Assembly: GCA_964468315.1 (NCBI GenBank)
Contig: CAYXTA010000001.1
Coordinates: forward strand, 193 to 64,192
DNA: 64,000 bases
Direction: 5' to 3'
Source of the DNA: an uncultured Candidatus Saccharibacteria bacterium
GTDB taxonomy: Bacteria > Patescibacteriota > Minisyncoccia > Phycocordibacterales > UBA9973
Shown here: one piece after another, positions 1 through 64,000 of the stretch
Layout: the number at the start of each line of letters is the position of its first letter
Position numbering within the stretch: position 1 is the first letter of the stretch
The notes under the pieces: model-generated
What the model was told of the DNA's origin: nothing
What the model saw: the letters and a program-made list of their open reading frames with translations, nothing else
The model's database searches: none
Program-made: the position numbers and the translations under genes

Positions 1-820
1 TTTCCATTACAGAAAGTATTGAATTTGCATTTTGAATTGGCATTTTCATTGCACGAATAAGATCGTCTCTTTCGATTGGTTCACGAAGCAAATCCACAAC
101 GATTTTTTCTTCAGGTGATAAATCTTCAAAGAGTTTCATTTGTTTGTCTTCATTATCAGGTAAATCAAAACCGAGAGCTTCGAGTACATCTTCTGCACAA
201 GTTATCGGTGTTGCTCCTTGTCTTAATAATTTATTTGTTCCTTTTGAACTTGGAGAAAAAACAGATCCTGGAATTGCTAATACATCACGATTGTATTCTG
301 TCGCAAGTCGAGCTGTGATAAGTGTTCCAGATTTTTCTTCTGCTTCTATTATGAGTGTTGCTTTGCAAAGTCCTGCCATAAGTCTGTTTCTCATTGGGAA
401 ACTCCAGTGTGTCGCTTTGAAATCTGGTTCAAATTCTGATACAAGGCATCCACCACTATTTATTATTTCTTCTATCATTCGAACATTTGTTTTTGGATAC
501 ATTGCTTCTTTGGATAAACCTGAACCAGGGAATACTATAGTATGTAAATTATTTTTCATTGCTCTTTTGTGTGCAATTGTGTCGATACCCATAGCAAAAC
601 CAGATACGATGACAACTGGGTAACCTTTGAGACCATCAATTATTTTTTCACAAATATCACGTCCATAATAAGTGAAACGCCTAGATCCGACTACACATAA
701 ATAAACTTGATCTTCGACTTCTTCTGGCCAGTCGCCACAAATCCAGAGTTCTTTTGGTGGCTGGGGAATTTCTAAGAGAGCTTGAGGAAATTTTTCTTTT
801 GAAAGTTTTTTTATTTCCAT
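1..820 (-). CDS. dprA: DNA processing protein DprA (Smf), C-terminally truncated by window edge
   Basis: Minus-strand translation from the ATG complementary to 818-820 gives MEIKKLSKEK...VVGSRRFTYYGRDI...VVIVSGFAMGIDTIAHKRAM...LIIEAEEKSGTLITARLA, a DprA Rossmann-like domain signature. Plus-strand ORFs 76..318 and 144..623 are antisense shadows. Confidence 0.8.
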   Translation of the reverse strand, partial: MEIKKLSKEKFPQALLEIPQPPKELWICGDWPEEVEDQVYLCVVGSRRFTYYGRDICEKIIDGLKGYPVVIVSGFAMGIDTIAHKRAMKNNLHTIVFPGSGLSKEAMYPKTNVRMIEEIINSGGCLVSEFEPDFKATHWSFPMRNRLMAGLCKATLIIEAEEKSGTLITARLATEYNRDVLAIPGSVFSPSSKGTNKLLRQGATPITCAEDVLEALGFDLPDNEDKQMKLFEDLSPEEKIVVDLLREPIERDDLIRAMKMPIQNANSILSVME

Positions 821-833
821 AAAATTTTATTAC

Positions 834-897
834 GCCTTAAATGATTTACTCAGGTCCTCGGGGTAAGTCACCAGACCATTCGTAAATCATTTAAGGC
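834..897. promoter_or_regulatory. 15-bp perfect inverted repeat hairpin in divergent dprA/serS intergenic region
   Basis: gccttaaatgatttac (834-849) pairs with gtaaatcatttaaggc (882-897), enclosing 32 nt that include ggtcctcgggg. No trailing T-run. Confidence 0.4.
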
Positions 898-939
898 TAC
901 ATTTGATAATTATACTAATTTTAGTATATAATTAAAATT

Positions 940-2208
940 ATGCTAGATATTAAATTTATACGTGAAAATAAGGATATAGTACAAGCAGGAGCTGTCAAAA
1001 AACAGATAGATTTGAATATTGATAGACTTATCGCACTCGACGATGAAAGATTAAAAGCTTTAAAAGAAGTGGAAGAACTTCGCACAGAAGTAAACAGAGT
1101 TTCAAATGATATTGCTCGTGATCAAGACCCAGCTTTGAAAGTACAACTCATTGAAGAGATGCGTATTGTAAAAGAAGAAATAAAATCAAAAGAAGAAAAT
1201 TTGAAACTTATAATGGAAGATTGGCAGAAGATGATGATACAAGTTCCAAACGTTCCCGACATGACCGTCCCAGATGGAAAAAGTGATGAAGATAATGTTG
1301 AAGTTCGTTCTTGGGGAGAAAAACCAGTTTTTAATTTTACCCCAAAGAATCATATAGAACTTATGGAAAATTTGGATATGGTGGATTTTGATAGAGGTGT
1401 AAAAGTCTCAGGTTTCCGTGGATACTTTATGAAAAATGAAGGAGCGACTCTTTTCTTTGCACTTTGGCAATATTTTTTAAATTATTTTATTGAACAAGGT
1501 TATACCCCAATGATCGTGCCTTCTCTTGTTCGTAAAGAATCACTCATCGGTACAGGTATGCTTCCTCAGTCAGAAGAAGATTTGTATAAGGTTGGAGAAA
1601 ATGAATATCTCGCAGGTACAGCTGAAGTAGCAACTATGGGCTATTATATGAATGAAGTTTTAGATAAAAAAGATTTACCAAAAAAGTTTATTTCTTTTTC
1701 TCCTTGTTTTCGTGCAGAAGCAGGTAAGCACGGCAAAGACGTAAAAGGTATCATACGTGTTCATGAATTTTTCAAAATAGAACAAGTAATCCTTACAGAA
1801 GCTTCACACGAAGAATCTGTAAAATGGCATGAAGAGATAACTGCTCACGTAGAAAAATTGATGCAAGATTTGAAATTACCATATCATGTCGTTGTAAACT
1901 GTGGCGGAGATCTTGGTCTTGGACAAGTAAAGAAATACGACATAGAAGCCTGGATGCCTTCACAAGAAAAATTTAGAGAAACACATTCATCTAGTTATTT
2001 TCATGATTTTCAGACTCGTCGTTTAAATATTCGTTATAAAGATGATGAAGGTAAGTTGCGTTTTGTTCACTCACTAAACAATACAGCTTGTGCTACATCA
2101 CGTCTTCCTGCTTCTCTTGTGGAGAATTATCAACAAGAAGATGGATCTATCATTATCCCTGAAGTATTGCGTAAATATATGGGAGGCAAAGATCGTATCT
2201 CTAAATAA
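940..2208 (+). CDS. serS: seryl-tRNA synthetase
   Basis: 422 aa with N-terminal coiled-coil arm and class II core (FRAEAGKHGKDVKGIIRVHEF, GGDLGLGQ, ATSR). Length typical. Confidence 0.92.
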   Translation: MLDIKFIRENKDIVQAGAVKKQIDLNIDRLIALDDERLKALKEVEELRTEVNRVSNDIARDQDPALKVQLIEEMRIVKEEIKSKEENLKLIMEDWQKMMIQVPNVPDMTVPDGKSDEDNVEVRSWGEKPVFNFTPKNHIELMENLDMVDFDRGVKVSGFRGYFMKNEGATLFFALWQYFLNYFIEQGYTPMIVPSLVRKESLIGTGMLPQSEEDLYKVGENEYLAGTAEVATMGYYMNEVLDKKDLPKKFISFSPCFRAEAGKHGKDVKGIIRVHEFFKIEQVILTEASHEESVKWHEEITAHVEKLMQDLKLPYHVVVNCGGDLGLGQVKKYDIEAWMPSQEKFRETHSSSYFHDFQTRRLNIRYKDDEGKLRFVHSLNNTACATSRLPASLVENYQQEDGSIIIPEVLRKYMGGKDRISK

Positions 2209-3053
2209 TGAGGAAAGAACATATTTTAAATTCTCCACGCTTTGAGGAGTATAAAAAGAAAAAAAGCAAAAACTTAAGAAAAAAAGTTTATCTTATTTTG
2301 TTTTTATTTTTGGTTATATTTATCTCTTTAGTTTTTATCTCTCGTATTAAAAAAATAAATATAGATCAAATAATCGTGACAGGTAATAAAGTTGTCGACA
2401 CAAAAGATATTGAAAACATTGCACAACAAAAATTAGACCAAAAATATATTTGGCTTTTTCCAAAATCAAATGCTTTTATTTATCCAGAGAAAAGTATAAA
2501 AAACAATTTACTGACAAATTATAAACGCCTGACAGATGTGGATTTGAAAGTGAAAGATAATAAAATTTTGGAAATATTTGTGAAAGAGAGAGAAGGGAAG
2601 TACATTTGGTGTGGAGATATAAAACCAGTGGAAAATACTTTGGATCAAAAATGTTATTTTTCAGATTCTGAAGGATATATTTTCGACACTGCACCCTATT
2701 TCTCTGACGGAGTGTATTTGAAACTTTATGGAAAGATAAATAATGAAAACAAAATAGGGACTTATTTTGTTCCAGAGAGTTTTAAAAACATTATTCATTT
2801 TAAAGATTTGGTAGAAAAAATGGATTTGAAAATACGTTCAGTATCAATACAAGAAAATAAAGATATGAATATGTATCTTTCTAGTGGCGCAGAAATACGT
2901 TTCAATTCTCTCTCTGATGTAGAAAAATTGTCTCAGAGTTTACAGGCTGCAATTATCACCCCACCGTTTAGTACTGATTTTAAAAATAACCCGTCTTCAC
3001 TTTTGTATATTGACCTAAGGTTCGGAAATAAAGTATATTTCAAGTTCAAATAA
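2208..3053 (+). CDS. FtsQ/DivIB-like cell division protein (POTRA domain), single N-terminal transmembrane (TM) helix
   Basis: 281 aa. Basic N-terminus, one TM helix, then IDQIIVTGNKVV...ILEIFVKEREGKYIW, resembling the FtsQ POTRA region. Confidence 0.55.
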   Translation: MRKEHILNSPRFEEYKKKKSKNLRKKVYLILFLFLVIFISLVFISRIKKINIDQIIVTGNKVVDTKDIENIAQQKLDQKYIWLFPKSNAFIYPEKSIKNNLLTNYKRLTDVDLKVKDNKILEIFVKEREGKYIWCGDIKPVENTLDQKCYFSDSEGYIFDTAPYFSDGVYLKLYGKINNENKIGTYFVPESFKNIIHFKDLVEKMDLKIRSVSIQENKDMNMYLSSGAEIRFNSLSDVEKLSQSLQAAIITPPFSTDFKNNPSSLLYIDLRFGNKVYFKFK

Positions 3054-3054
3054 T

Positions 3055-4035
3055 ATGAATAATTTTTGGAAAAAATTAAATAAACCCTTTTTTGTCCTTG
3101 CACCTATGGCGGATGTGACTGATTGTGCTTTTAGACAAATAATTGCTAAGTATTCACGACATAGTGAAAATGCCGGTGGCCCGGATGTTTTTTGGACGGA
3201 ATTCGTCTCTGCTGATGGTCTCGCTCATAGAGATGCTCGAGAAAAACTTCTTATTGATTTGAAATTTGAAAAAAATGAACGACCTATAGTCGCACAGATT
3301 TTCGGATCTAATATTGAAAATATTCGTGAAGCTTCGAAACTTTGCGCAGAGCTTGGTTTTGATGGTATTGATATAAATATGGGTTGCCCTGACAAATCTA
3401 TCGAGAAGCAAGGAGCCGGAGCATCTAGTATGAAGAATCCAGCTCATGCTAGAGAAATAATTCGTGCTGCGAAAGAAGGTGCACCGAATTTGCCAATATC
3501 TGTAAAAACTCGTATTGGTTATAATAAAAATGAAATTGAAACTTGGATACCAGAAATTTTAAAAGAAGGTGTCGCTGTGCTCACTGTGCATTTGCGTACT
3601 AGAAAAGAAATGTCTCTTGTACCAGCACATTGGGATTTGATGCCACAAATCTTAGCACTAAGAGATAAAATCGCACCTGAGACTTTGATAATAGGGAACG
3701 GTGATATTTTAAATATTGAAGACGCAAAAGAAAAAATAAAAACATCTGGTTGTGATGGAGCGATGCTCGGTAGAGCAATATTTGGTAACCCTTGGCTTTT
3801 TGATGAAAATAAAAAAGAAATTTCTATAAAAGAAAAATTAGAAGTTATGTGTGAACACACAAAACTTTTTGAAGAAATGCTAGGTGGTCATAAAAATTTT
3901 GCAATTATGAAAAAACACTACAAAGCGTATTGTAATGATTTCAGGGGAGCGAAAGAACTACGTGTGAAACTCATGGAAGCAGAAAATGCTGGGGAAGTAG
4001 AGTCTATTGTGAAAGACTTTTTGTCTACTCAATAA
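3055..4035 (+). CDS. dus: tRNA-dihydrouridine synthase
   Basis: LAPMADVTDCAFRQII, INMGCP, and TVHLRTRKEMS motifs of the Dus TIM-barrel family. Confidence 0.85.
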   Translation: MNNFWKKLNKPFFVLAPMADVTDCAFRQIIAKYSRHSENAGGPDVFWTEFVSADGLAHRDAREKLLIDLKFEKNERPIVAQIFGSNIENIREASKLCAELGFDGIDINMGCPDKSIEKQGAGASSMKNPAHAREIIRAAKEGAPNLPISVKTRIGYNKNEIETWIPEILKEGVAVLTVHLRTRKEMSLVPAHWDLMPQILALRDKIAPETLIIGNGDILNIEDAKEKIKTSGCDGAMLGRAIFGNPWLFDENKKEISIKEKLEVMCEHTKLFEEMLGGHKNFAIMKKHYKAYCNDFRGAKELRVKLMEAENAGEVESIVKDFLSTQ

Positions 4036-4093
4036 TCTTTGACAAATATATTTTTTGTTATATAATGGGAAAAACCTTAAAAACCCAATATAG

Positions 4094-4849
4094 ATGAATA
4101 TAAAACAGCAAATCAAAAATTTGTTGGCTCCTTATATAAAAAACAATTCAATTGTTGATACTTTTATTGAAAATACTAAACAAAAAAATTGTTTTAAATG
4201 TAAGGTATTCTTCCTTTATAAAAAGGAAGTAAAGCCGACTATTGAATTACAAGTTTCTTTTATTTGTAATTTTTCCGAAGAACCTTGTAACTTACCAAAT
4301 ATAAATGAAAGTGATATTTACAATCAAGGTTCAAGCTTCTCTTCTTTCTTTGAAAGAATTATAAAAAATAGAATACGTGGAGCTGAAAGAGAAATTTTAG
4401 CTATTAAATTATTAAAAGAACTTGTCGGTAAAGAAATTTCTAGTAAAGTTCCGAATTTAAAAATTACAAAAGTTCTTGCTCCAACAGAATACGCAGACTC
4501 TACTTTAAAAGTAGATGTTTGGGTTATTTTGAATTTTGATTATAGGGGTAAGTTTGATGGATTTGATGGTTTGTCTAGTACAATTGTCGGTATCCAAATA
4601 AAAAGTTCTTCTTGGTATCAAAATATTCACAAACAAAAACATCCTTTCATTCCTTCAATAAATTGGAATGATAATATGACTGATGATGAATTTAAAAAAA
4701 CTGCTTGCAATCTTTTGCTTAATTTTTATAAATTTAGAATTCGTCAATTGTATTTGAATTTCTGTGAGCAAGGTGATACGCATAATAAAGGAATAAATGA
4801 TTTAATAGAAAGACAAATTGAGTTATCTGTCGAAAGTTTGCATTTATGA
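4094..4849 (+). CDS. hypothetical protein
   Basis: 251-aa ORF with no recognisable family. Weak D...QIK pattern (DVWVILNFD...IVGIQIKSS) hints at a restriction-endonuclease-like fold. Confidence 0.45.
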   Translation: MNIKQQIKNLLAPYIKNNSIVDTFIENTKQKNCFKCKVFFLYKKEVKPTIELQVSFICNFSEEPCNLPNINESDIYNQGSSFSSFFERIIKNRIRGAEREILAIKLLKELVGKEISSKVPNLKITKVLAPTEYADSTLKVDVWVILNFDYRGKFDGFDGLSSTIVGIQIKSSSWYQNIHKQKHPFIPSINWNDNMTDDEFKKTACNLLLNFYKFRIRQLYLNFCEQGDTHNKGINDLIERQIELSVESLHL

Positions 4850-4853
4850 TAAA

Positions 4854-4886
4854 AGCCTCCAAAGTTGAAAAATGGAGGCTTTTTTA
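4854..4886 (+). terminator. rho-independent terminator
   Basis: Stem agcctcca / tggaggct followed by a T-run. Confidence 0.6.
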
Positions 4887-4916
4887 TTTTCCTATTTTTT
4901 CTGTTATAATTTGCAG

Positions 4917-5954
4917 ATGCAAGAATTAGCACTATATCGTAAATACAGACCGAAATCTTTTGACGAAGTTTTAGGGCAAGACCATATTACTAAAGTATTG
5001 GAAAGCTCTATTGATTCTGGAAAAGTTTCGCATGCGTATCTTTTCGTAGGTTCTCGTGGTACAGGCAAGACTTCTGTTGCTCGTATTTTTTCTCGTGCAC
5101 TTGGTATTTCTGATAATGATCTTTACGAAATAGATGCTGCTTCAAATAGAGGTATCGACGATATTCGTGAACTCCGCGACGGTGTGCGTGTACTTCCTTT
5201 TGATTCAAAATATAAAGTCTACATCATAGATGAAGTTCATATGCTTTCAAAAGATGCGTGGGGAGCATTGCTTAAGACTTTGGAAGAGCCACCAGCACAT
5301 GTGATATTTATTTTAGCAACGACAGAATTGCAAAAAGTCCCAGACACCATCGTCTCTCGTTGTCAGGTTTTTAATTTCAAAAAGCCAACAGATGTGATAC
5401 TCAAAGATATGATCCTAGAAACTGCAAAGAAAGAAGGATTTAAAATGGATACTAGTTCTGCAGAGCTTATCTCAATACTTGGTGATGGTTCATATCGTGA
5501 CACTTTAGGAGCTTTGCAAAAAGTTTTAAATTTCTCTGAAAGTAAAAATATAAAAAGGGAAGATATAGAAAATATCACTGGCGCCCCAAAGACTACATTA
5601 GTGAATGATTTCATATCTGCTATTGCCGAGAAAGATTTGGAGAGTGGTATCGCTACTGTAAGAAATGCATCGAAAGAGAATTTAGATATGAAACTTTTTG
5701 CAAAACTTATCATACAGAAATTCCGTATGGCGATAATATTAAAATATGCACCGAAGCTCGAAGCTGAAATGTCTGCAAATCTTTCGCCAGAAGATATTAC
5801 TTTCTTAAAAGAACTTTCAAAGAAAGATAAAGAGGGAATGATGCGTTCTCCTTCACTTTCAATACTTCTCGAAGCGTATCAAAATATTGATAAATCTTTT
5901 GTCTCAGAGCTTCCGCTTGAACTAGCTCTTATAAAAATCTTAGCAAAAGAATAA
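4917..5954 (+). CDS. dnaX: DNA polymerase III subunit gamma/tau (short form)
   Basis: YRPKSFDEVLGQDHI, Walker A GSRGTGKTS, and DEVHML. Start moved to ATG 4917 (MQELALYRK), downstream of a tataat at about 4902 and the terminator that overlaps the 4872 ATG. Confidence 0.85.
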   Translation: MQELALYRKYRPKSFDEVLGQDHITKVLESSIDSGKVSHAYLFVGSRGTGKTSVARIFSRALGISDNDLYEIDAASNRGIDDIRELRDGVRVLPFDSKYKVYIIDEVHMLSKDAWGALLKTLEEPPAHVIFILATTELQKVPDTIVSRCQVFNFKKPTDVILKDMILETAKKEGFKMDTSSAELISILGDGSYRDTLGALQKVLNFSESKNIKREDIENITGAPKTTLVNDFISAIAEKDLESGIATVRNASKENLDMKLFAKLIIQKFRMAIILKYAPKLEAEMSANLSPEDITFLKELSKKDKEGMMRSPSLSILLEAYQNIDKSFVSELPLELALIKILAKE

Positions 5955-5957
5955 AAA

Positions 5958-5990
5958 TAAAAAACCTTATTCTTTTGAATAAGGTTTTTA
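5958..5990. terminator. bidirectional terminator hairpin between dnaX and convergent gene
   Basis: aaaccttattc tttt gaataaggttt flanked by an A-run and a T-run. Confidence 0.6.
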
Positions 5991-6007
5991 GGTTAGGCTT
6001 CATTGTA

Positions 6008-6547
6008 TTAATGGCTTTCTTTTTTTGGATCTTTCTCAGCTTGTATTACCGCTGGTGGTTTCTGGTCGTAATATTGATGAAACACTCTTTTGTCATGATG
6101 ATGTATTATTCTTTCATTATTACTATTTTTTATTTTGTCTAATAAACCGATAATAAATAAAATAATTGCACCCAATAAAAAAGCAACAAGTATATTCCAA
6201 GTTTCGAAACCATCATTTTGCACCGGCACATAGTAATTTTGATTTTGCATTCCACAATTATTATTTCTTTGGCACTGGGCCGGATTGATAATAGTAGTTG
6301 GATTACATTCAATATACACTCCATTGGCACCCGGCAATCTTTTTGGCGATTCCTGTTTTGTTACCGGAAAAGTGGGGCAGGGAGGGCAAGGAGTTTTCTC
6401 ATGATGCCATGTGTCCTGACTTACTTTCGGATTTGCAACTTGATATTCATTTTTACTTTGAGCTTTCACAAATATGTTCGAAAACATTATTGCTGTAATA
6501 ATAACTGCCGCTGCAGCAAGTCGTGGTAAAAAATCATTTTTTCTCAT
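6008..6547 (-). CDS. hypothetical secreted/membrane-anchored protein (signal peptide, Cys-rich, C-terminal TM)
   Basis: 179 aa. N-terminal hydrophobic signal, CPPCP and several other Cys, and a C-terminal hydrophobic helix. Confidence 0.45.
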   Translation of the reverse strand: MRKNDFLPRLAAAAVIITAIMFSNIFVKAQSKNEYQVANPKVSQDTWHHEKTPCPPCPTFPVTKQESPKRLPGANGVYIECNPTTIINPAQCQRNNNCGMQNQNYYVPVQNDGFETWNILVAFLLGAIILFIIGLLDKIKNSNNERIIHHHDKRVFHQYYDQKPPAVIQAEKDPKKESH

Positions 6548-6694
6548 TGTTATTAAGTTTTTTAAGAACTAGATCGTTAGGTCACTAGTCTGAATATAGT
6601 ATAGCATATTATGTACTTTTGTCAAGTACTATTAAAAATAGCCCATAAACTTGCTTTTTAAGCATTTTTAGGTGAAAATAGTAAATGTTTATAT

Positions 6695-6765
6695 TGGGAG
6701 ATCGTCTAACGGTAGGACAGAGGCCTTTGAAGCCTTTAATTGGGGTTCGATTCCCTATCTCCCAG
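6695..6765 (+). tRNA. tRNA-Gln (anticodon TTG)
   Basis: Cloverleaf: acceptor tgggaga/tctccca, T-loop ttcgatt, anticodon loop ctTTGaa. Confidence 0.8.
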
Positions 6766-6771
6766 CAAAAT

Positions 6772-7353
6772 ATGGCTAATGAATATATTGTAATTACTCA
6801 AATTTCTCAGATTAATAATTCCTTAAAAACTTTAGTTCAATCTGGAGATCATGTTTATTTTATTAAAGATATTTTATTACCTTTAATAATCTCCTTCTTT
6901 ACTTTCAGTCTATCTCTATTATTTGGTTTTCTTGTTTTGAAAAGAAGGCCTAATTTTAAAGTGTTCCATGTTCAAAAAAATATAGATATTACAAGTCAAG
7001 AATTTTCTAAAGAAGTAGTTATCAATTTAAACGGGGCAATCTCAACAGATTTTGAATTTTCTATAAAACCAGAACTCAAATTCCCACTATTTTATTCAAG
7101 TAAAAATTCTAAGTGTAGAATCCAGTTAGTAGATAAAGAAAATTTGTTAATGTTTCCTTTGTTAGATAAACTTCCTGGTTTGCCATTAAGATATAAGATT
7201 GATCCTTTTGAAATAGAAGAACCAAATATTATCAAGCATTTTTCATTTTTGATATCTCCAGAAAAAACTTTCGAAAAATATACTTTGTATTTATGGATTT
7301 ATTTTCGAGGTAAAAAATTTGAAGAAAAACTTATTGTTTCAATTTATAAATAG
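6772..7353 (+). CDS. hypothetical membrane protein
   Basis: ORF 6685..7353 trimmed to ATG 6772 (MANEYIV) because the upstream part overlaps tRNA-Gln. One TM segment. Confidence 0.45.
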   Translation: MANEYIVITQISQINNSLKTLVQSGDHVYFIKDILLPLIISFFTFSLSLLFGFLVLKRRPNFKVFHVQKNIDITSQEFSKEVVINLNGAISTDFEFSIKPELKFPLFYSSKNSKCRIQLVDKENLLMFPLLDKLPGLPLRYKIDPFEIEEPNIIKHFSFLISPEKTFEKYTLYLWIYFRGKKFEEKLIVSIYK

Positions 7354-7378
7354 TATTTAATTCTGCTATAATACAACT

Positions 7379-7669
7379 ATGAAAAAACCAATTTATTATG
7401 CATTAGGGGCGGTGGGTTATATTGTTTTAATAGTTCTTGGAGTAAATTCAACTACACATTTTCCACAAAAAGAGACGATTATTATTCCTATGATAATGCT
7501 TAGTTTATTTGTATTGTCTGCTGCTGTGATGGGATTTTTATTTTTATCTGAACCACTTCGTCTTTTTATGGAAAATAAAAAACAAGAAGCTCTTAAATTC
7601 TTTTTAAAAGTTTTAGGAATCTTTGCCTGCTTTGTCGCTATTTTTGTAATAATACTTTTGCTAATTTAA
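7379..7669 (+). CDS. small integral membrane protein
   Basis: 96 aa with three hydrophobic helices. Confidence 0.45.
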   Translation: MKKPIYYALGAVGYIVLIVLGVNSTTHFPQKETIIIPMIMLSLFVLSAAVMGFLFLSEPLRLFMENKKQEALKFFLKVLGIFACFVAIFVIILLLI

Positions 7670-7702
7670 ACTTTTTGATTGTGCTATAATGTTTTCATAT
7701 AT

Positions 7703-8833
7703 ATGAATAAATTTTTTAAACAATTCAGCAAATTACGGCTGGTGTCTCTATTTCTTTTTACTACACTTGTCGTAGTGGTGACATTTTATTTTGGAAATAT
7801 TTTTCCTATAAAATACGATCAAGCAAATGATATATTGGAAAAGAAAGAAATTGTGAAAAAAATTCCTCCACTCGATACAGCACTTTATGATTTAAAAATG
7901 AATGAATTAGCAAACAACCCTGTCGTCGTAGCAGTAGAGAATACTGTAAAAACAACTACTCCTGCAACAACCACAAACCAAGCACCAGCAAAACCCGTCG
8001 AAGTAAAGCCAAATCTTTGGCCTGTGAAGACTGCGTACCCAAATGCAGGAGCAATACTTCCTTTTAGTAGAGTTGTTGCATATTATGGTAATTTCTATTC
8101 AAAAAAAATGGGAGCATTAGGTGAATACCCAGAAGATGAAATGCTTGCAAAGCTCACAGCAGAAGCAAAAAAATGGGAAGAAGCAGATCCAAATACTAAA
8201 GTAATTCCTGCTATACATTACATAACAGTAACAGCACAGGGTAGTGCTGGTAAAGACGGTAAGTATCGTTTGCGTATGCCAGATAGCCAAATAGATAAAG
8301 CATTGGCAATGGCAAAAAAAATAAATGGAATTGTTTTTTTGGATGTACAAGTGGCACTCAGTGATTTGCAAAGTGAACTTCCACCGCTTGAAAAATATTT
8401 GAAAATGCCAGAAGTACATCTTGGTATCGATCCAGAATTTTCAATGAAGACAGGTAAGAAACCAGGAAGCGTGATTGGAAGTTTCGATGCAGTAGATATT
8501 AATTATACTGCAGAATTTTTAGCACGAATTGTAAAAGAAAATAATTTAACACCAAAGATTTTAATAATACATCGTTTCACTGGACCAATGGTTACAAATT
8601 ATAAAAATATAAAACCATTACCAGAAGTGCAGATAGTGATGGATATGGATGGATGGGGAATACAAGCAAGAAAGTTAAATACTTATAGAGAGGTAATATA
8701 CAAACAACCTGTTCAATTTGCTGGTTTCAAATTGTTTTATAAAAATGATTTTCGTGAACCAAATAGTAGAATACTGACACCAGCAGAAGTTTTGAAACTT
8801 CGACCAAAACCAATATACATTCAATATCAATAA
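7703..8833 (+). CDS. hypothetical exported protein (N-terminal TM/signal)
   Basis: Start trimmed to MNKFFKQF, because the ctataat -10-like box sits inside the 7679 extension. No confident family. Confidence 0.5.
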   Translation: MNKFFKQFSKLRLVSLFLFTTLVVVVTFYFGNIFPIKYDQANDILEKKEIVKKIPPLDTALYDLKMNELANNPVVVAVENTVKTTTPATTTNQAPAKPVEVKPNLWPVKTAYPNAGAILPFSRVVAYYGNFYSKKMGALGEYPEDEMLAKLTAEAKKWEEADPNTKVIPAIHYITVTAQGSAGKDGKYRLRMPDSQIDKALAMAKKINGIVFLDVQVALSDLQSELPPLEKYLKMPEVHLGIDPEFSMKTGKKPGSVIGSFDAVDINYTAEFLARIVKENNLTPKILIIHRFTGPMVTNYKNIKPLPEVQIVMDMDGWGIQARKLNTYREVIYKQPVQFAGFKLFYKNDFREPNSRILTPAEVLKLRPKPIYIQYQ

Positions 8834-8846
8834 TTTTTTATTTCTT

Positions 8847-9308
8847 ATGAGGCGTATTTTAAATAATATAAAAGAGCATCATGATGTAGCTCGCAAACAT
8901 TTAGATAAAAAGTTATTTTTACGAGTGGTTATTTTTATAATAATTTTTATCGTGATGGTTGGTTTGATTATTTTTAATGTTTTTGAAAACAAAATAGGGA
9001 TTCTTTTGGCGAGTTTTGGTTTTCTTTTGGGTTATACGATAGGTACACTCACTGGAAGAGTTTTTAAAATTCGTTGGAATAAAAAAGACAAAAAAGTCAT
9101 AGCCCGCATCGATGTGATAGGTTTTTTTATTTTAATTCCTTATTTAATTTTTACTTTTTTTAGAGATCAGATTTTAGAAAATTGGCTTCATGGAGTTTTG
9201 CTTACTGCTTTCACTTTCAGTCTTCTTGCAGGGATAATGCTCGGACGCGTAGTATATTTTTTTTCTCATATTAAAAAAACTTTAGGAGATAGAGGAATTT
9301 CTGTATAA
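8847..9308 (+). CDS. hypothetical membrane protein
   Basis: 153 aa with four hydrophobic helices. Confidence 0.45.
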   Translation: MRRILNNIKEHHDVARKHLDKKLFLRVVIFIIIFIVMVGLIIFNVFENKIGILLASFGFLLGYTIGTLTGRVFKIRWNKKDKKVIARIDVIGFFILIPYLIFTFFRDQILENWLHGVLLTAFTFSLLAGIMLGRVVYFFSHIKKTLGDRGISV

Positions 9309-9346
9309 AAGCTGAAATTTTATAGATTTTCTGCTAATATAATGCT

Positions 9347-11149
9347 ATGGACTTAAAACACATAAGGAATTTCAGCATTATCGCTCATATAGACCACGGA
9401 AAATCTACTTTGGCAGATAGAATGCTCGAGATTACAAATACTATAGAAACACGCAAAATGCGCGACCAAGTACTAGATAGTATGGAGCTTGAGCGTGAGC
9501 GCGGTATCACAATAAAGATGCAACCAGTGCGTATGGAATACAAACTCGGTAATGAAAATTATACTTTGAACCTTATCGATACTCCTGGGCACATTGATTT
9601 TTCTTATGAAGTCTCTCGTGCACTTAAAGCTGTGGAAGGTTCAATACTTCTTGTAGATTCTACTCAAGGCGTTCAAGCTCAAACACTCACAACGCTTGCT
9701 ATGGCTCGCGAAGGCGGACTAAAAATTATTCCAGTGCTTTCAAAAATAGATTCGCCACTTTCTCGTGTCGAAGATGTAAAAGAAGAAGTTATTAAGCTTT
9801 TGGATTGTGACCCAAATGAAATACTTTTAGTTTCTGGTAGAACAGGTGAAGGTGTAGCAGAATTGCTTGCAGAAGTTGTAAAGCGTGTACCACCCCCAAC
9901 TGAGACATATCTAGATGGTAACAATTTCAGAGCTCTTGTTTTTGATTTTAAATATTCAAATCATAAAGGCGTCATCGTGTATGCTCGTGTGCTCGATGGA
10001 AAGATTTCAAAAAATGAAAATCTTATTTTTTCTGCTTCAAAAGAAAAATTTATCTCTCTTGAAGTTGGAACATTTTCTCCCGAAGAAACTCCTCGTGAAT
10101 TTCTTTCTGCGGGAGAGACAGGCTACATAGTCACAGGTATTAAGAAGCCTGGTATAGCAAGTGTCGGAGATACGATAACAATGTTAAAAAATCCTTTACC
10201 ACCACTCCCTGGATATATGCAACCAAGGCCTGTCGTCTGGGCTTCTGTTTTTCCTGAAGATGCAGATCAATTTAATGATTTGAAAGCATCTTTTGGAAAA
10301 TTGAAACTTTCAGACTCTGCATTTTCATATGAAGAAGAATCTTCCGGTTCACTCGGACGTGGTTTTCGTTGTGGTTTTCTTGGAATGCTTCATTTGGAAA
10401 TAATTATTGAAAGATTGAAAAGAGAATTTAATTTGAGTCTTGTTGTTACTACGCCATCTATCACTTATGAAGTACTTTTAAATAACGGAAAAAGAGAAAA
10501 AATATATTCACCATATTTCTTCCCAGAAGAAGGTAATATTAAAGAAGTCTATGAACCTTGGGTTTCTGTAAAAATAATTACTCCTTCTATATATCTTGGT
10601 CCTATTATGCAACTTCTTTTTGTGCATGAAGCAGAAGTGGGTGATACAGAAAGTTTCGGAGATAATAGATCTTCTATATCACTTAAAATGCCACTTCGTG
10701 AACTTATGCGTAATTTCTTTGATGAATTAAAAAGTGTTTCTTCTGGTTATGCTTCTATATCTTATGAGATCGATGAAATGCGTGATGCAAATGTGACTCG
10801 TCTTGATCTTCTTGTGGCCGATGAAATAGTCCCAGCTTTTTCTCGTGTTGTTTCTAGAAAGAGAGTACAAGAAGATGCAGAAGAAGCCGTTGAAAAATTG
10901 CATTCACTTTTACCTAGACAAATGTTCGCTACAAAAATACAAGGTAAAGCATTAGGAAAAATAATCTCATCTCGTACAACACAAGCTTTTATGAAAGATG
11001 TGACACAACATATGTATGGAGGAGATATTACTCGTAAAATGAAGCTTCGAGAGAAACAAAAGAGTGGAAAGAAAAAGATGAAAGAACGTGGAAGAGTAAA
11101 TATTCCACAGGAAGTTTTCCTAAAAATGATGCGTTCAGGAGATAATTAA
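9347..11149 (+). CDS. lepA: elongation factor 4 (LepA)
   Basis: IIAHIDHGKSTLADR, DTPGH, and the LepA-specific C-terminal domain. 600 aa. Confidence 0.93.
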   Translation: MDLKHIRNFSIIAHIDHGKSTLADRMLEITNTIETRKMRDQVLDSMELERERGITIKMQPVRMEYKLGNENYTLNLIDTPGHIDFSYEVSRALKAVEGSILLVDSTQGVQAQTLTTLAMAREGGLKIIPVLSKIDSPLSRVEDVKEEVIKLLDCDPNEILLVSGRTGEGVAELLAEVVKRVPPPTETYLDGNNFRALVFDFKYSNHKGVIVYARVLDGKISKNENLIFSASKEKFISLEVGTFSPEETPREFLSAGETGYIVTGIKKPGIASVGDTITMLKNPLPPLPGYMQPRPVVWASVFPEDADQFNDLKASFGKLKLSDSAFSYEEESSGSLGRGFRCGFLGMLHLEIIIERLKREFNLSLVVTTPSITYEVLLNNGKREKIYSPYFFPEEGNIKEVYEPWVSVKIITPSIYLGPIMQLLFVHEAEVGDTESFGDNRSSISLKMPLRELMRNFFDELKSVSSGYASISYEIDEMRDANVTRLDLLVADEIVPAFSRVVSRKRVQEDAEEAVEKLHSLLPRQMFATKIQGKALGKIISSRTTQAFMKDVTQHMYGGDITRKMKLREKQKSGKKKMKERGRVNIPQEVFLKMMRSGDN

Positions 11150-11152
11150 ATA

Positions 11153-11260
11153 TTACTGAAAAGAAGGCATGTAAAGCATAATCATACTTGCGATGATCAG
11201 TACGCACAGTACTCCCCAGATGACTTGTATTTTCTTTTTGTGTTTTGGATTTAAAAGCAT
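11153..11260 (-). CDS. 35-aa hydrophobic small protein (not in ORF track)
   Basis: Minus-strand ORF reads MLLNPKHKKKIQVIWGVLCVLIIASMIMLYMPSFQ*: a basic N-terminus plus one TM helix. Confidence 0.3.
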   Translation of the reverse strand: MLLNPKHKKKIQVIWGVLCVLIIASMIMLYMPSFQ

Positions 11261-11304
11261 GTTATAAAATGTTCTCTATTAATGTATAATCATAGTATCA
11301 GATT

Positions 11305-11682
11305 ATGAAGAATTTTCAAGAGGACAATTTTAAAGATAGATTAATACATTCAAAAGTATTTTTGCTTATTTTACTTTGCTTTGTGCTTTTCTTTTTTTAT
11401 AATGTTATAAAATTTTCTGTAAAAGCATTTGAAACAAGAGAAAATAAAATTATTGCAGAAGAAAAAGTCGCGGGGTTACAAAAAGAAAAAGATAGACTTA
11501 ATTTAGAAATACAAAGACTCAATACCGAAGCTGGTGTAGAAGAAAATATTCGAAATAAATTCGCTCTTGCGAAAGACGGGGAAGGACTGATCGTTGTGCT
11601 TGATGATGAAAATCCACAAATACAAAAACCCCAAACAAAAATACAAAGATTCTTTTCTTTTTTAAAGAATTTTGTTAAATAA
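11305..11682 (+). CDS. septum formation initiator (FtsB/DivIC-like) coiled-coil membrane protein
   Basis: N-terminal TM helix then a coiled coil (LQKEKDRLNLEIQRLNTE), the typical FtsB/DivIC architecture. Confidence 0.55.
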   Translation: MKNFQEDNFKDRLIHSKVFLLILLCFVLFFFYNVIKFSVKAFETRENKIIAEEKVAGLQKEKDRLNLEIQRLNTEAGVEENIRNKFALAKDGEGLIVVLDDENPQIQKPQTKIQRFFSFLKNFVK

Positions 11683-11751
11683 AACAATCTTTGAAAAGAT
11701 TTTTTTATTTTGATACTATGTACAGACTTATTATTTAAATAAAAATTTGAT

Positions 11752-12150
11752 ATGAATGAAATAAACTTAAAAGAAGTGTTGGATGAAAAGGGTAGAAGAG
11801 CAAGTCCTGTATTACCGAGTGATGTGCGTAATTTTATTATAGATATCGATGGTACTATTTGTGATGATATTCCAAATGAAGAACCTGGACGCATGGTGAC
11901 TGCAGAAGAAATGCCAAATGCAAAAAGGTGTATAAATGAATGGTATGATGCAGGACATAAGATAACTTTCTTTACTTCAAGAAGAGATACAGAGCATGGA
12001 GAGATTACAAAAACATGGTTGAAAGATCATGGTTTCAAATATCACAGTATTATTTTTAATAAACCAAGAGGAGGGAATTATCTTTGGATAGACAATCTAG
12101 ATGTAAAAGTTGCTAAATTTCAGGGAGATTTTAATGATTTGGTTGTTTAA
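11752..12150 (+). CDS. HAD-superfamily phosphatase-like protein
   Basis: IIDIDGTICDD (the DxDGT nucleophile motif), then TSRRD and a downstream acidic motif. Confidence 0.5.
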   Translation: MNEINLKEVLDEKGRRASPVLPSDVRNFIIDIDGTICDDIPNEEPGRMVTAEEMPNAKRCINEWYDAGHKITFFTSRRDTEHGEITKTWLKDHGFKYHSIIFNKPRGGNYLWIDNLDVKVAKFQGDFNDLVV

Positions 12151-12197
12151 AAGTATTCTAGTATAATATACATATTACTTATTAATTTTTTAATTTT

Positions 12198-12431
12198 ATG
12201 AAAAATATAACAATTTATTCAACCCCGTCATGTCATTTTTGTCACTTAGCTAAAGATTTCTTTAAAGAAAATAATTTTTCTTATACAGAATACGATGTTT
12301 CTTCTAATATGGAAAAAAGGGCTGAATTAATTGAAAAAAGTGGTCAAATGGGTGTGCCTGTTATACTCATTGATGACAATCTCGTTGTAGGTTTCAACAA
12401 ACCTAAGATAGTAGAATTACTAGGCCTTTAA
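12198..12431 (+). CDS. glutaredoxin-like protein (NrdH/Grx family)
   Basis: 77 aa with CHFC redox motif near the N-terminus and GVPVI, a thioredoxin-fold signature. Confidence 0.7.
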   Translation: MKNITIYSTPSCHFCHLAKDFFKENNFSYTEYDVSSNMEKRAELIEKSGQMGVPVILIDDNLVVGFNKPKIVELLGL

Positions 12432-12441
12432 AAGGCCTGTA

Positions 12442-12513
12442 GCCCTCGTAGTTCAATGGATAGAACAGTTCCGTCCTAAGGAATAGATGCACGTTCGATT
12501 CGTACCGAGGGCA
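12442..12513 (+). tRNA. tRNA-Arg (anticodon CCT)
   Basis: Acceptor gccctcg/cgagggc, anticodon loop gtCCTaa, T-loop ttcgatt. One mismatch in the T-stem. Preceded by hairpin aggcctttaaaaggcct. Confidence 0.7.
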
Positions 12514-12581
12514 CAAAAACGCTTGAAATTATATATGACGAAAACTTTGATTTTTAGTCATTTTATGATAATATAACTTTT

Positions 12582-12839
12582 ATGAATCCAGAAGAAAAAC
12601 AGATGTTAGAGGAAACTCTAGAGCTTTCTCAAGAGAATAACAAAATGCTAAAGCATATTCGTCGTTCTCAAAAAATGGCAGCTGTGATGCGTATTTTTTA
12701 TTGGGTTCTTGTTTTGGTTATTTCTTATGGTGCGTACACATTTGCAGAACCATATGTGAATCAAATGATTAATATTTTTCAGAGTTCTCAAACAGAGTTG
12801 AATAATATAAGAAATTTAGGTTCTAAATTGCCAAGGTAG
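12582..12839 (+). CDS. hypothetical small membrane protein
   Basis: 85 aa with one TM helix. Confidence 0.4.
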   Translation: MNPEEKQMLEETLELSQENNKMLKHIRRSQKMAAVMRIFYWVLVLVISYGAYTFAEPYVNQMINIFQSSQTELNNIRNLGSKLPR

Positions 12840-12884
12840 TTGTTTTGGTAGGTATACGTAAGTTTATGTAAAAAGTTAATTAAT

Positions 12885-12957
12885 GCCGAGGTAGCTCAGT
12901 TGGTAGAGCGCTCCCCTGAAGAGGGAGATGTCACCAGTTCAAATCTGGTCCTCGGCA
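12885..12957 (+). tRNA. tRNA-Phe (anticodon GAA)
   Basis: Perfect cloverleaf: gccgagg...cctcggc, D-loop agttggta, anticodon loop ctGAAga, T-arm accag ttcaaat ctggt. Confidence 0.85.
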
Positions 12958-14498
12958 CAACCACAGAAGTCGGCGAAAATGGTCGGGTCAAAAGCGAATT
13001 TCTGCGAAATTCGCAAGGAGTCGGAAGTCCGTCCGGTCTTTATAAATAAGGTGAAATCCCATAAATCCCCCCAGTGTATGGAAACCATTTTGTCCTTAAT
13101 CACGGGGTTCGAGCCGACTTTTTGAAAAAACTTCTTCCATTCGATGTAATCGGAAGTTTTTTCTAAATTGACGGCTTCTTTTAAGGACAAAATGAAATTC
13201 CGCAAAGGTTCGACCCAATTATTTCTCTGATGTCCAAAATGACTCAAACTTTCCTCAAGCTTGATTTTTTGACGCATCAAAATATCTTTTCGTTCGAGAT
13301 ATATACCTTTCTCAACCTCGCCATCGAGATATATCGAGACGAGTCGATCAAGCTTGGTTTTTGTTTCGGAAAGTTTGGTCTTTACATTTTGGATATCAAT
13401 TCCGTTTGCCGAAATTGACTCACTTTCCCAAACAGTAATCTGCTTTTCCATTTCTTCAATTTCGGACAACGGAAACGACACTGATTGAAGCAGGGTACGC
13501 AATTGTGTGGCGAGTGCATTTTCCTGCAAATACGGCTGACTACACTTTCCTTTCTTTTTACTGCAACGATAATAAATATACCGAGTTCCAGAATCATTCG
13601 TTGCATATTGAGCCGTAATTGCTCCTGTGCATTCGCCACACTTCGCAAGACCACGAAAATCAAATGGATGCGCAATTTTTGATTTTCGTGGTCTTTGACG
13701 ATTTGCGTACACTTTCTGCACTGCTTCGAACAGTGTCGGAGAAATAATTGGCTCAAAGGTTCCATCGTACCACTCGCCACGATGGTTTATAAAACCGAGA
13801 TATGCGCGATTGGTAAGCATTTTCGCGATGGACCAAGTGCATAGTGGCGTTCCTTTTTTCTGTACAACTCCGTGATCCGCCAAAAAATCTGCCAAGGTTT
13901 CAAAAGTGTGAGTCTTGTTGGAATACTCTTCAAACGCTCGCTTAATAACTTTGCCATACACGGGATGTGGTTCGATATTCTTTGTTTTATAATTATTCAC
14001 ATAGCCCATCGGAGCGAGCGTTAGCCATTCACCACGACGGATTTTTTGGCGGATTCCACGCTTAACATTTTCAACTAAGTTGTCAGAAAAATATTTGGAT
14101 TGCCCGAACGCCACTTGCAACATAAATTTGCCTTGCGGAGTTGGCTCAAACCAAAACTGCGGAAAGCGTAAAGAAGCAATTCTGTTGATGTCTACAAGGT
14201 AAATTATTTTACCTCCATCAACAGAATTCCGAGCAAGACGGTCAGGGTGCCATGCCAAAATGCCAAGCGGTTCACTTGAGCTTTCAATATATTCAATCAT
14301 TTTGGCAAAACCGTCTCGCCCGGGCTTCTTTGCGCTTTTTGATTCTGTAAATACTTTTACAATATCAATGCGTTCTCTGCTCGCAAATTCTTTCAACTCA
14401 AAAAGCTGTGCCTCGATGGACATAACTTGCTTATCGTCCTCTTCAGTAGATTTGCGAGCATAGAGAACACATTTAGTTTTGGTTTGAGTTGTTTCCAT
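12939..14498 (-). CDS. large serine recombinase (resolvase/invertase N-domain + recombinase + zinc ribbon)
   Basis: METTQTKTKCVLYARKSTEEDD (catalytic Ser context), recombinase domain, and Cys cluster CGECTGA...YYRCSKKKGKC. Stop codon TGA is complementary to 12939-12941 inside the tRNA-Phe T-loop. Start taken at METT; an alternative in-repeat start lies at 14597. Confidence 0.85.
   Translation of the reverse strand: METTQTKTKCVLYARKSTEEDDKQVMSIEAQLFELKEFASRERIDIVKVFTESKSAKKPGRDGFAKMIEYIESSSEPLGILAWHPDRLARNSVDGGKIIYLVDINRIASLRFPQFWFEPTPQGKFMLQVAFGQSKYFSDNLVENVKRGIRQKIRRGEWLTLAPMGYVNNYKTKNIEPHPVYGKVIKRAFEEYSNKTHTFETLADFLADHGVVQKKGTPLCTWSIAKMLTNRAYLGFINHRGEWYDGTFEPIISPTLFEAVQKVYANRQRPRKSKIAHPFDFRGLAKCGECTGAITAQYATNDSGTRYIYYRCSKKKGKCSQPYLQENALATQLRTLLQSVSFPLSEIEEMEKQITVWESESISANGIDIQNVKTKLSETKTKLDRLVSIYLDGEVEKGIYLERKDILMRQKIKLEESLSHFGHQRNNWVEPLRNFILSLKEAVNLEKTSDYIEWKKFFQKVGSNPVIKDKMVSIHWGDLWDFTLFIKTGRTSDSLRISQKFAFDPTIFADFCGCAEDQI
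12955..13081. repeat. inverted repeat A, left copy (127 bp)
   Basis: Reverse complement of 14492..14618 with one mismatch. Overlaps the last 3 nt of tRNA-Phe. Confidence 0.9.
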
Positions 14499-14618
14499 AC
14501 ACTGGGGGAATTTATGGGATTTCACCTTATTTATAAAGACCGGACGGACTTCCGACTCCTTGCGAATTTCGCAGAAATTCGCTTTTGACCCGACCATTTT
14601 CGCCGACTTCTGTGGTTG
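14492..14618. repeat. inverted repeat A, right copy (127 bp)
   Basis: Matches 12955..13081 in inverted orientation. Contains the recombinase ATG and upstream region. Confidence 0.9.
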
Positions 14619-14882
14619 TGCGCTAATTATACGCTTTGCGCGAACTTTTTTCGAGAAGCAAAGTGATTAAGCGCATCCGTTGCGCTGAAGCGCCACCACG
14701 CCAAGCGTGGTGCTTTTCCTAAAAGGAAAAGACGGAAGCGCTTAGACCCAATGCGGACTCGGTTTTGCGAAAGCTATATTCTCTGGGATACGATTTTGCA
14801 AAACCTCGGCATATTCTTTTTTGAAATTCGGCAGGGTTTCGGTTTGGTTTGGCACGCAGGAGGGTCTGGGAGGAATGCGTGC
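14619..14882. repeat. inverted repeat B, left copy (about 264 bp, GC-rich)
   Basis: Reverse complement of 30958..31215 with a few mismatches. Begins gtgcgctaattatacg immediately after repeat A. Confidence 0.85.
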
Positions 14883-14920
14883 ACCTTTAATTTTGTACCC
14901 TGTTATATTTTAACATACCA

Positions 14921-14936
14921 TTGCGGTATACTGCAA
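14921..14936. promoter_or_regulatory. imperfect palindrome upstream of the HTH gene (candidate controller operator)
   Basis: ttgcggtatactgcaa is a near-palindrome centred on gtatac, about 20 bp upstream of the 14956 ATG. Confidence 0.3.
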
Positions 14937-14955
14937 CAAGGAGTAAACTCAATGT

Positions 14956-15162
14956 ATGAAAAGTGAGTCAAAAAAACTGGGAGGAAATCTAAAAACCATC
15001 CGAACTACAAAGGCAATATCACAAGGTGATATAGCGCGATCACTCGACGTTAGTCGAGGGTTTATTAGTAATATTGAAAATGGCAAAACCAACCCAACAC
15101 TTGAAACAATCGCAAGATTGGCAAAAGCTGTTGGTGTATCAACTAACGAGCTTTTGAAATAA
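14956..15162 (+). CDS. XRE-family HTH regulator (restriction-modification controller-like C protein)
   Basis: 68 aa. ISQGDIARSLDVSRGFISNIENGKTNPTLETIARLAKAVGVSTNELL is the canonical HTH_3/XRE fold. Lies immediately upstream of the restriction/helicase operon. Confidence 0.75.
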   Translation: MKSESKKLGGNLKTIRTTKAISQGDIARSLDVSRGFISNIENGKTNPTLETIARLAKAVGVSTNELLK

Positions 15163-15166
15163 TTGA

Positions 15167-18100
15167 ATGATAAAGAATTTCAACAATAAGACAGAAAAGG
15201 TTGGTGATGACCTAAAAAATACTATTAAAAAAGGCAGTAAACTTGATATTGCTGCTGCTATTTTTTCTATGTATGGATTTGAGAGCTTAAAAACTGAATT
15301 AAAAAATATTGATGAACTTCGTTTTATTTTCACTGATCCTACTTTTATTGAACTTGATAAAAGTAAGCGTCAAGAAAGAATGTTTGAAATTCTTGCAAAC
15401 AATAGAAAAAAAGCCATAGGAGGGTCTGATTTTGAAATAAATTTAAAGAACGAACTTAGAGGTAAATCTATTGCGAAAGAGTGCAAAAAATGGATTGAAG
15501 ATAAGGTAAAATTTAAAACAAATAGAGCTGGTGGATTCATCCAGCCTCAGTTTATTGTTCGTAATGAAGATGAATCAATTTTGTATAGTGGTATAAATGA
15601 ATTTAGTAGTTCTGGTGTGGGGTATGAAAAAGATAACTCTATTTTAAATATGGTAATGAAGTCTGATGATTATCAGACAACGCATGAGTATATTAAAAAT
15701 TTTGAAGAAGTATGGAATGACGAAAAATCATTAAAAGATGTTACTGATGAAGTCCTTGGTTATATTTCAAATATATATAAAGAGAATTCTCCTGAATTTA
15801 TTTATTACATAACACTCTATAATATTTTTGATGAATTTTTGGAAGATATAACAGAAGATGAATTGGCTAATGAAAAAACAGGGTTTAAAGAATCTGCTGT
15901 TTGGCATATGTTATACGATTTTCAAAAAGATGCTGTTTTGGGAGTTATTAATAAGCTTGAAAGACACAATGGTTGTATCTTGGCAGATAGTGTTGGATTA
16001 GGTAAGACTTTTTCTGCACTCGGTGTCATTAAATACTATCAAGAGAGAAATAAGAGTATTCTCGTTCTTTGTCCTAAAAAGCTCAGCGACAACTGGCAGA
16101 CTTTTCTTTCAAATTACGAAGACAATCAATTATATAAAGATAGATTTAATTACGATGTTTTATATCATACAGACCTTTCTCGCGATAAAGGGTTTTCAAA
16201 TGGTAAAGATCTTTCTCGTGTAAACTGGGGCAATTATGATTTGGTTGTAATCGACGAATCACATAACTTCAGAAATAATGATCCAAGAAAAGATAAGATA
16301 ACTCGATATCAGAAACTTTTAAATAATGTAATGAAAGCAGGAGTAAAAACAAAGGTCCTAATGCTCTCTGCTACTCCTGTAAATAATAAATTTACTGATT
16401 TAAAGAATCAAATAGCTTTGGCTTATGAGGGACATACAGATGTAGTTGATGATAAAATGGATATTACTAAATCAATTAATTCTATTTTAAATCAAGCACA
16501 AAGGACTTTTAATGACTGGTTAAAATTACCAGTAGAAGAACGTACTGGAACAAATCTTTTGTCTGAGTTGAATAAAAACTTCGACTTTTTTAAACTACTA
16601 GATAATATTACTATCTCAAGAAGTAGAAAACATATCATGAAGTATTATGATACTTCTGCTATTGGTAAATTCCCAAATAGATTAAAGCCTATTACTTATC
16701 GTTCGGATATTACTGATATAGAGGGATTTATGAAGGTAGATGAATTGTATGAACAATTGACCAGATTAAATATGGCCATGTATTCTCCTTTTGATTATAT
16801 TCTTCAAGATAAAATACAATTCTATAATGAAACTTATGATACTCAAATTTCAGGAAATTCGAGTTTAAAACAGTCTACTCGTGAAAAAAGTTTACAGAAA
16901 CTAGTGAAGATAAATTTTCTTAAAAGACTAGAGAGTTCTGTGGATTCATTTCGTATTACTTTGGAAAAATTTGTTAATGCAGTTGATGCAACTGTTAAAA
17001 GCATTGATGAGTTTGAAAAAACAGGAGTTAATAGTATTACAGAAGCTACCCAAATAAATGATTCTGGTTTTGATGAAGATGAGGAGAATGAAGATTGGCT
17101 TGATGATGAATTTAGTTTCGGTGGAAAAGTAAAAATAAACCTTGCGGATATGAATACTGCTGGTTGGAAGGAAGACTTACAATTTGACTATAAAATAGCA
17201 AAAGCAATTCTTGATGAAATGAAGCGTGTTACTCCAGAGCATGATTCTAAACTAAAAGATCTTCGAGATTTTATTACACATAAGATAAAAAATAATATAA
17301 ACCCAGATAATAGTAAAGTGGTAGTTTTTACAGCTTTTGCTGATACAGCAAATTATCTTTATGAAAATATATCTACTTGGGCTAAGGATACTCATGCACT
17401 AGAATCTGCTCGTATTACTGGTGGTGGAACCAATAAATGTACCCTCGATATAGATAGTCAATTTAATAACTTATTAATACATTTTTCACCACGATCAAAA
17501 GGTCGTCATGAAAAGTATAAGGACCACAAAGAAATCGATATTTTAATTGCTACTGATTGTATTTCAGAAGGTCAGAACCTTCAAGATTGTGATACTCTCG
17601 TAAACTACGATATTCACTGGAATCCTGTGCGTATAATCCAACGCTTTGGGCGTATTGACCGTATTGGATCTATTAATACTGATATACAGCTCGTAAACTT
17701 CTGGCCACAGATATCACTTGATGATTATATTAATCTTAAAAACCGCGTAGAGGGTCGTATGCTCCTTGTAGACATGACAGCAACTGGAGATGACAATGTG
17801 CTTACAAATCAATCTTCGGATATAGATTTTAGAAAACAACAATTAGAAAGACTTCAAAATGAAGTTGTGGATATTGAAGAAATGGATTCTGGTATTTCTA
17901 TTACAGATTTAGGACTAAACGACTTTCGTATGGATTTGGTGAATTACATTAAGTCTGGCCAAAATTTAGAAGGTTTAGCAAATGGTATGCATGCGGTATG
18001 CCCACAAGCACCAGAAAAAGGAGTAGAAAAAGGAGTTATCTTTGTATTAAAAAATATCAACAATGAAGTAAATATTGATAATACAAATCAACTTCATCCG

Positions 18101-18427
18101 TTTTATTTAGTATATATAAATGAGCAAGGGCAAGTTATTTCAAATCATCTTAATGTAAAAAATACTTTAGATATCTTACGTTCTATCGCTAAAGGTAAAG
18201 ACGAGCCTATTCCTGTAGTTTATGAATTATTTAACGACGAGACAGACGATGGTAAGAAGATGGATAAATATTCCAATCTTTTGAGTGAGTCTATACAATC
18301 AATCATCCATGTAAAAGATGAATCAGATGTAGATAGTTTATTTAGTGTTGGTGGTACTACTGCACTTATGAATAGTATAAAAGGTCTGGAAGATTTTGAA
18401 TTAATTAGCTTTATGGTTATTAAATAG
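15167..18427 (+). CDS. SNF2-family helicase/ATPase (SNF2_N + helicase C) with uncharacterised N- and C-terminal domains
   Basis: ILADSVGLGKTFSALGVI (motif I), VIDESHNFRN (motif II DEXH), LSATPVNN, and C-terminal ILIATDCISEGQNLQDC...HWNPVRIIQRFGRIDRIGS (motifs IV-VI). Confidence 0.85.
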   Translation: MIKNFNNKTEKVGDDLKNTIKKGSKLDIAAAIFSMYGFESLKTELKNIDELRFIFTDPTFIELDKSKRQERMFEILANNRKKAIGGSDFEINLKNELRGKSIAKECKKWIEDKVKFKTNRAGGFIQPQFIVRNEDESILYSGINEFSSSGVGYEKDNSILNMVMKSDDYQTTHEYIKNFEEVWNDEKSLKDVTDEVLGYISNIYKENSPEFIYYITLYNIFDEFLEDITEDELANEKTGFKESAVWHMLYDFQKDAVLGVINKLERHNGCILADSVGLGKTFSALGVIKYYQERNKSILVLCPKKLSDNWQTFLSNYEDNQLYKDRFNYDVLYHTDLSRDKGFSNGKDLSRVNWGNYDLVVIDESHNFRNNDPRKDKITRYQKLLNNVMKAGVKTKVLMLSATPVNNKFTDLKNQIALAYEGHTDVVDDKMDITKSINSILNQAQRTFNDWLKLPVEERTGTNLLSELNKNFDFFKLLDNITISRSRKHIMKYYDTSAIGKFPNRLKPITYRSDITDIEGFMKVDELYEQLTRLNMAMYSPFDYILQDKIQFYNETYDTQISGNSSLKQSTREKSLQKLVKINFLKRLESSVDSFRITLEKFVNAVDATVKSIDEFEKTGVNSITEATQINDSGFDEDEENEDWLDDEFSFGGKVKINLADMNTAGWKEDLQFDYKIAKAILDEMKRVTPEHDSKLKDLRDFITHKIKNNINPDNSKVVVFTAFADTANYLYENISTWAKDTHALESARITGGGTNKCTLDIDSQFNNLLIHFSPRSKGRHEKYKDHKEIDILIATDCISEGQNLQDCDTLVNYDIHWNPVRIIQRFGRIDRIGSINTDIQLVNFWPQISLDDYINLKNRVEGRMLLVDMTATGDDNVLTNQSSDIDFRKQQLERLQNEVVDIEEMDSGISITDLGLNDFRMDLVNYIKSGQNLEGLANGMHAVCPQAPEKGVEKGVIFVLKNINNEVNIDNTNQLHPFYLVYINEQGQVISNHLNVKNTLDILRSIAKGKDEPIPVVYELFNDETDDGKKMDKYSNLLSESIQSIIHVKDESDVDSLFSVGGTTALMNSIKGLEDFELISFMVIK

Positions 18428-18428
18428 C

Positions 18429-19046
18429 ATGAACTTCAATTTACCCCAGCAGGCATATTTACACAGATTTATACCAAAGAATAAATTCTCTGATAAAACT
18501 GAAGTTAATACAAAGCTAAAAAAAGAATTTACAGATCAAATACAGAAAATAATTTGGGAATATAAATTAGCTCCTAGTACTGTTGGTATATCTGCCACCG
18601 AAAAAGTTGAAGAAATTCAAATATTTGAAATTCAATTAAAGGAAAAAATAATACCTAAAAATGTATTAAAAATTATAGACAAAGCTATCCCGTATCCTAT
18701 TTTATATGTTTTTAAATACGAAGGACATTATGCTTATGGTATTACCTTAAAAGAAGATAACTCTCAGAGATATTACTTCTCAGAATGGGATGAGAAAAAG
18801 GAATTTAATTTCTTTGGTATCGACCTGGAACACGTGTACCAAGGCTTAGTTACCAGTTTTATTGGTATTCGCCAGAAGGGTCAAGATTTTGCTACAATAG
18901 TAAATACAGATAAACAAATAGAATCCTTAGAAAAAGAGATCAATGCTCTGAAAAACAAGGTCAAAAATGAAAAGCAATTCAACAGAAAAGTAGAGTTAAA
19001 TAAGGTATTAGCAGAAAAAAAGAAGTCGCTCAAGTCTATATTATAA
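18429..19046 (+). CDS. small uncharacterised protein, DUF4391-like (tentative)
   Basis: 205 aa with C-terminal coiled coil. AIPYPILYVFKYEG resembles, from memory, the conserved YPI motif of the DUF4391 family, which co-occurs with SNF2 helicases and methyltransferases. Not verifiable here. Confidence 0.4.
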   Translation: MNFNLPQQAYLHRFIPKNKFSDKTEVNTKLKKEFTDQIQKIIWEYKLAPSTVGISATEKVEEIQIFEIQLKEKIIPKNVLKIIDKAIPYPILYVFKYEGHYAYGITLKEDNSQRYYFSEWDEKKEFNFFGIDLEHVYQGLVTSFIGIRQKGQDFATIVNTDKQIESLEKEINALKNKVKNEKQFNRKVELNKVLAEKKKSLKSIL

Positions 19047-19067
19047 ATTATCAATAACATCATTATT

Positions 19068-21005
19068 ATGAAAAAACTAGCAATGCAAACACCAGACCTT
19101 ACAGAAGGTAATATTACAAAGATAAAAGAACTATTTCCTAATGTAATTACTGAAAAGGAAGGTCCTGATGGTGTTATTGAAAAGGCCGTAGACTTTGAGC
19201 TTCTGAAGCAGATACTTTCAAAAGAGCTAGTGGAAGATGATAATGAGCGTTATCGCCTCGACTGGCCTGGTAAAAAAGCTTCACTTTTGAAAGCGAATAC
19301 CCCTATTACTAGCACACTTCGTCCAGACAGAGAAAGTAGTGTTAATTTTGATACAACTGAAAATGTGTTCATAGAAGGCGATAACTTTGAAGTTTTAAAA
19401 GTCCTCCAGGAGTCATATTTAGGAAAGATAAAAATGTGCTACATTGACCCCCCATACAATACGGGAACTGCAATGATTTATAGTAATGATTTCAGTAAAA
19501 CAGAAGAAGAATATGATGAAGAAATGGGTGCGGTTGATGAAGAAGGTATCAAAATGTTCAAGAATACTGACAGTAACGGTCGCTTTCATAGTGATTGGCT
19601 TAGTATGATGTATGAAAGGATTGTTGTAGCTAGAGATTTGTTAACAAATGATGGTTTTATGGCATTGGCTATTGATCATAATGAGTTACATAATTTAATA
19701 TCAATTTGTGATGAAATTTTTGGTGAAAATAATAGAGTGGGAGTAATCACTGTAGTACATAAACCAGAAGGAAGAAATCAAGAGAAGTTTTTTGGAACAA
19801 GTAATGAATTTATGCTTGTTTATTCAAAAAATAAAGATGAAGCAAATTTTAATGATGTTGTTTTAGATGATTCCCTTGCTGAGTTATTTGACTCAAACGA
19901 TGAAAGAGGAAAGTTTAAATTAAAGAATTTTATTAGATTGTCGGATGGTAAATATAGTTTGAGAGTTAATAAACCACATTTTTATTATCCTGTTTATGTT
20001 AATGGTGACTTTACAGAAATTTCACTAAGTCAAAAGGATGGATTTATCGCAGTCTATCCAATAACTCAGGCTGGGCAAGAGAGAACATGGAAAACTACAC
20101 CAGAAACATTAGTAGATAGATTTAATAAAGGTGATTTAATATTTACAAAAAATAAGGATAATGAGATAGAGCTTTTTGAGAAACTTAGAGAAAATCAAGT
20201 TATTAAAACACACTGGATTGATAAAAAATATCACGGTTATCATTTTGGTACAAAAATCATTGATTCACTATTGGGAGATAAAACATTTGATTTTCCAAAG
20301 TCATTATTTTTAATGAAGGATGTTTTAAAAATGATGGCATCAGGTGATGATATTATCTTAGATTTTTTTGCTGGATCAGGTACAACAGCACATGCTACTA
20401 TTCAGTTAAATGTAGAAGATGGCGAAAATAGAAAATTTATTATGGTTCAAATTCCAGAAAAAACAGAGAGTGATTCTGATGCATACAAAGCGGGTTATAA
20501 AACTATTTCAGAAATTAGTATGGAGCGTATACGTAGGGCAGGCAAAAAGATTGTAGAGGAAAATGCAGAAAAATTAAAAGAAAGAGAAACACCGTTAGAT
20601 ATTGGATTCCGTGTGTATAAGACTGATACAACAAACATGAAAGATGTTTACTATCATCCGTCTGCCGTCAACCAGGATGATTTGTTTAATCACGTTAGTA
20701 ATATAAAAAATGACAGAACACCAGAGGATTTGCTCACTCAGGTAATTCTTAACCTTGGGCTAACCTTAGACCTCCCAATAGAAAAGAAAAATATAAAAGG
20801 TAATGATGTTTATTTTGTCGCAGGTAATGCACTCGTTGCTTGTTTTGATGACAAGATTGATTTTGGGATCGTGGAAGAAATAGCAAAGTCTGAGCCGTTA
20901 AAAGTCGTATTCAAAGATGCAAGCTTTAAGGAAGAACAAGATAGAACAAATGTCGAAACAAAATTCAAGAGGTTGTCTCCGGAAACAATAATCACTGTAT
21001 TGTAA
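19068..21005 (+). CDS. Type III-like DNA methyltransferase (Mod; beta-class N6-adenine/N4-cytosine methyltransferase)
   Basis: CYIDPPYNTG (motif IV DPPY) lies N-terminal to ILDFFAGSGTTAHA (motif I FxGxG). This order is the beta-class permutation typical of Type III Mod. Confidence 0.85.
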   Translation: MKKLAMQTPDLTEGNITKIKELFPNVITEKEGPDGVIEKAVDFELLKQILSKELVEDDNERYRLDWPGKKASLLKANTPITSTLRPDRESSVNFDTTENVFIEGDNFEVLKVLQESYLGKIKMCYIDPPYNTGTAMIYSNDFSKTEEEYDEEMGAVDEEGIKMFKNTDSNGRFHSDWLSMMYERIVVARDLLTNDGFMALAIDHNELHNLISICDEIFGENNRVGVITVVHKPEGRNQEKFFGTSNEFMLVYSKNKDEANFNDVVLDDSLAELFDSNDERGKFKLKNFIRLSDGKYSLRVNKPHFYYPVYVNGDFTEISLSQKDGFIAVYPITQAGQERTWKTTPETLVDRFNKGDLIFTKNKDNEIELFEKLRENQVIKTHWIDKKYHGYHFGTKIIDSLLGDKTFDFPKSLFLMKDVLKMMASGDDIILDFFAGSGTTAHATIQLNVEDGENRKFIMVQIPEKTESDSDAYKAGYKTISEISMERIRRAGKKIVEENAEKLKERETPLDIGFRVYKTDTTNMKDVYYHPSAVNQDDLFNHVSNIKNDRTPEDLLTQVILNLGLTLDLPIEKKNIKGNDVYFVAGNALVACFDDKIDFGIVEEIAKSEPLKVVFKDASFKEEQDRTNVETKFKRLSPETIITVL

Positions 21006-21012
21006 TATTTAT

Positions 21013-24000
21013 ATGAAATTACAGTTTAAACAGCAACAATATCAAGCAGATGCCACAAATGCAGTGGTGCGGGTTTTTGATGGTCAAGAAAAAGGGGTTA
21101 GGAAGGAAGTGGTGGGAAGAGTTAAAGCAAATGATTTGTTTCAGAAGACTATGGTAGAAGAAATTTTTTCAAATAAAAAACTTGATATTGATGAAAAACA
21201 AATACTTACTAATGTGCAAGAACTCCAAAAAGAACAAGGAATAAAAGTTGGTAAAAAATTAGAGGGTTTAAATTTTACCGTAGAAATGGAAACAGGTACT
21301 GGTAAGACGTATGTTTACACCAAAACAATGTTTGAGCTAAATAAAGAGTATGGCTGGAATAAGTTCATAATTATGGTCCCCTCTGTTGCTATTCGTGAAG
21401 GAGTGAATAAGTCCATGGAAATAACGGCAGATCATTTTCAGGAAATATATGGTAAAAAAATAAGATTCTTTATTTATGATACAAAGAATAAGACAAATCT
21501 AACTAATATAAAATCTTTTGCAAATACATCGAATATTGAAGTGATAATAATGAATTATCAAGCTTTCGGACGAACAAGTAAAGATGCCTTGAAAATGTTC
21601 CAAAAGCTTGATGAGATGCAGTCAGAAAAGCCTATTGATGTTATCAAGCGTGCCCGCCCAATATTGATTATCGATGAGCCACAACGTTTTGGTCAAACAG
21701 CACAATCAATGCTTCCTGAATTTAACCCACTTTTTATTACTCGATATTCTGCAACACATAAAGAGGATTACAATAAAATATATCGTCTTGATGCTATTGA
21801 TGCATACAACCAAAAACTAGTTAAAAAAATAAGAGTAAAAGGGATAGAAGTAAAAGGTAATTCTGGTACGAATAGTTACTTATTCCTAGATAGAATACAT
21901 GTAAGTAGTAATGCATACCCTACCGCTACTGTGCAGATGGAGATAGAAACAAAACAATCTGGTGGAATTAAGAAGACTTTAAAGAAAATTAAGGAGGGAG
22001 ATAATTTATTTGCTGTCTCTGGTGAATTGGCTCAATACGAAGGATATCTTGTAAAAGAAATTAATGCACGTACGAATACCGTTTCTTTTACCAATGGGAT
22101 TTCAATATCAGTCGGTCAAGTCCATGGAGATGTAGATGAGCTACACATACGAACAATTCAAATACGTGAAGCAATAGCATCACATATAGAAAAAGAAAGA
22201 GAACTCTATACCAAGGGAATTAAGGTCCTCACCTTATTCTTTATTGATGAGGTTGCAAAGTATCGTGCTTACGATGATAAAGGAAAACAAATACGCTCAG
22301 AGTATGAGGAAATATTTGAATATGAATACAAACAGGCCATATCACAAAGAGATTTGTTTAATGATGAATATTATAAATACCTAGATTCTTTTGATGTATC
22401 AAAGGTTCATAATGGATATTTTTCTGTTGACAATAAAGGGAGAGCAGTAAATTCTAAAGAAACTCGAGGTCAGGATGGTAGTGACGATGTAAATGCATAT
22501 GATCTTATTATGAAAAATAAGGAACAATTACTGAGCTTCAAAGAGCCGACTCGTTTTATTTTTTCTCACTCAGCACTTCGTGAAGGATGGGATAATCCAA
22601 ATATTTTTCAAATATGCACACTAAAGCATAGTGAATCTACAATAAGTAAACGTCAAGAAATAGGCCGTGGACTTCGTATTGCTGTAAATGATCAAGGAGA
22701 AAGAATGGATCATAGTGTTCTTGAGAATGAATTTTTTGATATCAATACATTGACTGTTATTGCAAGTGAATCATATGATACTTTTTCAAAGCAATTACAA
22801 GGCGAAATTTTAGACACATTATCTGATCGCCCAAGTAGCCTAGAAGTTGGTGTATTCAAAGACAGGATTCTAAAAAATAAAGACGGAGAGACTTTTGTTT
22901 TTGACGATAAACATACTATGGATTTAATATTTATGTTTAAGGAAAAGGGTTATGTTGATAGTGATTACAAAATTACAGAAAAACTAATAGAGGCTATTGA
23001 TTCAGATACAGTTGAAATACCTGTAGTTCTTGTAAATTTTAAAACAGAATTGGTAAATATGATTCAAAAAGTGCACGCAACAAATACCTTTAAATCTTCA
23101 GAAGATGATCGTGCTAATAATGTAAAAGTATCTATTTTAAAACCTAATGAAAACTTCTTCAAACAGGAGTTTAAGGATTTATGGAATAAGATAAAAATAA
23201 AGACAGTATATGATGTTTCTTTTGATGGTAAAGAACTAATTGAAAAAAGTATCAAAAGTATCGATGCTACGCTAGATGTAAATAAAGCTACTGTTAGAGT
23301 TACTATTGGTGAGCAAAAAGACAATATAACAGAAGAATTATTAAAAAGTGGTGAGTCTATTTCAAAAACAAGTAATCAAATAGAGAAAACTGAAAGTATT
23401 TTAGGTTCAATTAAATATGACATTATAGCTGAAGTCGCAAAGGGTGCAAATATAACAAGAAAAACATCAGGTGAGATTCTTGGTAAAATGAACAAAATCA
23501 AATTTGCTTTGTTCAAGGTGAATCCCGAGCATTTTATTCGTGAGGTTGTTCGTCATATTAATGAACAAAAAGCAGCAACTCTTATAAATAATATAACTTA
23601 CCACAAGCTCGACAGTGTATATGAAGATGACATTTTTACTGTAAATAATTTCCAAGGAGCACTTGATAATAATGTTCTAAAAGTAAACAAGCATATTTAT
23701 GAATACGTGAAGACTGATTCTAAAATAGAACGTAAATTTGCAGAAGAAATGGATCTCGAAGGTAGTAAAGTCCTTATATACGCAAAATTACCTAACGGCT
23801 TTAAGATTCCTACTCCAATAGGTAATTATAATCCGGACTGGGCTATTGTATTTGATAGTAAGGATATTAAATATATCTATTTCATCGCTGAAACAAAAGG
23901 TAGTATGAGTACACTACAACTAAAAGGATCTGAATTACAAAAAATAAATTATGCTAGAAAACATTTTGAAGCATTGTCGTGTGCTGATTTGAAATACGAT

Positions 24001-24045
24001 GTTGTAGATAGTTACGAGAGTTTAATGGAAAAAGTAATGAGGTAA
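21013..24045 (+). CDS. Type III restriction enzyme Res subunit (helicase-nuclease)
   Basis: METGTGKTYV (Walker A), ILIIDEPQRF (DEAH-like), FIFSHSALREGWDNPNIFQIC (helicase motif VI region), and a long C-terminal domain. About 1000 aa, as for Res. Confidence 0.85.
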   Translation: MKLQFKQQQYQADATNAVVRVFDGQEKGVRKEVVGRVKANDLFQKTMVEEIFSNKKLDIDEKQILTNVQELQKEQGIKVGKKLEGLNFTVEMETGTGKTYVYTKTMFELNKEYGWNKFIIMVPSVAIREGVNKSMEITADHFQEIYGKKIRFFIYDTKNKTNLTNIKSFANTSNIEVIIMNYQAFGRTSKDALKMFQKLDEMQSEKPIDVIKRARPILIIDEPQRFGQTAQSMLPEFNPLFITRYSATHKEDYNKIYRLDAIDAYNQKLVKKIRVKGIEVKGNSGTNSYLFLDRIHVSSNAYPTATVQMEIETKQSGGIKKTLKKIKEGDNLFAVSGELAQYEGYLVKEINARTNTVSFTNGISISVGQVHGDVDELHIRTIQIREAIASHIEKERELYTKGIKVLTLFFIDEVAKYRAYDDKGKQIRSEYEEIFEYEYKQAISQRDLFNDEYYKYLDSFDVSKVHNGYFSVDNKGRAVNSKETRGQDGSDDVNAYDLIMKNKEQLLSFKEPTRFIFSHSALREGWDNPNIFQICTLKHSESTISKRQEIGRGLRIAVNDQGERMDHSVLENEFFDINTLTVIASESYDTFSKQLQGEILDTLSDRPSSLEVGVFKDRILKNKDGETFVFDDKHTMDLIFMFKEKGYVDSDYKITEKLIEAIDSDTVEIPVVLVNFKTELVNMIQKVHATNTFKSSEDDRANNVKVSILKPNENFFKQEFKDLWNKIKIKTVYDVSFDGKELIEKSIKSIDATLDVNKATVRVTIGEQKDNITEELLKSGESISKTSNQIEKTESILGSIKYDIIAEVAKGANITRKTSGEILGKMNKIKFALFKVNPEHFIREVVRHINEQKAATLINNITYHKLDSVYEDDIFTVNNFQGALDNNVLKVNKHIYEYVKTDSKIERKFAEEMDLEGSKVLIYAKLPNGFKIPTPIGNYNPDWAIVFDSKDIKYIYFIAETKGSMSTLQLKGSELQKINYARKHFEALSCADLKYDVVDSYESLMEKVMR

Positions 24046-24059
24046 AAATTAAATAAATT

Positions 24060-25208
24060 ATGGTAGGAAAAAATAAAAAACTAAATAAAATTTTACCAGA
24101 TAATCTTAAAAAAGAAGAGGAACGTCCTAAATGGACAGATATGAATGATGTTCTTAAGGTCTATAAGTATTACAGTAAACAGTATAGTTGGATGCATCTT
24201 GTTGTTGCTCAGAATAAATTTTCAAAGAAAAAATATCTTCGTCTAAAAAAATATTTCAATTGGTTTGCCATTCCTGATGCTGGTTATTTGGCAGTACTTC
24301 AGAATATTTTAAAAAAGGGAGCTCAAGAGCTTGAGTGGAAATATAAAAATGATTTAGAAGTAAAACTTGAAGAAGTAACAGATAAAAAAGAAAAAAGGGA
24401 TATATTAAAATCAAATAAATCGAGTGGAATTCCAGAAGAAATACTTGAATTTATACAGAAATTTCCTGACTTTACAAAAAAACTTATTTCACTTGATTTA
24501 GAAAACAAGAAATTAGAAGAAATACTTGAAGTTATGAATATGACTGCTGATGCTATTTCTGTTTCTGGTGATCGTTTTCGAATAGCATTTCAGGAGTTGC
24601 TTGGAAAGATTTCTAAAGAAGAACCTAAAAGTATGATGGAATTATCTGATTTAATGGAAAAATATAATTTGAATCAACTTACTTCACTTTTAAATATAGT
24701 AAAATCACGACTACAAACCATTGAAACATTTGAGCAAATGATTCACAACGATAAAACTTATGAAATCAGAGGCGATAAATCTGTACATCGTGTATTAGAA
24801 AATAGTATGTGGCTAGTCGATGATAAATACTGGATTGTGTCTTCGAATAAATCTCTTCGTGATTTTATTGGTGTAGGTATGGAAAAAGAGGATAAAAAAT
24901 ATAAAAGCAAAAGACCTGATTTTGTTTGTGTAGATCATGATAATAAAATAATAATATTGGAAATTAAAAGACCTTCAGTCGAATTAAAAAAAGAAGAAAT
25001 AGATCAAGCTGTTTTATATTTACGAATGATAAAAAAATATCACTCACAGAAAAAACCAGTCGAAGTCTACTTAATAGGTAATACAATTTCAGAAGAAGCG
25101 AGAGATATAGCAGAACTAATGCCAACAATAAAATTACAAACATACCAGGAATTTTTAGAAAAATGTAGAGCCAGATATAAGCAATATTTAAATATAGTAG
25201 AAGTTTAA
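24060..25208 (+). CDS. hypothetical protein with C-terminal PD-(D/E)xK nuclease-like core
   Basis: RPDFVCVDHDNKIIILEIKRP gives PD-x13-ExK. N-terminal 250 aa unassigned. Confidence 0.4.
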   Translation: MVGKNKKLNKILPDNLKKEEERPKWTDMNDVLKVYKYYSKQYSWMHLVVAQNKFSKKKYLRLKKYFNWFAIPDAGYLAVLQNILKKGAQELEWKYKNDLEVKLEEVTDKKEKRDILKSNKSSGIPEEILEFIQKFPDFTKKLISLDLENKKLEEILEVMNMTADAISVSGDRFRIAFQELLGKISKEEPKSMMELSDLMEKYNLNQLTSLLNIVKSRLQTIETFEQMIHNDKTYEIRGDKSVHRVLENSMWLVDDKYWIVSSNKSLRDFIGVGMEKEDKKYKSKRPDFVCVDHDNKIIILEIKRPSVELKKEEIDQAVLYLRMIKKYHSQKKPVEVYLIGNTISEEARDIAELMPTIKLQTYQEFLEKCRARYKQYLNIVEV

Positions 25209-25212
25209 TTTT

Positions 25213-26718
25213 ATGAAATTAATTTCTAAATCAAAATTCTTAGACTATCTAACTTGCCCTAAAGATGCATGGTTTAGAATGCATAAGCCAGAATTGAAAG
25301 AATTTGAAATTTCTTCTGGGCTACAAAACACATTTGACCAAGGTTATGAAGCTGAAGAATATGCAAAACAATTAAAAGTATTTTCTGGATTTATAGAAGT
25401 CACAGCTAAAGGAGTTGATGTAAAAAAAGAAGTTGACTCATTAATAGAGAAAAAGGTTCCAGCCATTTATCAGCCGACATTTATTGCAGATGGATTTATT
25501 ATTCGTTGCGATATGCTCGTCTGGGATTCAGAATCTTCTAAATGGGATTTGTATGAAATAAAATCATCAACAAAAAGACATGATACAGGGGCTCGAGATC
25601 ATCTGTCTGATGCAGCTTTTCAGGCAATAGTTTTGGAACGCTATGGAATCTCGGTTGGTAAAATATTTATTGTTCATCTAAATAGTGAATATATAAAAAA
25701 TGGAGAAGTAGACATTGAAAATCTTTTTGTGCTAAATGATAGCACTTCTAAGGTTACAGCAAGAAGAGTTACCGTAGCTCCAGAAATGGAAGAAGCCAAA
25801 AAGTATCTTAATCAAGAAACTGAACCAAAGAATGGTTGCGATTGCATATATCGCGGTCGTAGTAGTCATTGTGCAACAACACACATTTCATACCCTAGTA
25901 TTCCTGAGTACTCTGTTCATGATCTTTCATACATTGGAAAGAGTCCTGATAAATTGAGAAGTTTAATAGAGAAAGGGATATATCACATACATGATATTGA
26001 AGATGCTTCTAATTTGACTGACAAGCAACAAAATCAAGTAATGGTGCATAAATCAGATACTGAAATGATAGACAAGGAAGAGATTGAGAATGTTCTGAAT
26101 AGCTATACCTACCCTTTATATTTCTTTGATTATGAGACTTATGCCCCAGCTATACCTATCTATGATGGGTTTTTCCCATATCAAAGAATTCCAATTCAGT
26201 TCTCTTTACATGTTATTGATAAAAAAGGTGGAGAAGTACGCCATGTGGAATATTTACAAACTGAAAATATAGATCCGTCGGAAACCGTGGCAAAAATGTT
26301 AAGTGAGAATATAGAACCAGAAGGAACAATTCTCGCATGGAATGTTGGTTTTGAAAAAAGTGTGACTACCGAACTTGCCTTACGGTTGCCAAAGTACAAG
26401 AATGTTTTAACTAGAATATGCGACCAAATGCAAGACTTAATGGATATATTTTCCAATCAACATTATGTACATAAAGGTTTTAAAGGTAGAGTAGCCATTG
26501 AACCAGTAATGAATACACTACTTCCTGAAATGACATATGACCACTTACCTTACACAGGAGCAGATGTTGGGTATGTATGGTGGAGTGATATAGTTAATGA
26601 AGGTAAAGAACCAAAAACAAGAGATGAAAAATTACATTTACTTTTGGAGTATTGTAAACAAGATACTTTTGTTATGGTGGAAATTTTCAGGATACTTAAT
26701 GAGATTATCAAGAAGTAA
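25213..26718 (+). CDS. RecB/Cas4-like PD-(D/E)xK nuclease fused to DEDD-like exonuclease domain (DUF2779-like, tentative)
   Basis: N-terminal C15 plus CDCx8C Cys cluster. DGFIIRCDM...LYEIK (D...ExK). YFFDYETYAP resembles exonuclease motif I; compare FVDIETTGL in the DnaQ-like ORF at 54715. Confidence 0.45.
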   Translation: MKLISKSKFLDYLTCPKDAWFRMHKPELKEFEISSGLQNTFDQGYEAEEYAKQLKVFSGFIEVTAKGVDVKKEVDSLIEKKVPAIYQPTFIADGFIIRCDMLVWDSESSKWDLYEIKSSTKRHDTGARDHLSDAAFQAIVLERYGISVGKIFIVHLNSEYIKNGEVDIENLFVLNDSTSKVTARRVTVAPEMEEAKKYLNQETEPKNGCDCIYRGRSSHCATTHISYPSIPEYSVHDLSYIGKSPDKLRSLIEKGIYHIHDIEDASNLTDKQQNQVMVHKSDTEMIDKEEIENVLNSYTYPLYFFDYETYAPAIPIYDGFFPYQRIPIQFSLHVIDKKGGEVRHVEYLQTENIDPSETVAKMLSENIEPEGTILAWNVGFEKSVTTELALRLPKYKNVLTRICDQMQDLMDIFSNQHYVHKGFKGRVAIEPVMNTLLPEMTYDHLPYTGADVGYVWWSDIVNEGKEPKTRDEKLHLLLEYCKQDTFVMVEIFRILNEIIKK

Positions 26719-26719
26719 T

Positions 26720-26851
26720 ATGGACGAAGAAACATTTGAAATAGCAAAAGAAAATGATTTAAGTCTTGAGGAAGCTGAAGAACTTCGGGACTTTGCTGAC
26801 GAGAATGACATTGAAGTAGATGATGCTTTAGAAATTTGGCAAGATTTATAA
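26720..26851 (+). CDS. small acidic protein (43 aa)
   Basis: MDEETFEIAKENDLSLEEAEELRDFADENDIEVDDALEIWQDL. Track ORF 26597.. overlaps the upstream gene; ATG 26720 follows its stop. Confidence 0.3.
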   Translation: MDEETFEIAKENDLSLEEAEELRDFADENDIEVDDALEIWQDL

Positions 26852-27118
26852 AAAGATGCTATAATATAAGTGTTACAGAAGTAACACTTAGTCTATGAGT
26901 TTATATAGACCATACGAGGTTCCCTTGAATGGGTAGGTGAATTGGGAAATCTGCGAGGATCCAAATACCTTATATGACTGATTGCCAAAGGCGGTTGGGA
27001 GATTTCATTAAGATTGTCGAATCTTGATCAAAACTCTTAGTCGCTTTTTTCTTTGCCTAGTCAGCAGATCAAAGCTCTCAGGGTATTATTAAATTAAAAA
27101 TAATAATATAATAAAAAT

Positions 27119-28000
27119 ATGATATACACAAATAAAATACAAAAAGCTATAGAACTCGCAATACAAACTCACGAGATAGATGATAAACAAAAAAGGAAAG
27201 GCAAAGATATACCGTACATTACGCACCCGCTTTCTGTAGGGCTTATACTCGCTACAGCAGGGGGTACAGAGGATGTGATAGTCGCTGGTATACTCCACGA
27301 TACTATTGAAGATAGTACAGTTGAAAAGAAAATCACAAAGGAAATGATTGCCGAGCAATTTGGTGATAATGTAATGCAATTAGTCCTAAGTGTTACAGAA
27401 CAAAATAAATCCTTGTCCTGGGAAGAAAGAAAAGCCGAAGCGCTTGAGCATATAAAAACATTTTCACACGATTCACTGCTATTAAAGTCTGCAGACATAA
27501 TTTCAAATACAACAGAACTTATTTCTGATTACCAAATAGAGAGAGAAGAAACTTTTGATAGGTTCAATGCCCCAAAAGAAAGAATTTTAAAAGGTTATAC
27601 TGATTCTATAAATGCTATCTTGTATAAATGGTCAGAGAGTCCTCTTGCTGAGGATCTAAAAAATGTATTAGGAGAAATAAAAAGTATGACAGAAAGTAAA
27701 GAAGAAGTTGAATTTTATCTAAATTCAGAAGAATTAAAAGAAAGGCGTATTGTGTACGTTGCTTGTGAAGATGAAGAGAATTGTGGTTTTATTGTGGAAT
27801 TCAAATTTCCTAATTGTACTTTTTTCTTCTGTAAAGAACACAAAATGGGATTTAATATTGATTTAAATACTGTTACTGATGATGGCGTTTTGTGTAAACA
27901 GCATAATGAAATGGAGCGCTACAATGTCTTGACAGAAGATAATGTTTGCCCAGTATGCGAAAAGAATACCCTTGCAATACTTTCTGCTAGAATTAACTAA
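27119..28000 (+). CDS. HD-domain phosphohydrolase, RelA/SpoT-type (p)ppGpp hydrolase-like (SAH) with C-terminal Cys-rich zinc ribbon
   Basis: YITHPLSVGLILATAGGTEDVIVAGILHDTIED (HD motif with the His-Asp pair). C-terminal CxxC...CPVC. Confidence 0.7.
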   Translation: MIYTNKIQKAIELAIQTHEIDDKQKRKGKDIPYITHPLSVGLILATAGGTEDVIVAGILHDTIEDSTVEKKITKEMIAEQFGDNVMQLVLSVTEQNKSLSWEERKAEALEHIKTFSHDSLLLKSADIISNTTELISDYQIEREETFDRFNAPKERILKGYTDSINAILYKWSESPLAEDLKNVLGEIKSMTESKEEVEFYLNSEELKERRIVYVACEDEENCGFIVEFKFPNCTFFFCKEHKMGFNIDLNTVTDDGVLCKQHNEMERYNVLTEDNVCPVCEKNTLAILSARIN

Positions 28001-28047
28001 AAAATTAAAAATTTGGCAGGATCTATAAAAAGGTCTATGATAGGGGT

Positions 28048-28938
28048 ATGGAAGGACTAACATTTAAAGAAAAAATTATATTGGAAAAAACAAACAAATT
28101 CTTAAAAAAACACAAGCCGTCTTTTGTATTGACTGCTATTGTTATATTGAGTGTTTTAATCGGCAATGCCATCTATTTTTCTATTTGGCCGTCTGACGAT
28201 AAGACCCTTTTAAGTTCTTTGACTGATATTGAGAATGACAACTGCTCTGTAGTAGGTATTAATTTACATGGAACTTTACTAACATATATTGCACCTCATT
28301 CTGAAAGTGACCCCCTTTTTAATTATGATTCCGTAGCTAGTGAAGATATATATTTTAAAATTAAACAAGCAAATGAAGATGAAAGTATAAAAGCAATTAT
28401 ACTGGAAGTTGACTCTGGTGGAGGGTCTGGAATTGCTGGTGAAGAGGTTTCAAATATTATTAAAAATAGTGCTAAACCTGTCGTAGGATGGATAAGAAGT
28501 GTAAGTGCGTCGGCGTCGTATTTTGCTGTAAGTAGTGCTGATAGGATATTTGCCTCAAAATTTTCTGATGTTGGAGGAATAGGTGTGACCGCTTCTTATT
28601 TAAGTAATGTAAAAAAGAATCAAAAAGATGGCTTAAATTACGAGCAATTGATTGCAGGTAAATATAAAGATTCAGGAAGACCTGATAAGCCACTTACAGA
28701 AGAAGAAAAGAAATTATTTTTGAGAGATATAAATATTGGGTATGAGAACTTTATGAAAGCTGTTTCCGCGAATCGTAATATACCAATTGAAAAAGTTAGA
28801 GAAATTGCTGATGGTTCAACAGTGATGGGAGAGCAAGCAAAGGAACTTGGTTTGATTGACGAGATTGGTGGAATTAATGAGGTTGAAAAGTATCTTGAGG
28901 AAACAATCGGAGAAAAGCCAGAGATTTGTTGGAAGTAA
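28048..28938 (+). CDS. sppA: signal peptide peptidase SppA-like serine protease
   Basis: N-terminal TM. IKAIILEVDSGGGS...ASYFAVSSADRIFA resembles the SppA/ClpP-fold catalytic region. Confidence 0.7.
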   Translation: MEGLTFKEKIILEKTNKFLKKHKPSFVLTAIVILSVLIGNAIYFSIWPSDDKTLLSSLTDIENDNCSVVGINLHGTLLTYIAPHSESDPLFNYDSVASEDIYFKIKQANEDESIKAIILEVDSGGGSGIAGEEVSNIIKNSAKPVVGWIRSVSASASYFAVSSADRIFASKFSDVGGIGVTASYLSNVKKNQKDGLNYEQLIAGKYKDSGRPDKPLTEEEKKLFLRDINIGYENFMKAVSANRNIPIEKVREIADGSTVMGEQAKELGLIDEIGGINEVEKYLEETIGEKPEICWK

Positions 28939-28960
28939 TTTAATAATATAATATTTAACT

Positions 28961-29413
28961 ATGAAAAATAACCGTAACAGCGTATTAACAGGAGTAACTG
29001 GCGAATATTATGTAGCCGCAGAACTTTCTCGTATGGGATATATTGCTTCTATCACTCTCAGAAATACTAAAGGGGTAGATATTCTGTGTTCAAACTCTGA
29101 CGCGACGAAAACTGTTAGTATACAAGTAAAGACTGGATCAGAAGTTAAGAGCACTTGGATTCTAAGTGAAAAGTCAGAAAAATATTATGCACAAAAACTT
29201 TTTTATGTGTTCGTAACTTTGAGTAAAAATTTACACCCAGAGTATTCTATCGTACCAAGTAAAATCGTTGCTGATTTCATAACTAAAAATCACAAAAATT
29301 ACCTAGGTTCTCTTAGTAAAAAGGGCAAAGAGCATAAAGATAGCTCTATGAGAAAGTTTATTGATTTGGAGAAAAAGTATTTAAATAGGTGGGACTTATT
29401 AGGTCTTAACTAG
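28961..29413 (+). CDS. hypothetical protein, restriction-endonuclease-like fold (tentative)
   Basis: EYYVAAELSRMGY...GVDILC...IQVKT shows an E / D / QxK spacing reminiscent of PD-(D/E)xK. Confidence 0.35.
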   Translation: MKNNRNSVLTGVTGEYYVAAELSRMGYIASITLRNTKGVDILCSNSDATKTVSIQVKTGSEVKSTWILSEKSEKYYAQKLFYVFVTLSKNLHPEYSIVPSKIVADFITKNHKNYLGSLSKKGKEHKDSSMRKFIDLEKKYLNRWDLLGLN

Positions 29414-29500
29414 GTAGGTATGGGTATTATACCACAATTTAATCTAAAATGCAAGTATTTTTTACCATACAAATTAAGCTCTTTTTGATATAATCCATAT

Positions 29501-30073
29501 ATGGCAGATGAAATAGACACTAATACCCAAACGCCTCAAACTGAGCCTCTAGAGGTGCCAAAATTGGCACCAGAAGCAACTTCTGAAGCTCAAACGGCTC
29601 AAATACCATCAAGTGAGCCGTTGGCTACTGAACCCGAGCTAATTGCAACACCAGAAGTAACGTCTGAACCTTTGCAAACTTCTGGCGAGGTAAAAGCCGA
29701 GCCAGAGAAAGAAGAAACGGAAATCCCTGAATCAAAACACGAAGATCAAACTTCTTCACAATCTGAGACTCAATCCCAACCCACTACTCCACCACAGGAG
29801 GCAACGCCTCCTGTGGTAATAATCCCTCCTGTAAATAAAATTCGTGAACTTCTTGCGAAAGCCAGAAATGCAATTCAATTTAGAAAAAGAAAGAAACTAG
29901 AAAAAATCATGAACATGTTCACGAAGCGAACAAATGTAACTAACGACGAAGTTGAGAAACTTTTGCATGTCTCTGATGCCACTGCAACAAGATATCTCAC
30001 TATCCTCAAGAAAGAAAACAAGATTAAACAATCTGGAAAAACAGGGAAAGGAGTTTCGTATTCTAAGATTTAA
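29501..30073 (+). CDS. Pro/Thr/Glu-rich low-complexity protein with C-terminal winged-helix
   Basis: N-terminal 110 aa acidic PT-rich. C-terminal VEKLLHVSDATATRYLTILKKENKIKQSGKTGKGVSY is HTH-like. Confidence 0.4.
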   Translation: MADEIDTNTQTPQTEPLEVPKLAPEATSEAQTAQIPSSEPLATEPELIATPEVTSEPLQTSGEVKAEPEKEETEIPESKHEDQTSSQSETQSQPTTPPQEATPPVVIIPPVNKIRELLAKARNAIQFRKRKKLEKIMNMFTKRTNVTNDEVEKLLHVSDATATRYLTILKKENKIKQSGKTGKGVSYSKI

Positions 30074-30284
30074 CCAAATTTTTTTGAATCAAAAAATGCA
30101 ACCTTAACGCTGTGGAAAAATAGTAAAGATATGGATTTATGATAACCTTGTTGTATTCATATTGAGTTATCTTTAACTTTACGCTATCAACTTGATAATA
30201 ATACTGACCATTGTCTTCAATAGCTTCTGCAAAATATTTAAAATTATTTCCTAACAAACAAATCTTTAGTGTAACTACTTTCAT
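30063..30284 (-). CDS. hypothetical small protein
   Basis: 73-aa ORF with no supporting features. Confidence 0.2.
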   Translation of the reverse strand: MKVVTLKICLLGNNFKYFAEAIEDNGQYYYQVDSVKLKITQYEYNKVIINPYLYYFSTALRLHFLIQKNLVKS

Positions 30285-30489
30285 AAAATAAAAAATTCCT
30301 TAAATAATAAGGAAAGGTTTTTTGCGTGGACTAGACACAAACTTATCTTTCCCATATGGGTTGGATTTAGCACCTTGCATTTGTAGGTTGCTGGATGGAT
30401 TACTGAGCCAATTCTCTAACCACCACTCTTGATATAAACTATTAAGTTGTAATTTAATTCTATCAATAAAAAAGAATAAGAGCAAATTT

Positions 30490-31215
30490 TATAGGGAGCA
30501 GAAGTTGCCTACGCGCACGGGTGGGTGGAGTGTGTGCGTACTCGCACACACTCGGGGCAAGTATTTGCATTTGCACCTCGGGCATTTCCGCTATGTGCGT
30601 CCATGGCTGACGGATGAGCGCCGACCCTATATTGCAATACTAAAGGTAAATAGCGAAGCGACACACTAACATCTAATCTGATAAAGCGTAGAGTGGGGGT
30701 GGCGAGGGTGGACCGCTGTATTCAGCGACACCCGACCCGGGGAGAGGAAACTTCCTCTCCCCGAGAAGCGCGGGCAATCTACTAAACGGCTCATCCTCTG
30801 GTATTTGAGCCGTTTAACTATCTGGTTTGCCCGCTCATAGGCATGTAGGCGTGAGTAGCCATAGCGGAAATGCCCGAGGCGGATGCCGAGGGTGATACCT
30901 ACCGACAGACAGGACAACACATCGAGAAAGGAACGAGGTACAATATTGAATTTGTATTTTTGAGTTATGCCCGCATTCCTCCCAGACCCTCCTGCGTGCC
31001 AAACCAAACCGAAACCCCGCCGAATTTCAAAAAAGAATATGCCGAGGTTTTGCGAAATCGTATCCCAGAGAATATAGCTTTCGCAAAACCGAGTCCGCAT
31101 TGGGTCTAAGCGCTTCCGTCTTTTCCTTTTAGGAAAAGCACCACGCTTGGCGTGGTGGCGCTTCAGCGCAACGGATGCGCTTAATCACTTTGCTTCTCGA
31201 AAAAAGTTCGCGCAA
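30490..31215 (-). ncRNA. GC-rich structured element (candidate large ncRNA or ORF-less mobile RNA element); contains inverted repeat B right copy
   Basis: About 725 nt and clearly GC-richer than its surroundings. Many hairpins (for example ggggagaggaa actt cctctcccc, and gagtgtgtgcg tact cgcacacactc). A 20-nt long-range pairing joins 30574-30593 and 30863-30882. ORFs in it (30666..31100 minus, 30870..31109 plus) have foreign composition. Strand uncertain. Confidence 0.35.
30958..31215. repeat. inverted repeat B, right copy
   Basis: Reverse complement of 14619..14882. Ends ...taattagcgcacaa at the island/chromosome junction. Confidence 0.85.
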
Positions 31216-31270
31216 AGCGTATAATTAGCGCACAAATTTATATATAATAACTTAAAAAATTAAGTACTTT

Positions 31271-32272
31271 ATGGAATCATTAGAAAATAATAATATATCT
31301 ATTGGTGGGCAGAAAAAAGTTGAAGAATATGTTGATCGTATTAGAAATGGAGAATCTGAGGACCTTATTTTTAAAGATCTTCCAGAATCTTTTAAAAATG
31401 GTATTAAAAAAATACTTAATGAATCTGTAGAAGAAAAAAATAAAAGATACGAGTCTGAACAAAATAGAATTGAAGAACTTAGAGAACAACTTGGTGCTAA
31501 AAAATCAACAGAAAAGATAAATTTATTAGATATTCAAGAAAGAAAAAAACTACAAGGATGGACAGCTAGTTATGAATTGGCAAAAATTGCAAAACAGCAG
31601 GGTATTGATTTATCAAAAATTTCTAGAGAAGAATATGTAAATTTCGCAATACAAAATTCTTTAGCTATTGATGACGATCAGTTAAGGGTTGCACCATGGC
31701 AAAGAATGGGTACTTCTGTCGAAGAAATCGTTTTAGAAAACAGAAAAAGAAAAGCACAAATAAAAGAAGAATCTGAAAAAGAGTTTGCAAAATTTTGTTA
31801 CGAAACACAACAAAAAGCAGGCCAAGAAAATCGTTTTATTTCAGAAAATATTAGAATAAGACAAGGTACAAAAGATTCTAATTCCTGGCTGTTTTTCGGG
31901 ATCAATAACGGAACTGGAGAAAAAAGTAATGAAACTTATAAATCGTATGTTTCTGTTAAAGATTTGAATACTTTAACCCCTGAAAGATTTACACAATTTA
32001 TGACAGCTCTTAGGGATGCAAAATATAATGGTGATATCAAAATTTTCCAAGATTTATCAGAGCAAGGTGTTAGATTAAATGATCAGATTGTTATGCATGG
32101 AGGTTCACAAACAGATGCAGAACTTGGTTTGCAAGTTGCTGAACAATTTTTCGGTACAGATTTAGACCAAAAGAGTCTAGGAAAAGATGAAGTTATCAAT
32201 GGAGAGAATAAAAGTTATAGTCAGATTCTTGCATTAAAAATTTCAGAAGCTGTAAATAAAAAAACCGCTTAA
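31271..32272 (+). CDS. hypothetical protein
   Basis: 333 aa, charged with coiled-coil-like N-terminal half. No family recognised. Confidence 0.45.
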   Translation: MESLENNNISIGGQKKVEEYVDRIRNGESEDLIFKDLPESFKNGIKKILNESVEEKNKRYESEQNRIEELREQLGAKKSTEKINLLDIQERKKLQGWTASYELAKIAKQQGIDLSKISREEYVNFAIQNSLAIDDDQLRVAPWQRMGTSVEEIVLENRKRKAQIKEESEKEFAKFCYETQQKAGQENRFISENIRIRQGTKDSNSWLFFGINNGTGEKSNETYKSYVSVKDLNTLTPERFTQFMTALRDAKYNGDIKIFQDLSEQGVRLNDQIVMHGGSQTDAELGLQVAEQFFGTDLDQKSLGKDEVINGENKSYSQILALKISEAVNKKTA

Positions 32273-32286
32273 GACGGTTTTTTTAT
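32258..32286. terminator. bidirectional terminator
   Basis: aaaccg cttaaga cggttt plus a T-run, between convergent genes. Confidence 0.6.
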
Positions 32287-32294
32287 TATTGATA

Positions 32295-32765
32295 TTAGAG
32301 AGATTTTACTTTAACACTCTTTTTCTTTTCTTTATCTATCTTTGGAAGCTTGATAGTGAGTAAACCGTGCTTTTCTGTTGCTTCAGATTCTTCTGGATCA
32401 ACTTCTTCGGGAAGGGAAATAGTCCTTGAAAATGAACCCCAGTAGAGTTCTTTACTGAAGTAATTTTCTTCGTTTATAGTGCGTGACTCTTCTCTTTTTC
32501 CACGGATTGTTATCATATCTCTTGTAATAACAATGTCCAAATCTTCAGGGCGTACACCAGCGACCATTGTTTGAACGACTATATCATTTGCTGTTTGGTA
32601 AACATCCACAGTGAGTTCTGCATCTTCCTCTTCTTCCATCCATCCAGCAGGATTTTCTTTTTTAGAATCTAAATTCTTAATAGAATTTTTTACTACTGGC
32701 TCATCGTTGTATTCATCCATGTCTACACTTCCAGTAAGTCTTTCAAAAAATGATCTTTTTTTCAT
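32295..32765 (-). CDS. Hsp20/alpha-crystallin family small heat shock protein
   Basis: Alpha-crystallin domain: ELTVDVYQT...IVITRDMITIRGKREE...GSFSRTISLPEEVD...HGLLTIKLPK. Confidence 0.8.
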   Translation of the reverse strand: MKKRSFFERLTGSVDMDEYNDEPVVKNSIKNLDSKKENPAGWMEEEEDAELTVDVYQTANDIVVQTMVAGVRPEDLDIVITRDMITIRGKREESRTINEENYFSKELYWGSFSRTISLPEEVDPEESEATEKHGLLTIKLPKIDKEKKKSVKVKSL

Positions 32766-32787
32766 AATATTTTTAGTTGATTAATTT

Positions 32788-33480
32788 TTAATATTCACCA
32801 CTCATTCTTCTTAGTTTTTCAATAAGAAGCATATTGATTATTGTAACAACCCAAAGTAAAGCGAAGACGCTTAAAAAATTGTTACCATTATTATCTATTA
32901 TAAAAAAATTAAACGCAGTATGCAAGGCAATAGCAGCGATCATTCCGATTATTAAGTATAATTTTTTAAAAAATTTACCTAAATAAAAAGATAAACCTAA
33001 AGATATACCAATAAGTCCACTAGAAACAGAGTGAAGTAATGTAGAACCAAGGAATCTTAGTTGGCTTGTGAGAAGTCCGACAGTTGAATGGTCAAGTGAT
33101 AATGGTTTTATTAAAAAGAAAGTATTTTCAAGAGCAGCGAAACCAAGAGCAGCTGTAATTATATAAATAGGGTAGTCGATAGGGTTTTTTATATATGAAG
33201 TATTAAAAAGAACTATAAGTACAGCCAAGTATTTTATAATTTCTTCTACACTAGCCCAAGAAAGTATTTGATATTCTTGAGAACTTATATGTACTTGTAG
33301 AAATTTTTCAATTGGAAGTACAAAAATCACAGCAACCATTCCAAGTAAGAAGCAAAGCATAAGCATTCCTTTTGGTTCTGGTTTTTCTGCATCTTCTCTA
33401 AGCCAAAACCAAAGCCAAATAAGAGCTGGTAGTACACCTCCTATTAATGCTATACCTAAAATTTTAGGGTCGTTAGTCAT
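32788..33480 (-). CDS. PrsW-like intramembrane protease family protein (tentative)
   Basis: Polytopic membrane protein with GFAALEN (FxxxEN-like) and acidic residues in the first helices, as in PrsW/CPBP-type proteases. Confidence 0.45.
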   Translation of the reverse strand: MTNDPKILGIALIGGVLPALIWLWFWLREDAEKPEPKGMLMLCFLLGMVAVIFVLPIEKFLQVHISSQEYQILSWASVEEIIKYLAVLIVLFNTSYIKNPIDYPIYIITAALGFAALENTFFLIKPLSLDHSTVGLLTSQLRFLGSTLLHSVSSGLIGISLGLSFYLGKFFKKLYLIIGMIAAIALHTAFNFFIIDNNGNNFLSVFALLWVVTIINMLLIEKLRRMSGEY

Positions 33481-33483
33481 TTT

Positions 33484-35589
33484 TTATGATGGCCAATTTT
33501 CAACCATCAATAAATTTTTATCTTGGGTAGGCAATATCGACCAGATTTCTTCTGTGACAAATGGCATAAATGGGTGAAGTGTTTTTATGCAGTCAATCCA
33601 AATTGGCAACAATACTGATTTTATTTTTTCGTCTTTCTTACTTTCTTCTATTATTTCATCTGCGAATCTGTGCCAAATATATTGATATATTTTTTCTGAA
33701 GCTAAATGAAAACGATAATTGTCCATATCACTTGTAATATCTTTAATTATTTCTTTAAATTCTTTCACTAATTCATTATCTGTAAAACTTTCATTTTGAT
33801 CTGTTTTATTTTCTAAAACGAAACGTGTGATATTCCATATCTTGTTTGCGAAATTTTTATAACCTTTGATTTTGTCTTCAGAGACTTTACTGTCTGTACC
33901 TGGCGCAGTTCCTACTATGAGAGCCATACGTCCTGCATCAGCACCGAATTTAGCTGCTATATCAAGTGGATCAATACCATTACCGAGAGATTTAGACATT
34001 TTGCGTCCTTGTCCATCGCGTACTGTACCATGTAAGAAAACTTTTTTGAATGGAATATCTCCTAGCGCATATTTTGTCATTAATACCATTCTTGCAACCC
34101 AAAAGAAAAGGATTTCGTATCCAGTTTCTAAAATATCTGTCGGATGAAAATCTGCTAAATCTTTTGTATTTTCTGGCCAACCTAAAGTAGAGAAAGTCCA
34201 AAGACCAGAAGAGAACCAAGTATCTAGAGTGTCTTCGTCTTGTTTCCAACCTTCGCCTTGCGGAGCTTCTGTGCCACAATAAATTTCTTCATCTTTGTAC
34301 CAAACAGGCACACGATGTCCATACCAAATCTGACGAGAGATACACCAGTCACGAAGATTTTCTATCCAATGGAAATATGTTTTTGAAAAATAATCAGGAA
34401 TAATTTCGATTTCTTTATTTTCCATTGGTTCACGCATTAATTCTTTGAGAGTTTTATTTTCTCTTTCTGGAATTGGTTTATTTACATTTATAAACCATTG
34501 TAATTTTGGAAGTGGTTCTACAATACCACCAGTTCTTTCAGCTGTAGAAACATTTTGTTTTATATCTTCTTCTTTTTCTAAAAGATTATTTTCACGAAGC
34601 CAAGATACTATTACTTCTCTCGCTTCAGTTGTTTTTTTACCAAGTAGATTTTCGCCACCAACAGACATTTTTGCATATTCATTGATAACTTGCGGGCGAG
34701 GAAGATCGTGCCTATCTGCCATTTCCCAGTCGATCATAGAGTGTGCAGGAGTCACACCGAGCGCTCCAGTACCGAAAGCAGGATCAACTTCTTTGTCGGC
34801 AATTATTTTTATATGTATTGGTACACCAGCAAATTGTAAATCGTATTCTTTTCCAACATATTCTGTATAACGAGCGTCATCAGGATTCACAGCTACAGCC
34901 ACGTCACCGACTTTTGTTTCAGGACGACTTGTAGAAATTGAAATAGGAAAGTCAGCACTATATTTAAAAGTATAGAGTTTAGACATTCTTTCTTCATAAA
35001 CTATTTCATCATCTGAAATAGTTGTTTGTCCTTTTGGATCCCAGTTTACAATTCTATTACCACGATAAATAAGCCCGTCGTCATACATTTTTTTGAATAT
35101 TGTATTTACTGCGAGATTTCTTTTTTCATCGAGAGTGAATGCTTCACGAGACCAATCACAACTTGCCCCCATTGTGCGTACTTGAGATACGATAGTATCA
35201 TGACTTTGTTGTGCAAATTCTTTTATCCTTTTTAACATTTCTTCACGACCTAAATCATGACGACTTTTTCCTTCTTTTTTTTGAATTTCTTTTTCAACTT
35301 TTGATTGAGTTGCTATAGCTGCGTGGTCAGTACCTGGAAGCCAGAGAGTTTTATATCCTTGCATTCTTTTGTAACGAATCATTATGTCTTCAAGTGTGAC
35401 CATCAAAGCATGACCCATATGAAGTACACCTGTCACATTTGGAGGAGGCATCATTATTGTAAAAGCTTCTTTTCTTTCACCGGGTAAATTGTCAGGATTA
35501 AAAAAACCGGACTTTTCCCAAAGTTCATAAATCCTTTTTTCTGTATTTGTTGGGTCGTACGGCTTTAAAAGCTTTTCATTAATTTCCAT
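33484..35589 (-). CDS. valS: valyl-tRNA synthetase (short form lacking C-terminal coiled coil)
   Basis: PPPNVTGVLHMGHA (HIGH region, ValRS-type), KMSKSLGN, and an editing-domain segment. 701 aa is short for ValRS. Confidence 0.8.
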   Translation of the reverse strand: MEINEKLLKPYDPTNTEKRIYELWEKSGFFNPDNLPGERKEAFTIMMPPPNVTGVLHMGHALMVTLEDIMIRYKRMQGYKTLWLPGTDHAAIATQSKVEKEIQKKEGKSRHDLGREEMLKRIKEFAQQSHDTIVSQVRTMGASCDWSREAFTLDEKRNLAVNTIFKKMYDDGLIYRGNRIVNWDPKGQTTISDDEIVYEERMSKLYTFKYSADFPISISTSRPETKVGDVAVAVNPDDARYTEYVGKEYDLQFAGVPIHIKIIADKEVDPAFGTGALGVTPAHSMIDWEMADRHDLPRPQVINEYAKMSVGGENLLGKKTTEAREVIVSWLRENNLLEKEEDIKQNVSTAERTGGIVEPLPKLQWFINVNKPIPERENKTLKELMREPMENKEIEIIPDYFSKTYFHWIENLRDWCISRQIWYGHRVPVWYKDEEIYCGTEAPQGEGWKQDEDTLDTWFSSGLWTFSTLGWPENTKDLADFHPTDILETGYEILFFWVARMVLMTKYALGDIPFKKVFLHGTVRDGQGRKMSKSLGNGIDPLDIAAKFGADAGRMALIVGTAPGTDSKVSEDKIKGYKNFANKIWNITRFVLENKTDQNESFTDNELVKEFKEIIKDITSDMDNYRFHLASEKIYQYIWHRFADEIIEESKKDEKIKSVLLPIWIDCIKTLHPFMPFVTEEIWSILPTQDKNLLMVENWPS

Positions 35590-35605
35590 CCTTATATATT
35601 ATCAC

Positions 35606-36655
35606 TTAAAATGAAAGTCCGCCATTGGCTTTTATGTTTGTTTTTTTGTTTTTTCTTCGGAAATACCCAACGAGAGATATCATTATTGCATTATCTGTTG
35701 AAAGTTTTTTATTAGGAAAAAGTACTTCTATTTTTAAATTATTTTCTTTTATTTTCTTTTTTAATATTTTTTTGAGTTGTGTATTTGCAGAAACACCACC
35801 AGCTACTATAAGTGTTTTTATTTTGTGTTCTTTTATAGCTTTTATTGTTTTATGAGTAAGTACATCTACTACAGCATCTTCAAATTCTCTAGCGATTTCC
35901 ATTTTCATTTTTTCATCTAGAGATCCGATTTTTTGGATTAAATACAAAACGGCAGTTTTGAGTCCAGAAAATGAAAAATCGTAATTTTTTGAATACATCA
36001 TTGGGCGAGGGAGAGTGATTTCACTTATTGATTTAATTTTCCTACCTAGTGCTGCCAATTTTGAAACTTGTGGTCCACCAGGATATGAAAGTGAGAGCAT
36101 TCTAGCAACCTTATCAAAAGCTTCACCAGCTGCATCGTCGCAAGTCTCACCAATTTTTTTATACTTCATCCAATCTTTTACTAAAACTAATTCAGTGTGT
36201 CCACCTGATACAAGAAGTGATAGAGCAGGGAATTTTAAATTTGGAATTTTAAATTTACCATTTTTAGCAAATACTGAAAGAACATGACCTTCCATATGGT
36301 TCACTGGTACTACTGGTACATTCCATTTTTTACTTAATTCTTTTGCAAAGACTATTCCTGTCCAAAGTGCTGGTTCGAGACCTGGGCCAGAAGTTACAGC
36401 TATCATGTCGACAGGTTTTTTACTTTTTTCTAATTTAAGTTTTTTTAAAGTTTTTTCCAATAGTATAGGAAGATTTTTTATATGTTCTCTTTTTGCGAGA
36501 GCAGGGTAGACTCCACCATACTGTGCATGTATTTTTATTTGTGAAGAAAGATTGTTTGCCAATACTTCAAAAACTGGATTGTTTTCATTTCCAGTTACAT
36601 TCAATATTGTGATTCCTGTTTCATCACAAGACGTTTCAATACTTAAGATTTTCAT
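35606..36655 (-). CDS. tsaD: tRNA N6-adenosine threonylcarbamoyltransferase TsaD (Kae1/Gcp)
   Basis: MKILSIETSCDETGI, HMEGH, and GGVSAN. 349 aa. Confidence 0.9.
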   Translation of the reverse strand: MKILSIETSCDETGITILNVTGNENNPVFEVLANNLSSQIKIHAQYGGVYPALAKREHIKNLPILLEKTLKKLKLEKSKKPVDMIAVTSGPGLEPALWTGIVFAKELSKKWNVPVVPVNHMEGHVLSVFAKNGKFKIPNLKFPALSLLVSGGHTELVLVKDWMKYKKIGETCDDAAGEAFDKVARMLSLSYPGGPQVSKLAALGRKIKSISEITLPRPMMYSKNYDFSFSGLKTAVLYLIQKIGSLDEKMKMEIAREFEDAVVDVLTHKTIKAIKEHKIKTLIVAGGVSANTQLKKILKKKIKENNLKIEVLFPNKKLSTDNAIMISLVGYFRRKNKKTNIKANGGLSF

Positions 36656-36657
36656 AG

Positions 36658-36730
36658 TGCGCGGTGAGGAACTCGAATCCCCGGCCTACCCCACGTCAAG
36701 GGGTCGCTCTACCAGCTGAGCTAACCGCGC
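36658..36730 (-). tRNA. tRNA-Val (anticodon GAC)
   Basis: gcgcggt...accgcgc acceptor, D-loop agctggta, anticodon loop ttGACgt, T-loop ttcgagt. Confidence 0.8.
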
Positions 36731-36860
36731 AAATACTCGTAAATAGTACATTTTTTCAGCATTTATTTCAAGTATTGCGTTTTTTGTCTTTAAGTGGTAT
36801 TTTGAGTTTAAATGGTTTGAAAAAGTTCTTAAATAATAATAAATATAAAAAATAAAAGAA

Positions 36861-37745
36861 ATGGAAACATATGAAAAATGGCTAAAAGCCTTCAGATTGA
36901 AAATGGCTGTATTTGCCATTTTACTTGTTATGTGTAGTTTTGTTTTAGAAAATGAAACTATAGATGCCTACGTTTGGCTAATTGCACTTGTTGTTACTTT
37001 AGGAACAACAAATACAATGCTAACGAATGATTATGTTGACCGAGAACACGATAAATTAAAAGGAAAAACTTTCGCTTCAGAAAACGAGCATGTTCTTTTT
37101 TCTGTTGTTGTTATTCTTTGGGCAATTATTATTATGTTGTCTCTTGTTGTAATGTTTTATTCTAGATATCAAGGTGGCATACTTTTAGTATGTGCGTATG
37201 TAGGAATAATGTATTCCTTTACAAGGAAATTCCCAATGCTTTCAGCTTTTTCTGTTGCATTGGCTAGTGCTTTAATAACATTACTTCCATTAGCTAAAAG
37301 TGGAATGTCTGTTGTTTTATTTTCTTCTACTTTTTTATTTATCCTTGCAAGAGAAATAGTAAAAGATGTTGATGATAAAAAAATAGATGAAAGAATTGAT
37401 GAAAAAGGCAATGTTTACAAAAAAACTCTTCCTGTGATTTTAAACACAGAAACAGCTTTGATTCTTGCTGGATTTGTACTGTGTGCTGGAATTATTTGCT
37501 CTTGGTTTTTAATTCCTTTTACTGATAAGTTTTATGTGATATGGATTCCATTGCTTTGTTTGTCCGTCATTGCTTTTATTGTTTATCCAAAAAAATATGC
37601 TATCGGTGCTACATATTTAGATATAGGAATACTTTTGATTTTATTTTCAATTTTGTATCCCAACATATTAAATATTTATCACGATTTTTTATCTCATATA
37701 GCTTATTTATTTGGACTTATTAATTATTTTTATCCTGTAAAATAA
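36861..37745 (+). CDS. UbiA-family prenyltransferase-like membrane protein
   Basis: Polytopic. NDYVDREHD matches the first Asp-rich NDxxDxxxD motif of UbiA prenyltransferases. Confidence 0.55.
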   Translation: METYEKWLKAFRLKMAVFAILLVMCSFVLENETIDAYVWLIALVVTLGTTNTMLTNDYVDREHDKLKGKTFASENEHVLFSVVVILWAIIIMLSLVVMFYSRYQGGILLVCAYVGIMYSFTRKFPMLSAFSVALASALITLLPLAKSGMSVVLFSSTFLFILAREIVKDVDDKKIDERIDEKGNVYKKTLPVILNTETALILAGFVLCAGIICSWFLIPFTDKFYVIWIPLLCLSVIAFIVYPKKYAIGATYLDIGILLILFSILYPNILNIYHDFLSHIAYLFGLINYFYPVK

Positions 37746-37785
37746 AAAAATACCTCACTGAAATTCAGTGAGGTATTTTAATTTT
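37745..37785. terminator. bidirectional terminator
   Basis: atacctcactgaa att cagtgaggtat plus a T-run. Confidence 0.6.
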
Positions 37786-37791
37786 ATAAAA

Positions 37792-38292
37792 CTAATTATT
37801 CATCATCATTGGTGCAGGAGATATTTTAGAAGAATATATTTCTGGATTTACCATTCCAAATATCATAGCTATGTGAGCTACGACTAAAAATATTGCTACA
37901 AAAATAGCATGTAATTTTAATTTTTCTTCTACACTCGCATATTTCTTTATGAATCCTAATTCGAGAAGTGTGATTCCAAAAAGAGGAATTACTCCTAATA
38001 AATAAAATCCAACTGCTATTATGTCTGCAAAACCTCTCCATTCACCGGACATAGTTATAGGCAATACTGCTGTTTTGAGTAAATAGAAAAATACTCCTAA
38101 AAAGTAAATTCCTACTACCATTCCAGCCCATTTGCTGATCTTTTTTGCTGTACTATCTAAGTTTCTGGTAAAGAGTAAATACAATTCTGTTATGGCTATT
38201 GTTTCAGCTAATATTACTGGTATTGCCATAAAGATGATTAAATTCCAAGGTTGATTTGAAGCTAAAAGCCCCATATAGTGTGTCATTGACAT
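37792..38292 (-). CDS. hypothetical integral membrane protein
   Basis: 166 aa with 4-5 TM helices. Confidence 0.45.
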   Translation of the reverse strand: MSMTHYMGLLASNQPWNLIIFMAIPVILAETIAITELYLLFTRNLDSTAKKISKWAGMVVGIYFLGVFFYLLKTAVLPITMSGEWRGFADIIAVGFYLLGVIPLFGITLLELGFIKKYASVEEKLKLHAIFVAIFLVVAHIAMIFGMVNPEIYSSKISPAPMMMNN

Positions 38293-38339
38293 AAATTTAA
38301 ATAAGTTAAAATTAATTAATAAAAAAACTATTTATTAAT

Positions 38340-38744
38340 TTAAAATACTTTTGTATTAAGAATTCCTTTAGAAAAAAGTGTTTGATACAAATCATTAATT
38401 ATTTTATATCTTTGTCTTTTTATATAGAGTACAAGTTTTATTAAAGGTGGGGAAGTGTAAATGAAATTTAAAAATAAGAAAGAAAAAATCAATAAAGTAA
38501 TTATCTTAAAAGAAGGCAAAACCATCAATAGATTTTTCTGTAATGAATTTAAATGACCAAAAAAATCTAGGGGGCATATCGCTGATTGGCCATCCATATA
38601 AGGACAATCAAAATTCGCCATCGGAGACATATGCTCGTGGCTCATACTCATCATGTGTTGGAATATATAAAAAGGGAGAAGTAGGTATAAAGCTAATACC
38701 CCGAAAGCTATGAATTTTTTAGTATTTGAAAGCTTTAGTTTCAT
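38340..38744 (-). CDS. hypothetical membrane protein
   Basis: 134 aa with two TM segments and Cys/His/Met-rich loop HMMSMSHEHMSPMANFDCPYMDGQSAICP, a possible metal-binding site. Confidence 0.4.
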   Translation of the reverse strand: MKLKLSNTKKFIAFGVLALYLLLPFYIFQHMMSMSHEHMSPMANFDCPYMDGQSAICPLDFFGHLNSLQKNLLMVLPSFKIITLLIFSFLFLNFIYTSPPLIKLVLYIKRQRYKIINDLYQTLFSKGILNTKVF

Positions 38745-38767
38745 AAAGATATTATAGCACTAATTTG

Positions 38768-38839
38768 TGACCCTACAGAGAATCGAACTCTGATTACCGC
38801 CTTGAAAAGGCGATGTCCTAACCGTTAGACGATAGGGCC
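38768..38839 (-). tRNA. tRNA-Glu (anticodon TTC)
   Basis: ggcccta...tagggtc acceptor, anticodon loop ttTTCaa, T-loop ttcgatt. Confidence 0.8.
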
Positions 38840-38968
38840 AATGGAAATATATTACCAACTTTTTAAGAAAAATGCAAAATTTTTGACATAGGGTATTTAA
38901 ATTGTTACCCTTTATTTAGGTTAAAAACTTAGCACTTTGAATAAAAATAAATACTAAAATCTTGTATC

Positions 38969-39358
38969 ATGAAAAATGGAAAAACAGTAGTATTGGTCAT
39001 AGAACCAGGAAAAAGTAACCAAGGAGCAATAAAAAGACAACTTGAAGCTCATGATGTGAAAGTAATACCATCTTTTACTTTGTTTCAAGGAAAAGAATTT
39101 TTTGAAGCAAATAAAGAAATCCTAGATTTCATTTTTCTTGATGATTTTTCTGAATTTTTAAAAATGGATGACATTAAAGATTTGATTGAATATTTCAAAT
39201 CTGAATCTTCTATTTTTAAAGGAAAAATAATTGCTATTTCAGATCATAAAAATAATGAAATGATAAGGGCTGGTTGTGATGGTCAATGGAGTAAAAACTT
39301 ACTTTCTTATATGAAAGGAGAGGGTTTTACTAAAAGTGATGAAATGTTTAAAGTTTAA
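38969..39358 (+). CDS. hypothetical protein (CheY-like receiver fold possible)
   Basis: VLVIEP...DFIFLDDF resembles the acidic pocket and beta-alpha pattern of a receiver domain. Weak. Confidence 0.35.
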   Translation: MKNGKTVVLVIEPGKSNQGAIKRQLEAHDVKVIPSFTLFQGKEFFEANKEILDFIFLDDFSEFLKMDDIKDLIEYFKSESSIFKGKIIAISDHKNNEMIRAGCDGQWSKNLLSYMKGEGFTKSDEMFKV

Positions 39359-39362
39359 ATTT

Positions 39363-39398
39363 AGTGCTGGAAATACAAATTTCCAGCACTTTTTATTT
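39363..39398. terminator. bidirectional terminator
   Basis: agtgctggaaat acaa atttccagcact plus tttt. Confidence 0.65.
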
Positions 39399-40319
39399 TG
39401 TATGCAAATAGAGATATATATCTTCGAGTGCTTTGACTCCATCACCAGCAGCAATGTTGTTTTGATGATATAAGATATTTGTACAATCACCAGCAGCCCA
39501 GATACCTGCGATAGATGTGCGGTTTGTCCAAGGGTCTATTTTAATTCTATTTATTTCATCGATTTCTACTAAGTCTTTTACGAGGTCAGTATTTGGTATT
39601 TGTCCTATTTCTACGAAAATTCCAGTGACAGATATTTCTTTTATTTCGCCAGAAATTTTATCTTTATAGATCAAACCTTGTACAAATTTTTCTCCTTTGA
39701 TTTCCAAAATTTCTGCATTTTTTATAACTTTCATTTTTGGATGAGAAAGTACTTTTTGTACAGTGACTTCATCTGCACGGAAAGTATCACTTCTGTTTAT
39801 AAGAGTTACAGAATTACAATATGCTAGAAGCTGTGCTGCGGATTCGAGTCCTGCATTACCTCCACCAATAACAGCTACATCAGCTCCAGAGAAAAGGGGA
39901 CCATCACAAGAAGCACAATAAGTGATGCCTCTGTGTTCTAAGGTGTCTGCATTTTTTGCAATTAATTTTCTGCGTCCACTACCAGTACTTATGAGAATTG
40001 TTTTACCTTCATACTCTTCGTCGCTATCTGTTTTTACAATAAAATTGTCATCTTTTTTTGAAACTAAAATAGCTTTACTTCCTTCTTTTACTTCTAAATC
40101 TTCGCCGACATTTGCAGTGACGTGTTTTTTGAAATTATCAGCTAATTCCATGCCACCTATTTCGGGTGAACCGATCCAGTTGTATATTTTTTCAGAAACA
40201 GTAGATTGCCCACCAAATTCGGAAGTAATAAAAAGTGTTTTTAATTTTTTTCGAGCAGCATAAACAGAAGCAGATACTCCTGCAGGGCCACCTCCTAAGA
40301 TAATCAAATCGTATATCAT
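39393..40319 (-). CDS. trxB: thioredoxin-disulfide reductase
   Basis: DLIILGGGPAGVSASVYAARK (FAD GxGxxG), redox-active CASCDG, and second Rossmann motif AVIGGGNAG. Confidence 0.85.
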   Translation of the reverse strand: MIYDLIILGGGPAGVSASVYAARKKLKTLFITSEFGGQSTVSEKIYNWIGSPEIGGMELADNFKKHVTANVGEDLEVKEGSKAILVSKKDDNFIVKTDSDEEYEGKTILISTGSGRRKLIAKNADTLEHRGITYCASCDGPLFSGADVAVIGGGNAGLESAAQLLAYCNSVTLINRSDTFRADEVTVQKVLSHPKMKVIKNAEILEIKGEKFVQGLIYKDKISGEIKEISVTGIFVEIGQIPNTDLVKDLVEIDEINRIKIDPWTNRTSIAGIWAAGDCTNILYHQNNIAAGDGVKALEDIYLYLHTK

Positions 40320-40333
40320 GAATTGATTATATA

Positions 40334-41557
40334 TTATTTTTTATTTCTACGAAAGAAAGCAGGTACAGCACTCCAATCTTCATTGTCATCTATGATGATT
40401 TCTTCAATGACTGGTTGTTCTGTTTTAACTGGTTCTGGACTTTTTTCTATTTTTCTAACAAATTCATTTTGATTTATTTCTGCAATAGTACTTTGAGCAA
40501 TAGGATTTACTTCTTTTTTAGGTGTAAAGAATTTTTCTTCTTTTATACTTGGAGCAGATACTGGTGCTGGTTGTGTATTGAACAAAGTTTTTCTTTGCAT
40601 ATCAGCAGGGAAGGAAGTTGCAATAACAGTGACTTTGATTTCTCCTTTCTTTAATTTTTCATCATGAATAGTACCGAAGATAACTTTCGCATCTTTGTCT
40701 ATTGATTCTGTGATTATTTTTGCTGCTTCTTGTATTTCGTGTATTGTTAGGTCGTCTCCACCTGAAATAGCAAAGAGTACTCCTTTTGCACCATTTATAG
40801 AAACTTCAAGAAGAGGGGAATTGATAGCGAGTAATGCTGCTTTCTCTGCTCTGTTTTCTCCTGAAGCAGAACCGATACCCATAAGAGCACTTCCTGCATC
40901 AGACATAATAGCTTTGATATCTGCAAAGTCGACATTGATGACTCCTGGAGTAGTGATAAGGTCAGAAATACCTTCTACCGCTTGGCGTAATACTTCATTA
41001 CACATAGCGAAAGCATCTTTTGAATTTGTATTTTTGTCTGTAAGTTGAAGTAATTTGTCATTTGGAATTACGATAATAGCATCGACTTCTTTTGCAAGTT
41101 CCTCGATACCTTTTTCTGCGATTTTCATACGGTGATTACCTTCGAAGAAAAATGGTTTTGTGACTACAGCGACAGTAAGTATGTCTTGTTCTTTTGCTGC
41201 ACGAGCAACGATAGGTGCTGCACCAGTACCAGTGCCTCCACCCATACCACAAGCAATGAAGATCATATCAGAACCTTTGATAGTATCTTGGATTTCTGCT
41301 TTTGTTTCTTCTGCTGCTTTTTTTCCAATGTCAGGATTCATTCCTGCACCGAGACCTTTTGTTAGATTTTTACCAATATGAATTTTCTTTTCTGCAAGAG
41401 AATTGTGTAAGTCTTGAACATCAGTATTCATTGAGATGAATTCGACTCCTTTGACCTTTGATAAGATCATATGATTGAGTGCATTCTTTCCGGAACCACC
41501 AACTCCGATGACTTTAATACGAGCGAAACTTTCTATATCTGGATTTACTTTTGGCAT
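40334..41557 (-). CDS. ftsZ: cell division GTPase FtsZ
   Basis: GVGGSGKNALNHM and tubulin signature GGGTGTGAAPIVARAAKE. 407 aa. Confidence 0.93.
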   Translation of the reverse strand: MPKVNPDIESFARIKVIGVGGSGKNALNHMILSKVKGVEFISMNTDVQDLHNSLAEKKIHIGKNLTKGLGAGMNPDIGKKAAEETKAEIQDTIKGSDMIFIACGMGGGTGTGAAPIVARAAKEQDILTVAVVTKPFFFEGNHRMKIAEKGIEELAKEVDAIIVIPNDKLLQLTDKNTNSKDAFAMCNEVLRQAVEGISDLITTPGVINVDFADIKAIMSDAGSALMGIGSASGENRAEKAALLAINSPLLEVSINGAKGVLFAISGGDDLTIHEIQEAAKIITESIDKDAKVIFGTIHDEKLKKGEIKVTVIATSFPADMQRKTLFNTQPAPVSAPSIKEEKFFTPKKEVNPIAQSTIAEINQNEFVRKIEKSPEPVKTEQPVIEEIIIDDNEDWSAVPAFFRRNKK

Positions 41558-41665
41558 ATTTTTTGTGGTTAATTTCTAATAAAAAATGAGTATCCATCTA
41601 TCATAACAGAAATTAAAAAAAAGCAAAATTTTACTTTTTTCTTTATTTTCAGTATAAAAATAGCC

Positions 41666-42832
41666 TTATGGTAGAAGCTGTTTGAACATTGACTTTAGAC
41701 CATTTGAGATGTCTTTCATAAAAGCAGGTAGATTGTCATTTTTATTATTTATGAGAGAACTTTTTCCAGACATACAAAGTCCAAATGCTACAAACCAAGA
41801 AGAATCACGGACTTTTGTTTTTGTATTTCCAAAGATTTCTCCATTACCTATTTTAGAAGGAAGGTTTAAAGTTTCTTTTGATAAATTTTCAAGCATAGGT
41901 ATTGCAGAACCTCCACCAGTGAAAATAATTCCCGCAGGAAGTAAACCATTTCTTCTTATTTTCTTTAAATGATTTTCGATGAGTTCAAATATGTCAGTAA
42001 GTCTTGCCTCGATAATTTCGTCTAATTTCTTTTTTGAAAAATTTCCATAATCAGAATTTATTTTTAAACTCTCTGCCTCTTCGAGAGGGATTTTTAATCC
42101 AAGGGCTATATCATTTGTAATATCAGATGAACCAATAGAGAAAACATGTAGAGAAAGGGGAGCCCCGTTTTCAAATACAACTATAGATACAGTTTCAGCT
42201 CCTATATTTACCAATGCACAACCGACTATTTTCTGGCGCTCGTTTAAAGCTACAAAACTAGCCGCTATAGGTGAAGCTACTATATCTATAGGTTCTACTC
42301 CAGCTTCTGTGAGAGCAAGGACGATATCTTCTATGTGTTGATTTAAACTCGTCACAAAGAGAGTTTTTACTTCGAGCTTTATACCATGCAAACCTTCAGG
42401 TCTACCTAATACTTCTTTTTCATCGAGTTTATAAGAAATAGGGAATGAGTGAATTATTTTTTTATTTCCTAAGGTTAGATTTACTTCACTTTCTTTCTGC
42501 GCTTTTGATATGTCGAGCATTGTGACTTCGTTGTCTGCTTTTGAAATTATTGCAGATCCTGTAGAAACTTCAGAACTAAGTGTAATACCCCCGATAGAAA
42601 CAAAAGCTCTTTTTATTTTTGTATTTGAAACAGTTTCAGCTTGAGCTATTGCAGTTTTAATACTATCTACAACATCATCGAATTTGAAAACATATCCGTG
42701 CCTTATGCCTTTTGTAACACAAGATCCTGTGCCTATGATTTTAGGAATTTTCTCATCTTTAAAAGACTCAGCTACTACAACACGTGTCATAGCTGTTCCT
42801 ATATCAATACCGACAGAAATGTTTCTTATCAT
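41666..42832 (-). CDS. ftsA: cell division protein FtsA
   Basis: Actin-like ATPase motifs (VGIDIGTAMTRVVV, DIVLALTEAGV, GIIFTGGGSAI). Immediately upstream of ftsZ. Confidence 0.85.
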   Translation of the reverse strand: MIRNISVGIDIGTAMTRVVVAESFKDEKIPKIIGTGSCVTKGIRHGYVFKFDDVVDSIKTAIAQAETVSNTKIKRAFVSIGGITLSSEVSTGSAIISKADNEVTMLDISKAQKESEVNLTLGNKKIIHSFPISYKLDEKEVLGRPEGLHGIKLEVKTLFVTSLNQHIEDIVLALTEAGVEPIDIVASPIAASFVALNERQKIVGCALVNIGAETVSIVVFENGAPLSLHVFSIGSSDITNDIALGLKIPLEEAESLKINSDYGNFSKKKLDEIIEARLTDIFELIENHLKKIRRNGLLPAGIIFTGGGSAIPMLENLSKETLNLPSKIGNGEIFGNTKTKVRDSSWFVAFGLCMSGKSSLINNKNDNLPAFMKDISNGLKSMFKQLLP

Positions 42833-42890
42833 TTATAAAAAGTGATGCACATATTAAAAGCTAGTAATAAAAATAAAAGAGTATATCAAA

Positions 42891-43274
42891 CTAACACTTA
42901 AAAATTTTTGAAAATTTTTCCTCTTGTACTTCCATTGTACTACCATGTTGCATTCCTTTCAAATGTAGCATTCCGTGGATAACTAAAAATCCGACAAATT
43001 CTTGCCAAGTTTTGCCATAATCACTCGCTTGTTTTTTTGCTACTCTAATACAAATAAAAATTTCTCCATTTTTTTTTGAATAAGGGAAAGACAAGACATT
43101 TGTAGGGTTATCTTTTTCTCTATAAGTTTTATTTAATTCTTGAGATTTTTTTTCATCGACAAAAACAAGAGAAAGATTGTATTTACTTCCTAGTATTTTT
43201 GTTTTCATCATAGCAAAAGGCAAGCCGGGAAGCTTGCCTTTTGTGAGATTTGTTATTGAAAAATCGTCTTTCAT
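42891..43274 (-). CDS. ybeY: rRNA maturation endoribonuclease YbeY
   Basis: HGMLHLKGMQHGS (the HxxxHxxxxxH zinc motif). 127 aa. Confidence 0.8.
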   Translation of the reverse strand: MKDDFSITNLTKGKLPGLPFAMMKTKILGSKYNLSLVFVDEKKSQELNKTYREKDNPTNVLSFPYSKKNGEIFICIRVAKKQASDYGKTWQEFVGFLVIHGMLHLKGMQHGSTMEVQEEKFSKIFKC

Positions 43275-43286
43275 AATTAGAACAAA

Positions 43287-43514
43287 TTATTTCATCTTTC
43301 CTAATTTGCGCATTTTTTCGTTAGCTTTTCTTTTTGCAATACGTTTTAGTGTGGCAGCTTTTACTTTTACTTTAGATTCTTCGCGTTCGTTATAACGATT
43401 GTTTTTGACTTTGTAGATAATACCTGACTCCTGTATTTTACGAGTAAATCTGCGAAGTACACTCGCATTGTTTTCATTTGTATTTTTCTTTACTTCTATG
43501 ATTGATTTTTGCAT
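43287..43514 (-). CDS. rpsU: 30S ribosomal protein S21
   Basis: ASVLRRFTRKIQESGI...KRIAKRKANEKMRK matches the S21 pattern (LRRFKR...KR.AKK). Confidence 0.7.
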   Translation of the reverse strand: MQKSIIEVKKNTNENNASVLRRFTRKIQESGIIYKVKNNRYNEREESKVKVKAATLKRIAKRKANEKMRKLGKMK

Positions 43515-43540
43515 ATACAGTAGTTTAACATATTTTTTAT

Positions 43541-45478
43541 TTATAGCAAGTCCTCCGGGTCCACATTTATAATGAATTGCGGTGGTAGATTTGAGATTTT
43601 CGTCAGTAGCTTTTTATCTATCGTTCTTTCTTTGTATACATCACTTAAAGACCATTTTTCTAGATCAATCTTGATAAGCATATGTGTCACGAATTTATTA
43701 TTTAATTTTGCAACAAAACCACCAAATATTTCAGGATTATATTCTTTGAAAGTTTCTTGTAATTCTTTTTTTGCTACATAAGTACTTTCTTTATCGCCTA
43801 TATATGATATTTTTATAAATCTTTTGTAAGGGGGATAATTTAGATTTTTCCTGTCTTGCAATTCTTCTCTTACGAAGTTCAAAATACTTTCATTGTTTAT
43901 TGATTTTAATATTTCATCTTTTTCGTTTTTTGTTTGAATTACTAATTTTTTTGTAGTGTTTGATATAGTAGAAAATATTATGTGTAAGATTTTCTCACTC
44001 ATTTTAAAATTCGGAATACTCCAAAGAGAGTCAAAAGAAGCGATGATAGATAAATCTACTTTCCTTGTCATGTAATGGAACGCCATTTCTGTGCCGATAA
44101 GTATCGCACCTTCTTCATTTTCAAAATTTTTAATTATTTTTATTGCACCAGCATTAGTCTTTGCTGATTCCTTGTCTATTTTCAAAATTTTTGTTTTAGG
44201 AAAATTCTTTTTTATTTCTTCTTCGACGCCTTCTGTGCCTATGCCTAAAGGAGTTAGATTCCATGAATCACAATACGGGCATTTCATTTGTGGGTCCATT
44301 TGTGTTTTGCATTTATTGCAAATAAACATTCTTTTCTTACCATCACGTGAAAGATAAAGCACAACAGGGGATGAACAATTATTGCAAAGTACTGGTGATG
44401 AACAATCTTTGCACACAGTAATAGTCGCTAAACCTTTTCTTAAAGAAAAAATAAATACATTTTGTTTTTTTGAAATTGTGTTTTTTATTTCTTCTATGTT
44501 TTCTTCTGATAGAAGTTTGAATTTTTTAGAAGCTTCTCCTTCATTTTTTGGATTTGGATCTTTGATTTCTATTTCTCCTTCGAAATTGAGTCTAAAAGAC
44601 AGAGATGATATTTCTGTGAATTCTTCTCTTCTTCCCAATGTTTCAAAACGTAAAAGGGTATCAGCTAATATGAATTTTGCTTGTATTTTTTGTGCATATA
44701 ATTCTGCAAAAATTCTAAAGTCTAAAAATGGGCGAACCATCATTTTGTAACTCGTCTTACTTTCATTCTCTAATATGATAGTTTTTATATCTTTTCTTGG
44801 TATAGATAAAAATTGAGGACTAGCGATTATGAGTATAGGGTGATCTGTCTCCATTATTTTTTTAAAAGCTTCAATTTGTTTCTTCTCAGACATTCCACCG
44901 TGAGCTTTGAAACTGAAGTTTTCAATACCACGAGAAAGTTCTTTGCTCCATGTTTCTACATCTTGTTCTGTCGGCAAAATAAAGAATAAAGATTTTTTTT
45001 CTGCGAAAGATGAACGAATAAGAGTTTTGTAATAAGAAATACGGTCTTCTTTGTTTGTTTGGAAAAGTATTTTTTCCGTTTTTATATTATTTATTTTTCC
45101 TGTTTCTTCTATATCACTTTTATTTAATTTTGAAATCTTGTCATAATTTTCTCGAAAACTTGTAGGTATAAGAGAAAGCAGTGTTCGGCTTTTTGATGAT
45201 GCAAAATATTCACTTACTTCTATTCCTGTAGATAAAAATTGATTAAGCAAAATAGAATTTTCTTTTATCTCAGTAATCTTTCTTAAATTAAAAGACATAT
45301 TTTTTATATTTGATTTTGTGTCGCTAGCATCAGTAGAAGAGATGACAATACCGAGTATTGATTTATTTCGAACAGGTATTTTTACTACAGAACCATTGGA
45401 GATTTCTTTTGCAGTGAAATAGGTTAATTCTTCTTTGAATATGCCTTTGGAGAGAGGGATTACGGTCGCTATTTTCAT
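43541..45478 (-). CDS. priA: primosomal protein N' (PriA)-like, helicase motifs degenerate
   Basis: N-terminal VIPLSKG...TYFTAKEISNGSVVKIPVRNKSILGIVIS is the PriA 3' DNA-binding domain pattern. FFILPTEQ...KAHGGMSEKKQ...IIASPQ and a Cys4 zinc ribbon are present. Walker A and DEEH are absent (IILENES). Start trimmed to MKIATV to avoid overlap with mreB. Confidence 0.55.
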   Translation of the reverse strand: MKIATVIPLSKGIFKEELTYFTAKEISNGSVVKIPVRNKSILGIVISSTDASDTKSNIKNMSFNLRKITEIKENSILLNQFLSTGIEVSEYFASSKSRTLLSLIPTSFRENYDKISKLNKSDIEETGKINNIKTEKILFQTNKEDRISYYKTLIRSSFAEKKSLFFILPTEQDVETWSKELSRGIENFSFKAHGGMSEKKQIEAFKKIMETDHPILIIASPQFLSIPRKDIKTIILENESKTSYKMMVRPFLDFRIFAELYAQKIQAKFILADTLLRFETLGRREEFTEISSLSFRLNFEGEIEIKDPNPKNEGEASKKFKLLSEENIEEIKNTISKKQNVFIFSLRKGLATITVCKDCSSPVLCNNCSSPVVLYLSRDGKKRMFICNKCKTQMDPQMKCPYCDSWNLTPLGIGTEGVEEEIKKNFPKTKILKIDKESAKTNAGAIKIIKNFENEEGAILIGTEMAFHYMTRKVDLSIIASFDSLWSIPNFKMSEKILHIIFSTISNTTKKLVIQTKNEKDEILKSINNESILNFVREELQDRKNLNYPPYKRFIKISYIGDKESTYVAKKELQETFKEYNPEIFGGFVAKLNNKFVTHMLIKIDLEKWSLSDVYKERTIDKKLLTKISNLPPQFIINVDPEDLL

Positions 45479-45515
45479 AATTTTTATTTTAGCATTTTTG
45501 TGATATATTTGCTCT

Positions 45516-46529
45516 ATGGGGATTTTTTCAAAAAAACTCGGTATCGACCTAGGAACTGCGAATACTTTAGTGTATTTACCTGGAAAAGGCATTGTTCTAA
45601 ACGAGCCTTCTGTTGTAGCTGTTTCTGAGCAAGATAATAAAATTCTAGCTATTGGTTTTGACGCTAAAGATATGATAGGTAAAACTCCTGATTCCATCAT
45701 CGCATATCGCCCAATGAAAGATGGAGTTATTGCAGACTATAGAGTGACAGAAGCAATGCTTCGTTATTTTATAAATAAAGCACTTGGAAAATTTAATTTA
45801 TGGAAACCTGATGTGATGATTTCTGTACCAGCTGGAGTGACTTCTACTGAAAGAAGAGCGGTGATAGAAGCAGCGATAAGAGCTGGTGCAAAAAATGCAT
45901 ATGTAGTGAAAGAGCCAATTCTTGCTGCTATCGGTGCTGGTATTCCTATATATGAATCAAAAGGTCATATGGTGGTAGATATCGGAGGTGGTACTACTGA
46001 CGTTGCAGTTATTTCTCTCGGAGGCATAGTAGCTTCTACTTCTGTAAAATGTGCAGGTAATAAAATAGATCAAGCTATTGCTGACTACATAAAAAAGACT
46101 TTCAATCTTGCTATCGGTGACCGTACAGCAGAAGAAGTAAAAATAAAAATTGGTGCAGCTGTGATGCTCGAAGAAGAATTGCGTGTAACCATAAAAGGAA
46201 GAGATTTTATACAAGGTTTGCCTCGTAGTGCTCAAGTTGGAACTAATGAAATAGTAAGAGCTATAGATGCAGAACTTAAACAAATAGTAAAAGCTATCAA
46301 AGATGTCTTACAAGAAACTCCACCAGAGCTCGCTTCTGATATCATCGATCATGGCATTATCATGACTGGAGGATCTTCACAACTTCGTAATTTAACCGAT
46401 CTCGTATATAGAAAGACTGGCGTAAAAGCGACTCTAGCTGAAGATGCACTATATTGTGTTGTAAAAGGTACAGGTATCGCACTTGATCACCTAGATGTGT
46501 ACAAAAAAGCAGTTCTTAGTAAAAAATAA
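45516..46529 (+). CDS. mreB: rod shape-determining protein MreB
   Basis: GIDLGTANTLVY, VVDIGGGTTDVAVIS, and MTGGSSQLRNL. Confidence 0.92.
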   Translation: MGIFSKKLGIDLGTANTLVYLPGKGIVLNEPSVVAVSEQDNKILAIGFDAKDMIGKTPDSIIAYRPMKDGVIADYRVTEAMLRYFINKALGKFNLWKPDVMISVPAGVTSTERRAVIEAAIRAGAKNAYVVKEPILAAIGAGIPIYESKGHMVVDIGGGTTDVAVISLGGIVASTSVKCAGNKIDQAIADYIKKTFNLAIGDRTAEEVKIKIGAAVMLEEELRVTIKGRDFIQGLPRSAQVGTNEIVRAIDAELKQIVKAIKDVLQETPPELASDIIDHGIIMTGGSSQLRNLTDLVYRKTGVKATLAEDALYCVVKGTGIALDHLDVYKKAVLSKK

Positions 46530-46531
46530 AT

Positions 46532-47233
46532 ATGTTCAAAGAACATTTAGATAAAAATAATTTACACCATGCGTATTTGATCGAAGGATCAAGAGAAATA
46601 ATTTTACCTGAAGTTTTAACTTTTCTTGAAGATATAGATTTTAAAATTTCTAACAATCCTGATTTTTATAATGTTTTTATTGATACTTTCAAAGTAAAAG
46701 ATGCTGAAGATATAAAATCTTTAGCAAGTCAGAAGATTTTTGAAGAAGGGGAGAAATTTAAAAAGATATTTATTCTTTCTACAAATAATTTTCTCTTAGA
46801 AGCACAAAATAGTTTACTTAAGATTTTCGAAGAACCAAATAAAAATACACATTTTTTTATCATAGTGCCTGATGTAAGTATTTTTATCCCTACTATTGTT
46901 TCTCGTTTTCGCGTAATTTATACAAAAGATAAAAATACTGAATATAATAAAATAGCAGAAAGTTTCATTGAAATGAAACTTTCTGATCGTATTGAATTTA
47001 TAAAAGATTTTGTAAAAGAAAAAGATGAAGAAGATATGTTAGAAGATTCTATTCGTGCAAAAGCCAATAGATTTTTAAATGCTTTAGAATATGTATTACA
47101 TAAGAAAAATCTTTCAAAAACAAATCCTGAAATTTTCTACCATATTTTCAAGGTCCGCCAATTCCTCCGCCAACCTGGTTCATCTACAAAAATGCTTTTA
47201 GAATCAGTAGCTTTAGTTTTACCGATTTTTTAA
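46532..47233 (+). CDS. holB: DNA polymerase III delta' subunit-like (HolB)
   Basis: HAYLIEGS...LLKIFEEP...IVSRFRV is the delta-prime clamp-loader pattern without a functional Walker A. Confidence 0.55.
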   Translation: MFKEHLDKNNLHHAYLIEGSREIILPEVLTFLEDIDFKISNNPDFYNVFIDTFKVKDAEDIKSLASQKIFEEGEKFKKIFILSTNNFLLEAQNSLLKIFEEPNKNTHFFIIVPDVSIFIPTIVSRFRVIYTKDKNTEYNKIAESFIEMKLSDRIEFIKDFVKEKDEEDMLEDSIRAKANRFLNALEYVLHKKNLSKTNPEIFYHIFKVRQFLRQPGSSTKMLLESVALVLPIF

Positions 47234-47252
47234 TTTCTGATATAATAAAAAT

Positions 47253-47789
47253 ATGCAATACAATTTTTCAAATACAAAAACTGAAATGAAGAAGGTAGAG
47301 GAATTCTTGAGTAAAGAATATACTCAACTTAATACTGGTCGTGCATCACCAATGGTACTCGACGGTATAGCTGTTGAAGTTTATGGTGCATTTCAACCTA
47401 TTAAAAATGTTGCTTCTGTTTCTATAGAAGATCCAAAAACACTTCGCGTAGCTCCATGGGATAAAAGTCAGATCAAAGGAATCGAAAAAGCAATTCAAGC
47501 TGCAAACTTAGGACTTTCTTGTGCGACTGATGAATCTGGTCTTCGTGTAATATTTCCTCAACTTACAACTGAGACTCGTCAGAATTTAGTAAAAGTACTC
47601 AAGGGTAAGCTTGAAGAATCACGCATAACTGTACGTAAAGAAAGAGAAAAAGTTATGAATGATATAAATGCTCTTACTGAAGATGAAAAATTTAAAGGAA
47701 AAGAAGATCTACAAAAAATAGTAGATGAAACAAATAGAAATTTGGAATCTATTTTTGAAAAGAAAGAAAAAGAAGTACTCGGTCAATAA
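47253..47789 (+). CDS. frr: ribosome recycling factor
   Basis: LNTGRASPMVLDGIAVEVYG...LRVAPWDKSQIKGIEKAI. 178 aa. Confidence 0.9.
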   Translation: MQYNFSNTKTEMKKVEEFLSKEYTQLNTGRASPMVLDGIAVEVYGAFQPIKNVASVSIEDPKTLRVAPWDKSQIKGIEKAIQAANLGLSCATDESGLRVIFPQLTTETRQNLVKVLKGKLEESRITVRKEREKVMNDINALTEDEKFKGKEDLQKIVDETNRNLESIFEKKEKEVLGQ

Positions 47790-47792
47790 AAT

Positions 47793-48896
47793 ATGAATAT
47801 AATAATTTTTTTAATAATTCTCTTGGTGTTGGTTTTGGTGCACGAATGGGGGCATTTTTTTTCTGCAAAGAAATTCGGCATACGTGTAGATGAATTTGGT
47901 TTTGGTTTTCCACCAAAAATCGCAAGTATAAAAAAGGGTGAAACAGAATACAGTATAAATGCTTTGCCTTTTGGAGGTTTTGTAAAAATATTTGGTGAGA
48001 ATCCTGATGAAGAAAATACAAATGGCCCTGATGCAAATAGGAGTTTCGTAAATAAACCACGTTGGCAACAAGCGATAGTTTTATTTGCTGGTATTTTTAT
48101 GAACTTTGTTTTAGCTTGGGTACTTTTTTCTGTAGGATTTATGTCTGGTCTTCCGACTTCTACAAGCACGATGAAATCCGGAGAAAATTTAAGTAATATC
48201 CATCTTATGGTTGTAGGAGTCGCACCAGCATCTCCAGCAGAAAAAGCAGGATTAAAATCTGGAGATAAAATTATAGGACTTCAAAGTGGTAAAGATATTA
48301 TTTCAGAATTGAATCCAGAAATTTTAAAAAATTTCGTAGTGTCTCATGGTACACAAGAAATAGAATTTACATATTTAAGAGGCACAGATAATACAAAAAT
48401 TTCTTCAAAAATAACTCCAGTGCCAAATATTGCAAATGGTAATCCTGGTGTCGGTATTTCGATGGATGAGATCGGTATTTTGAAACTTCCATTTTTCTCT
48501 GCTGTTTGGGAAGGTTTGAAGTTTAATATTTCTGTTACAAAAGAAACTGCTGTCGGCCTCGTAAAATTTATTAAAAAAAGTGTGACCGGTAAAGCAAATT
48601 TCTCTGAAGTTTCAGGGCCTGTCGGCCTCGTTGGTGCGGTCGGGGATGCGTATAAAGGTTTTGGCCTTGCTTATCTTTTGTCTTTCGCTGCGATGATATC
48701 TGTAAATTTAGCAGTGATAAATTTTTTACCTTTTCCAGCTCTTGATGGTGGAAGACTCCTCTTTCTTCTTATAGAAAAAATAAAAGGCTCTCGCATAAAA
48801 CCAAAAGTAGCAAACATAGTAAATCTAATTGGTTTCTCACTTCTTATTCTACTTATGCTTGTAGTGACGTATCACGATATTGTAAAGCTTTTCTAG
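47793..48896 (+). CDS. rseP: RIP metalloprotease RseP (site-2 protease) with PDZ domain
   Basis: HEWGHFF (HExxH), PDZ segment, and C-terminal LDGG motif. Confidence 0.85.
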   Translation: MNIIIFLIILLVLVLVHEWGHFFSAKKFGIRVDEFGFGFPPKIASIKKGETEYSINALPFGGFVKIFGENPDEENTNGPDANRSFVNKPRWQQAIVLFAGIFMNFVLAWVLFSVGFMSGLPTSTSTMKSGENLSNIHLMVVGVAPASPAEKAGLKSGDKIIGLQSGKDIISELNPEILKNFVVSHGTQEIEFTYLRGTDNTKISSKITPVPNIANGNPGVGISMDEIGILKLPFFSAVWEGLKFNISVTKETAVGLVKFIKKSVTGKANFSEVSGPVGLVGAVGDAYKGFGLAYLLSFAAMISVNLAVINFLPFPALDGGRLLFLLIEKIKGSRIKPKVANIVNLIGFSLLILLMLVVTYHDIVKLF

Positions 48897-48958
48897 CTAT
48901 TGACAAATAGGTATATAGTATGCTATACTAGGCATATAAATCCTTAAAAACAATAAAT

Positions 48959-49297
48959 ATGAAACTACAAGAAATCGCATTTATGAAAAACCTCATAATG
49001 CAAAATTATCGCAGAAGAATGGCATATTTTCTTCTAAACCTTTTTGTTATTATTGCAACGTCTTATTTTATATACTTCTTTATAGAAGTTAAGACCATTA
49101 AAGAACTTTTTCTTTTTATTGTTTTAGGTGGTGGAGTATACCAAATTATTGCTACTTATGAGAGTAATGATCATCAAAGAGATTATCCTTGGTCTATTAA
49201 AAAAAGACAAATGAAGGTTTTAAGGGAGGTAATTAAAAATGGAACCTTTGAAGACTTTAGAGGAAGTGTACCAATGCAAGAATATTTTGATGTATAA
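48959..49297 (+). CDS. hypothetical membrane protein
   Basis: 112 aa with two TM helices. Confidence 0.4.
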   Translation: MKLQEIAFMKNLIMQNYRRRMAYFLLNLFVIIATSYFIYFFIEVKTIKELFLFIVLGGGVYQIIATYESNDHQRDYPWSIKKRQMKVLREVIKNGTFEDFRGSVPMQEYFDV

Positions 49298-49320
49298 CTT
49301 AGAAGAGTCGTATTGTCATT

Positions 49321-49356
49321 AAACCTGTTTCGCAAATGCGAAGCAGGTTTTTTATT
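49321..49356 (+). terminator. rho-independent terminator
   Basis: aaacctgtttcgc aaat gcgaagcaggttt plus a T-run. Confidence 0.6.
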
Positions 49357-49454
49357 TTGCCAATTTTCTTTGCATTTAAAAACTTTATGTGTTATTATTA
49401 GAACATAAATCCCCGAGGGATTTTTTATTTACTTAACTAACTTTTAATACAATT

Positions 49455-51263
49455 ATGGAAATCAGAAACATAGCAATCATAGCTCACGTGGACCATGGAA
49501 AGACAACTCTTACTGATGGTTTGATGAAGCAAAACGGAGGTTTACAAACAGAAGGTATTTCAATGGACTCAAATGACATTGAAAAAGAAAGAGGTATTAC
49601 TATCTATTCAAAAAATACTTCTATATATTACAAAAATACAAAGATCAATATTGTAGACACTCCAGGTCACGCTGATTTCGGTTCTGAAGTTGAACGTGTT
49701 TTGCGTGCTATTGATTCTGTTCTGCTTCTCGTGGATGCTGTTGAAGGTCCAATGCCACAAACACGTTTCGTTTTGAAGAAGTCTTTAGAGCTTGGTTTAA
49801 AACCAATAGTAGTAATAAATAAAATCGACAAACCAGCAGCTGATGCTCATCGTGTTCATGAAGAAGTTTTAGAACTTTTCTTTGAACTTGGTGCCACAGA
49901 TGAACAAGCTGATTTCAAAACTGTTTATGCAGTAGGACGTGAAGGTTGGGCAACACTCGACCTTGCAAGTCGTGCAGCTGATTTTTCTCCTCTTCTTGAT
50001 TTGATATTAGATACAGTGCCTGAAGCTTCAGGTCATGATGATAAACCAACTATCGCTCAAGTATTTAACTTGGGTTATGATAACTTTTTAGGACGTATGG
50101 CTATAGCTCGTATTTATGGAGGAAAAATAACTTCTGGTGGTCAAATTACAGTTAAGGGTGTTCATGGAACTCGTACTGGAAGAATCACAAAACTTTTTTC
50201 TTTTGAAGGTATTGCTCGTAAAGAAATACCAGAAGCAAATTCTGGTGATATTGTAATGCTTTCAGGTATTCCTGATATCTATATTGGAGAGACTCTTTGT
50301 TTAGATGTAAACACAGAAGAACTTCCAACTATTGCTATCGATGAGCCTACTATCTCTCTTAACTTTTTAGTTAATGATTCTCCTTTTGCTGGTAAAGAAG
50401 GAAAATTTGTTACTTCAAGACAAATAAAAGAACGCTTAGAAAAAGAATTAGAAATAAACGTAGGACTTAAAGTGGATTTTTCTCCAGACCAAGGAACAAC
50501 AAATTCTGGACCAAGTTTTTTTAAAGTGTACGGAAGAGGTGAATTGCACGTAGCTGTTTTATTAGAAAACATGCGCCGCGAAGGATTTGAAATGCAAGTT
50601 TCTCAACCAGAAGTAATTATCAAAGAAGAAAATGGTCAAAAAACAGAACCATTTGAAGAATTAGTTATTGATGTTCCTGAAGAATTTTCTGGAAGTGTTA
50701 TTGAAAAAATCGGTAAGCGTCGCGGAGTTATGAAAGACATGACTTCAAAAGGACGTATACAAAGAATCGTTTTTGAACTTCCAACACGCGGACTTTTAGG
50801 TTATCGTGGTGAATTTATTATTGATACTAAGGGTGAGGGAATAATGTCTTCACTTGTTATTGGTTTTAGACCATATGCTGGAGAAGTAAAGAAAAGAGAA
50901 TACGGATCTATGACTTCTATGGTAGCTGGAAAGGCTGTTGCCTTTTCTCTTGCAAATTTACAAGAACGTGGTATACTATATATAGATCACGGTACAGAGG
51001 TATACGAAGGTATGGTTGTCGGTAATGTCCTCAAAGGTGAAGATATGGCAGTAAACCCTACAAAAGGTAAACAACTCACAAATATGCGTGCATCAGGAAC
51101 TGATGAAGCAATAGTAGTAAGACCTCCTTTTACTCTTAGTATTGAACGTGGTTTGGAAATAATGAGTGAAGATGAATACTTAGAAATCACTCCAAAAAGT
51201 GTCCGTCTACGTAAAAAATTCTTAACAGAATTAGATAGAATAAAGTCAGGAAGAAATAAATAA
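49455..51263 (+). CDS. typA: translational GTPase TypA/BipA
   Basis: [26 protein letters not shown], and the BipA C-terminal domain. 602 aa. Confidence 0.92.
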
Positions 51264-51364
51264 AAAATACAATATCTATTGTTTGACTATGAGTCAAACA
51301 TGTGTATAATTAAATTAATAGAAAATTATTATAAATAACTAAATAAAAATTTTTTTAAAAAATT

Positions 51365-52393
51365 ATGTCAACAATATCATTTAAACCGAAACAAGTTACA
51401 AAAAAAATAACTTCACACCTCCACGATAGAGCCATCGATGTCATAATGAATCGTTTTGGTTTAACAAATGATTCTGAAAAGAAAACTTTGGAAGAAATAG
51501 GTCAAAAATATGGCATAACTCGTGAAAGAGTTCGTCAGATAGAAGATGCAGCTTTGACTTCAATCAAAAAAGGAGAAGGTTTTAAATCCGAACAAGCTAC
51601 TTTTGATGAATTAAAACAAATAATAAATTCACTTGGTTCTGTTGTTGCTGAACATGATTTCTTACCACATATTTCAAAAGATAAATCTACACAAAATCAC
51701 ATACATTTTTATTTAGTACTTGGTGATGCTTTCAAGAAACACCGAGAAGATGATCATTTCCATGTTCGTTGGAGTACTGATGATGCTGTGGTGGAAAAAG
51801 TGCATGATTCTTTAAAGAAATTATATTCAAGTCTTAATGATGAAGACCTTGTTCCAGAAACACAAATAATACAAAAATTCTTAGAAAATTTGAAAGATGT
51901 TTCAGTTGAATACAGAAATGAAGAAATAGCTCGCAGATGGCTTTCAATGTCAAAGAGAATTTCAAAAAATCCACTTGGTGAATGGGGTCGTGCTACTTCT
52001 CCAAATATCCGTACTCGTGGAGTTAAAGATTATGCTTTCTTAGTAATGCGTAAACATGGTGAACCAATGCATTTCAAAGAAGTTGCTGATGCAATAAGTA
52101 CAACGTTTGGTAAAAAAACACATTATGCAACATGTCACAATGAACTTATAAAAGATTCTCGTTTTGTACTCGTAGGACGCGGTATGTACGCTCTTGCAGA
52201 ATGTGGTTACAAGACAGGTATAGCTCGTGAAGTTATACGTGATATTTTGAAAAAAGAAGGACCAATGTCTAAAGAAGATGTAGTTGAGAAAGTCATGAAA
52301 GAAAGATATTTCAAGAAAAATACTATCTTGGTAAATCTTCAAAATCCTAAGTATTTCAAAAAAAATAAAAACGGTTTGTATATTAGTGCATAA
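51365..52393 (+). CDS. hypothetical protein with N-terminal sigma-70 region-4-like HTH
   Basis: LEEIGQKYGITRERVRQIEDAALTSIKK matches the sigma-70 region 4.2 consensus. No regions 2 or 3. The remaining 270 aa are unassigned. Confidence 0.45.
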   Translation: MSTISFKPKQVTKKITSHLHDRAIDVIMNRFGLTNDSEKKTLEEIGQKYGITRERVRQIEDAALTSIKKGEGFKSEQATFDELKQIINSLGSVVAEHDFLPHISKDKSTQNHIHFYLVLGDAFKKHREDDHFHVRWSTDDAVVEKVHDSLKKLYSSLNDEDLVPETQIIQKFLENLKDVSVEYRNEEIARRWLSMSKRISKNPLGEWGRATSPNIRTRGVKDYAFLVMRKHGEPMHFKEVADAISTTFGKKTHYATCHNELIKDSRFVLVGRGMYALAECGYKTGIAREVIRDILKKEGPMSKEDVVEKVMKERYFKKNTILVNLQNPKYFKKNKNGLYISA

Positions 52394-52569
52394 TTTTATT
52401 AATTATTTTTCTTATTTTAAAAATATGAAAAAAAATCTAAATAAGGGTATTGTTAATATTATAATAATAATTATTGGCATAGCTATAGCAGCAGTACTAC
52501 TAGGCTTGTTTTCTGTAAATTGGAAGTAATTTCTTTTAATTTTTACTTTTTTGTATTACAATAGTAATA

Positions 52570-53820
52570 ATGATTGATTCATTACTAAATCTTGCGTATC
52601 CTGCCATACAAGCTGTTTTACCTATTGGTGGAACAATTTTTTTGGGATATTTAGCTTGGACACTTTTTACGCATTATACAAAAACTAGATTTATTTCTGG
52701 TATAGATTGGGTATTGCTTGAAATAAAACCTCCTCGTGATGTATCACGTTCACCTCGTGCAATGGAGTTGTTTTTTACAAATGCACTCTATCAGATAACA
52801 AATAAAGATTTTAAATCACAGTACAGGAAAGGCCATGTACGTTTTTGGTATTCTTTAGAAATTGCTTCTATTGATGGCCAAGTACATTTCTATATTAGAG
52901 TGCCTTCACGTTTAAAGAACCTTGTAGAAACACAAATGTATGCCCAATATCCTCAATCTGAGGTTGTTCAAGTAGAAGATTATACTTTGGCTGTTGATGA
53001 TATATCTCCAAATGGAGATTGGAATATTTGGGGTTGTGAATTTAAATTAGAAAAACCAGATCCATTTCCTATTAAGACATATGTTGATTTCGGTTTGGAT
53101 AAAGATCCAAAAGAAGAATTTAAGGTTGATCCACTTTCTCCTTTGATAGAACTTTTTGGTTCAATTGAAAAGGGTGAACAAATGTGGGTACAGATAGTTA
53201 TACAAGCAAGTAATAAAAAATACCATGGTCATGATGGTAAAATGCACGATTTTATAAAAGAAGCCGAGAATACAATTTCAGAACTTTCAAAAGATTTTAC
53301 TTCTGTAAAAGAAGATGGAACAAAAGAAATGCGTAAAGCTCCTTGGCTCGATCCTATAAACGAAGCAATAATGAATAAAACAACCAAGCTTACTTTTGAT
53401 TGTGGTATTCGTGTTGCTTATGTTGCAAAGAAAACAGTTTTCAAAAGTGATAACTTAAGAAATATTCGTCTTATTTTTAGACAATATGCAGCACCACATT
53501 TAAATAGTTTTTCTCGTACGAATTCTGTAGGTATAGCCAATTTTTATGAAAGAAATTCAAGAACTGTAAGTATAGTCAAAAGTAGATTTTTACTTGAATA
53601 TCAAGAAAGAAATTTTTTCAATCATCCTTTGCGTAGTCATTTTAATGTTTTCTGGCCTATTTCAATGTTTATACCAAAATATGTGCATCCACATACTTTT
53701 GTTTTAAACACTGAAGAATTGGCAACAATATTTCACTTTCCAGGTCAGATTATTAAAGTTCCAGGTCTTGAACGTGTTGAATCTAAAGAAGCTTCTCCAC
53801 CTACAAATCTTCCAATATAG
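52570..53820 (+). CDS. hypothetical protein (N-terminal TM)
   Basis: 416-aa ORF with no family recognised. Confidence 0.45.
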   Translation: MIDSLLNLAYPAIQAVLPIGGTIFLGYLAWTLFTHYTKTRFISGIDWVLLEIKPPRDVSRSPRAMELFFTNALYQITNKDFKSQYRKGHVRFWYSLEIASIDGQVHFYIRVPSRLKNLVETQMYAQYPQSEVVQVEDYTLAVDDISPNGDWNIWGCEFKLEKPDPFPIKTYVDFGLDKDPKEEFKVDPLSPLIELFGSIEKGEQMWVQIVIQASNKKYHGHDGKMHDFIKEAENTISELSKDFTSVKEDGTKEMRKAPWLDPINEAIMNKTTKLTFDCGIRVAYVAKKTVFKSDNLRNIRLIFRQYAAPHLNSFSRTNSVGIANFYERNSRTVSIVKSRFLLEYQERNFFNHPLRSHFNVFWPISMFIPKYVHPHTFVLNTEELATIFHFPGQIIKVPGLERVESKEASPPTNLPI

Positions 53821-53825
53821 TTTTT

Positions 53826-54713
53826 ATGGATTTATTTAAAAAAACATACTTTTTATATATTGTTTCTTTTTTAATTTTTGTTTTTTTGATATTTCAATTT
53901 TTACTATCTGCTCCAAAAGAATTTCCTGTTGGAAAAATAATCACAATAGAAAAAGGTGCGAATTTGCGTATTTTATCTAGAGATTTGAAAACACAAAATG
54001 TAATACGATCAAGATTTGTATTTGAATCATTTGTGATTTTTTATGGTGGAGAGAAGAGCATTTCTCCAGGAGATTATGTTTTTGATAATAAAATATCTGT
54101 ATATACTGTTGCAAATAAAATTGTAAAAATACAAAGAGGAATTTCTCAAATAAAAGTTACAATACCTGAAGGTTTCGATAATAATGATATCGCAAATCTT
54201 TTTTCTTCAAAATTAAAAAACTTTAACAGAATTTCATTTTTAGATGAAGCTAAAGATAAACAAGGTTATTTATGGCCCGATACTTATTTTTTCTTTCCTA
54301 CAGATGACACAAACGATGTTTTAAAAGTTTTAAATGATAATTTTATTCAAAAAACTAAAGATCTAAATGAAGATATAAATCATTCTGGAAAAACAGAAAA
54401 AGATATTATTGTTATGGCATCTATAATAGAACGTGAAGCAAAAGGAGATGCAGATAGAGCAATTATTTCAGGTATTCTTTGGAATAGAATTAAAAAAGGA
54501 ATGCTTTTGCAAGTAGATGCTGCACCAGAAACATATAAAATAAAAGGTTTGCCAAAATCTCCGATTGCAAATCCTGGTTATAAATCAATATATACTTCTA
54601 TATATCCTACAAGTTCAACTTATTTTTATTATCTTCATGATAAGCAAGGTAATATTCATTATGCTCGTACATTCGAAGAGCATAAAATAAATAAACAAAG
54701 ATATTTAAAATAA
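53826..54713 (+). CDS. mltG: endolytic murein transglycosylase MltG (YceG-like)
   Basis: N-terminal TM. IIEREAKGDADRAIISGILWNRI and GLPKSPIANPG match the YceG core. Confidence 0.8.
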   Translation: MDLFKKTYFLYIVSFLIFVFLIFQFLLSAPKEFPVGKIITIEKGANLRILSRDLKTQNVIRSRFVFESFVIFYGGEKSISPGDYVFDNKISVYTVANKIVKIQRGISQIKVTIPEGFDNNDIANLFSSKLKNFNRISFLDEAKDKQGYLWPDTYFFFPTDDTNDVLKVLNDNFIQKTKDLNEDINHSGKTEKDIIVMASIIEREAKGDADRAIISGILWNRIKKGMLLQVDAAPETYKIKGLPKSPIANPGYKSIYTSIYPTSSTYFYYLHDKQGNIHYARTFEEHKINKQRYLK

Positions 54714-54714
54714 T

Positions 54715-55242
54715 ATGAGAAAACATAATTTAGCATTTGTTGATATTGAAACAACCGGACTTGATATTTTAAAGCATGAGATTGTTGCTATTGGTTGTGT
54801 AATAACCACATCCGATTTAGAAATTTTAGAAGAATTTGAATTAAAAATAAAACCAGAGCATATAGAAAATGCTGATCCTGTAGCTCTTAAAGTAAATAAA
54901 TACAATGAAGAGGATTGGGCTTTTGCATACAGCTTACCGGAAGCAATGCAAATACTTTCTGAAAAAATAAAAGACTGTATTATGGTTGGTCAGAATGTTG
55001 CTTTCGATTCATCTTTTTTAGATTATAATTTTTTGAAAACAAAAATACAAAATACTTTTCATTATCATAAACTCGACACCATATCTATAGCTTGGTCTAA
55101 ATTTCATAATGATGAATCTTTCATACATTTTTCTTTAAGAGAAATGTGTAAATATTTTGATATAAAAAATGAAAATGCGCATACTGCACTCTCAGATGCT
55201 AAAGCTACCTTTGAGCTTTACAAAAAGCTTATGAGTTTGTAG
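54715..55242 (+). CDS. DnaQ-like 3'-5' exonuclease (DEDDh)
   Basis: FVDIETTGLD (Exo I), VGQNVAFDSSFL (Exo II), and HTALSDAKATFELY (Exo III with His). Confidence 0.75.
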   Translation: MRKHNLAFVDIETTGLDILKHEIVAIGCVITTSDLEILEEFELKIKPEHIENADPVALKVNKYNEEDWAFAYSLPEAMQILSEKIKDCIMVGQNVAFDSSFLDYNFLKTKIQNTFHYHKLDTISIAWSKFHNDESFIHFSLREMCKYFDIKNENAHTALSDAKATFELYKKLMSL

Positions 55243-55251
55243 TATAAATTT

Positions 55252-56325
55252 GTGATAAAAAAAGACAAGAAAAATAAGAATAAAACAGTATTTATCGGCA
55301 TGTCTGGGGGAGTAGACTCTTCTGTTTCTGCAGCTATTTTAAAATATCAAGGATACAATATTGTTGGTGTTTTTATTAAGACTTGGCATCCTGAATTTTT
55401 ATTTTGTAATGAAGAAGAAGAACGTCGAGATGCTATGCGTGTGGCGGCGTATTTAGACATTCCATTTCTTACATATGATTTTGAAAAAGAATACAAAGAA
55501 GGTGTCGCTGATTATATGATTTCTGAATATAAACTTGGCCGTACACCAAACCCAGATGTTATGTGTAATAGAGAAGTGAAATTCGGAGCTTTTCTTAAAA
55601 AAGCACTTTCCATGGGAGCAGATTTTGTGGCGACAGGACATTATGCTCAAAATAAAAATAATTCTTTGTTGAAAGGAAATGACCCAACCAAAGATCAGAG
55701 TTATTTTTTGTGGACTTTAACAGAAGATCAATTATCTAAAATTTTATTCCCTGTAGGCCATATACCCAAAAAAGAAGTAAGAAAATTGGCAAAAAAATTC
55801 AAACTTCCTGTCGCTGAAAAGAAAGACAGTCAGGGGATATGTTTCCTTGGAGATGTAGATATAAAAGATTTTTTGAAACATTATATAGATTCAAAAAAAG
55901 GAAAAGTTTTAAATCAAAAAGGAGAAGAAATAGGATATCATGATGGAGCTATTTTTTATACTCTAGGAGAAAGACATGGTTTTACTATCACAAAGAAAAC
56001 ATCAAATGATGAAGCTTATTATATTTTAGAAAAAGATATCAAAAAAAATATTTTAATAGTTGGAAACAAAAAAAATGAACATAATATTTTAGCAAATTCA
56101 TCATTTTTTTTGGACAATATTAATTGGATTAATTTTATTCCAGATGAAGGTAAAAAATACCAAGCACAAGTCAGGTATCACGGTGAATTTATGGACTGCG
56201 TTTTAGAAAATATAAACGGAAAATCAGTAAATGTTATATTTGATAAGCCTGTTTTGGTTGCACCTGGCCAATCTATCGTTTTTTACGAGGGAGATACTTG
56301 CCTAGGGGGCGGTATAAAATCATAG
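55252..56325 (+). CDS. mnmA: tRNA-specific 2-thiouridylase MnmA
   Basis: VFIGMSGGVDSSVSA (PP-loop SGGxDS) and catalytic Cys in GICFLGD. Confidence 0.9.
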   Translation: MIKKDKKNKNKTVFIGMSGGVDSSVSAAILKYQGYNIVGVFIKTWHPEFLFCNEEEERRDAMRVAAYLDIPFLTYDFEKEYKEGVADYMISEYKLGRTPNPDVMCNREVKFGAFLKKALSMGADFVATGHYAQNKNNSLLKGNDPTKDQSYFLWTLTEDQLSKILFPVGHIPKKEVRKLAKKFKLPVAEKKDSQGICFLGDVDIKDFLKHYIDSKKGKVLNQKGEEIGYHDGAIFYTLGERHGFTITKKTSNDEAYYILEKDIKKNILIVGNKKNEHNILANSSFFLDNINWINFIPDEGKKYQAQVRYHGEFMDCVLENINGKSVNVIFDKPVLVAPGQSIVFYEGDTCLGGGIKS

Positions 56326-56366
56326 ATTTATTTGATTTTTGACCCCAAAAAAGCTATATTATACGT

Positions 56367-56831
56367 ATGGAAAAATCAGATTATATTACAGAAGAAAAGA
56401 AAAAAGAGCTTTTAAAAGAATTAGAAGACTTAAAAGGTCCTCGTCGAAAAGAAATCATTGAATCATTAGAATTTGCAAAATCACTAGGTGATCTTTCTGA
56501 AAATGCGGAATATCATCAAGCTCGTGAAGATCAAGGAAAACTTGAAGAAAGAATTTTAAAAATTGAAAGTATCTTACAAAATTCAACAATTGTTTCTGGT
56601 GAAAGAGGTGATTTTGTTGAAGTTGGTTCAAGTGTAATTGTTCAAAAAGAAGGCAGTTCTGAAACAAAAACTTATATTATAGTAGGTTCAGAAGAAGCAG
56701 ATTCTTTGGCTGGAAAAATTTCAAATCATTCTCCTTTTGGAGTTGCGCTTTTGGGTAATAAAAAAAATGACACAGTTTCTTTTTCTACTCCAAGTGGTGT
56801 TGTAAATTATAAAATAATAGATGTATCTTAA
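56367..56831 (+). CDS. greA: transcription elongation factor GreA
   Basis: LGDLSENAEYHQAREDQ (acidic coiled-coil tip) plus C-terminal FKBP-like domain. Confidence 0.88.
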   Translation: MEKSDYITEEKKKELLKELEDLKGPRRKEIIESLEFAKSLGDLSENAEYHQAREDQGKLEERILKIESILQNSTIVSGERGDFVEVGSSVIVQKEGSSETKTYIIVGSEEADSLAGKISNHSPFGVALLGNKKNDTVSFSTPSGVVNYKIIDVS

Positions 56832-56839
56832 TTTTTAAA

Positions 56840-58321
56840 ATGTCATCTGTACAAGAACTAAAAGATATTAGAATTAAAAAGCTTGAATTACTAAAGAGTA
56901 AAGGTATTAGTCCATACAAGACAGAATCTTTTAGAGAAATCTCTATAGATTCTGTTATTTTAGATTTTTCTAATTTAGAAAATAGTAAAAAAGAAATGTG
57001 GATTTCAGGGAGAGTTATGTCTGTCCGAGGACAAGGTGCAATTATTTTTCTTACATTAAATGATGGTACAGGAAGTTTCCAAGCTTTATTTAAAAAAGAT
57101 GAAATAGATGAAGACAAATTCTCTCTTTTTGTTGATACTGTAGATATAGGAGATTTTATAGAGGTAAAAGGTTTTTTCTTTACTACAAATAGAGGAGAAA
57201 AAACAATTCAAGCAAAAGATTGGTGTATGCTTACAAAATCACTTCTTCCTCTTCCTGAAAAATGGCACGGACTAACTGATACAGAAGAAAGACACAGAAA
57301 AAGATATTTGGAAATTTTAACTGATAAAGAAGTATCAGATCGTTTTGTCTTGCGTTCAAAAGTTATAAAAGAAATTAGAAAGTTTTTTGATGATTTAGGA
57401 TTTTTAGAAATTGAAACTCCAATACTTAAAAACAATGCTGGTGGCGCCATGGCAGAACCATTCGTAACTCATCATAATGATTTAGATATCGATATGAAAC
57501 TTCGTATATCATTAGAAATAGAACATAAAATCCTTATGGCTTCAGGTATTCCTGCACTTTATGAAATAGGTAAAAACTTTAGAAATGAAGGAAGTGACCC
57601 TACACACATACAAGAATTCACTATGATGGAATGGTACAGCGCTTATCACACACTTGAAGAAAATATAACTTGGACAGAAAAACTTTTGAAACAACTTGCT
57701 GTGAGTGTTGTAGGTAAAGACAGATTTAAAGTTTTTGATAAAGATGATAATGAAGTAGAAGTTGATTTTGCTGGTATTTGGCCAAGAGTTACTTTTTCTG
57801 AATTACTTAAAGAGTATGCAGATATAGATATGCAAAACATTTCAGATGCTGACTTGAAAAAAGAAGCAATTAAATATGGAATGGAAAAAGAATTATCTGA
57901 TAAAGCAAATAGAGCAAATTTACTTGATTTTGTTTATAAACATACAGCTCGACCAAAACTTATAAATCCTACATTTGTTATAGATTATCCAGGAGAATTA
58001 AAACCACTTGCAAATCAAAACGAAGATGGTACAGCTAAAGTCGCTCAGCTCATAATCGCTGGAGCAGAAATAACAAATCAATATTCTGAATTAGTTGATC
58101 CTATAAAACAAAGAGAATTGCTTACCTTACAATCTAAAGCAAAAGAAATGGGGGATAAAGAAGCTATGGAAATCGATGAAGAATTTTTGACTGCTATGGA
58201 ATACGGTATGCCACAAATGACTGGTTTCGGTATGGGCATAGATAGATTGATGGCAATATTAACTGAACAGAAAAACCTACGTGAAGTTATATTGTTTCCA
58301 ATCATGCGACCTAAAAATTAA
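56840..58321 (+). CDS. lysS: lysyl-tRNA synthetase (class II)
   Basis: Anticodon-binding OB fold (RVMSVRGQGAIIFLTL) and class II motifs (FRNEG, GFGMGIDRL). Confidence 0.9.
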   Translation: MSSVQELKDIRIKKLELLKSKGISPYKTESFREISIDSVILDFSNLENSKKEMWISGRVMSVRGQGAIIFLTLNDGTGSFQALFKKDEIDEDKFSLFVDTVDIGDFIEVKGFFFTTNRGEKTIQAKDWCMLTKSLLPLPEKWHGLTDTEERHRKRYLEILTDKEVSDRFVLRSKVIKEIRKFFDDLGFLEIETPILKNNAGGAMAEPFVTHHNDLDIDMKLRISLEIEHKILMASGIPALYEIGKNFRNEGSDPTHIQEFTMMEWYSAYHTLEENITWTEKLLKQLAVSVVGKDRFKVFDKDDNEVEVDFAGIWPRVTFSELLKEYADIDMQNISDADLKKEAIKYGMEKELSDKANRANLLDFVYKHTARPKLINPTFVIDYPGELKPLANQNEDGTAKVAQLIIAGAEITNQYSELVDPIKQRELLTLQSKAKEMGDKEAMEIDEEFLTAMEYGMPQMTGFGMGIDRLMAILTEQKNLREVILFPIMRPKN

Positions 58322-58334
58322 ATAAAAAAATAAA

Positions 58335-58367
58335 TAGCCGTTGCTTATACAAGCAACGGCTATTTTA
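58335..58367. terminator. bidirectional terminator
   Basis: atagccgttgctt ata aagcaacggctat plus ttt. Confidence 0.65.
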
Positions 58368-58632
58368 GTAATTTTTCGTAGATTTCTTTTGTAACATTTG
58401 GAAAACACTTTATTTTTTCATTGTTATTTCTTGATACTATGTTTTTTGTTACATAAGTACCCAATATGTTAATTGGATAATTTTTAATTACATAATCAAA
58501 AATCTTTTCCTGTTGTTTTTTAGAAAGCTCTTTTATTTCAATATGATTAAGAAAATTTTTTGTTAAAATAAATTCTTTTTCTCCTGTTGAATTTATGTAT
58601 AAACTAATAACCCAAGGTTCTTCTTTTTCCAT
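58360..58632 (-). CDS. hypothetical small protein (MEKE-start paralog 2)
   Basis: 90 aa, directly downstream of a similar 103-aa ORF. Confidence 0.35.
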   Translation of the reverse strand: MEKEEPWVISLYINSTGEKEFILTKNFLNHIEIKELSKKQQEKIFDYVIKNYPINILGTYVTKNIVSRNNNEKIKCFPNVTKEIYEKLLK

Positions 58633-58636
58633 AAGA

Positions 58637-58948
58637 TTACATTTTTTGAGCTTTTAAAATCTCCGGCATCTCAAATTCTGGAAATCTTCTTAAAATAATT
58701 TTCCCAAATGGTATTGGCTCAGAAGGGTTTCCTAATTGCTTTCCTTCTATTAATTTTCTAGCTTCCTCGTCTAGAGCTTTTACTTCCCAATTTGTTTCAT
58801 TTTTTGAGTCATATTTTGTTAGAAAATATAGTGCAGTTATTTCTTTTACTGCATCAGGGTTTGCTCTTGGTTTTTCTTCTGTAACGATAGATAAAACCCA
58901 TTTACCTTCATATAGGTTTTCAGTTGTTATAAGTATTTCCTTTTCCAT
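58637..58948 (-). CDS. hypothetical small protein (MEKE-start paralog 1)
   Basis: 103 aa. Both begin MEKE followed by W-V-(L/I)-S with similar hydrophobic periodicity. Confidence 0.35.
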   Translation of the reverse strand: MEKEILITTENLYEGKWVLSIVTEEKPRANPDAVKEITALYFLTKYDSKNETNWEVKALDEEARKLIEGKQLGNPSEPIPFGKIILRRFPEFEMPEILKAQKM

Positions 58949-59073
58949 TTTCTTTGGTTTTAAGTGAATATTTCAATGAATTAGTTCTTTTTAACTATAC
59001 CATAAAAAACAAATAAAGCAAATTAAATTTCCTATTAAGTTATCCACATATTCAATATAAATAACATAGCAAA

Positions 59074-59119
59074 GTGGGAAGGAGTGGTTTATAATATATA
59101 CTAGGTGGGAAAAAGTGGG
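59074..59119 (+). promoter_or_regulatory. MraZ-box direct repeats (GTGGG at 10-bp phasing) around -10 element of dcw promoter
   Basis: gtggg at 59074 and 59105, gtggt at 59084, and gtggg at 59115. A tataat lies between the pairs (59091-59096). Confidence 0.6.
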
Positions 59120-59143
59120 AAGGATTTTTAAACAACAATTTTT

Positions 59144-59584
59144 ATGCTTATAGGCGAATACATACATACAATAGATGAGAAGAATAGAATTTCGCTACCA
59201 GCAAAATTTCGAAAAGAAATGGGTAAAAATGTTGTGATAGCTCCCGCACCAGATCAATGTTTGTTCATTTTCACAATCAAAGAATGGAATAAAGTTTCAA
59301 ATCGTTTGACTGACAATGAACATGAACTTTCATTTCTAAAAGCTGATAAAAGAAATTTCAACCGTTTTATGTTGGGACGTGCAAGTGATGTAGAAGTAGA
59401 TTCTATTGGAAGAATCTTGATACCTGATTTTTTGAAAGATCGTATTGGTCTTAAGGGTAAAGCTGCACTTGTAGGTGTCGGAGACAGAGTTGAAATTTGG
59501 AATGACAAGACTTGGAATTCATACAAAATTGATGCAGAAAAAACAGCTGGAACTTTAGCAGAGAAATTAGCAGGTGAAAGATAA
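59144..59584 (+). CDS. mraZ: transcriptional regulator MraZ
   Basis: Two SpoVT/AbrB-like halves (DEKNRISLPAKFR and DSIGRILIPDFL). Confidence 0.9.
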   Translation: MLIGEYIHTIDEKNRISLPAKFRKEMGKNVVIAPAPDQCLFIFTIKEWNKVSNRLTDNEHELSFLKADKRNFNRFMLGRASDVEVDSIGRILIPDFLKDRIGLKGKAALVGVGDRVEIWNDKTWNSYKIDAEKTAGTLAEKLAGER

Positions 59585-60479
59585 TATGAAAAGTATTCAC
59601 AAGAGTGTTCTTTTACAAGAAACAGTAATAGGTTTGAACCTTCCAAAAGACGGCGTCGTAGTGGACGGTACTTTTGGTGGAGGGGGACATAGTCAATTTG
59701 TTTCTCAAAATTTTCCTGAAGTAAAAATCATTGCAATAGACCAAGACAAAGGAGCTTGGGAAAAAGCAAAAGATAAATTTACTAATATAAAAAATGTTGT
59801 TTTCCATAACAATAATTTTAGAGAGATAAAAGATGTTTTAGAAAAAGACGGATTAGAAAAAGTCGATGGTATTATCCTTGATTTGGGTTTAAGTTCTGAT
59901 CAATTGGATGCTTCTGGACGAGGATTTTCTTTTATGAGAGATGAGTCACTTCTCATGACAATGAAAGAAAATCCTTCTTTAGAAGATATTACAGCGAAAG
60001 ATATTGTGAATTCTTGGAAAGAAGAAAATTTGGCAGATATTATTTATGGCTACGGAGAGGAACAGTTTTCTCGTCGTATTGCAAAAGGAATAGTAGAAGC
60101 AAGAAAAATAAAACCAATAGAAACGACATTTGAATTAGTAGAAATTATAAATAAATCTGTTCCGAATTTATATAAGAAAGGAAAGATAAACCCAGCAACG
60201 AAAACATTTCAAGCATTAAGAATAGCAGTAAACGATGAATTAGGATCGATAGAAGAAGGTTTAAATAAAGGTTTTGAAGTTTTGAAAAGTAAAAGAAGAA
60301 TGTCAGTCATATCATTTCATAGTTTAGAAGATAGAATTGTTAAAAGATTTTTTAAAGAAAAAGAAAAAAACGGTGAGGGGATTTTAATAAATAAAAAACC
60401 AATAATAGCGAGTGAAATAGAAATAAAAGAAAATCCAAGATCAAGAAGTGCAAAATTAAGAATCATAGAAAAAATATAA
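59574..60479 (+). CDS. rsmH: 16S rRNA (cytosine1402-N4)-methyltransferase RsmH (MraW)
   Basis: HKSVLLQE, VDGTFGGGGHS, and DLGLSSDQLD. Confidence 0.9.
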   Translation: MKDNMKSIHKSVLLQETVIGLNLPKDGVVVDGTFGGGGHSQFVSQNFPEVKIIAIDQDKGAWEKAKDKFTNIKNVVFHNNNFREIKDVLEKDGLEKVDGIILDLGLSSDQLDASGRGFSFMRDESLLMTMKENPSLEDITAKDIVNSWKEENLADIIYGYGEEQFSRRIAKGIVEARKIKPIETTFELVEIINKSVPNLYKKGKINPATKTFQALRIAVNDELGSIEEGLNKGFEVLKSKRRMSVISFHSLEDRIVKRFFKEKEKNGEGILINKKPIIASEIEIKENPRSRSAKLRIIEKI

Positions 60480-60480
60480 A

Positions 60481-60819
60481 ATGAAAACACAAACATTAAA
60501 AATAAATACAGACATTTTGAATAATAAAGATGTAAATAAAAGATTTTTAAATGGTTTATTTTACACTGCCGGTTTTTTAGCTATTTGTTATGTGTTTATC
60601 CTGACAAATATGGTTTGGAATATTGTTGCTCGTAAAAGTTTGGAAAATCAATCTAGGGATTTAAATACAGAAGTAAGTACTTTAGAACTCCAATATCTAT
60701 CACTTTCAAATAAAATAGACATTAACCTAGCTTATTCATTAGGTTTTAAAGAAACAAAAAAAGAATTTGCTAATCGTAAGACTCTAGGTTCTGTGGCTAT
60801 AGCTAAAAATGAATTCTAG
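60481..60819 (+). CDS. FtsL-like cell division membrane protein
   Basis: Position in the dcw cluster, single TM helix, and coiled coil. Confidence 0.5.
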   Translation: MKTQTLKINTDILNNKDVNKRFLNGLFYTAGFLAICYVFILTNMVWNIVARKSLENQSRDLNTEVSTLELQYLSLSNKIDINLAYSLGFKETKKEFANRKTLGSVAIAKNEF

Positions 60820-62521
60820 TTTTTTAAATAGAATAAAAATCCTTTCTTTTTTTATTGTTATTTTCGCTATTACCTTAGTAGGTAAACTTTTTTTAGTACA
60901 AATAGTGCATCAATCTTCTTATAGTAAACGTGCAGATAGACAGTATGTGACTCCATCTACTGATATTTTTGAAAGAGGAACGATATTTTTTACTCGTAAA
61001 GACGGAGTTTTGGTTTCTGGTGCTGTTCAAGCATCTGGTTTTAAATTAACTATTACACCAAAAGAAATAATTGATGTTCAGGGTATAATAAATAAAATAT
61101 CAGCTATAGTACCAATAGATGCAGAAGCATTTAAACTTAAAGCCTCAAAGAAAAATGACCCTTACGAAGAAATAACAAATCATATTACAAAAGAAAAAGC
61201 TGATGAAATAAATAGTTTAAATCTTCCAGGAATTCATATTTATAAAGAAAAATGGAGATTCTATCCTGGAGGAGAAATGGCTGCACATACTGTCGGTTTT
61301 GTAGGTTTTAAGGGTGATGAATTAGCTGGTAGATATGGCCTTGAAAGACAATACAATAGTATACTATCACGAGGAATCGATAACCCTTATGTAAATTTTT
61401 TTGCAGAAGTTTTTTCAAACATAAAAGATAATCTTTCAAAAGATAAAGAGTCTGCAGGTGATATAGTCACTACAATAGAACCCGCAACACAAGAATTTTT
61501 ATCAAAAAAACTGAAAGAAGTTCAAGAAAAATATAATACTGATTCCTTAGGTGGAATTATTATAAATCCACAAGACGGATCTATCTATGCCATAGAAGCA
61601 CAACCAAATTTTGATCCAAATAATTTTTCTAAAGTAAAACAAACAAGTATATTCAGTAATCAAGTAGTAGAAAATGTTTTTGAATTTGGATCTATTATAA
61701 AACCGCTTGTTATGGCAGCAGGACTTGATATAGGAGTAGTGACACCGAAAACTTCTTATAATGACAAAGGTTTTGTAATTATAGATAAAAAACAAATAAA
61801 TAATTTCGATAAAAAAGGTAGAGGACCTAATACAACAATGCAAGATGTGCTTAATCAATCATTGAACACCGGTATGGTACTTGTAGCAGGGAAACTTGGA
61901 AAAGATAATATGCGAGACTATATGCTCTCATATGGTATAGGAGAAAAGACGGGTATTGATTTACCAAATGAGACAAGTGGTTTAGTTTCAAACTTGAAAA
62001 GTCCTCGTGACTTAGAATATGCTAATGCTGCTTTCGGACAAGGTATCGCTCTTACTCCCATAGAAGCAGTGCGAGCACTTTCTTCACTTGGTAATGGTGG
62101 TAATCTCGTTGTACCTCATTTAGTAAAAGAAATAAAATATGAAGATGGTACTAAAAAAGAAATCACATATCCGACTAAAAGAGTAAAATTTTCAGAAAAA
62201 ACTTCCGAAGAAATTACAAGCATGCTAGTAACTGTGATGGATAAATCTTTGAAAGGTGGACCTGCGAAATTTGATCATTATAGTGTTGCAGTAAAAACAG
62301 GAACTGCACAAGTTGCTCGAAGTGATGGCGGAGGTTATTATGAGGACAGGCATACGCATTCATTCTTTGGATATTTCCCAGCATATGACCCAAAATTTTT
62401 AGTATTCCTCTATGCTGTTAATCCAAAAGGTGTGCCTTATGCATCACAGACATGGGCAGATCCATTTTTAGATCTTGCCAAATTTTTGATTAATTATTAT
62501 GAAGTTCCACCAGATAGATAA
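60809..62521 (+). CDS. ftsI: penicillin-binding protein 2/FtsI-type transpeptidase
   Basis: N-terminal TM, dimerisation domain, and transpeptidase motifs SIIKP, SLNT, and KTGTA. Confidence 0.85.
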   Translation: MNSSFLNRIKILSFFIVIFAITLVGKLFLVQIVHQSSYSKRADRQYVTPSTDIFERGTIFFTRKDGVLVSGAVQASGFKLTITPKEIIDVQGIINKISAIVPIDAEAFKLKASKKNDPYEEITNHITKEKADEINSLNLPGIHIYKEKWRFYPGGEMAAHTVGFVGFKGDELAGRYGLERQYNSILSRGIDNPYVNFFAEVFSNIKDNLSKDKESAGDIVTTIEPATQEFLSKKLKEVQEKYNTDSLGGIIINPQDGSIYAIEAQPNFDPNNFSKVKQTSIFSNQVVENVFEFGSIIKPLVMAAGLDIGVVTPKTSYNDKGFVIIDKKQINNFDKKGRGPNTTMQDVLNQSLNTGMVLVAGKLGKDNMRDYMLSYGIGEKTGIDLPNETSGLVSNLKSPRDLEYANAAFGQGIALTPIEAVRALSSLGNGGNLVVPHLVKEIKYEDGTKKEITYPTKRVKFSEKTSEEITSMLVTVMDKSLKGGPAKFDHYSVAVKTGTAQVARSDGGGYYEDRHTHSFFGYFPAYDPKFLVFLYAVNPKGVPYASQTWADPFLDLAKFLINYYEVPPDR

Positions 62522-62526
62522 AATAT

Positions 62527-63837
62527 ATGAAAAACAATTTTAAAAAAATACTTACTTTTATTTTAATATTTGAAGCACGATTGATACTTTGGAAATATAA
62601 ACCTCGTATTGTCGCTGTGACAGGAAGTGTAGGAAAGACTTCTACGAAAGATGCTGTTTATGCAGTACTTTCTAAGTTTTATTTTGTTCGTAAAAGTGAG
62701 AAAAGTTATAATAGCGAAATAGGATTACCACTTACCATTTTAGGTGTTTCAAATGGTTGGAATCACTTATTTATTTGGATAAAAAATATATTTTTAGGAT
62801 TATGGATATTTATTTGGCCACATAAATATCCAAAGTGGCTTGTACTCGAAGTCGGTGTTGGACATCCTGGCGATATGAAAAGAACTGCTTCATGGCTCAA
62901 GACTGATGTTGTAATAATCACAAATATTACAAACCCTCCTGCGCATATAGAATTTTTCAATTCAGCAGAAGAAGTAGTAAAAGAAAAAGCTGGGCTTATA
63001 AAGACTTTAAAAAAAGATGGAGTGCTCATTTTAAATGCTGACGATGAAGTTGTTTTGAATATGAGAGGAAATTCTAAAAATAGATTTTTTACTTATGGAT
63101 TTAATCAAAATGCAGATGTCGTAGCTTCTGAAGATCAAATATCTTATTCAAATTCTTCAGCAGATAACATAAAACCAAACGGTGTTAGTTTTAGGGTCGA
63201 TATTGAAGGTAAGAGTTTGCCTGTAAATTTGGAAGGTGTATTTGGAAGAAATCATATTTATTCTGCGCTTGTAGGACTCACTGTTTGTTTTAGTCAAAAA
63301 TTAAATTTATTGACTGCTCTTGAAGCTTTGAGAATATATGAATTTCCATTAGGAAGAATGAGTTTGCTTTCCGGTATTAATGATACTTGGATTATTGATG
63401 ATACATACAACGCTTCTCCTTTTGCTATGAAGTCCGCTATCAATACTTTGGGAGAATTGAAAAATTTTAATAGAAAAATTGCAGTATTGGGAGATATGCT
63501 TGAACTCGGTAAGCATACAGAAGAAGCTCATTTTAGTATTGGAAATATTTTAAAAGAAAACAATATTGATATTATTTGTGTTGTAGGACCTCGTGCAAAA
63601 AATATTAAAAAAGGTGCCATAGAAGCGGGGATAAAAGAAAATCATATTTACGAATTTGATACTTCTTTTGAAGCAGGGGATTTTCTTAAAACATTTGTAA
63701 AAAAAGGTGATATTGCTCTAATTAAAGGTTCTCAAGGTGTGCGTATGGAAAGAGCCGTAGAAGTAATATTGCTTAATATAACTAATAAGAAGAATCTTCT
63801 AGTGAGACAAGATGAAGATTGGGTAAATAAAAAGTAG
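62527..63837 (+). CDS. murF: UDP-N-acetylmuramoyl-tripeptide--D-alanyl-D-alanine ligase
   Basis: VAVTGSVGKTSTKD (Mur ligase P-loop). Middle and C-terminal Mur ligase domains. Position after ftsI. Confidence 0.85.
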   Translation: MKNNFKKILTFILIFEARLILWKYKPRIVAVTGSVGKTSTKDAVYAVLSKFYFVRKSEKSYNSEIGLPLTILGVSNGWNHLFIWIKNIFLGLWIFIWPHKYPKWLVLEVGVGHPGDMKRTASWLKTDVVIITNITNPPAHIEFFNSAEEVVKEKAGLIKTLKKDGVLILNADDEVVLNMRGNSKNRFFTYGFNQNADVVASEDQISYSNSSADNIKPNGVSFRVDIEGKSLPVNLEGVFGRNHIYSALVGLTVCFSQKLNLLTALEALRIYEFPLGRMSLLSGINDTWIIDDTYNASPFAMKSAINTLGELKNFNRKIAVLGDMLELGKHTEEAHFSIGNILKENNIDIICVVGPRAKNIKKGAIEAGIKENHIYEFDTSFEAGDFLKTFVKKGDIALIKGSQGVRMERAVEVILLNITNKKNLLVRQDEDWVNKK

Positions 63838-64000
63838 GTTTTAAAACTTGCATTTTATTAAAAAAAATGTTACAATTTTACCGTATATTATAAATATTTG
63901 AGCTCAATTTTATTTGAGTTATTTTTTAGTGAAAAAAATTAAACACAATTTTTTCCATATTGCGCGCAAAACAAAACAATTTTGGATTGATGTTTTTCTT

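What the first reader, a model, noticed from the sequence alone, without database searches (positions are those of the whole stretch)
14956..24045. Five-gene restriction/helicase operon: controller-like HTH, SNF2 ATPase, DUF4391-like protein, Type III Mod, Type III Res
Mod (DPPY before FxGxG, the beta class) and Res (Walker A and DEAH motifs, about 1000 aa) form a canonical Type III pair. They are preceded in the same orientation by a 1086-aa SNF2-family ATPase, separated by 1-22 bp gaps. The SNF2 protein has about 250 aa of unassigned N-terminal sequence and about 180 aa of unassigned C-terminal sequence. Between it and Mod is a 205-aa coiled-coil protein carrying a YPI motif. A 68-aa XRE HTH gene sits at the front, in the position of a restriction-modification controller (C) protein.

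SNF2 ATPases are components of DISARM (drmD) and other methylation-linked defenses, but the DUF1998 and PLD partners of DISARM are absent. A SNF2 + small protein + Type III Mod/Res combination is not a named system that I can recognise. It may be an accessory-helicase-enhanced Type III restriction-modification variant or a distinct multi-gene defense system.
Basis: partly seen in the sequence, partly recalled or inferred. Interest (0 to 1): 0.8.

Follow-up and report, generated by a model that had tools for sequence, protein, structure and literature searches.

The report
Type III restriction system with SNF2–DUF4391 module
A standard-looking Type III restriction-modification pair here always travels with two extra genes, an SNF2 motor protein carrying a dead nuclease domain and a small protein of unknown function (DUF4391), and this four-gene unit is widespread in bacteria and some archaea but I found no description of it.

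Summary
All five ORFs sit at the stated coordinates, 1-21 nt apart.

The core is four genes, not five: SNF2, DUF4391 (Pfam PF14335), Mod and Res.
- In 46 related loci with enough flank, SNF2 precedes DUF4391 in 45 and Mod follows in 43. Res follows in 28 of 31.
- The order holds from CPR bacteria and DPANN archaea to E. coli, Vibrio, Enterococcus and Mycolicibacterium plasmids, at DUF4391 identity down to about 23%.
- The four proteins co-diverge (distance-matrix r = 0.94-0.99).

DUF4391 has no relative among solved structures. It ends in a helical hairpin with a conserved E-x-Q-x-N-x-K tip. The upstream HTH is optional and is replaced by unrelated HTH types elsewhere.

PADLOC has no DUF4391 model, and I found no paper describing the family.

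Best reading: a motor-assisted Type III R-M variant. The mechanism is inferred, not shown.

The parts
12885..12958 (+). tRNA-Phe (GAA). Left edge of the roughly 13.8-kb island that carries the system.
   Evidence: ARAGORN. Housekeeping genes (LepA, DivIC) lie to the left, and HD and SppA-like genes lie to the right of 26.8 kb.
12939..14597 (-). Large serine recombinase (552 aa), the likely mobility gene of the island. It sits in a locally GC-rich stretch (0.42 against about 0.31).
   Evidence: Pfam Resolvase, Recombinase and Zn_ribbon_recom. GC profile. Serine recombinases also flank the module in L005 and L050.
14921..14936 (.). 16-nt palindrome TTGCGGTATACTGCAA, 20 nt before the HTH start and overlapping a TATACT hexamer. 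Candidate operator (inferred).
   Evidence: the repeat finder; sequence.
14956..15162 (+). 68-aa XRE-type HTH, controller-protein-like. A facultative regulator, not part of the conserved core.
   Evidence: Pfam HTH_3 7.6e-15. PADLOC Control_protein 7.4e-13. A related HTH lies upstream of SNF2 in only 2 of 39 loci, with HTH_17 or HTH_73 in others.
15167..15781 (+). SNF2 protein, N-terminal PLD-fold domain (aa 1 to about 205) lacking the HxK catalytic motif (pseudo-nuclease).
15899..17716 (+). SNF2 protein, two-lobed SNF2 ATPase core (aa about 245-850). It has intact GLGKT, DESH and QRFGRIDRIGS motifs and a roughly 300-aa helical/acidic insert between the lobes.
   Evidence: Pfam SNF2-rel_dom 256-469 and Helicase_C 765-834. 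Motif conservation. PDB hits to SMARCA5, CHD1L, Snf2 and RapA.
17744..18427 (+). SNF2 protein, conserved C-terminal domain (aa about 860-1086) of unknown fold.
   Evidence: No Pfam hit at E<=10. No PDB sequence relative. Conserved ITDLGLNDFRMDL, LHPYYLVY and SLFS.GGT blocks.
18429..19046 (+). DUF4391 protein (205 aa): an alpha/beta domain (aa 1 to about 145) plus a C-terminal helical hairpin (aa 154-204). The hairpin tip E181-x-Q183-x-N185-x-K187 (nt 18969-18989) is the best-conserved motif of the family. The start lies 1 nt after the SNF2 stop.
19068..21005 (+). Type III Mod: beta-class N6-adenine methyltransferase with DPPY at aa 127-130 and a variable central target-recognition region.
   Evidence: PADLOC MTase_III 2.4e-204. 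EcoP15I Mod 4zcf_A E=6.7e-59. In several loci only the N- and C-terminal parts align, which is TRD divergence.
21013..24045 (+). Type III Res: SF2 ATPase (Walker A GTGKT, motif II DEPQ) plus a C-terminal PD-(D/E)xK endonuclease (NPDW...AETK; aa 892-999, nt 23686-24009).
   Evidence: PADLOC REase_III 2.3e-290. Pfam RE_endonuc 3.6e-32. EcoP15I Res 4zcf_C E=1.5e-77 with both domains aligned.
24060..25208 (+). 382-aa protein with a C-terminal PD-(D/E)xK domain (RPDF...LEIKRP). Co-oriented cargo, not conserved with the module.
   Evidence: NCBIfam BbrUII/HgiDII C-terminal match 4.2e-11. Weak HSDR_N_2. phrog_6203. Absent from all other loci.
25213..26718 (+). 501-aa protein with a Cas4-like N-terminus plus DUF2779. 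Co-oriented cargo, not conserved with the module.
   Evidence: Pfam DUF2779 3.5e-38. PADLOC Cas4 6.4e-07. Absent from other loci.

Best explanation
This is one defence unit: a Type III restriction-modification system whose Mod and Res subunits are permanently partnered with an SNF2-family DNA motor and a small adaptor protein, DUF4391.

**Shown**
- Mod and Res have everything a Type III enzyme needs: a beta-class N6-adenine methyltransferase, and an SF2 ATPase with a PD-(D/E)xK nuclease.
- The SNF2 protein has intact ATPase motifs. Its N-terminal domain is a PLD fold without catalytic residues.
- The four genes are inherited and exchanged together.

**Inferred**
- Mod marks one strand of an asymmetric site, and Res cuts unmarked foreign DNA.
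- The SNF2 protein is not itself a nuclease. It probably dimerises through its dead PLD domain, as SauUSI, BfiI and MtsD do, and translocates on double-stranded DNA.
- DUF4391, made in fixed ratio with SNF2 through translational coupling, uses its conserved hairpin tip to couple the motor to site-bound Mod-Res.
- ATP-driven movement then replaces or supplements the passive sliding of classical Type III enzymes. This would help two complexes meet past DNA-bound obstacles, and might relax the strict need for inverted site pairs.
For: **Type III core**
-.

**Fixed order SNF2-DUF4391-(cargo)-Mod-(cargo)-Res**
- 45/46, 43/46 and 28/31 informative loci.
- The same order on annotated plasmids of E. 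coli, Acinetobacter, Mycolicibacterium, Vibrio, Desulforapulum, E. faecium, A. hydrophila and B. cereus.
- The same order in 7 further contexts of distant family representatives.

**Co-divergence and coupling**
- Co-divergence of all four proteins: r=0.94-0.99, Mantel 0/999.
- SNF2 stop and DUF4391 start overlap or abut in most loci.
- Full-length relatives of this Res on plasmids (33-48% identity) nearly all come with the pair. EcoP1-type Res matches only half its length.

**SNF2 protein**
- Dead PLD fold with SauUSI as the top structural match.
- SNF2 is the most conserved of the four (mean 63% identity). That fits a core motor rather than a fast-evolving sensor.

**Precedent**
- Site-bound methyltransferase complexes recruiting a PLD-helicase motor: MANTIS (preprint 10.64898/2026.09.23.753747).
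Against: - No experiment or interaction prediction links SNF2/DUF4391 physically to Mod/Res.
- The fold of the DUF4391 alpha/beta domain and of the SNF2 C-terminal domain is unassigned.
- A Staphylococcus epidermidis plasmid keeps a 43%-identical Mod+Res without the pair. Mod/Res may therefore work alone.
- SNF2-DUF4391 occurs without Mod/Res next to a GmrSD-type enzyme in a Paludibacter MAG, and next to unrelated genes in two other Bacteroidota MAGs. The pair is thus not strictly tied to Type III enzymes.
- Recurrent SNF2-methyltransferase pairing in DISARM class 1, ARMADA and BREX type 3 could point instead to a role in methylation.
Confidence: 0.5

Rival explanations
1. Methylation loader or regulator. 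SNF2-DUF4391 acts on the modification side. It would load or activate Mod on DNA, or clear DNA-bound proteins so that every site is methylated, protecting the host at replication and when the island enters a new cell. This parallels MtsA/MtsB in MANTIS and DDM1/LSH in eukaryotes.
For: - SNF2 helicases are repeatedly paired with methyltransferases in methylation-based defences: DrmD-DrmMI, ArmA-ArmB and BrxHII.
- MANTIS needs an ATPase plus a small co-regulator for hemimethylation.
- DUF4391 sits directly before Mod in the simplest operons.
- The module is highly mobile, on serine-recombinase islands and plasmids, so establishment in naive hosts is a recurrent problem.
Against: - EcoP15I-type Mod methylates on its own (established knowledge), and the Mod here is a close structural homologue.
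- SNF2-DUF4391 also occurs with a methylase-free GmrSD operon.
- Mod+Res persists without the pair on an S. epidermidis plasmid.
- Cargo genes are often inserted between DUF4391 and Mod, so tight DUF4391-Mod coupling is not required.
Confidence: 0.2
2. Independent two-gene defence or sensor. SNF2-DUF4391 would be its own system that co-travels with Type III R-M because the two give complementary protection. For example, it could be a backup triggered when restriction is blocked, or a portable module that can serve several different nucleases.
For: - The pair is found with other effectors or alone: GmrSD plus a giant helicase (L056), and SIR2 nearby (L057).
- DrmA-DrmB are attached in B. cereus.
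- The operon frame tolerates insertion of other defence genes such as SIR2-HerA and Schlafen/AlbA_2. This is typical of defence islands.
- One DUF4391-ASCH fusion hints at a nucleic-acid reader function.
Against: - The pair has no recognisable effector of its own: the PLD domain lacks catalytic residues.
- Order and orientation relative to Mod/Res are fixed at 23-84% DUF4391 identity, and all four proteins co-diverge with r up to 0.99. That is much tighter than ordinary defence-island neighbours.
- The Res clade is specific to the pair.
Confidence: 0.15
3. Coincidental adjacency, or a housekeeping remodeller. The SNF2 gene would be a RapA-like cellular factor that merely lies beside an ordinary Type III system.
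For: Weak RapA and chromatin-remodeller matches in the helicase lobes.
Against: - Conserved synteny across bacterial phyla and DPANN archaea, mostly on mobile elements.
- RapA scores 52 bits against a cut-off of 576.
- The module sits on a recombinase island beside tRNA-Phe, flanked by true housekeeping genes.
Confidence: 0.02

Closest known systems
Classical Type III R-M (EcoP15I / EcoP1I, Mod2Res)
   Same: - Mod and Res are clear homologues (E=6.7e-59 and 1.5e-77).
- They share the same domain order, mod-before-res gene order, a beta-class N6-adenine MTase, and an SF2 ATPase plus PD-(D/E)xK nuclease.
   Different: - The system always carries two extra upstream genes, SNF2 and DUF4391.
- Res belongs to a separate clade. 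It scores 387 bits against the NCBIfam PRK15483 cut-off of 564, and its middle third (aa about 566-880) does not align to EcoP15I.
- Motif II is DEPQ.
DISARM class 1 (DrmD SNF2 + DrmMI + DrmA/DrmB/DrmC)
   Same: - An SNF2 helicase is paired with an adenine methyltransferase and a helicase-type effector.
- A PLD-fold element is present.
- One B. cereus plasmid joins DrmA-DrmB to this very module.
   Different: - No DrmA or DUF1998 here or in the other 70+ loci.
- The SNF2 is not a DrmD equivalog (164 bits against 610).
- The methylase is N6_N4_Mtase/Mod type, not DrmMI type.
- The PLD is fused to SNF2 and inactive.
- DUF4391 is not a DISARM component.
MANTIS (Gao_RL) / BREX-related 'BR' systems, and the Type IV enzyme SauUSI
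   Same: - The motor is a PLD-fold domain fused to an SF2/SNF2 ATPase. SauUSI is the top structural match to the N-terminal domain, as reported for MtsD.
- Methylation-based self-marking with hemimethylation logic, plus a small co-factor of unknown mechanism (MtsB there, DUF4391 here).
   Different: - No AAA+/DUF499 MtsA-type ATPase and no DUF3780.
- The PLD here lacks the catalytic His/Lys, and the nuclease is supplied by Res.
- The match to the PLD-helicase anti-phage family NF042964 is 127 bits against a cut-off of 1100.
ARMADA and BREX type 3 (SNF2 helicase + PglX-like methyltransferase)
   Same: The recurring theme of an SNF2 motor encoded next to the methyltransferase of a methylation-based defence.
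   Different: Different methyltransferase family, different effectors (YprA helicase or PglZ), and no DUF4391.
C-protein-controlled R-M operons
   Same: A 68-aa XRE HTH at the head of the operon that matches PADLOC control-protein profiles, with a palindrome just upstream.
   Different: The HTH is not conserved with the system. It is replaced by HTH_17 or HTH_73 proteins, or absent, in most loci. It precedes SNF2, not the nuclease gene.

Membership tests
Type III restriction-modification | Mod subunit: N6-adenine MTase of the EcoP15I Mod family (beta class, DPPY before FxGxG) | tested here: met
   PADLOC MTase_III 2.4e-204. 4zcf_A E=6.7e-59. DPPY at aa 127-130 precedes DFFAGSG.
Type III restriction-modification | Res subunit: SF2 ATPase plus a C-terminal PD-(D/E)xK endonuclease homologous to EcoP15I Res | tested here: met
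   REase_III 2.3e-290. RE_endonuc 3.6e-32. 4zcf_C E=1.5e-77 with the PD...ETK motif aligned. It falls below the NCBIfam equivalog cut-off (387 against 564), so it is a distinct clade.
Type III restriction-modification | mod directly upstream of res in one transcription unit | tested here: met
   7-nt gap, same strand.
Type III restriction-modification | One-strand methylation of an asymmetric site; ATP-dependent cleavage needing two inverted unmethylated sites | not testable with these tools
   Needs methylome sequencing and cleavage assays.
DISARM (class 1) | DrmA helicase and DrmB (DUF1998) | tested here: not met
   tblastn of B. cereus DrmA/DrmB against the window found no hit at E<=0.01. 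No DUF1998 among the operon proteins.
DISARM (class 1) | DrmC, a separate PLD-domain protein | tested here: not met
   No separate PLD gene. A PLD fold without HxK is fused to the SNF2 protein.
DISARM (class 1) | DrmD-type SNF2 helicase (NCBIfam NF038317 equivalog) | tested here: not met
   163.8 bits against a cut-off of 610.
MANTIS / Gao_RL / BREX-related BR systems | AAA+ (DUF499/BrxC-like) ATPase MtsA and co-regulator MtsB | tested here: not met
   None of the nine proteins of the island has such a domain in the Pfam or PADLOC scans.
MANTIS / Gao_RL / SauUSI-like PLD-helicase nucleases | PLD nuclease domain with catalytic HxK fused to an SF2 ATPase | tested here: not met
Pfam DUF4391 (PF14335) | Full-length match above the gathering threshold | tested here: met
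   158.3 bits against 29.9, covering aa 3-201.
R-M controller (C) protein | Small XRE HTH at the operon head with a C-box operator, conserved with the system | tested here: inconclusive
   The HTH and control-protein profile matches are met. A palindrome is present. However, the gene is absent or non-orthologous in most related loci.

The most novel reading that the evidence does not exclude
SNF2-DUF4391 is a portable ATP-driven 'motor plus adaptor' module. It would convert passively sliding Type III enzymes, and occasionally other nucleases such as GmrSD or DrmAB, into actively translocating or actively loaded machines. The conserved E-x-Q-x-N-x-K hairpin tip of DUF4391 would act as the coupling or activating element. 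This would be a previously unrecognised fourth architecture of ATP-dependent restriction, alongside Type I, Type ISP and classical Type III. It would also give a first function to a family of more than 2000 sequence clusters.
Probability: 0.3. Interest if true: 0.8.

Novelty: new variant of a known kind. Interest (0 to 1): 0.65.

Why it matters
**Mechanism.** Type III enzymes are the textbook case of restriction by ATP-triggered passive sliding. A large, conserved clade that always carries its own SNF2 motor and an adaptor of unknown fold suggests that this picture is incomplete. It also offers a natural experiment on what a dedicated translocase adds to site-to-site communication, or to methylation.

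**Assigning roles.** The finding would give a role to DUF4391: 2380 clusters at 50% identity, no literature, and no model in PADLOC 2.0. It would also give a role to the widespread RefSeq 'helicase-related protein' family.

**Annotation.** Annotation pipelines currently call only Mod and Res and leave the other two genes unlabelled.

**Tractability.** Versions exist on E. coli, Enterococcus, Acinetobacter and Vibrio plasmids, so the questions can be tested directly.

**Discovery resource.** The operon frame repeatedly hosts other defence genes such as RhuM, SIR2-HerA and Schlafen-like genes. That makes it a useful place to look for new ones.

Tried and rejected
**Fold and family searches**
- Foldseek against PDB gave no hit with E<0.001.
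- PDB profile searches gave nothing for DUF4391, the SNF2 N-terminus and the SNF2 C-terminus.
- Pfam on the SNF2 termini at E<=10 gave nothing. Only structure prediction revealed the PLD fold.

**Literature**
- Searches for DUF4391 and PF14335 found one incidental table entry (PMC7784981) and one typo for DUF7941.
- Searches combining Type III, SNF2, COG numbers and accessory terms found no description of this module.

**Systems ruled out**
- BREX-related BR systems and MANTIS: no DUF499/AAA+ ATPase.
- ARMADA: no YprA helicase.
- DISARM: no DrmA or DrmB.

**Other dead ends**
- A search for an att-like direct repeat bounding the island found nothing convincing.
- The exact-match contig look-up of the window's DUF4391 returned only 1.4-1.5 kb contigs, so the source organism was not identified. 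The nearest locus is a Saccharibacteria MAG.
- The apparent SNF2-DUF4391 fusion P0376 is an in-frame deletion derivative, not a Rosetta-stone fusion.
- The 71-aa ORF 14751-14966 has no family match and overlaps the GC-rich leader. I treated it as spurious.


Full report
**1.

The + strand between 14956 and 24045 carries five ORFs at exactly the stated coordinates, separated by 4, 1, 21 and 7 nt.
- Profile searches identify an XRE HTH (HTH_3, 7.6e-15), an SNF2-family ATPase (SNF2-rel_dom plus Helicase_C) and a full-length DUF4391 protein (PF14335, 3.8e-46).
- They also identify a Type III Mod (PADLOC MTase_III, 2.4e-204) and a Type III Res (REase_III, 2.3e-290, with the Pfam RE_endonuc domain at the C-terminus).
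- Against solved structures, Mod matches EcoP15I Mod (E=6.7e-59). Res matches EcoP15I Res (E=1.5e-77) in both the ATPase and the nuclease domain, with the PD...E-x-K residues aligned.

Small corrections:
- Res motif II is DEPQ, not DEAH.
- Two further genes follow Res with 14- and 4-nt gaps: 24060-25208, a PD-(D/E)xK protein, and 25213-26718, with a Cas4-like N-terminus plus DUF2779.

**2. Genomic setting**

- To the left are LepA, DivIC, tRNA-Arg and tRNA-Phe. The tRNA-Phe gene (12885-12958) abuts a large serine recombinase on the minus strand (12939-14597), in a GC-rich stretch.
- To the right of 26.8 kb are HD-domain and SppA-like housekeeping genes.
- The system therefore sits on an island of about 13.8 kb next to a tRNA gene. 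No att-like repeat was found.
- Serine recombinases flank the module in at least two other loci.

**3. SNF2 and DUF4391 travel with Mod/Res**

*Genome-contig scan.* A scan with a DUF4391 alignment returned 57 loci. They come from Saccharibacteria, Gracilibacteria, Peribacteria, Omnitrophota, Desulfobacterales, Planctomycetota, Spirochaetes, Bacteroidota, Clostridia, Campylobacterota, Gammaproteobacteria and Woesearchaeota. Counting only loci with enough flanking DNA:
- SNF2 lies upstream of DUF4391 in 45 of 46.
- Mod lies downstream in 43 of 46.
- Res lies downstream in 28 of 31.

*Annotated plasmids.* These show the same order at only 23-37% DUF4391 identity:
- E. coli pJH51-3, Acinetobacter sp. 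NEB149 pMsp65 and Mycolicibacterium.
- Vibrio parahaemolyticus, Desulforapulum, E. faecium pQL50 and A. hydrophila.

*Distant representatives.* Seven more contexts, taken from distant cluster representatives, show it again.

*Other measures of linkage:*
- An all-against-all clustering of flanking ORFs found only these four families to be general.
- Pairwise distance matrices of the four proteins over 28 complete loci correlate at r = 0.94-0.99 (0 of 999 permutations reach this). The four genes therefore diverge and move as a unit.
- The SNF2 stop and DUF4391 start overlap or abut (-4 to +3 nt) in most loci, which suggests translational coupling.
- Seen from the Res side, full-length relatives on plasmids (33-48% identity) come with the pair. 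EcoP1-type Res proteins align over only half the length.

*Family size and reach:*
- DUF4391 comprises 2380 clusters at 50% identity with E<=1e-3, and 1223 with E<=1e-10.
- Ten of 5426 complete E. coli genomes carry the module, mostly on plasmids.

**4. What is not conserved**

- *The HTH.* A relative of the window's XRE protein precedes SNF2 in only 2 of 39 informative loci. Six others have an excisionase-type HTH_17 protein, the Vibrio plasmid has an HTH_73 protein (the A. hydrophila plasmid has a same-sized ORF at that position), and most have nothing.
  - The position looks like a slot for a regulator, but the gene is optional.
  - In the window, a 16-nt palindrome lies 20 nt before its start codon and could be its operator. 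That is an inference.
- *The two genes after Res.* They are found next to the module nowhere else.

**5. Exceptions**

- A Paludibacter MAG has SNF2-DUF4391 followed by a GmrSD-type Type IV enzyme and a giant DEAD/UvrD helicase, with no Mod/Res.
- Two other Bacteroidota MAGs have the pair, one with a broken SNF2, beside unrelated genes.
- An S. epidermidis plasmid keeps Mod+Res alone.
- Listeria plasmids hold IS-scrambled remnants.
- A B. cereus plasmid has DrmA-DrmB(DUF1998)-SNF2-DUF4391-Mod-Res as one tight operon, a DISARM hybrid. DrmA and DrmB are absent from the window and from every other locus.

**6. The SNF2 protein**

- *ATPase.* Its motifs (GLGKT, DESH, QRFGRIDRIGS) are intact and nearly invariant.
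- *N-terminus, fold.* The first 250 residues have no Pfam match even at E<=10. However, the best PADLOC profile, labelled 'HKD+Snf2', aligns from residue 6.
  - An AlphaFold2 model of residues 1-253 has pLDDT 70.6, with core blocks at 83-94.
- *N-terminus, catalytic residues.* Where the HxK motif should be, the window protein reads IQPQFIV. None of 19 diverse relatives has HxK. I read this as a catalytically dead PLD domain kept for dimerisation or DNA contact. That is an inference, by analogy with SauUSI, BfiI and MtsD, whose PLD domains dimerise.
- *C-terminus.* The last 220 residues or so are well conserved but have no sequence relative in Pfam or PDB.

**7. DUF4391**

- The model is confident (pLDDT 87.7, pTM 0.79). 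It has an alpha/beta domain (to about residue 145) and a two-helix hairpin (154-204).
- Across members as low as 16% identical, the best-kept feature is the hairpin tip, E181-x-Q183-x-N185-x-K187. K17, W43, E62 and K71 are also conserved. A conserved polar tip on a helical hairpin suggests a contact or activating element rather than a generic coiled coil. This is an inference.
- PADLOC 2.0 and NCBIfam have no model for the family.
- The literature search found no functional statement.
- One relative carries a C-terminal ASCH domain.

**8. How it most likely works**

*Shown:* a complete Type III Mod/Res pair; an active-looking SNF2 motor with a dead PLD domain; a small partner protein; and strict co-inheritance of the four.

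*Inferred:*
- Mod hemimethylates an asymmetric site, and Res cleaves unmarked DNA.
- SNF2, probably as a dimer, translocates on duplex DNA.
- DUF4391 couples the motor to site-bound Mod-Res.
- Active movement then supplements or replaces the passive sliding of classical Type III enzymes.

SNF2 is the most conserved of the four proteins (mean 63% identity; Res 58, Mod 52, DUF4391 46). That fits a core motor better than a fast-evolving sensor.

*The main rival* places the pair on the methylation side:
- In the MANTIS preprint, an ATPase and a small co-regulator are needed to load the methyltransferase.
- SNF2-methylase pairs recur in DISARM class 1, ARMADA and BREX type 3.
- The methylase-free GmrSD variant and the Mod+Res-only plasmid argue against an obligatory methylation role, but they do not exclude it.

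*Other rivals:*
- An independent two-gene system is a third possibility. It is weakened by the lack of any effector domain in the pair.
- Coincidental adjacency is excluded.

**9. Comparison with known systems**

- It is a member of the Type III R-M family by every sequence criterion I could test, but in a clade of its own.
- It fails the defining features of DISARM (DrmA, DrmB, DrmD equivalog), of MANTIS/BR systems (DUF499 ATPase) and of active PLD-helicase nucleases (HxK).
- Its logic resembles all three: methylation for self-marking, a helicase-nuclease effector and an extra SNF2/PLD motor.
- I could not find the four-gene unit described anywhere in the searchable literature or in PADLOC 2.0. 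REBASE and current DefenseFinder could not be queried.
- I classify it as a new variant of a known kind.

**10. Also seen**

The frame SNF2-DUF4391-[..]-Mod-[..]-Res often hosts inserted genes:
- RhuM in 13 loci, plus ORF6N/Bro-N/KilA-N, 23S_rRNA_IVP and PDDEXK_3.
- A SIR2-HerA pair and Schlafen/AlbA_2 genes.

Noticed in passing
L005, L007, L011, L015, L017, L026, L052 and others (between Mod and Res); L009, L011, L012, L018, L021, L027, L033 (between DUF4391 and Mod); L014, L015, L019, L039, L048 (between SNF2 and DUF4391): The operon frame tolerates inserted 'hitchhiker' genes without losing its order. These are RhuM (13 loci), ORF6N, Bro-N, KilA-N, 23S_rRNA_IVP four-helix proteins and PDDEXK_3 proteins. 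The same kinds of genes are known to nest inside Type I R-M operons.
   Followed up: partly
L072 3012-10863; L076/L077 1533-6134; L071 5042-5359: Larger defence cargo is embedded between DUF4391 and Mod. L072 has a SIR2_2 + DUF87 (HerA) pair and a Schlafen/AlbA_2 gene. L076/L077 have a 976-aa protein with no family plus an AlbA_2/HATPase_c_4 protein. L071 has a weak-TIR gene after a DUF4391-ASCH fusion. The frame may be a hotspot for finding new defence genes.
   Followed up: partly
window 24060-25208 and 25213-26718: Two co-oriented genes follow Res with 14- and 4-nt gaps. One is a PD-(D/E)xK protein with a BbrUII/HgiDII-like C-terminus (phrog_6203). The other has a Cas4-like N-terminus plus DUF2779. 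They are not found beside the module in any other locus, so they may be a separate nuclease pair or island cargo.
   Followed up: partly
L070 (B. cereus pJ39_1, NZ_AP022953.1 223811-237544): DrmA-DrmB(DUF1998)-SNF2-DUF4391-Mod-Res form one tight operon with no separate DrmC. This is a DISARM / Type III hybrid in which the PLD-fold domain of the SNF2 protein might stand in for DrmC.
   Followed up: partly
L056 1161-11218 (Paludibacter MAG): SNF2-DUF4391 is followed by a GmrSD_N (DUF262) Type IV-like enzyme and a protein of more than 1360 aa that combines DEAD and UvrD helicase domains. There is no Mod/Res. The pair can therefore be combined with another effector.
   Followed up: partly
window 12885-14597: The stop end of a large serine recombinase gene overlaps the 3' end of tRNA-Phe. 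The gene is markedly GC-richer (0.42) than its surroundings (about 0.31). It is the probable integration module of the island. No att repeat was found.
   Followed up: partly
window 14921-14936: Imperfect 16-nt palindrome TTGCGGTATACTGCAA, 20 nt upstream of the HTH start codon and overlapping a TATACT hexamer. It is a candidate autoregulatory operator.
   Followed up: no
L035 (Gracilibacteria MAG): The module is present by tblastn but reads as fragmented ORFs under table 11. This is consistent with the alternative genetic code of Gracilibacteria (UGA read as an amino acid).
   Followed up: no
P0376 (442 aa, metagenomic): This is an in-frame deletion derivative. Three SNF2 fragments (N-terminal 109 aa, a piece of lobe 1 and a piece of the C-terminal domain) are joined to a full DUF4391. 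It is a decayed copy rather than a natural fusion.
   Followed up: yes
window 15167-18427 vs PHROGs; phage records MT836075, MT836122: phrog_26785 ('unknown function') matches the SNF2 protein over its full length (E=5e-259). Two unannotated 13-kb 'Bacteriophage sp.' contigs from human faeces encode DUF4391. Some phage or prophage records therefore carry the module, or the contigs are misclassified.
   Followed up: no
window 14751-14966: This 71-aa ORF overlaps the HTH start and has no family match in Pfam, PADLOC or NCBIfam. It lies in the GC-rich leader and is probably not a gene.
   Followed up: yes

Follow-up and report, generated by a model that had tools for sequence, protein, structure and literature searches.

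DUF2779 proteins combine two nuclease modules. According to published accounts, a Cas4/DUF83-like PD-(D/E)xK domain is joined to a DEDDy exonuclease (PMC3985635, PMC13621843). The family, which is F.17 in the RNase H-like classification, includes MMSYN1_0389 of JCVI-syn3.0. A distant member of the family is quasi-essential in JCVI-syn3.0 (PMC13621843). Linkage of DUF2779 genes to restriction-modification (R-M) systems is not described in PMC3985635 or PMC13621843. Shedu provides a second point of comparison, and NucS/EndoMS is its closest structural relative (10.1101/2023.08.10.552793). Here we describe a locus in which a DUF2779 gene is preceded by a gene for a Shedu-like nuclease and followed by a gene for an acidic microprotein.

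The locus is part of a window, by which we mean the whole 64-kb stretch of DNA analysed, from a Patescibacteria-like genome. Three ORFs, all on the + strand, are considered: ORF1 (24060-25208, 382 aa), ORF2 (25213-26718, 501 aa) and acid43, which begins at the ATG at 26720, encodes 43 aa and ends at 26851. These start and stop positions agree with those in an earlier note on this DNA. The three are not chance ORFs, since at least 113 protein clusters belong to the family of ORF1, 723 to that of ORF2 and 96 to that of acid43. An XRE-type HTH gene, identified by profile search (14956-15162, + strand), marks the start of the operon. Genes for an HKD+SNF2 helicase, a DUF4391 protein, Type III Mod and Type III Res follow on the same strand (15167-24045; Pfam and PADLOC). 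This Type III defence operon directly precedes ORF1, ORF2 and acid43. The Pfam and PADLOC profile results support the defence-island setting proposed earlier, and the region is a variable defence region. The gaps separating Res from ORF1, ORF1 from ORF2 and ORF2 from acid43 are 14, 4 and 1 nt; the earlier note had given 2-15 bp. No terminator-like site was found on the + strand between Res and acid43. With such gaps, and no such site, the co-transcription with Mod/Res suggested in the earlier note is probable. The genes from HTH to acid43 probably constitute one transcription unit.

A gene for a large serine recombinase (12939-14597, - strand) adjoins tRNA-Phe (12885-12958). A repeat search identified the two 268-nt arms of an inverted repeat (99%; 14616-14883 and 30968-31235), which flank a 16-kb block holding ORF1, ORF2 and acid43. 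Neither these repeats nor the 267-nt spacer 3' of acid43 matched an Rfam family. The best-scoring promoter-like site of the region (TTGGCA-18-TG-TATAAT, 26836-26865, + strand) overlaps the end of acid43 and would drive the downstream HD gene. At a related locus, L184, TGCTATAAT, which resembles the promoter-like site of the window, is found 3' of acid43. There is no CRISPR array in the 64-kb window. Similarly, no cas gene was detected among the nine profile-scanned ORFs of the island region, to which the scan was confined. A search of 50,697 phage records returned no match to ORF1 or ORF2.

The earlier note had proposed that ORF1 and ORF2 form a two-gene nuclease module. The genomic neighbourhoods contradict this. 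Each search contributed its best 80 matches to the locus sets; as many of the contigs are also short, frequencies are rough. An ORF1 homologue was next to DUF2779 in 0 of the 76 non-redundant DUF2779 loci and a DUF2779 gene was present in 0 of the best 80 ORF1-family loci. The sole other co-occurrence is L179, a contig of the same strain with 97% DNA identity to the window. ORF1, ORF2 and acid43 are independently distributed units that lie side by side, and not a dedicated module.

A dedicated two-gene nuclease defence system, possibly regulated by the peptide, is already largely refuted by these neighbourhood data, and we regard it as very improbable. The 4-nt and 1-nt gaps, with terminators absent, would suit such a system, as would the identical gene order in the second assembly, L179. 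At locus L129 a solo Cas4-like PDDEXK_1 gene is located three genes 3' of an ORF1 homologue. However, L179 represents the same strain and the pair is missing from both locus sets. Furthermore, DNA homology with L007, which carries the closest DUF2779 relative, stops precisely where the DUF2779 ORF begins and ends, and ORF1 and DUF2779 each have other recurring partners. Local cooperation between the three genes is possible since their tight spacing, and the lack of terminators, point to co-expression. The explanation that we favour, and consider probable, is that a Type III R-M operon is ended by an independent Shedu-like nuclease (ORF1), an end-processing DUF2779 protein (ORF2) and a boundary microprotein (acid43). 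In what follows the folds, motifs, non-pairing and neighbourhood statistics are as observed; from these we infer all activities and any cooperation.

ORF1 carries RPDFVCVDHDNKIIILEIKRP, the PD-x13-ExK core recognised earlier as PD-x13-EIK. Residues D287, E301 and K303 of this core are invariant across 47 homologues. The same is true of E235 and of Q316 and Y320 in the Q316xxxY320 motif. ORF1 belongs to a family without a name and, on the basis of these motifs, is predicted to be an intact PD-(D/E)xK nuclease. An AlphaFold model (mean pLDDT 81) has an N-terminal beta/alpha domain (approximately aa 25-90), a helical linker (approximately 126-228) and a nuclease fold (approximately 231-381). The nuclease domain, delimited by alignment and Foldseek, is annotated as aa 231-382 (24750-25208, + strand). 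N-termini differ among the relatives of ORF1, some of which bear a Zn-ribbon. When the model was used as a Foldseek query the top matches were NucS/EndoMS. Sequence searches of the PDB, using ORF1 and the family profile, gave a weak EndoMS match and nothing else useful. A BFVD fold search returned just generic Mrr-like and restriction-endonuclease folds. In profile searches, matches of the nuclease domain to HSDR_N_2, HSDR_N, NucS_C and SduA_C were all sub-threshold, those to SduA_C being confined to relatives. In a representative library of 1.84 billion proteins, 856 match the ORF1 family at E <=1e-10, GHKL-fused relatives included.

The neighbours of ORF1-family genes are distinctive. At 47 loci we counted 91 neighbours of at least 180 aa. 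These include large serine recombinase (9), N6_Mtase (5), ResIII (5) and Eco57I (4), and HsdM, HsdR and HsdS families are also among them. The ORF1 family often sits inside R-M operons. Large serine recombinase homologues are found near 10 loci of the ORF1 family and near 13 of DUF2779. The gene order recombinase (- strand), HTH (+ strand) and ORF1-like gene (+ strand) recurs at L183, L131, L153, L133 and L126; the HTH homologue is immediately 5' of the ORF1 relative in the first four and approximately 300 nt 5' in L126. What recurs beside the ORF1 family is not DUF2779 but a large serine recombinase together with an XRE-type HTH protein.

ORF2 was suggested in the earlier note to be a DUF2779 protein, and the match to PF11074 is decisive (131.2 bits against a cut-off of 23.3, E = 3.5e-38, aa 303-426). 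The protein is a predicted dual nuclease. Its N-terminal half (25213-25905, + strand) is a Cas4/EXO5/AddB-like PD-(D/E)xK domain with D100, E115-x-K117 and Q137, of which D100, E115 and K117 are invariant. The cysteine cluster noticed earlier, C15 plus C209-x-C211-x8-C220, is invariant or nearly so. Consistent with the proposed Fe-S-type, Cas4/AddB-like arrangement, Foldseek matched this half to Cas4 (7mi4, 4r5q), EXO5, MGME1, RecE and AddB, and the four cysteines probably hold a 4Fe-4S cluster. The C-terminal half (26104-26718, + strand), previously read as a DEDD exonuclease, has the features of a DnaQ-like DEDDy 3'-5' exonuclease: D306-x-E308 and Y480-x3-D484, which are invariant, and N377..E381, within an ExoII-like WNxxFE motif (aa 376-381). 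Foldseek matches for this half are a DnaQ domain (8h2f) and 3'hExo (1zbu). The AlphaFold model of ORF2 has a mean pLDDT of 93.9. Sequence searches of the PDB with ORF2 and the family profile returned nothing useful, and no solved structure of a DUF2779 member.

We examined the genes around DUF2779. At 19 of 76 non-redundant loci, the four genes upstream of DUF2779 include R-M or helicase-nuclease genes in the same orientation; the other 57 have no defence neighbour. Downstream neighbours are housekeeping genes. Linkage to R-M is concentrated in the DUF2779 clade of the window (7 of 8 members versus 12 of 72 elsewhere). The R-M-linked members of this clade sit last in unrelated operons: Type III, Type IV (GmrSD), IIG/Eco57I and ResIII+MTase. 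On Campylobacterota plasmids an AAA ATPase gene is followed by DUF2779. Some relatives share housekeeping synteny with the window, either Dus-DnaX...DUF2779 or DUF2779...SppA/HD. Whether ORF2 belongs to a housekeeping repair family in a conserved non-island context, as the earlier note had asked, thus has a divided answer. Most DUF2779 relatives are indeed among housekeeping genes, some syntenic with the window. The enrichment of R-M genes upstream could reflect a dedicated accessory role or, equally, an insertion hotspot beside a resident gene.

A dedicated role would make the DUF2779 proteins of the window's clade accessory exonucleases of R-M and helicase-nuclease systems, and not general housekeeping enzymes. 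In its favour, 7 of the 8 clade members come last in operons whose R-M types are unrelated, upstream and downstream neighbours are strongly asymmetric, and Campylobacterota plasmids have the same layout. The closest relative, at L007, adds to the case: 89% DNA identity is confined to 25199-26719, so the window and L007 have just the ORF in common, a gene-sized mosaic. Conversely, the 57 loci that have no defence neighbour, Dus-DnaX and SppA/HD synteny common to several clades, and the quasi-essential member in JCVI-syn3.0 (PMC13621843) all fit poorly. In addition, phage-defence models give weak Cas4 matches to ORF2 (best 6.4e-7 with PADLOC) and nothing more. We consider the accessory role rather doubtful. 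An enzyme of this kind would take part in post-restriction DNA degradation, a RecBCD-like clean-up, and the genomes concerned may lack RecBCD/AddAB.

The alternative is positional. ORF2 and acid43 would be resident, and the R-M genes and ORF1 would be cargo of a serine-recombinase element inserted upstream. The recombinase gene adjoins tRNA-Phe, and recombinase homologues are no more than approximately 10 kb from DUF2779 at 13 loci. At L183, L131 and L133 ORF1 relatives come directly after recombinase and HTH genes; at L103 and L131 they are followed by sequences found 5 kb further on in the window. Downstream, acid43 is followed by SppA or metK in a conserved order, whereas the genes upstream vary. 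However, site-specific insertion would not readily be expected to leave just 1-4 nt between a variable gene and a conserved one, as is seen in several contexts that are unrelated. The repeat search, looking for a direct repeat of the tRNA-Phe 3' end as an island border, found none. L007 differs from the window in its flanks on both sides. At L184 and L188, moreover, acid43 has no DUF2779 gene beside it, and DUF2779 itself thus behaves as a variable gene. DUF2779 as a simple fixed hotspot anchor is weakened accordingly. Positional adjacency of this sort is possible, but on balance unlikely.

The 43-aa peptide is highly acidic, as stated in the earlier note, with 19 acidic and 2 basic residues and a pI of 4.05. 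Its gene is the last of the transcription unit (26720-26851, + strand) and its family is conserved: 96 clusters, nearly all 43 aa in length and 61-100% identical. Profile searches yielded no family or structure match. In 5 of 5 distinct contexts examined acid43 comes after R-M or nuclease genes, from which 1-2 nt usually separate it. Genes directly 5' include those for DUF2779, a DUF2726/MTES_1575 nuclease, a 241-aa unknown protein and a 238-aa protein. On the other side acid43 precedes housekeeping genes, either SppA or SAM-riboswitch-metK. Thus acid43, a conserved microprotein, sits where variable defence genes give way to housekeeping genes. A tie of the peptide to ORF1 or ORF2 in particular does not hold, since other genomes have different genes before acid43. 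The 5 contexts show no fixed partner for acid43, whether a nuclease or a toxin gene. Restraint of the upstream nucleases by acid43, as a DNA mimic or antitoxin, would account for the 19 acidic residues in 43 and for the position after R-M or nuclease genes in the 5 contexts. However, each of these contexts has a different gene upstream while the peptide remains 61-100% identical, which makes a specific toxin partner unlikely. Given also the lack of any family or structure match, we judge the mimic or antitoxin role to be improbable.

A broader arrangement can be imagined, in which the Patescibacteria DUF2779 clade supplies a generic plug-in exonuclease that closes varied R-M and helicase-nuclease systems, with acid43 as a general regulator, for example a DNA mimic. 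We think this unlikely. DUF2779 would here be the last enzyme gene, finishing or resecting DNA cut by the host systems. Were it true, the DUF2779 clade and acid43 would be a common accessory layer of restriction systems in small-genome bacteria.

We return to the favoured explanation, of independent genes at the end of a Type III R-M operon. ORF1 would be a solitary DNA endonuclease, metal-dependent and of the PD-(D/E)xK type, that combines a NucS/EndoMS-type core with a putative N-terminal sensor domain. Most likely it acts in a Shedu-like manner: an immune nuclease that works autonomously, with its N-terminal part governing the cutting of foreign DNA. It would complement the adjoining R-M system. 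ORF2, which has no helicase domain, most likely works on DNA ends of both polarities. Ends left by restriction enzymes and helicase-nucleases would be degraded or resected, and ORF2 would also serve general repair. Such a combined role would explain why DUF2779 is both a common gene of housekeeping contexts and a frequent last gene of R-M or helicase operons.

Distinguishing these genes means that neighbours brought together by chance are not entered as a novel two-gene defence system. Four leads also follow: a Shedu-like solitary nuclease family missed by current Shedu models; evidence for a NucS-like PD-(D/E)xK nuclease in the C-terminal domain of HgiDII-type enzymes, which had been unassigned; a clue from genomic context to the widespread DUF2779 family, quasi-essential in a minimal cell; and acid43 as a conserved marker of the defence-island edge in Patescibacteria.

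How does the locus compare with known systems? ORF2 shares with Cas4, EXO5, MGME1 and AddB the same fold, the D...ExK active site and the four-Cys arrangement. It differs from these in having an extra DEDDy exonuclease domain and no helicase partner domain. Since the 64 kb hold no CRISPR array and the nine scanned ORFs no cas gene, we rejected ORF2 as a Cas4 protein. In the comparison with AddAB/RecBCD the helicase domain was absent and AddB was a fold match to the nuclease domain only; ORF2 was therefore rejected as an AddB. Relative to the Mycoplasma DUF2779 protein, which has two cluster cysteines, ORF2 is shorter (501 aa) and keeps four (PMC13621843).

Three families resemble ORF1, although it falls below the thresholds of each and was rejected as a member of Shedu, NucS or BbrUII/HgiDII. 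Residues 177-378 align with positions 426-643 of the NCBIfam BbrUII/HgiDII profile NF050001 (4e-11). The linker and nuclease of ORF1 are homologous to the C-terminal module of BbrUII/HgiDII-type enzymes, and over the full length ORF1 scores 42 bits against a cut-off of 550, from that module only. Relatives of 600-660 aa, which score 210-400 bits, carry the ORF1-like linker and nuclease at their C-termini. They also have the N-terminal GHKL (MutL/Hsp90-like) ATPase half that ORF1 lacks. No structures match the ORF1 nuclease domain better than those of NucS/EndoMS proteins, and the E, D, ExK and QxxxY motifs are common to both. However, the NucS N-terminal domain was not detected in ORF1, the structural alignment is limited to the C-terminal domain, and ORF1 is placed in a defence island rather than in a repair context. 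Scores are 17.8 bits with NucS_C (threshold 24) and 17 bits with the NCBIfam NucS model (216).

The Shedu-like idea for ORF1, raised in the earlier note, stands for architecture and context but not for DUF4263/SduA thresholds. SduA_C/DUF4263 (PF14082) gave no match to the window's ORF1 at E up to 0.1, and weak matches to 19 of 47 family members (best 1.3e-4). Each PADLOC SduA model matched 1-2 relatives, with E-values of 0.0017 or weaker, and left ORF1 itself unmatched. No Shedu structure was among the PDB matches to ORF1. Because ORF1 is below the DUF4263 thresholds, the analogy with Shedu draws on fold, architecture and context. Like Shedu, ORF1 joins a variable N-terminal domain, through a linker, to a C-terminal NucS/EndoMS-like PD-(D/E)xK nuclease. 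Also like Shedu, members of the ORF1 family are single-gene units that occur within R-M operons and close to mobile elements.

The three genes lie on the forward strand at 24060-25208 (ORF1, a nuclease gene of 382 aa), 25213-26718 (ORF2, a DUF2779 member of 501 aa) and 26720-26851 (acid43, an acidic peptide of 43 aa). Hence, the observation of three genes in an earlier note on this DNA is confirmed, coordinates included. Five forward strand genes precede ORF1: an XRE-type HTH regulator (14956-15162), an HKD+SNF2 helicase (15167-18427; PADLOC C3a139, 1.9e-133), a DUF4391 protein, a Type III Mod and, immediately before ORF1, the Type III Res (21013-24045). Intergenic gaps are 14 nt (Res to ORF1), 4 nt (ORF1 to ORF2) and 1 nt (ORF2 to acid43). 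No forward strand terminator-like site was found from Res to acid43. The top promoter-like site in the whole 13.6-kb stretch, TTGGCA-18-TG-TATAAT (26836-26865), is at the acid43 end. Thus, the R-M transcription unit probably ends with ORF1, ORF2 and acid43, and the claimed co-transcription with Mod and Res is probable. The helicase (a PADLOC candidate) and DUF4391 genes (15167-19046), ahead of Mod and Res in one operon, make a four-gene arrangement with them. The GC content of the window is ~32% and homologues come largely from Patescibacteria (CPR) assemblies.

ORF1 and ORF2 had been proposed to form a two-gene nuclease defence module. We found no ORF1 relative near any of 76 non-redundant DUF2779 loci (species-representative genomes and look-ups) and no DUF2779 gene at any of 80 ORF1-family loci fetched from metagenomes. 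The check for co-occurrence therefore returned no independent pairing. The order Res, ORF1, ORF2 occurs elsewhere only on one 2.7-kb contig, with DNA 97% identical to the window; hence, this is the window's own strain. The closest DUF2779 relative (protein identity 94%, DNA identity 89%) is at locus L007, where it follows a GmrSD Type IV enzyme. DNA homology between L007 and the window is restricted to 25199-26719, the ORF plus 14 nt. ORF1 and ORF2 are not a module.

The two genes upstream of DUF2779 (144 proteins, assigned using Pfam) include ResIII (8), AAA_11/AAA_12 (4), MTES_1575 (3), SWI2_SNF2 (2), AAA_13 (2) and GmrSD (1), alongside thioredoxin/DsbA, sigma-70 and FolD. The two genes downstream (145 proteins) are housekeeping for most (sigma-70, RNase T/ExoX, DAG kinase, S49 peptidase), with N6_Mtase found just twice. 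At 19 of the 76 loci, a same-strand R-M or helicase-nuclease gene lies at most four genes upstream, and the gaps are very short as a rule. A neighbour-joining tree shows R-M linkage for 7/8 members of the window's clade, each with another R-M type, against 12/72 elsewhere. On Campylobacterota plasmids, large ATPases precede DUF2779. The R-M linkage could be recruitment to restriction-type operons or a positional hotspot effect. The earlier note had reasoned that a conserved housekeeping context would count against a defence role. For ORF2 such a context is partly present: the window's Dus and DnaX synteny is kept in more distant DUF2779 relatives and a downstream SppA and/or HD gene in several. 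The absence of the family from phage records points in the same direction. The 19 loci with upstream R-M or helicase-nuclease genes point the other way. In our reading, DUF2779 is an enzyme that processes DNA ends generally; restriction-type operons often recruit it or border it. A 150-aa protein further downstream (28961-29413) has a GxxGE...D...QVK pattern and is possibly a small PD-(D/E)xK nuclease. Its homologue (32% identity; L009, 7393-7899) has an R-M methyltransferase on one side and DUF2779 on the other.

Different partners accompany ORF1. Of 91 neighbouring proteins with 180 aa or more at 47 ORF1-family loci, nine are large serine recombinases. R-M parts include N6_Mtase (5), ResIII (5) and Eco57I (4), and also HsdM, HsdR, HsdS, Type ISP and TdeIII. 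Some family genes lie between or adjoin hsd genes; others adjoin Type ISP/IIG enzymes. The order recombinase (reverse), XRE-HTH (forward), ORF1-like gene (forward) recurs at five loci, with HTH identities to that of the window of at most 67%. The gap between HTH and nuclease is 4-8 nt in three (L183, L131, L133) and ~300 nt in two (L126, L153); the third-best ORF1 homologue (69%) is the one in L183. Hence, the recombinase and HTH regulator are the conserved partners of ORF1. In the window, a 9-kb SNF2-DUF4391-Mod-Res block separates HTH from ORF1. Apparently, either an HTH-nuclease cassette received this block by insertion, or the other loci lost it by deletion. Separately, large AAA_11/AAA_12 helicases ending in an MTES_1575 nuclease domain (one also with DUF4011) occur near both families: directly upstream of DUF2779 in L028, L034 and L042, immediately before the ORF1-family gene in L139, and three genes ahead of it in L001.

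The window's large serine recombinase (12939-14597, reverse strand) adjoins tRNA-Phe and is flanked by 131-nt inverted repeats. Inverted repeats of 268 nt (99%; 14616-14883 and 30968-31235) enclose a 16-kb block from HTH to a 190-aa gene. A 393-nt sequence is intact at 14491-14883; its reverse complement is in two pieces, one beside tRNA-Phe (12955-13085) and one 16 kb downstream (30968-31235), and joining 31235 to 12955, as a circle, would restore it. In L131 and L103, related sequence is present downstream of ORF1 relatives. The split layout could reflect inversion, excision or an assembly artefact.

The acidity of acid43 is confirmed (19/43 residues acidic, pI 4.05). Its family has at least 96 clusters (identity 61-100%), with a length of exactly 43 aa in nearly all. 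Thus, acid43 is a real conserved microprotein. The suggestion that it is an antitoxin fares poorly, as the genes upstream vary. These are an Eco57I/MmeI-type enzyme, a 219-aa protein, a solo Cas4-like PDDEXK_1 protein and a DUF2726/MTES_1575 nuclease in L184, and HsdR, T5orf172, HNH and a 241-aa protein in L188, where an S49 peptidase follows. In L016, a 238-aa gene separates DUF2779 from acid43. In 5/5 contexts acid43 ends a run of variable R-M/nuclease genes, after which housekeeping genes begin. Hence, acid43 is not tied to DUF2779 and is unlikely to be a specific antitoxin. It may have a general role, or may simply adjoin a hotspot as its first conserved neighbour. We consider this boundary microprotein, and the link between one DUF2779 clade and R-M genes, the best leads.

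A strong promoter-like site and a hairpin mark the start of a 267-nt non-coding stretch (26852-27118) between acid43 and an HD-domain gene. This stretch has no Rfam match, is partly kept upstream of the L049 HD gene (72% over 113 nt) and could be a leader or regulatory RNA. In L184, a SAM riboswitch (5162-5275) directly follows acid43, ahead of metK. The homologous riboswitch in the window (30340-30438, reverse strand) precedes neither metK nor another obvious SAM-related gene, which suggests rearrangement in the window. Two unrelated acid43 contexts contain LOOT RNA genes (Rfam RF03000) a few kb away (L184, 8025-8156, reverse strand; L188, 9582-9705, forward strand).

The earlier note's interpretation is thus partly supported: its fold and family calls were right and its motifs are genuine and conserved; its module and antitoxin ideas are not supported. 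ORF2 is clearly a typical DUF2779 (PF11074) member, of a known but uncharacterised family (131 bits, cut-off 23.3). Conserved residues are C15, C209-x-C211-x8-C220, D100, E115-x-K117, D306-x-E308 and Y480-x3-D484. We found no solved structure of any family member. The AlphaFold model is confident (mean pLDDT 93.9, pTM 0.88). Its N-terminal half matches Cas4 (7mi4, 4r5q), human EXO5, MGME1, RecE and the AddB nuclease domain, and its C-terminal half DnaQ-type exonucleases, which bears out the proposed fusion of a Cas4/AddB-like nuclease and a DEDD exonuclease. This two-nuclease architecture has been published before. Majorek et al. (2014; PMC3985635) placed DUF2779 among 3'-5' exonucleases and pointed out the DUF83-like PD-(D/E)xK partner. 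The quasi-essential MMSYN1_0389 of JCVI-syn3.0 has been described as a Cas4-like and DEDDy nuclease fusion of unknown role (2026; PMC13621843). Unlike that protein, ORF2 retains all four cluster cysteines.

ORF1 conserves E235, D287, E301-x-K303 and Q316xxxY320. It reached no threshold of the curated family models, with weak matches to HSDR_N_2, HSDR_N and NucS_C. Among 47 relatives, weak matches were to HSDR_N_2 (42), HSDR_N (28), NucS_C (25) and SduA_C (19). An exhaustive profile search gave 1,906 representatives at E<=1e-3, 856 of these at E<=1e-10. Among named relatives, the closest in sequence are BbrUII/HgiDII-type restriction enzymes (NF050001; 4e-11), through their C-terminal module. 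Matches include proteins of 600-660 aa (P0449 and P0463 among them) that score 210-400 bits with NF050001. In these GHKL enzymes, the ATPase is followed by a domain homologous to the ORF1 linker and NucS-like PD-(D/E)xK nuclease. The R.HgiDII C-terminal domain was reported in 2008 as without fold assignment (PMC2441816); our data indicate a NucS-like PD-(D/E)xK domain. The ORF1 structure model (mean pLDDT 81) has a small beta/alpha domain (~aa 25-90), a helical linker and a nuclease domain (~aa 231-381) best matched by NucS/EndoMS. Shedu is reported to share this layout, this nearest structure and an R-M-embedded context: the study found 602/5,499 Shedu genes inside R-M systems and tied the genes strongly to mobile elements (10.1101/2023.08.10.552793). 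Therefore, the Shedu-like idea holds for design, which ORF1 appears to share, but Shedu membership is not given by available models. ORF1 adds a new member to an unnamed family of Shedu-like nucleases.

Follow-up and report, generated by a model that had tools for sequence, protein, structure and literature searches.

A GC-rich block at one end of a candidate recombinase element in Patescibacteria comprises a new structured RNA and an inverted-repeat arm

A contig of an uncultured Candidatus Saccharibacteria bacterium (CAYXTA010000001.1), analysed here over a stretch of 64,000 nucleotides that will be called the window, contains a block of about 725 nt (30490-31215) whose nature is not obvious from its letters. 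A first-pass annotation, made from the sequence alone, described it as a single GC-rich and highly structured unit, and proposed either a large non-coding RNA or an ORF-less intron or other retro-element. The question raised by this locus is what kind of unit, or units, the block holds, on which strand it acts, and what ties it to the recombinase gene and the tRNA gene found in the same window.

Two adjoining units in the GC-rich block

The contrast in composition is real: in 200-nt windows, GC content ranges from 0.43 to 0.58 over 30400-31199 and from 0.26 to 0.33 on both flanks, the genome background being about 30%. The hairpins initially described are present as well (30528-30553, 30738-30763, 30783-30816 and 31139-31157), and a repeat finder added another one that had been overlooked (Table 1). 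A perfect long-range complementarity of 20 nt had also been reported at 30574-30593 and 30863-30882; the pairing exists, with no chance match of this length expected from 100 shuffles, although those coordinates were off by 2-3 nt, its arms lying at 30576-30595 and 30860-30879. Folding of the separate strands over 30480-31230 gives energies better than those of dinucleotide shuffles for both of them (z = -7.7 for the plus strand and -6.7 for the minus strand).

A coding origin of the block can be ruled out, in agreement with the initial statement that no credible ORF is present. The ORFs found within it encode only 40-144 aa, and the 144-aa one has no Pfam match and straddles the boundary between the two units described below. 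A 54-aa ORF is located behind an AGGGAG motif, and in the homologues its frame is disrupted by non-triplet indels and early stops. The block is not a decayed protein-coding region either, which was the explanation that had been set against a structured RNA from the outset.

Comparison of the window with itself divides the block into two parts. The left one, termed C, is unique within the window, while the right one, termed B, is an arm of an inverted repeat, the other copy of which lies 16 kb away, close to a gene encoding a large serine recombinase (LSR). Thus, the block consists of two adjoining units, the structured RNA C and the inverted-repeat arm B, and the idea of a single unit of about 725 nt has to be abandoned: the interval conserved as an RNA is limited to 30485-30966, and the remainder (30968-31235) corresponds to the repeat arm. 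As expected from the presence of a repeat, the public contigs of the same organism stop inside the block or at its edges.

Table 1. Features of the locus, in coordinates of the window
Feature	Position	Strand	Description
tRNA-Phe(GAA)	12885-12958	+	last 4 nt within the shared core
LSR gene	12939-14498	-	519 aa, GC 40-43%
A	12955-13085	+	one of two inverted 131-nt arms (99% identical); begins with the core, at the 3' end of tRNA-Phe
A'	14491-14621	-	LSR 5'UTR and first 8 nt of the coding sequence
B' (proximal copy)	14616-14883	-	98.9% identical to B; directly upstream of the LSR 5'UTR
XRE-type HTH gene	14956-15162	+	first gene of the B-bounded segment, divergent from B'
Winged-helix (wHTH) gene	29501-30073	+	190 aa
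SAM-I riboswitch, borderline	30340-30438	-	46.6 bits against a cut-off of 44.4; several P1 pairs non-canonical
C, structured RNA	30485-30966	+	conserved, about 480 nt; profile nhmmer 355 bits, covariation
5' domain of C	30510-30563	+	stem 30510-30512/30561-30563 around variable hairpin 30528-30538/30543-30553
Hairpin	30528-30538/30543-30553		11 bp; repeat finder
Central domain of C	30576-30879	+	closed by helix 30576-30594/30861-30879
Inner helices of central domain	30598-30602/30612-30616; 30618-30622/30848-30852	+	
Inner helices of central domain	30739-30748/30753-30762; 30770-30773/30831-30834	+	
Hairpin	30738-30749/30752-30763		12-nt arms; repeat finder
Optional hairpin in central domain	30783-30793/30806-30816	+	
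Hairpin	30783-30793/30806-30816		11 bp; repeat finder
B (distal copy)	30968-31235	+	arm of a 268-nt inverted repeat
Hairpin	31046-31057/31079-31090		12 bp; repeat finder; absent from the first-pass annotation
Hairpin CACCACGC/GCGTGGTG	31139-31157		consensus scan

A structured RNA family encoded on the plus strand

An early comparison of the window with two homologous loci (L009 and L010) revealed compensatory changes in the 5' hairpin and in the long-range helix of C. A scan of metagenomes with the invariant 19-mer CCCGAGGCGGATGCCGAGG matched at least 120 loci; among the 120 listed, 86-90 carry full-length homologues of C, in hosts with a GC content of 31-55%, and the rest are high-GC chance matches. 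Together with further homologues (L009, L010 and L213-L219), full-length copies of C are known from a minimum of about 95 loci, all of them in Patescibacteria.

Sixty non-redundant copies (less than 93% mutual identity, 65% on average) were aligned, and the same helices were obtained from RNAalifold and from an independent column-pair scan. The resulting structure comprises 50 pairs in 7 helices, in which standard pairs fill 97.3% of the cells; sliding the partners by 1-3 columns lowers this figure to 35-51%. Compensatory changes are found in 28 of the 50 pairs, changed on both sides (229 cells), and none of 500 shuffles reached any of these measures. The proposal of a large structured non-coding RNA is therefore borne out by covariation in its homologues.

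The core of C extends from AGGGAG, at 30494, to about 30943, and is followed by a U-rich tail. In the central domain, the 19-bp long-range helix that closes it has 7 pairs altered on both sides, and helices 5, 6 and 7 of the structure contain 3, 5 and 4 compensatory pairs, respectively. In the 5' domain, compensatory changes affect all five hairpin pairs tested and all three closing pairs. Invariant runs such as CCCGAGGCGGAUGCCGAGGG are conserved in 60 of the 60 copies, and a GNRA-type hairpin, AGCGAAAGCG, is also present. A helix closing the 5' and 3' ends of C was considered and discarded, its duplex folding energy (-15.6 kcal/mol) being no better than that expected by chance (-16.0 kcal/mol in shuffles).

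The pairs of C also indicate which strand is constrained. The alignment contains 131 G·U and U·G cells against 11 A·C and C·A cells, and therefore the constrained strand is the plus strand of the window. C behaves as an RNA of this strand, a role as single-stranded DNA of the same strand being less probable.

This asymmetry bears directly on the suggestion that the whole block is one minus-strand RNA of about 725 nt, an ORF-less group II intron or some other retro-element. Such a reading is appealing in that the minus strand starts with GUGCG and folds slightly better than the plus strand (-308 vs -297 kcal/mol). However, GUGCG belongs to the strand that is not the RNA strand, and is the reverse complement of the end of the repeat plus the crossover core (…TTAGCGCAC/AA), the right third of the block being a repeat shared with the upstream region of the LSR gene; moreover, the better minus-strand energy is due to the C-rich composition of B on the plus strand. 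Taking also into account that neither domain V/VI nor any intron model is matched at E<=10, and that there is no associated reverse transcriptase, an intron or retro-element can practically be dismissed.

Comparison with known RNA families gave no counterpart. A permissive cmscan of 29900-31700 against Rfam 15 returned no match for C at E<=10, including the models for GOLLD, ROOL, HEARO, OLE, introns, RNase P and tmRNA, and at the Rfam gathering score no family (GOLLD, ROOL, HEARO, OLE and raiA included) matches C in the window or in seven loci carrying homologues. ARAGORN found no tmRNA at the block, and the original remark on the lack of tmRNA and RNase P signatures is upheld. A search of the literature found no description of the C RNA, or of the LSR element presented below. 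C is a new RNA family outside Rfam 15.

The recombinase element and the place of the RNA in it

All the LSR homologues listed contain PF00239, PF07508 and PF13408 (Resolvase, Recombinase and Zn-ribbon), and the residues Y13, R15 and S17 of the LSR are invariant in 46 sequences. The family is represented in Patescibacteria by 6414 proteins at E<1e-30, 80 loci of which were compared. In the window, the LSR gene is bracketed by the A pair, one arm of which (12955-13085) provides the last 43 or so codons of its ORF. The A pair is found in about 60 of the 80 loci, its outer arm being abutted by a tRNA gene (Phe, Leu, Glu, Ala and others), and a B pair of 150-372 nt is present in about 25 LSR loci with enough upstream DNA. 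Within one genome, the copies of B nearly always exceed 96% identity, but between genomes they are divergent, and the proximal one overlaps A by 4-8 nt.

The hexamer GCACAA is common to three junctions of the window, namely that of the tRNA-Phe 3' end with A (12955-12960), that of B with A upstream of the LSR gene (14616-14621, as the reverse complement), and that of B with the right flank (31230-31235). Likewise, in 20 other loci the core of the three junction types, of 4-8 nt, coincides with the 3'-terminal bases of the neighbouring tRNA. The orientation of the LSR gene differs between loci: it is opposite beside the same tRNA cluster in loci L013 and L017 (two different MAGs, not one population), tRNA genes lie on both sides of the LSR gene in L018, and a tRNA gene lies upstream of it in L018 and L037. 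The early remark that the block is placed beside an integrase and a tRNA island thus holds in the form of a mobile element tied to a recombinase and a tRNA gene.

Between its outermost junctions (12955-31235) the element spans about 18.3 kb. The XRE-type gene is found at the same position in four other loci (L010, L017, L215 and L217). The cargo of the window includes a type III restriction-modification system, an HKD/SNF2 helicase and DUF4391, and it varies between elements. On the right flank, the gene at 31271-32272 corresponds in relatives to the second of the genes in an LSR module of 2.9 kb, which moves from site to site. An empty site, with tRNA-Phe followed by this flank gene, was not found, and homologues of the flank gene appear only behind another LSR (L209-L212); its status as the original host neighbour of tRNA-Phe is for that reason unconfirmed, and the right boundary may be the junction of two elements, beyond a simple attR.

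The two B copies are oriented alike with respect to the gene after them. B begins with C-rich tracts, contains the motif GTTCGCGCAAAG, and shows near its outer end, which is the crossover core itself, an outward promoter-like site (TCGAAA at 31197-31202, a spacer of 17 nt, and TATAAT at 31220-31225). This end is kept among loci as GAAAAAaGTTCGnGCAAA, followed by TATAAT and the core. On the minus strand, B has terminator-like hairpins (31157-31139 and 31090-31046) and then a U-run. Measured from the core, the GTTCG of the B end is about 6 nt more distant than the GGTTCG in the T-arm of the tRNA; attP and attB half-sites of serine integrases differ in spacing, and the offset recalls, by analogy, that difference. 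One hairpin of B can be aligned across loci, and its 11 pairs, 8 of them compensatory, are all Watson-Crick, with 0 G·U and 0 A·C, a property that would suit formation in both directions of transcription. The antisense strand of B folds better in 17 of 23 loci because of a composition with more C than G. An attempt to assign B to a strand failed, as its sole alignable hairpin has neither G·U nor A·C pairs and the folding bias reflects composition.

C has a fixed place between a winged-helix gene and B, always in the orientation of that gene. Among 69 loci with sufficient upstream sequence, 27 have a co-oriented winged-helix homologue that ends from -13 to +12 nt from the start of C, the gene end reading ...TCTAGAATTTAA and then AGGGAG. 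In the window, the two are parted by a 412-nt insertion, peculiar to this genome, which contains a 73-aa ORF and, on the opposite strand, a borderline SAM-I riboswitch. The winged-helix protein has an acidic, Pro-rich and disordered N-terminal part, then a long helix, and a winged helix of generic type; in a fold search its predicted matches were limited to generic MarR/ArsR-type proteins, and in PHROGs and PADLOC only weak matches to generic DNA-binding and Fic C-terminal domains were obtained.

On the other side of C, the B-end motif is found 180-440 nt in the 3' direction in 20 of 56 loci with enough sequence. The DNA past the core is unrelated in some loci, the window among them, and in others (L194, L170, L187 and L203) consists of an A-like leader and an LSR gene, L194 showing C, B, A and LSR contiguously. 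A reciprocal test that started from four divergent winged-helix homologues placed C behind the winged-helix gene in all four cases. In three of the four, the full order (tRNA, A, LSR, A', B', XRE, cargo, winged-helix gene, C and B) was contained within 10 kb, and the LSRs of those three loci are only 34-54% identical to that of the window.

Could C then be a divergent housekeeping RNA of the host (RNase P RNA, tmRNA, 6S or SRP), lying beside the recombinase repeat or serving as its target? Its high GC content in an AT-rich genome resembles that of rRNA and tRNA genes, and the winged-helix family is large (1941 clusters). Nevertheless, besides the lack of any Rfam or ARAGORN match, all complete elements have C on the inner side of B, towards the cargo, between the XRE gene with the cargo and an att-like junction; the elements bearing it are inserted at different tRNA genes (Phe, Leu, Thr, Ser and Glu), and its flanking synteny is not conserved. 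A housekeeping role is accordingly highly improbable.

C is absent within 6 kb from about 75 of the 80 loci of the LSR family of the window, and most LSR loci with short cargo do not have it. As most LSR loci are devoid of C, it is dispensable for recombination. Thus, C and the winged-helix gene make up an end module, conserved although dispensable, of a widespread integrative and possibly invertible LSR element. C and the winged-helix domain are conserved far more than the LSR, A and B, a contrast that agrees with a host-directed role no less than with a cis-regulatory one.

Searches outside cellular genomes were negative: the block had no BLASTN match in phage or plasmid collections, no relatives of the LSR protein were found in viral contigs, one scan of viral contigs with block sequences was without matches, and a second one yielded two high-GC chance matches only, which contain neither C nor the LSR nor the winged-helix gene.

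A proposed explanation and the possible roles of the RNA

It is likely that the block, made up of the plus-strand RNA C and of the B arm with its promoter-like site and the core, forms the far end of an LSR-driven integrated element. On this basis, the junction of tRNA-Phe with A would be attL-like and that of B with the flank, at 31235, attR-like, while the junction of B with A would be an intact attP-like site that includes the LSR promoter. When mobile, the element would be circular and carry two B-core-A repeats in inverted orientation; integration through one of them would split it, leaving A beside the tRNA gene and B beside the flank, and giving rise to precisely the nested repeats observed. 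B would serve as a recombinase half-site; its outward promoter would start transcription at about the core, and the hairpins and U-runs of its opposite strand would stop transcription entering from outside. Since in most elements C starts at the stop codon of the winged-helix gene, both are probably co-transcribed, towards B.

It has also been considered that the LSR might flip both its own cassette and the cargo segment. No LSR is known to recombine attL with attP, or attP with attR, which leaves both the flipping and the origin of the observed orientations without an explanation among serine integrases. Neither an excised circle nor an alternative junction was found in the public contigs of this population, which break at the repeats.

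The circular form implied by the att-like junctions leads to another reading, in which C would work as DNA, as an origin, as the template of a primer RNA similar to ColE1 RNA II, or as a single-strand origin of the circle. A strand-specific constraint would be expected of a single-stranded intermediate too, and C, which is G-rich, precedes the C-rich tracts with which B begins. Against it, no Rep/HUH or primase gene was found among the conserved parts of the element, and the cargo is not constant from one element to another; as would be expected of a co-transcribed RNA, C begins where a co-oriented gene has its stop codon, and its GNRA-type hairpin and many G·U pairs are typical of RNA. We consider a DNA-level role very unlikely.

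Returning to C as an RNA at the far end of the element, the role that we rate highest, though still tentatively, is that of a regulator produced along with the winged-helix protein where the cargo operon ends near att, and possibly in a complex with it; C would then act on transcription across B and the att site or on the integrated, excised or inverted state of the element. A stronger version, in which the LSR is governed by a module of RNA and protein made up of C and the winged-helix protein, either as an RNA-containing directionality factor or by coupling excision or inversion to a signal sensed by the RNA, seems improbable.

Alternatively, C could be an "ornate" RNA carried as cargo, possibly multimeric, which would act in trans on a conserved component of the host or of a phage, its place beside the att site being incidental. 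ROOL and GOLLD are suspected of acting in this way on a conserved component of the host. Such a role would agree with the extreme conservation of C, with its invariant runs, across LSRs only 34% identical, with the contrast between C and the winged-helix domain, which evolve slowly, and A and B, which evolve fast, and with the lack of C in many LSR elements, as would be expected of accessory cargo. The fixed place and orientation of C, after the winged-helix gene and before B, and the lack of a match to the ROOL or GOLLD models argue in the opposite direction, and we regard this trans-acting role as uncertain, ranking just after the regulatory one.

With this locus, a large and well-supported structured RNA class is added for the candidate phyla radiation, where characterised non-coding RNAs are almost absent, and its 60 diverse aligned members are sufficient for a covariance model, structure probing and cryo-EM. 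A widespread family of serine-recombinase elements is also defined, with three sites, nested inverted repeats at tRNA genes and defence cargo, and its repeats account for the breaks of metagenome assemblies at such loci in these organisms. Moreover, these LSRs, with their short tRNA-end cores, may interest genome engineering as integrases. If C proves to control the recombinase, it would represent a new regulatory principle for serine integrases; and if the module formed with the winged-helix protein did govern the LSR, it would be the first RNA-controlled serine integrase system, located in a three-site, nested-repeat element that could also invert chromosome segments between tRNA genes.

Comparison with known systems

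ROOL and GOLLD are large ornate bacterial RNAs, often found on prophages and near tRNA genes (structures: PMC12286853). The likeness to them that was pointed out at first is useful as an analogy between large RNAs of mobile elements, and does not extend to a match with any Rfam model, HEARO included. Like them, C is large, has many conserved helices, is borne by a mobile element, is GC-rich in an AT-rich host and lies near a tRNA gene; unlike them, it is about 450-560 nt long, belongs to Patescibacteria, and has a fixed place between a winged-helix gene and the promoter and att arm of a serine recombinase.

The bridge RNA of IS110 and the omega RNA of IscB/TnpB (HEARO) share with C the condition of structured RNAs at the end of an element, near the recombination site and conserved with the element. 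Nevertheless, C was not found to have variable, guide-like loops that follow the target tRNA, and most LSR elements of the same family do not contain it; C is therefore not an obligatory cofactor of recombination. LSRs recognise DNA by means of protein domains.

Regarding the element, its LSR has the Resolvase, Recombinase and Zn-ribbon domains and the short core at a tRNA 3' end that characterise serine-integrase elements inserted at these sites, from which it differs in having three sites instead of two and in keeping an intact attP-like site when integrated. As in the invertible segments of the Hin/Gin type, the recombinase gene lies within inverted repeats and its two orientations occur in different genomes; in contrast with the sites of about 26-50 bp used there, the repeats are long and nearly identical (131 and 150-370 nt). 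Unlike in either of these systems, the putative LSR promoter is embedded in an att arm. In the 2-micron plasmid of yeast, two inverted repeats, each with a recombinase site, split the circle into invertible halves, and the circle proposed here would similarly have two inverted repeats parting the recombinase gene from the cargo. However, the latter circle is inferred, its recombinase is of the serine and not of the tyrosine type, and it would integrate beside tRNA genes.

Finally, two classical cases offer analogies for the regulatory role tentatively proposed for C. The sib element of phage lambda exerts a position-dependent control across att (retroregulation), and C, as a structured RNA at an att site and operon end, could in a comparable manner tie the expression of the recombinase to topology. 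Duplex folding of C against the LSR leader identified no complementary target, although such long sequences give meaningless energies in this procedure. The CI RNA of P4 and the c4 RNA of P1, which are immunity factors, provide an analogous precedent for an RNA as the regulator of the element that carries it.

Repeats and orientation at the recombinase locus

The final ~43 codons of the large serine recombinase ORF are encoded by its 5'UTR in reverse complement, both lying in repeat A, the inverted repeat that brackets this gene. Since the end of the ORF is encoded by the reverse complement of repeat A, the full-length mRNA would hold a perfect 131-nt complementarity between its 5' and 3' portions, which would span the start codon.

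In different MAGs, the recombinase cassette is found beside the same tRNA cluster in either orientation (L013 against L017). Locus L037 and locus L018 have tRNA upstream of the cassette, and in L018 it is enclosed by two tRNA-Leu genes. These orientations, together with the placement in L018, suggest that the recombinase drives inversions between tRNA genes.

Public metagenome contigs very often stop no more than a few hundred nt from the recombinase gene, or inside the repeat B or the structured RNA C, an observation covering L001-L008, many of L008-L087, and L208. The nested, near-identical inverted repeats systematically disrupt short-read assembly of these genomes.

Small modules in and around C and B

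A hairpin of conserved sequence, GAACGGCTCAtttnCTGGTATTTGAGCCGTTC, constitutes an optional insert within C. It also appears inside the B repeats of L031 and L034, and 3' of C in L098, L124, L134, L174, L175 and L186, and so behaves as a portable module of small size. A C-rich motif, GCATTCCTCCCAGACCCTCC / GGATTCCTCCCCAGACCCCTCC (alignment A3), sits at the inner end of B, and its orientation differs between loci (e.g., L029, L061 and L068). Its presence in either orientation suggests that it serves as a binding site at the DNA level.

The winged-helix gene is separated from C by an inserted 412-nt cassette which, among all loci examined, is confined to this genome. It contains a borderline SAM-I riboswitch match, with several mismatches in P1 and a score barely over the Rfam cut-off, followed downstream by a terminator-like hairpin and then by a 73-aa ORF.

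Features in the window
Feature	Position	Strand	Match
Recombinase ORF end and 5'UTR (repeat A)	12939-13085, 14491-14621
C-rich motif	14860-14880, 30972-30992
HKD/SNF2 helicase	within 15167-26718		PADLOC C3a139, E 2e-133
DUF4391 protein	within 15167-26718
Type III Mod	within 15167-26718		E 2e-204
Type III Res	within 15167-26718		E 2e-290
HSDR_N-like protein	within 15167-26718
DUF2779/Cas4-like protein	within 15167-26718
73-aa ORF	30063-30284	-	family match: none
SAM-I riboswitch match	30340-30438	-	Rfam, 46.6 bits (cut-off 44.4)
GAACGGCTCAtttnCTGGTATTTGAGCCGTTC hairpin	30783-30816
Gene right of the block	31271-32272

Cargo and related elements

As cargo, the element carries a defence island, whose components are listed in the table. 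The gene immediately to the right of the GC-rich block belongs, in relatives, to a compact two-gene module of 2.9 kb, in which it comes second and is paired with a 439-aa serine recombinase (L209-L212; 5413-8333 in L209). The flanks of this module vary between relatives, and its right end lies at the 3' end of a tRNA-Ser.

In the related element L026 (3900-4480), the cargo includes a reverse-transcriptase-like ORF (motif YARYTDDF) adjoining the XRE gene of that element, and a 5' module resembling that of C, GCGCACGGGTGGGTGG-hairpin-GGGGCAAG, stands at the start of the element's proximal B region.
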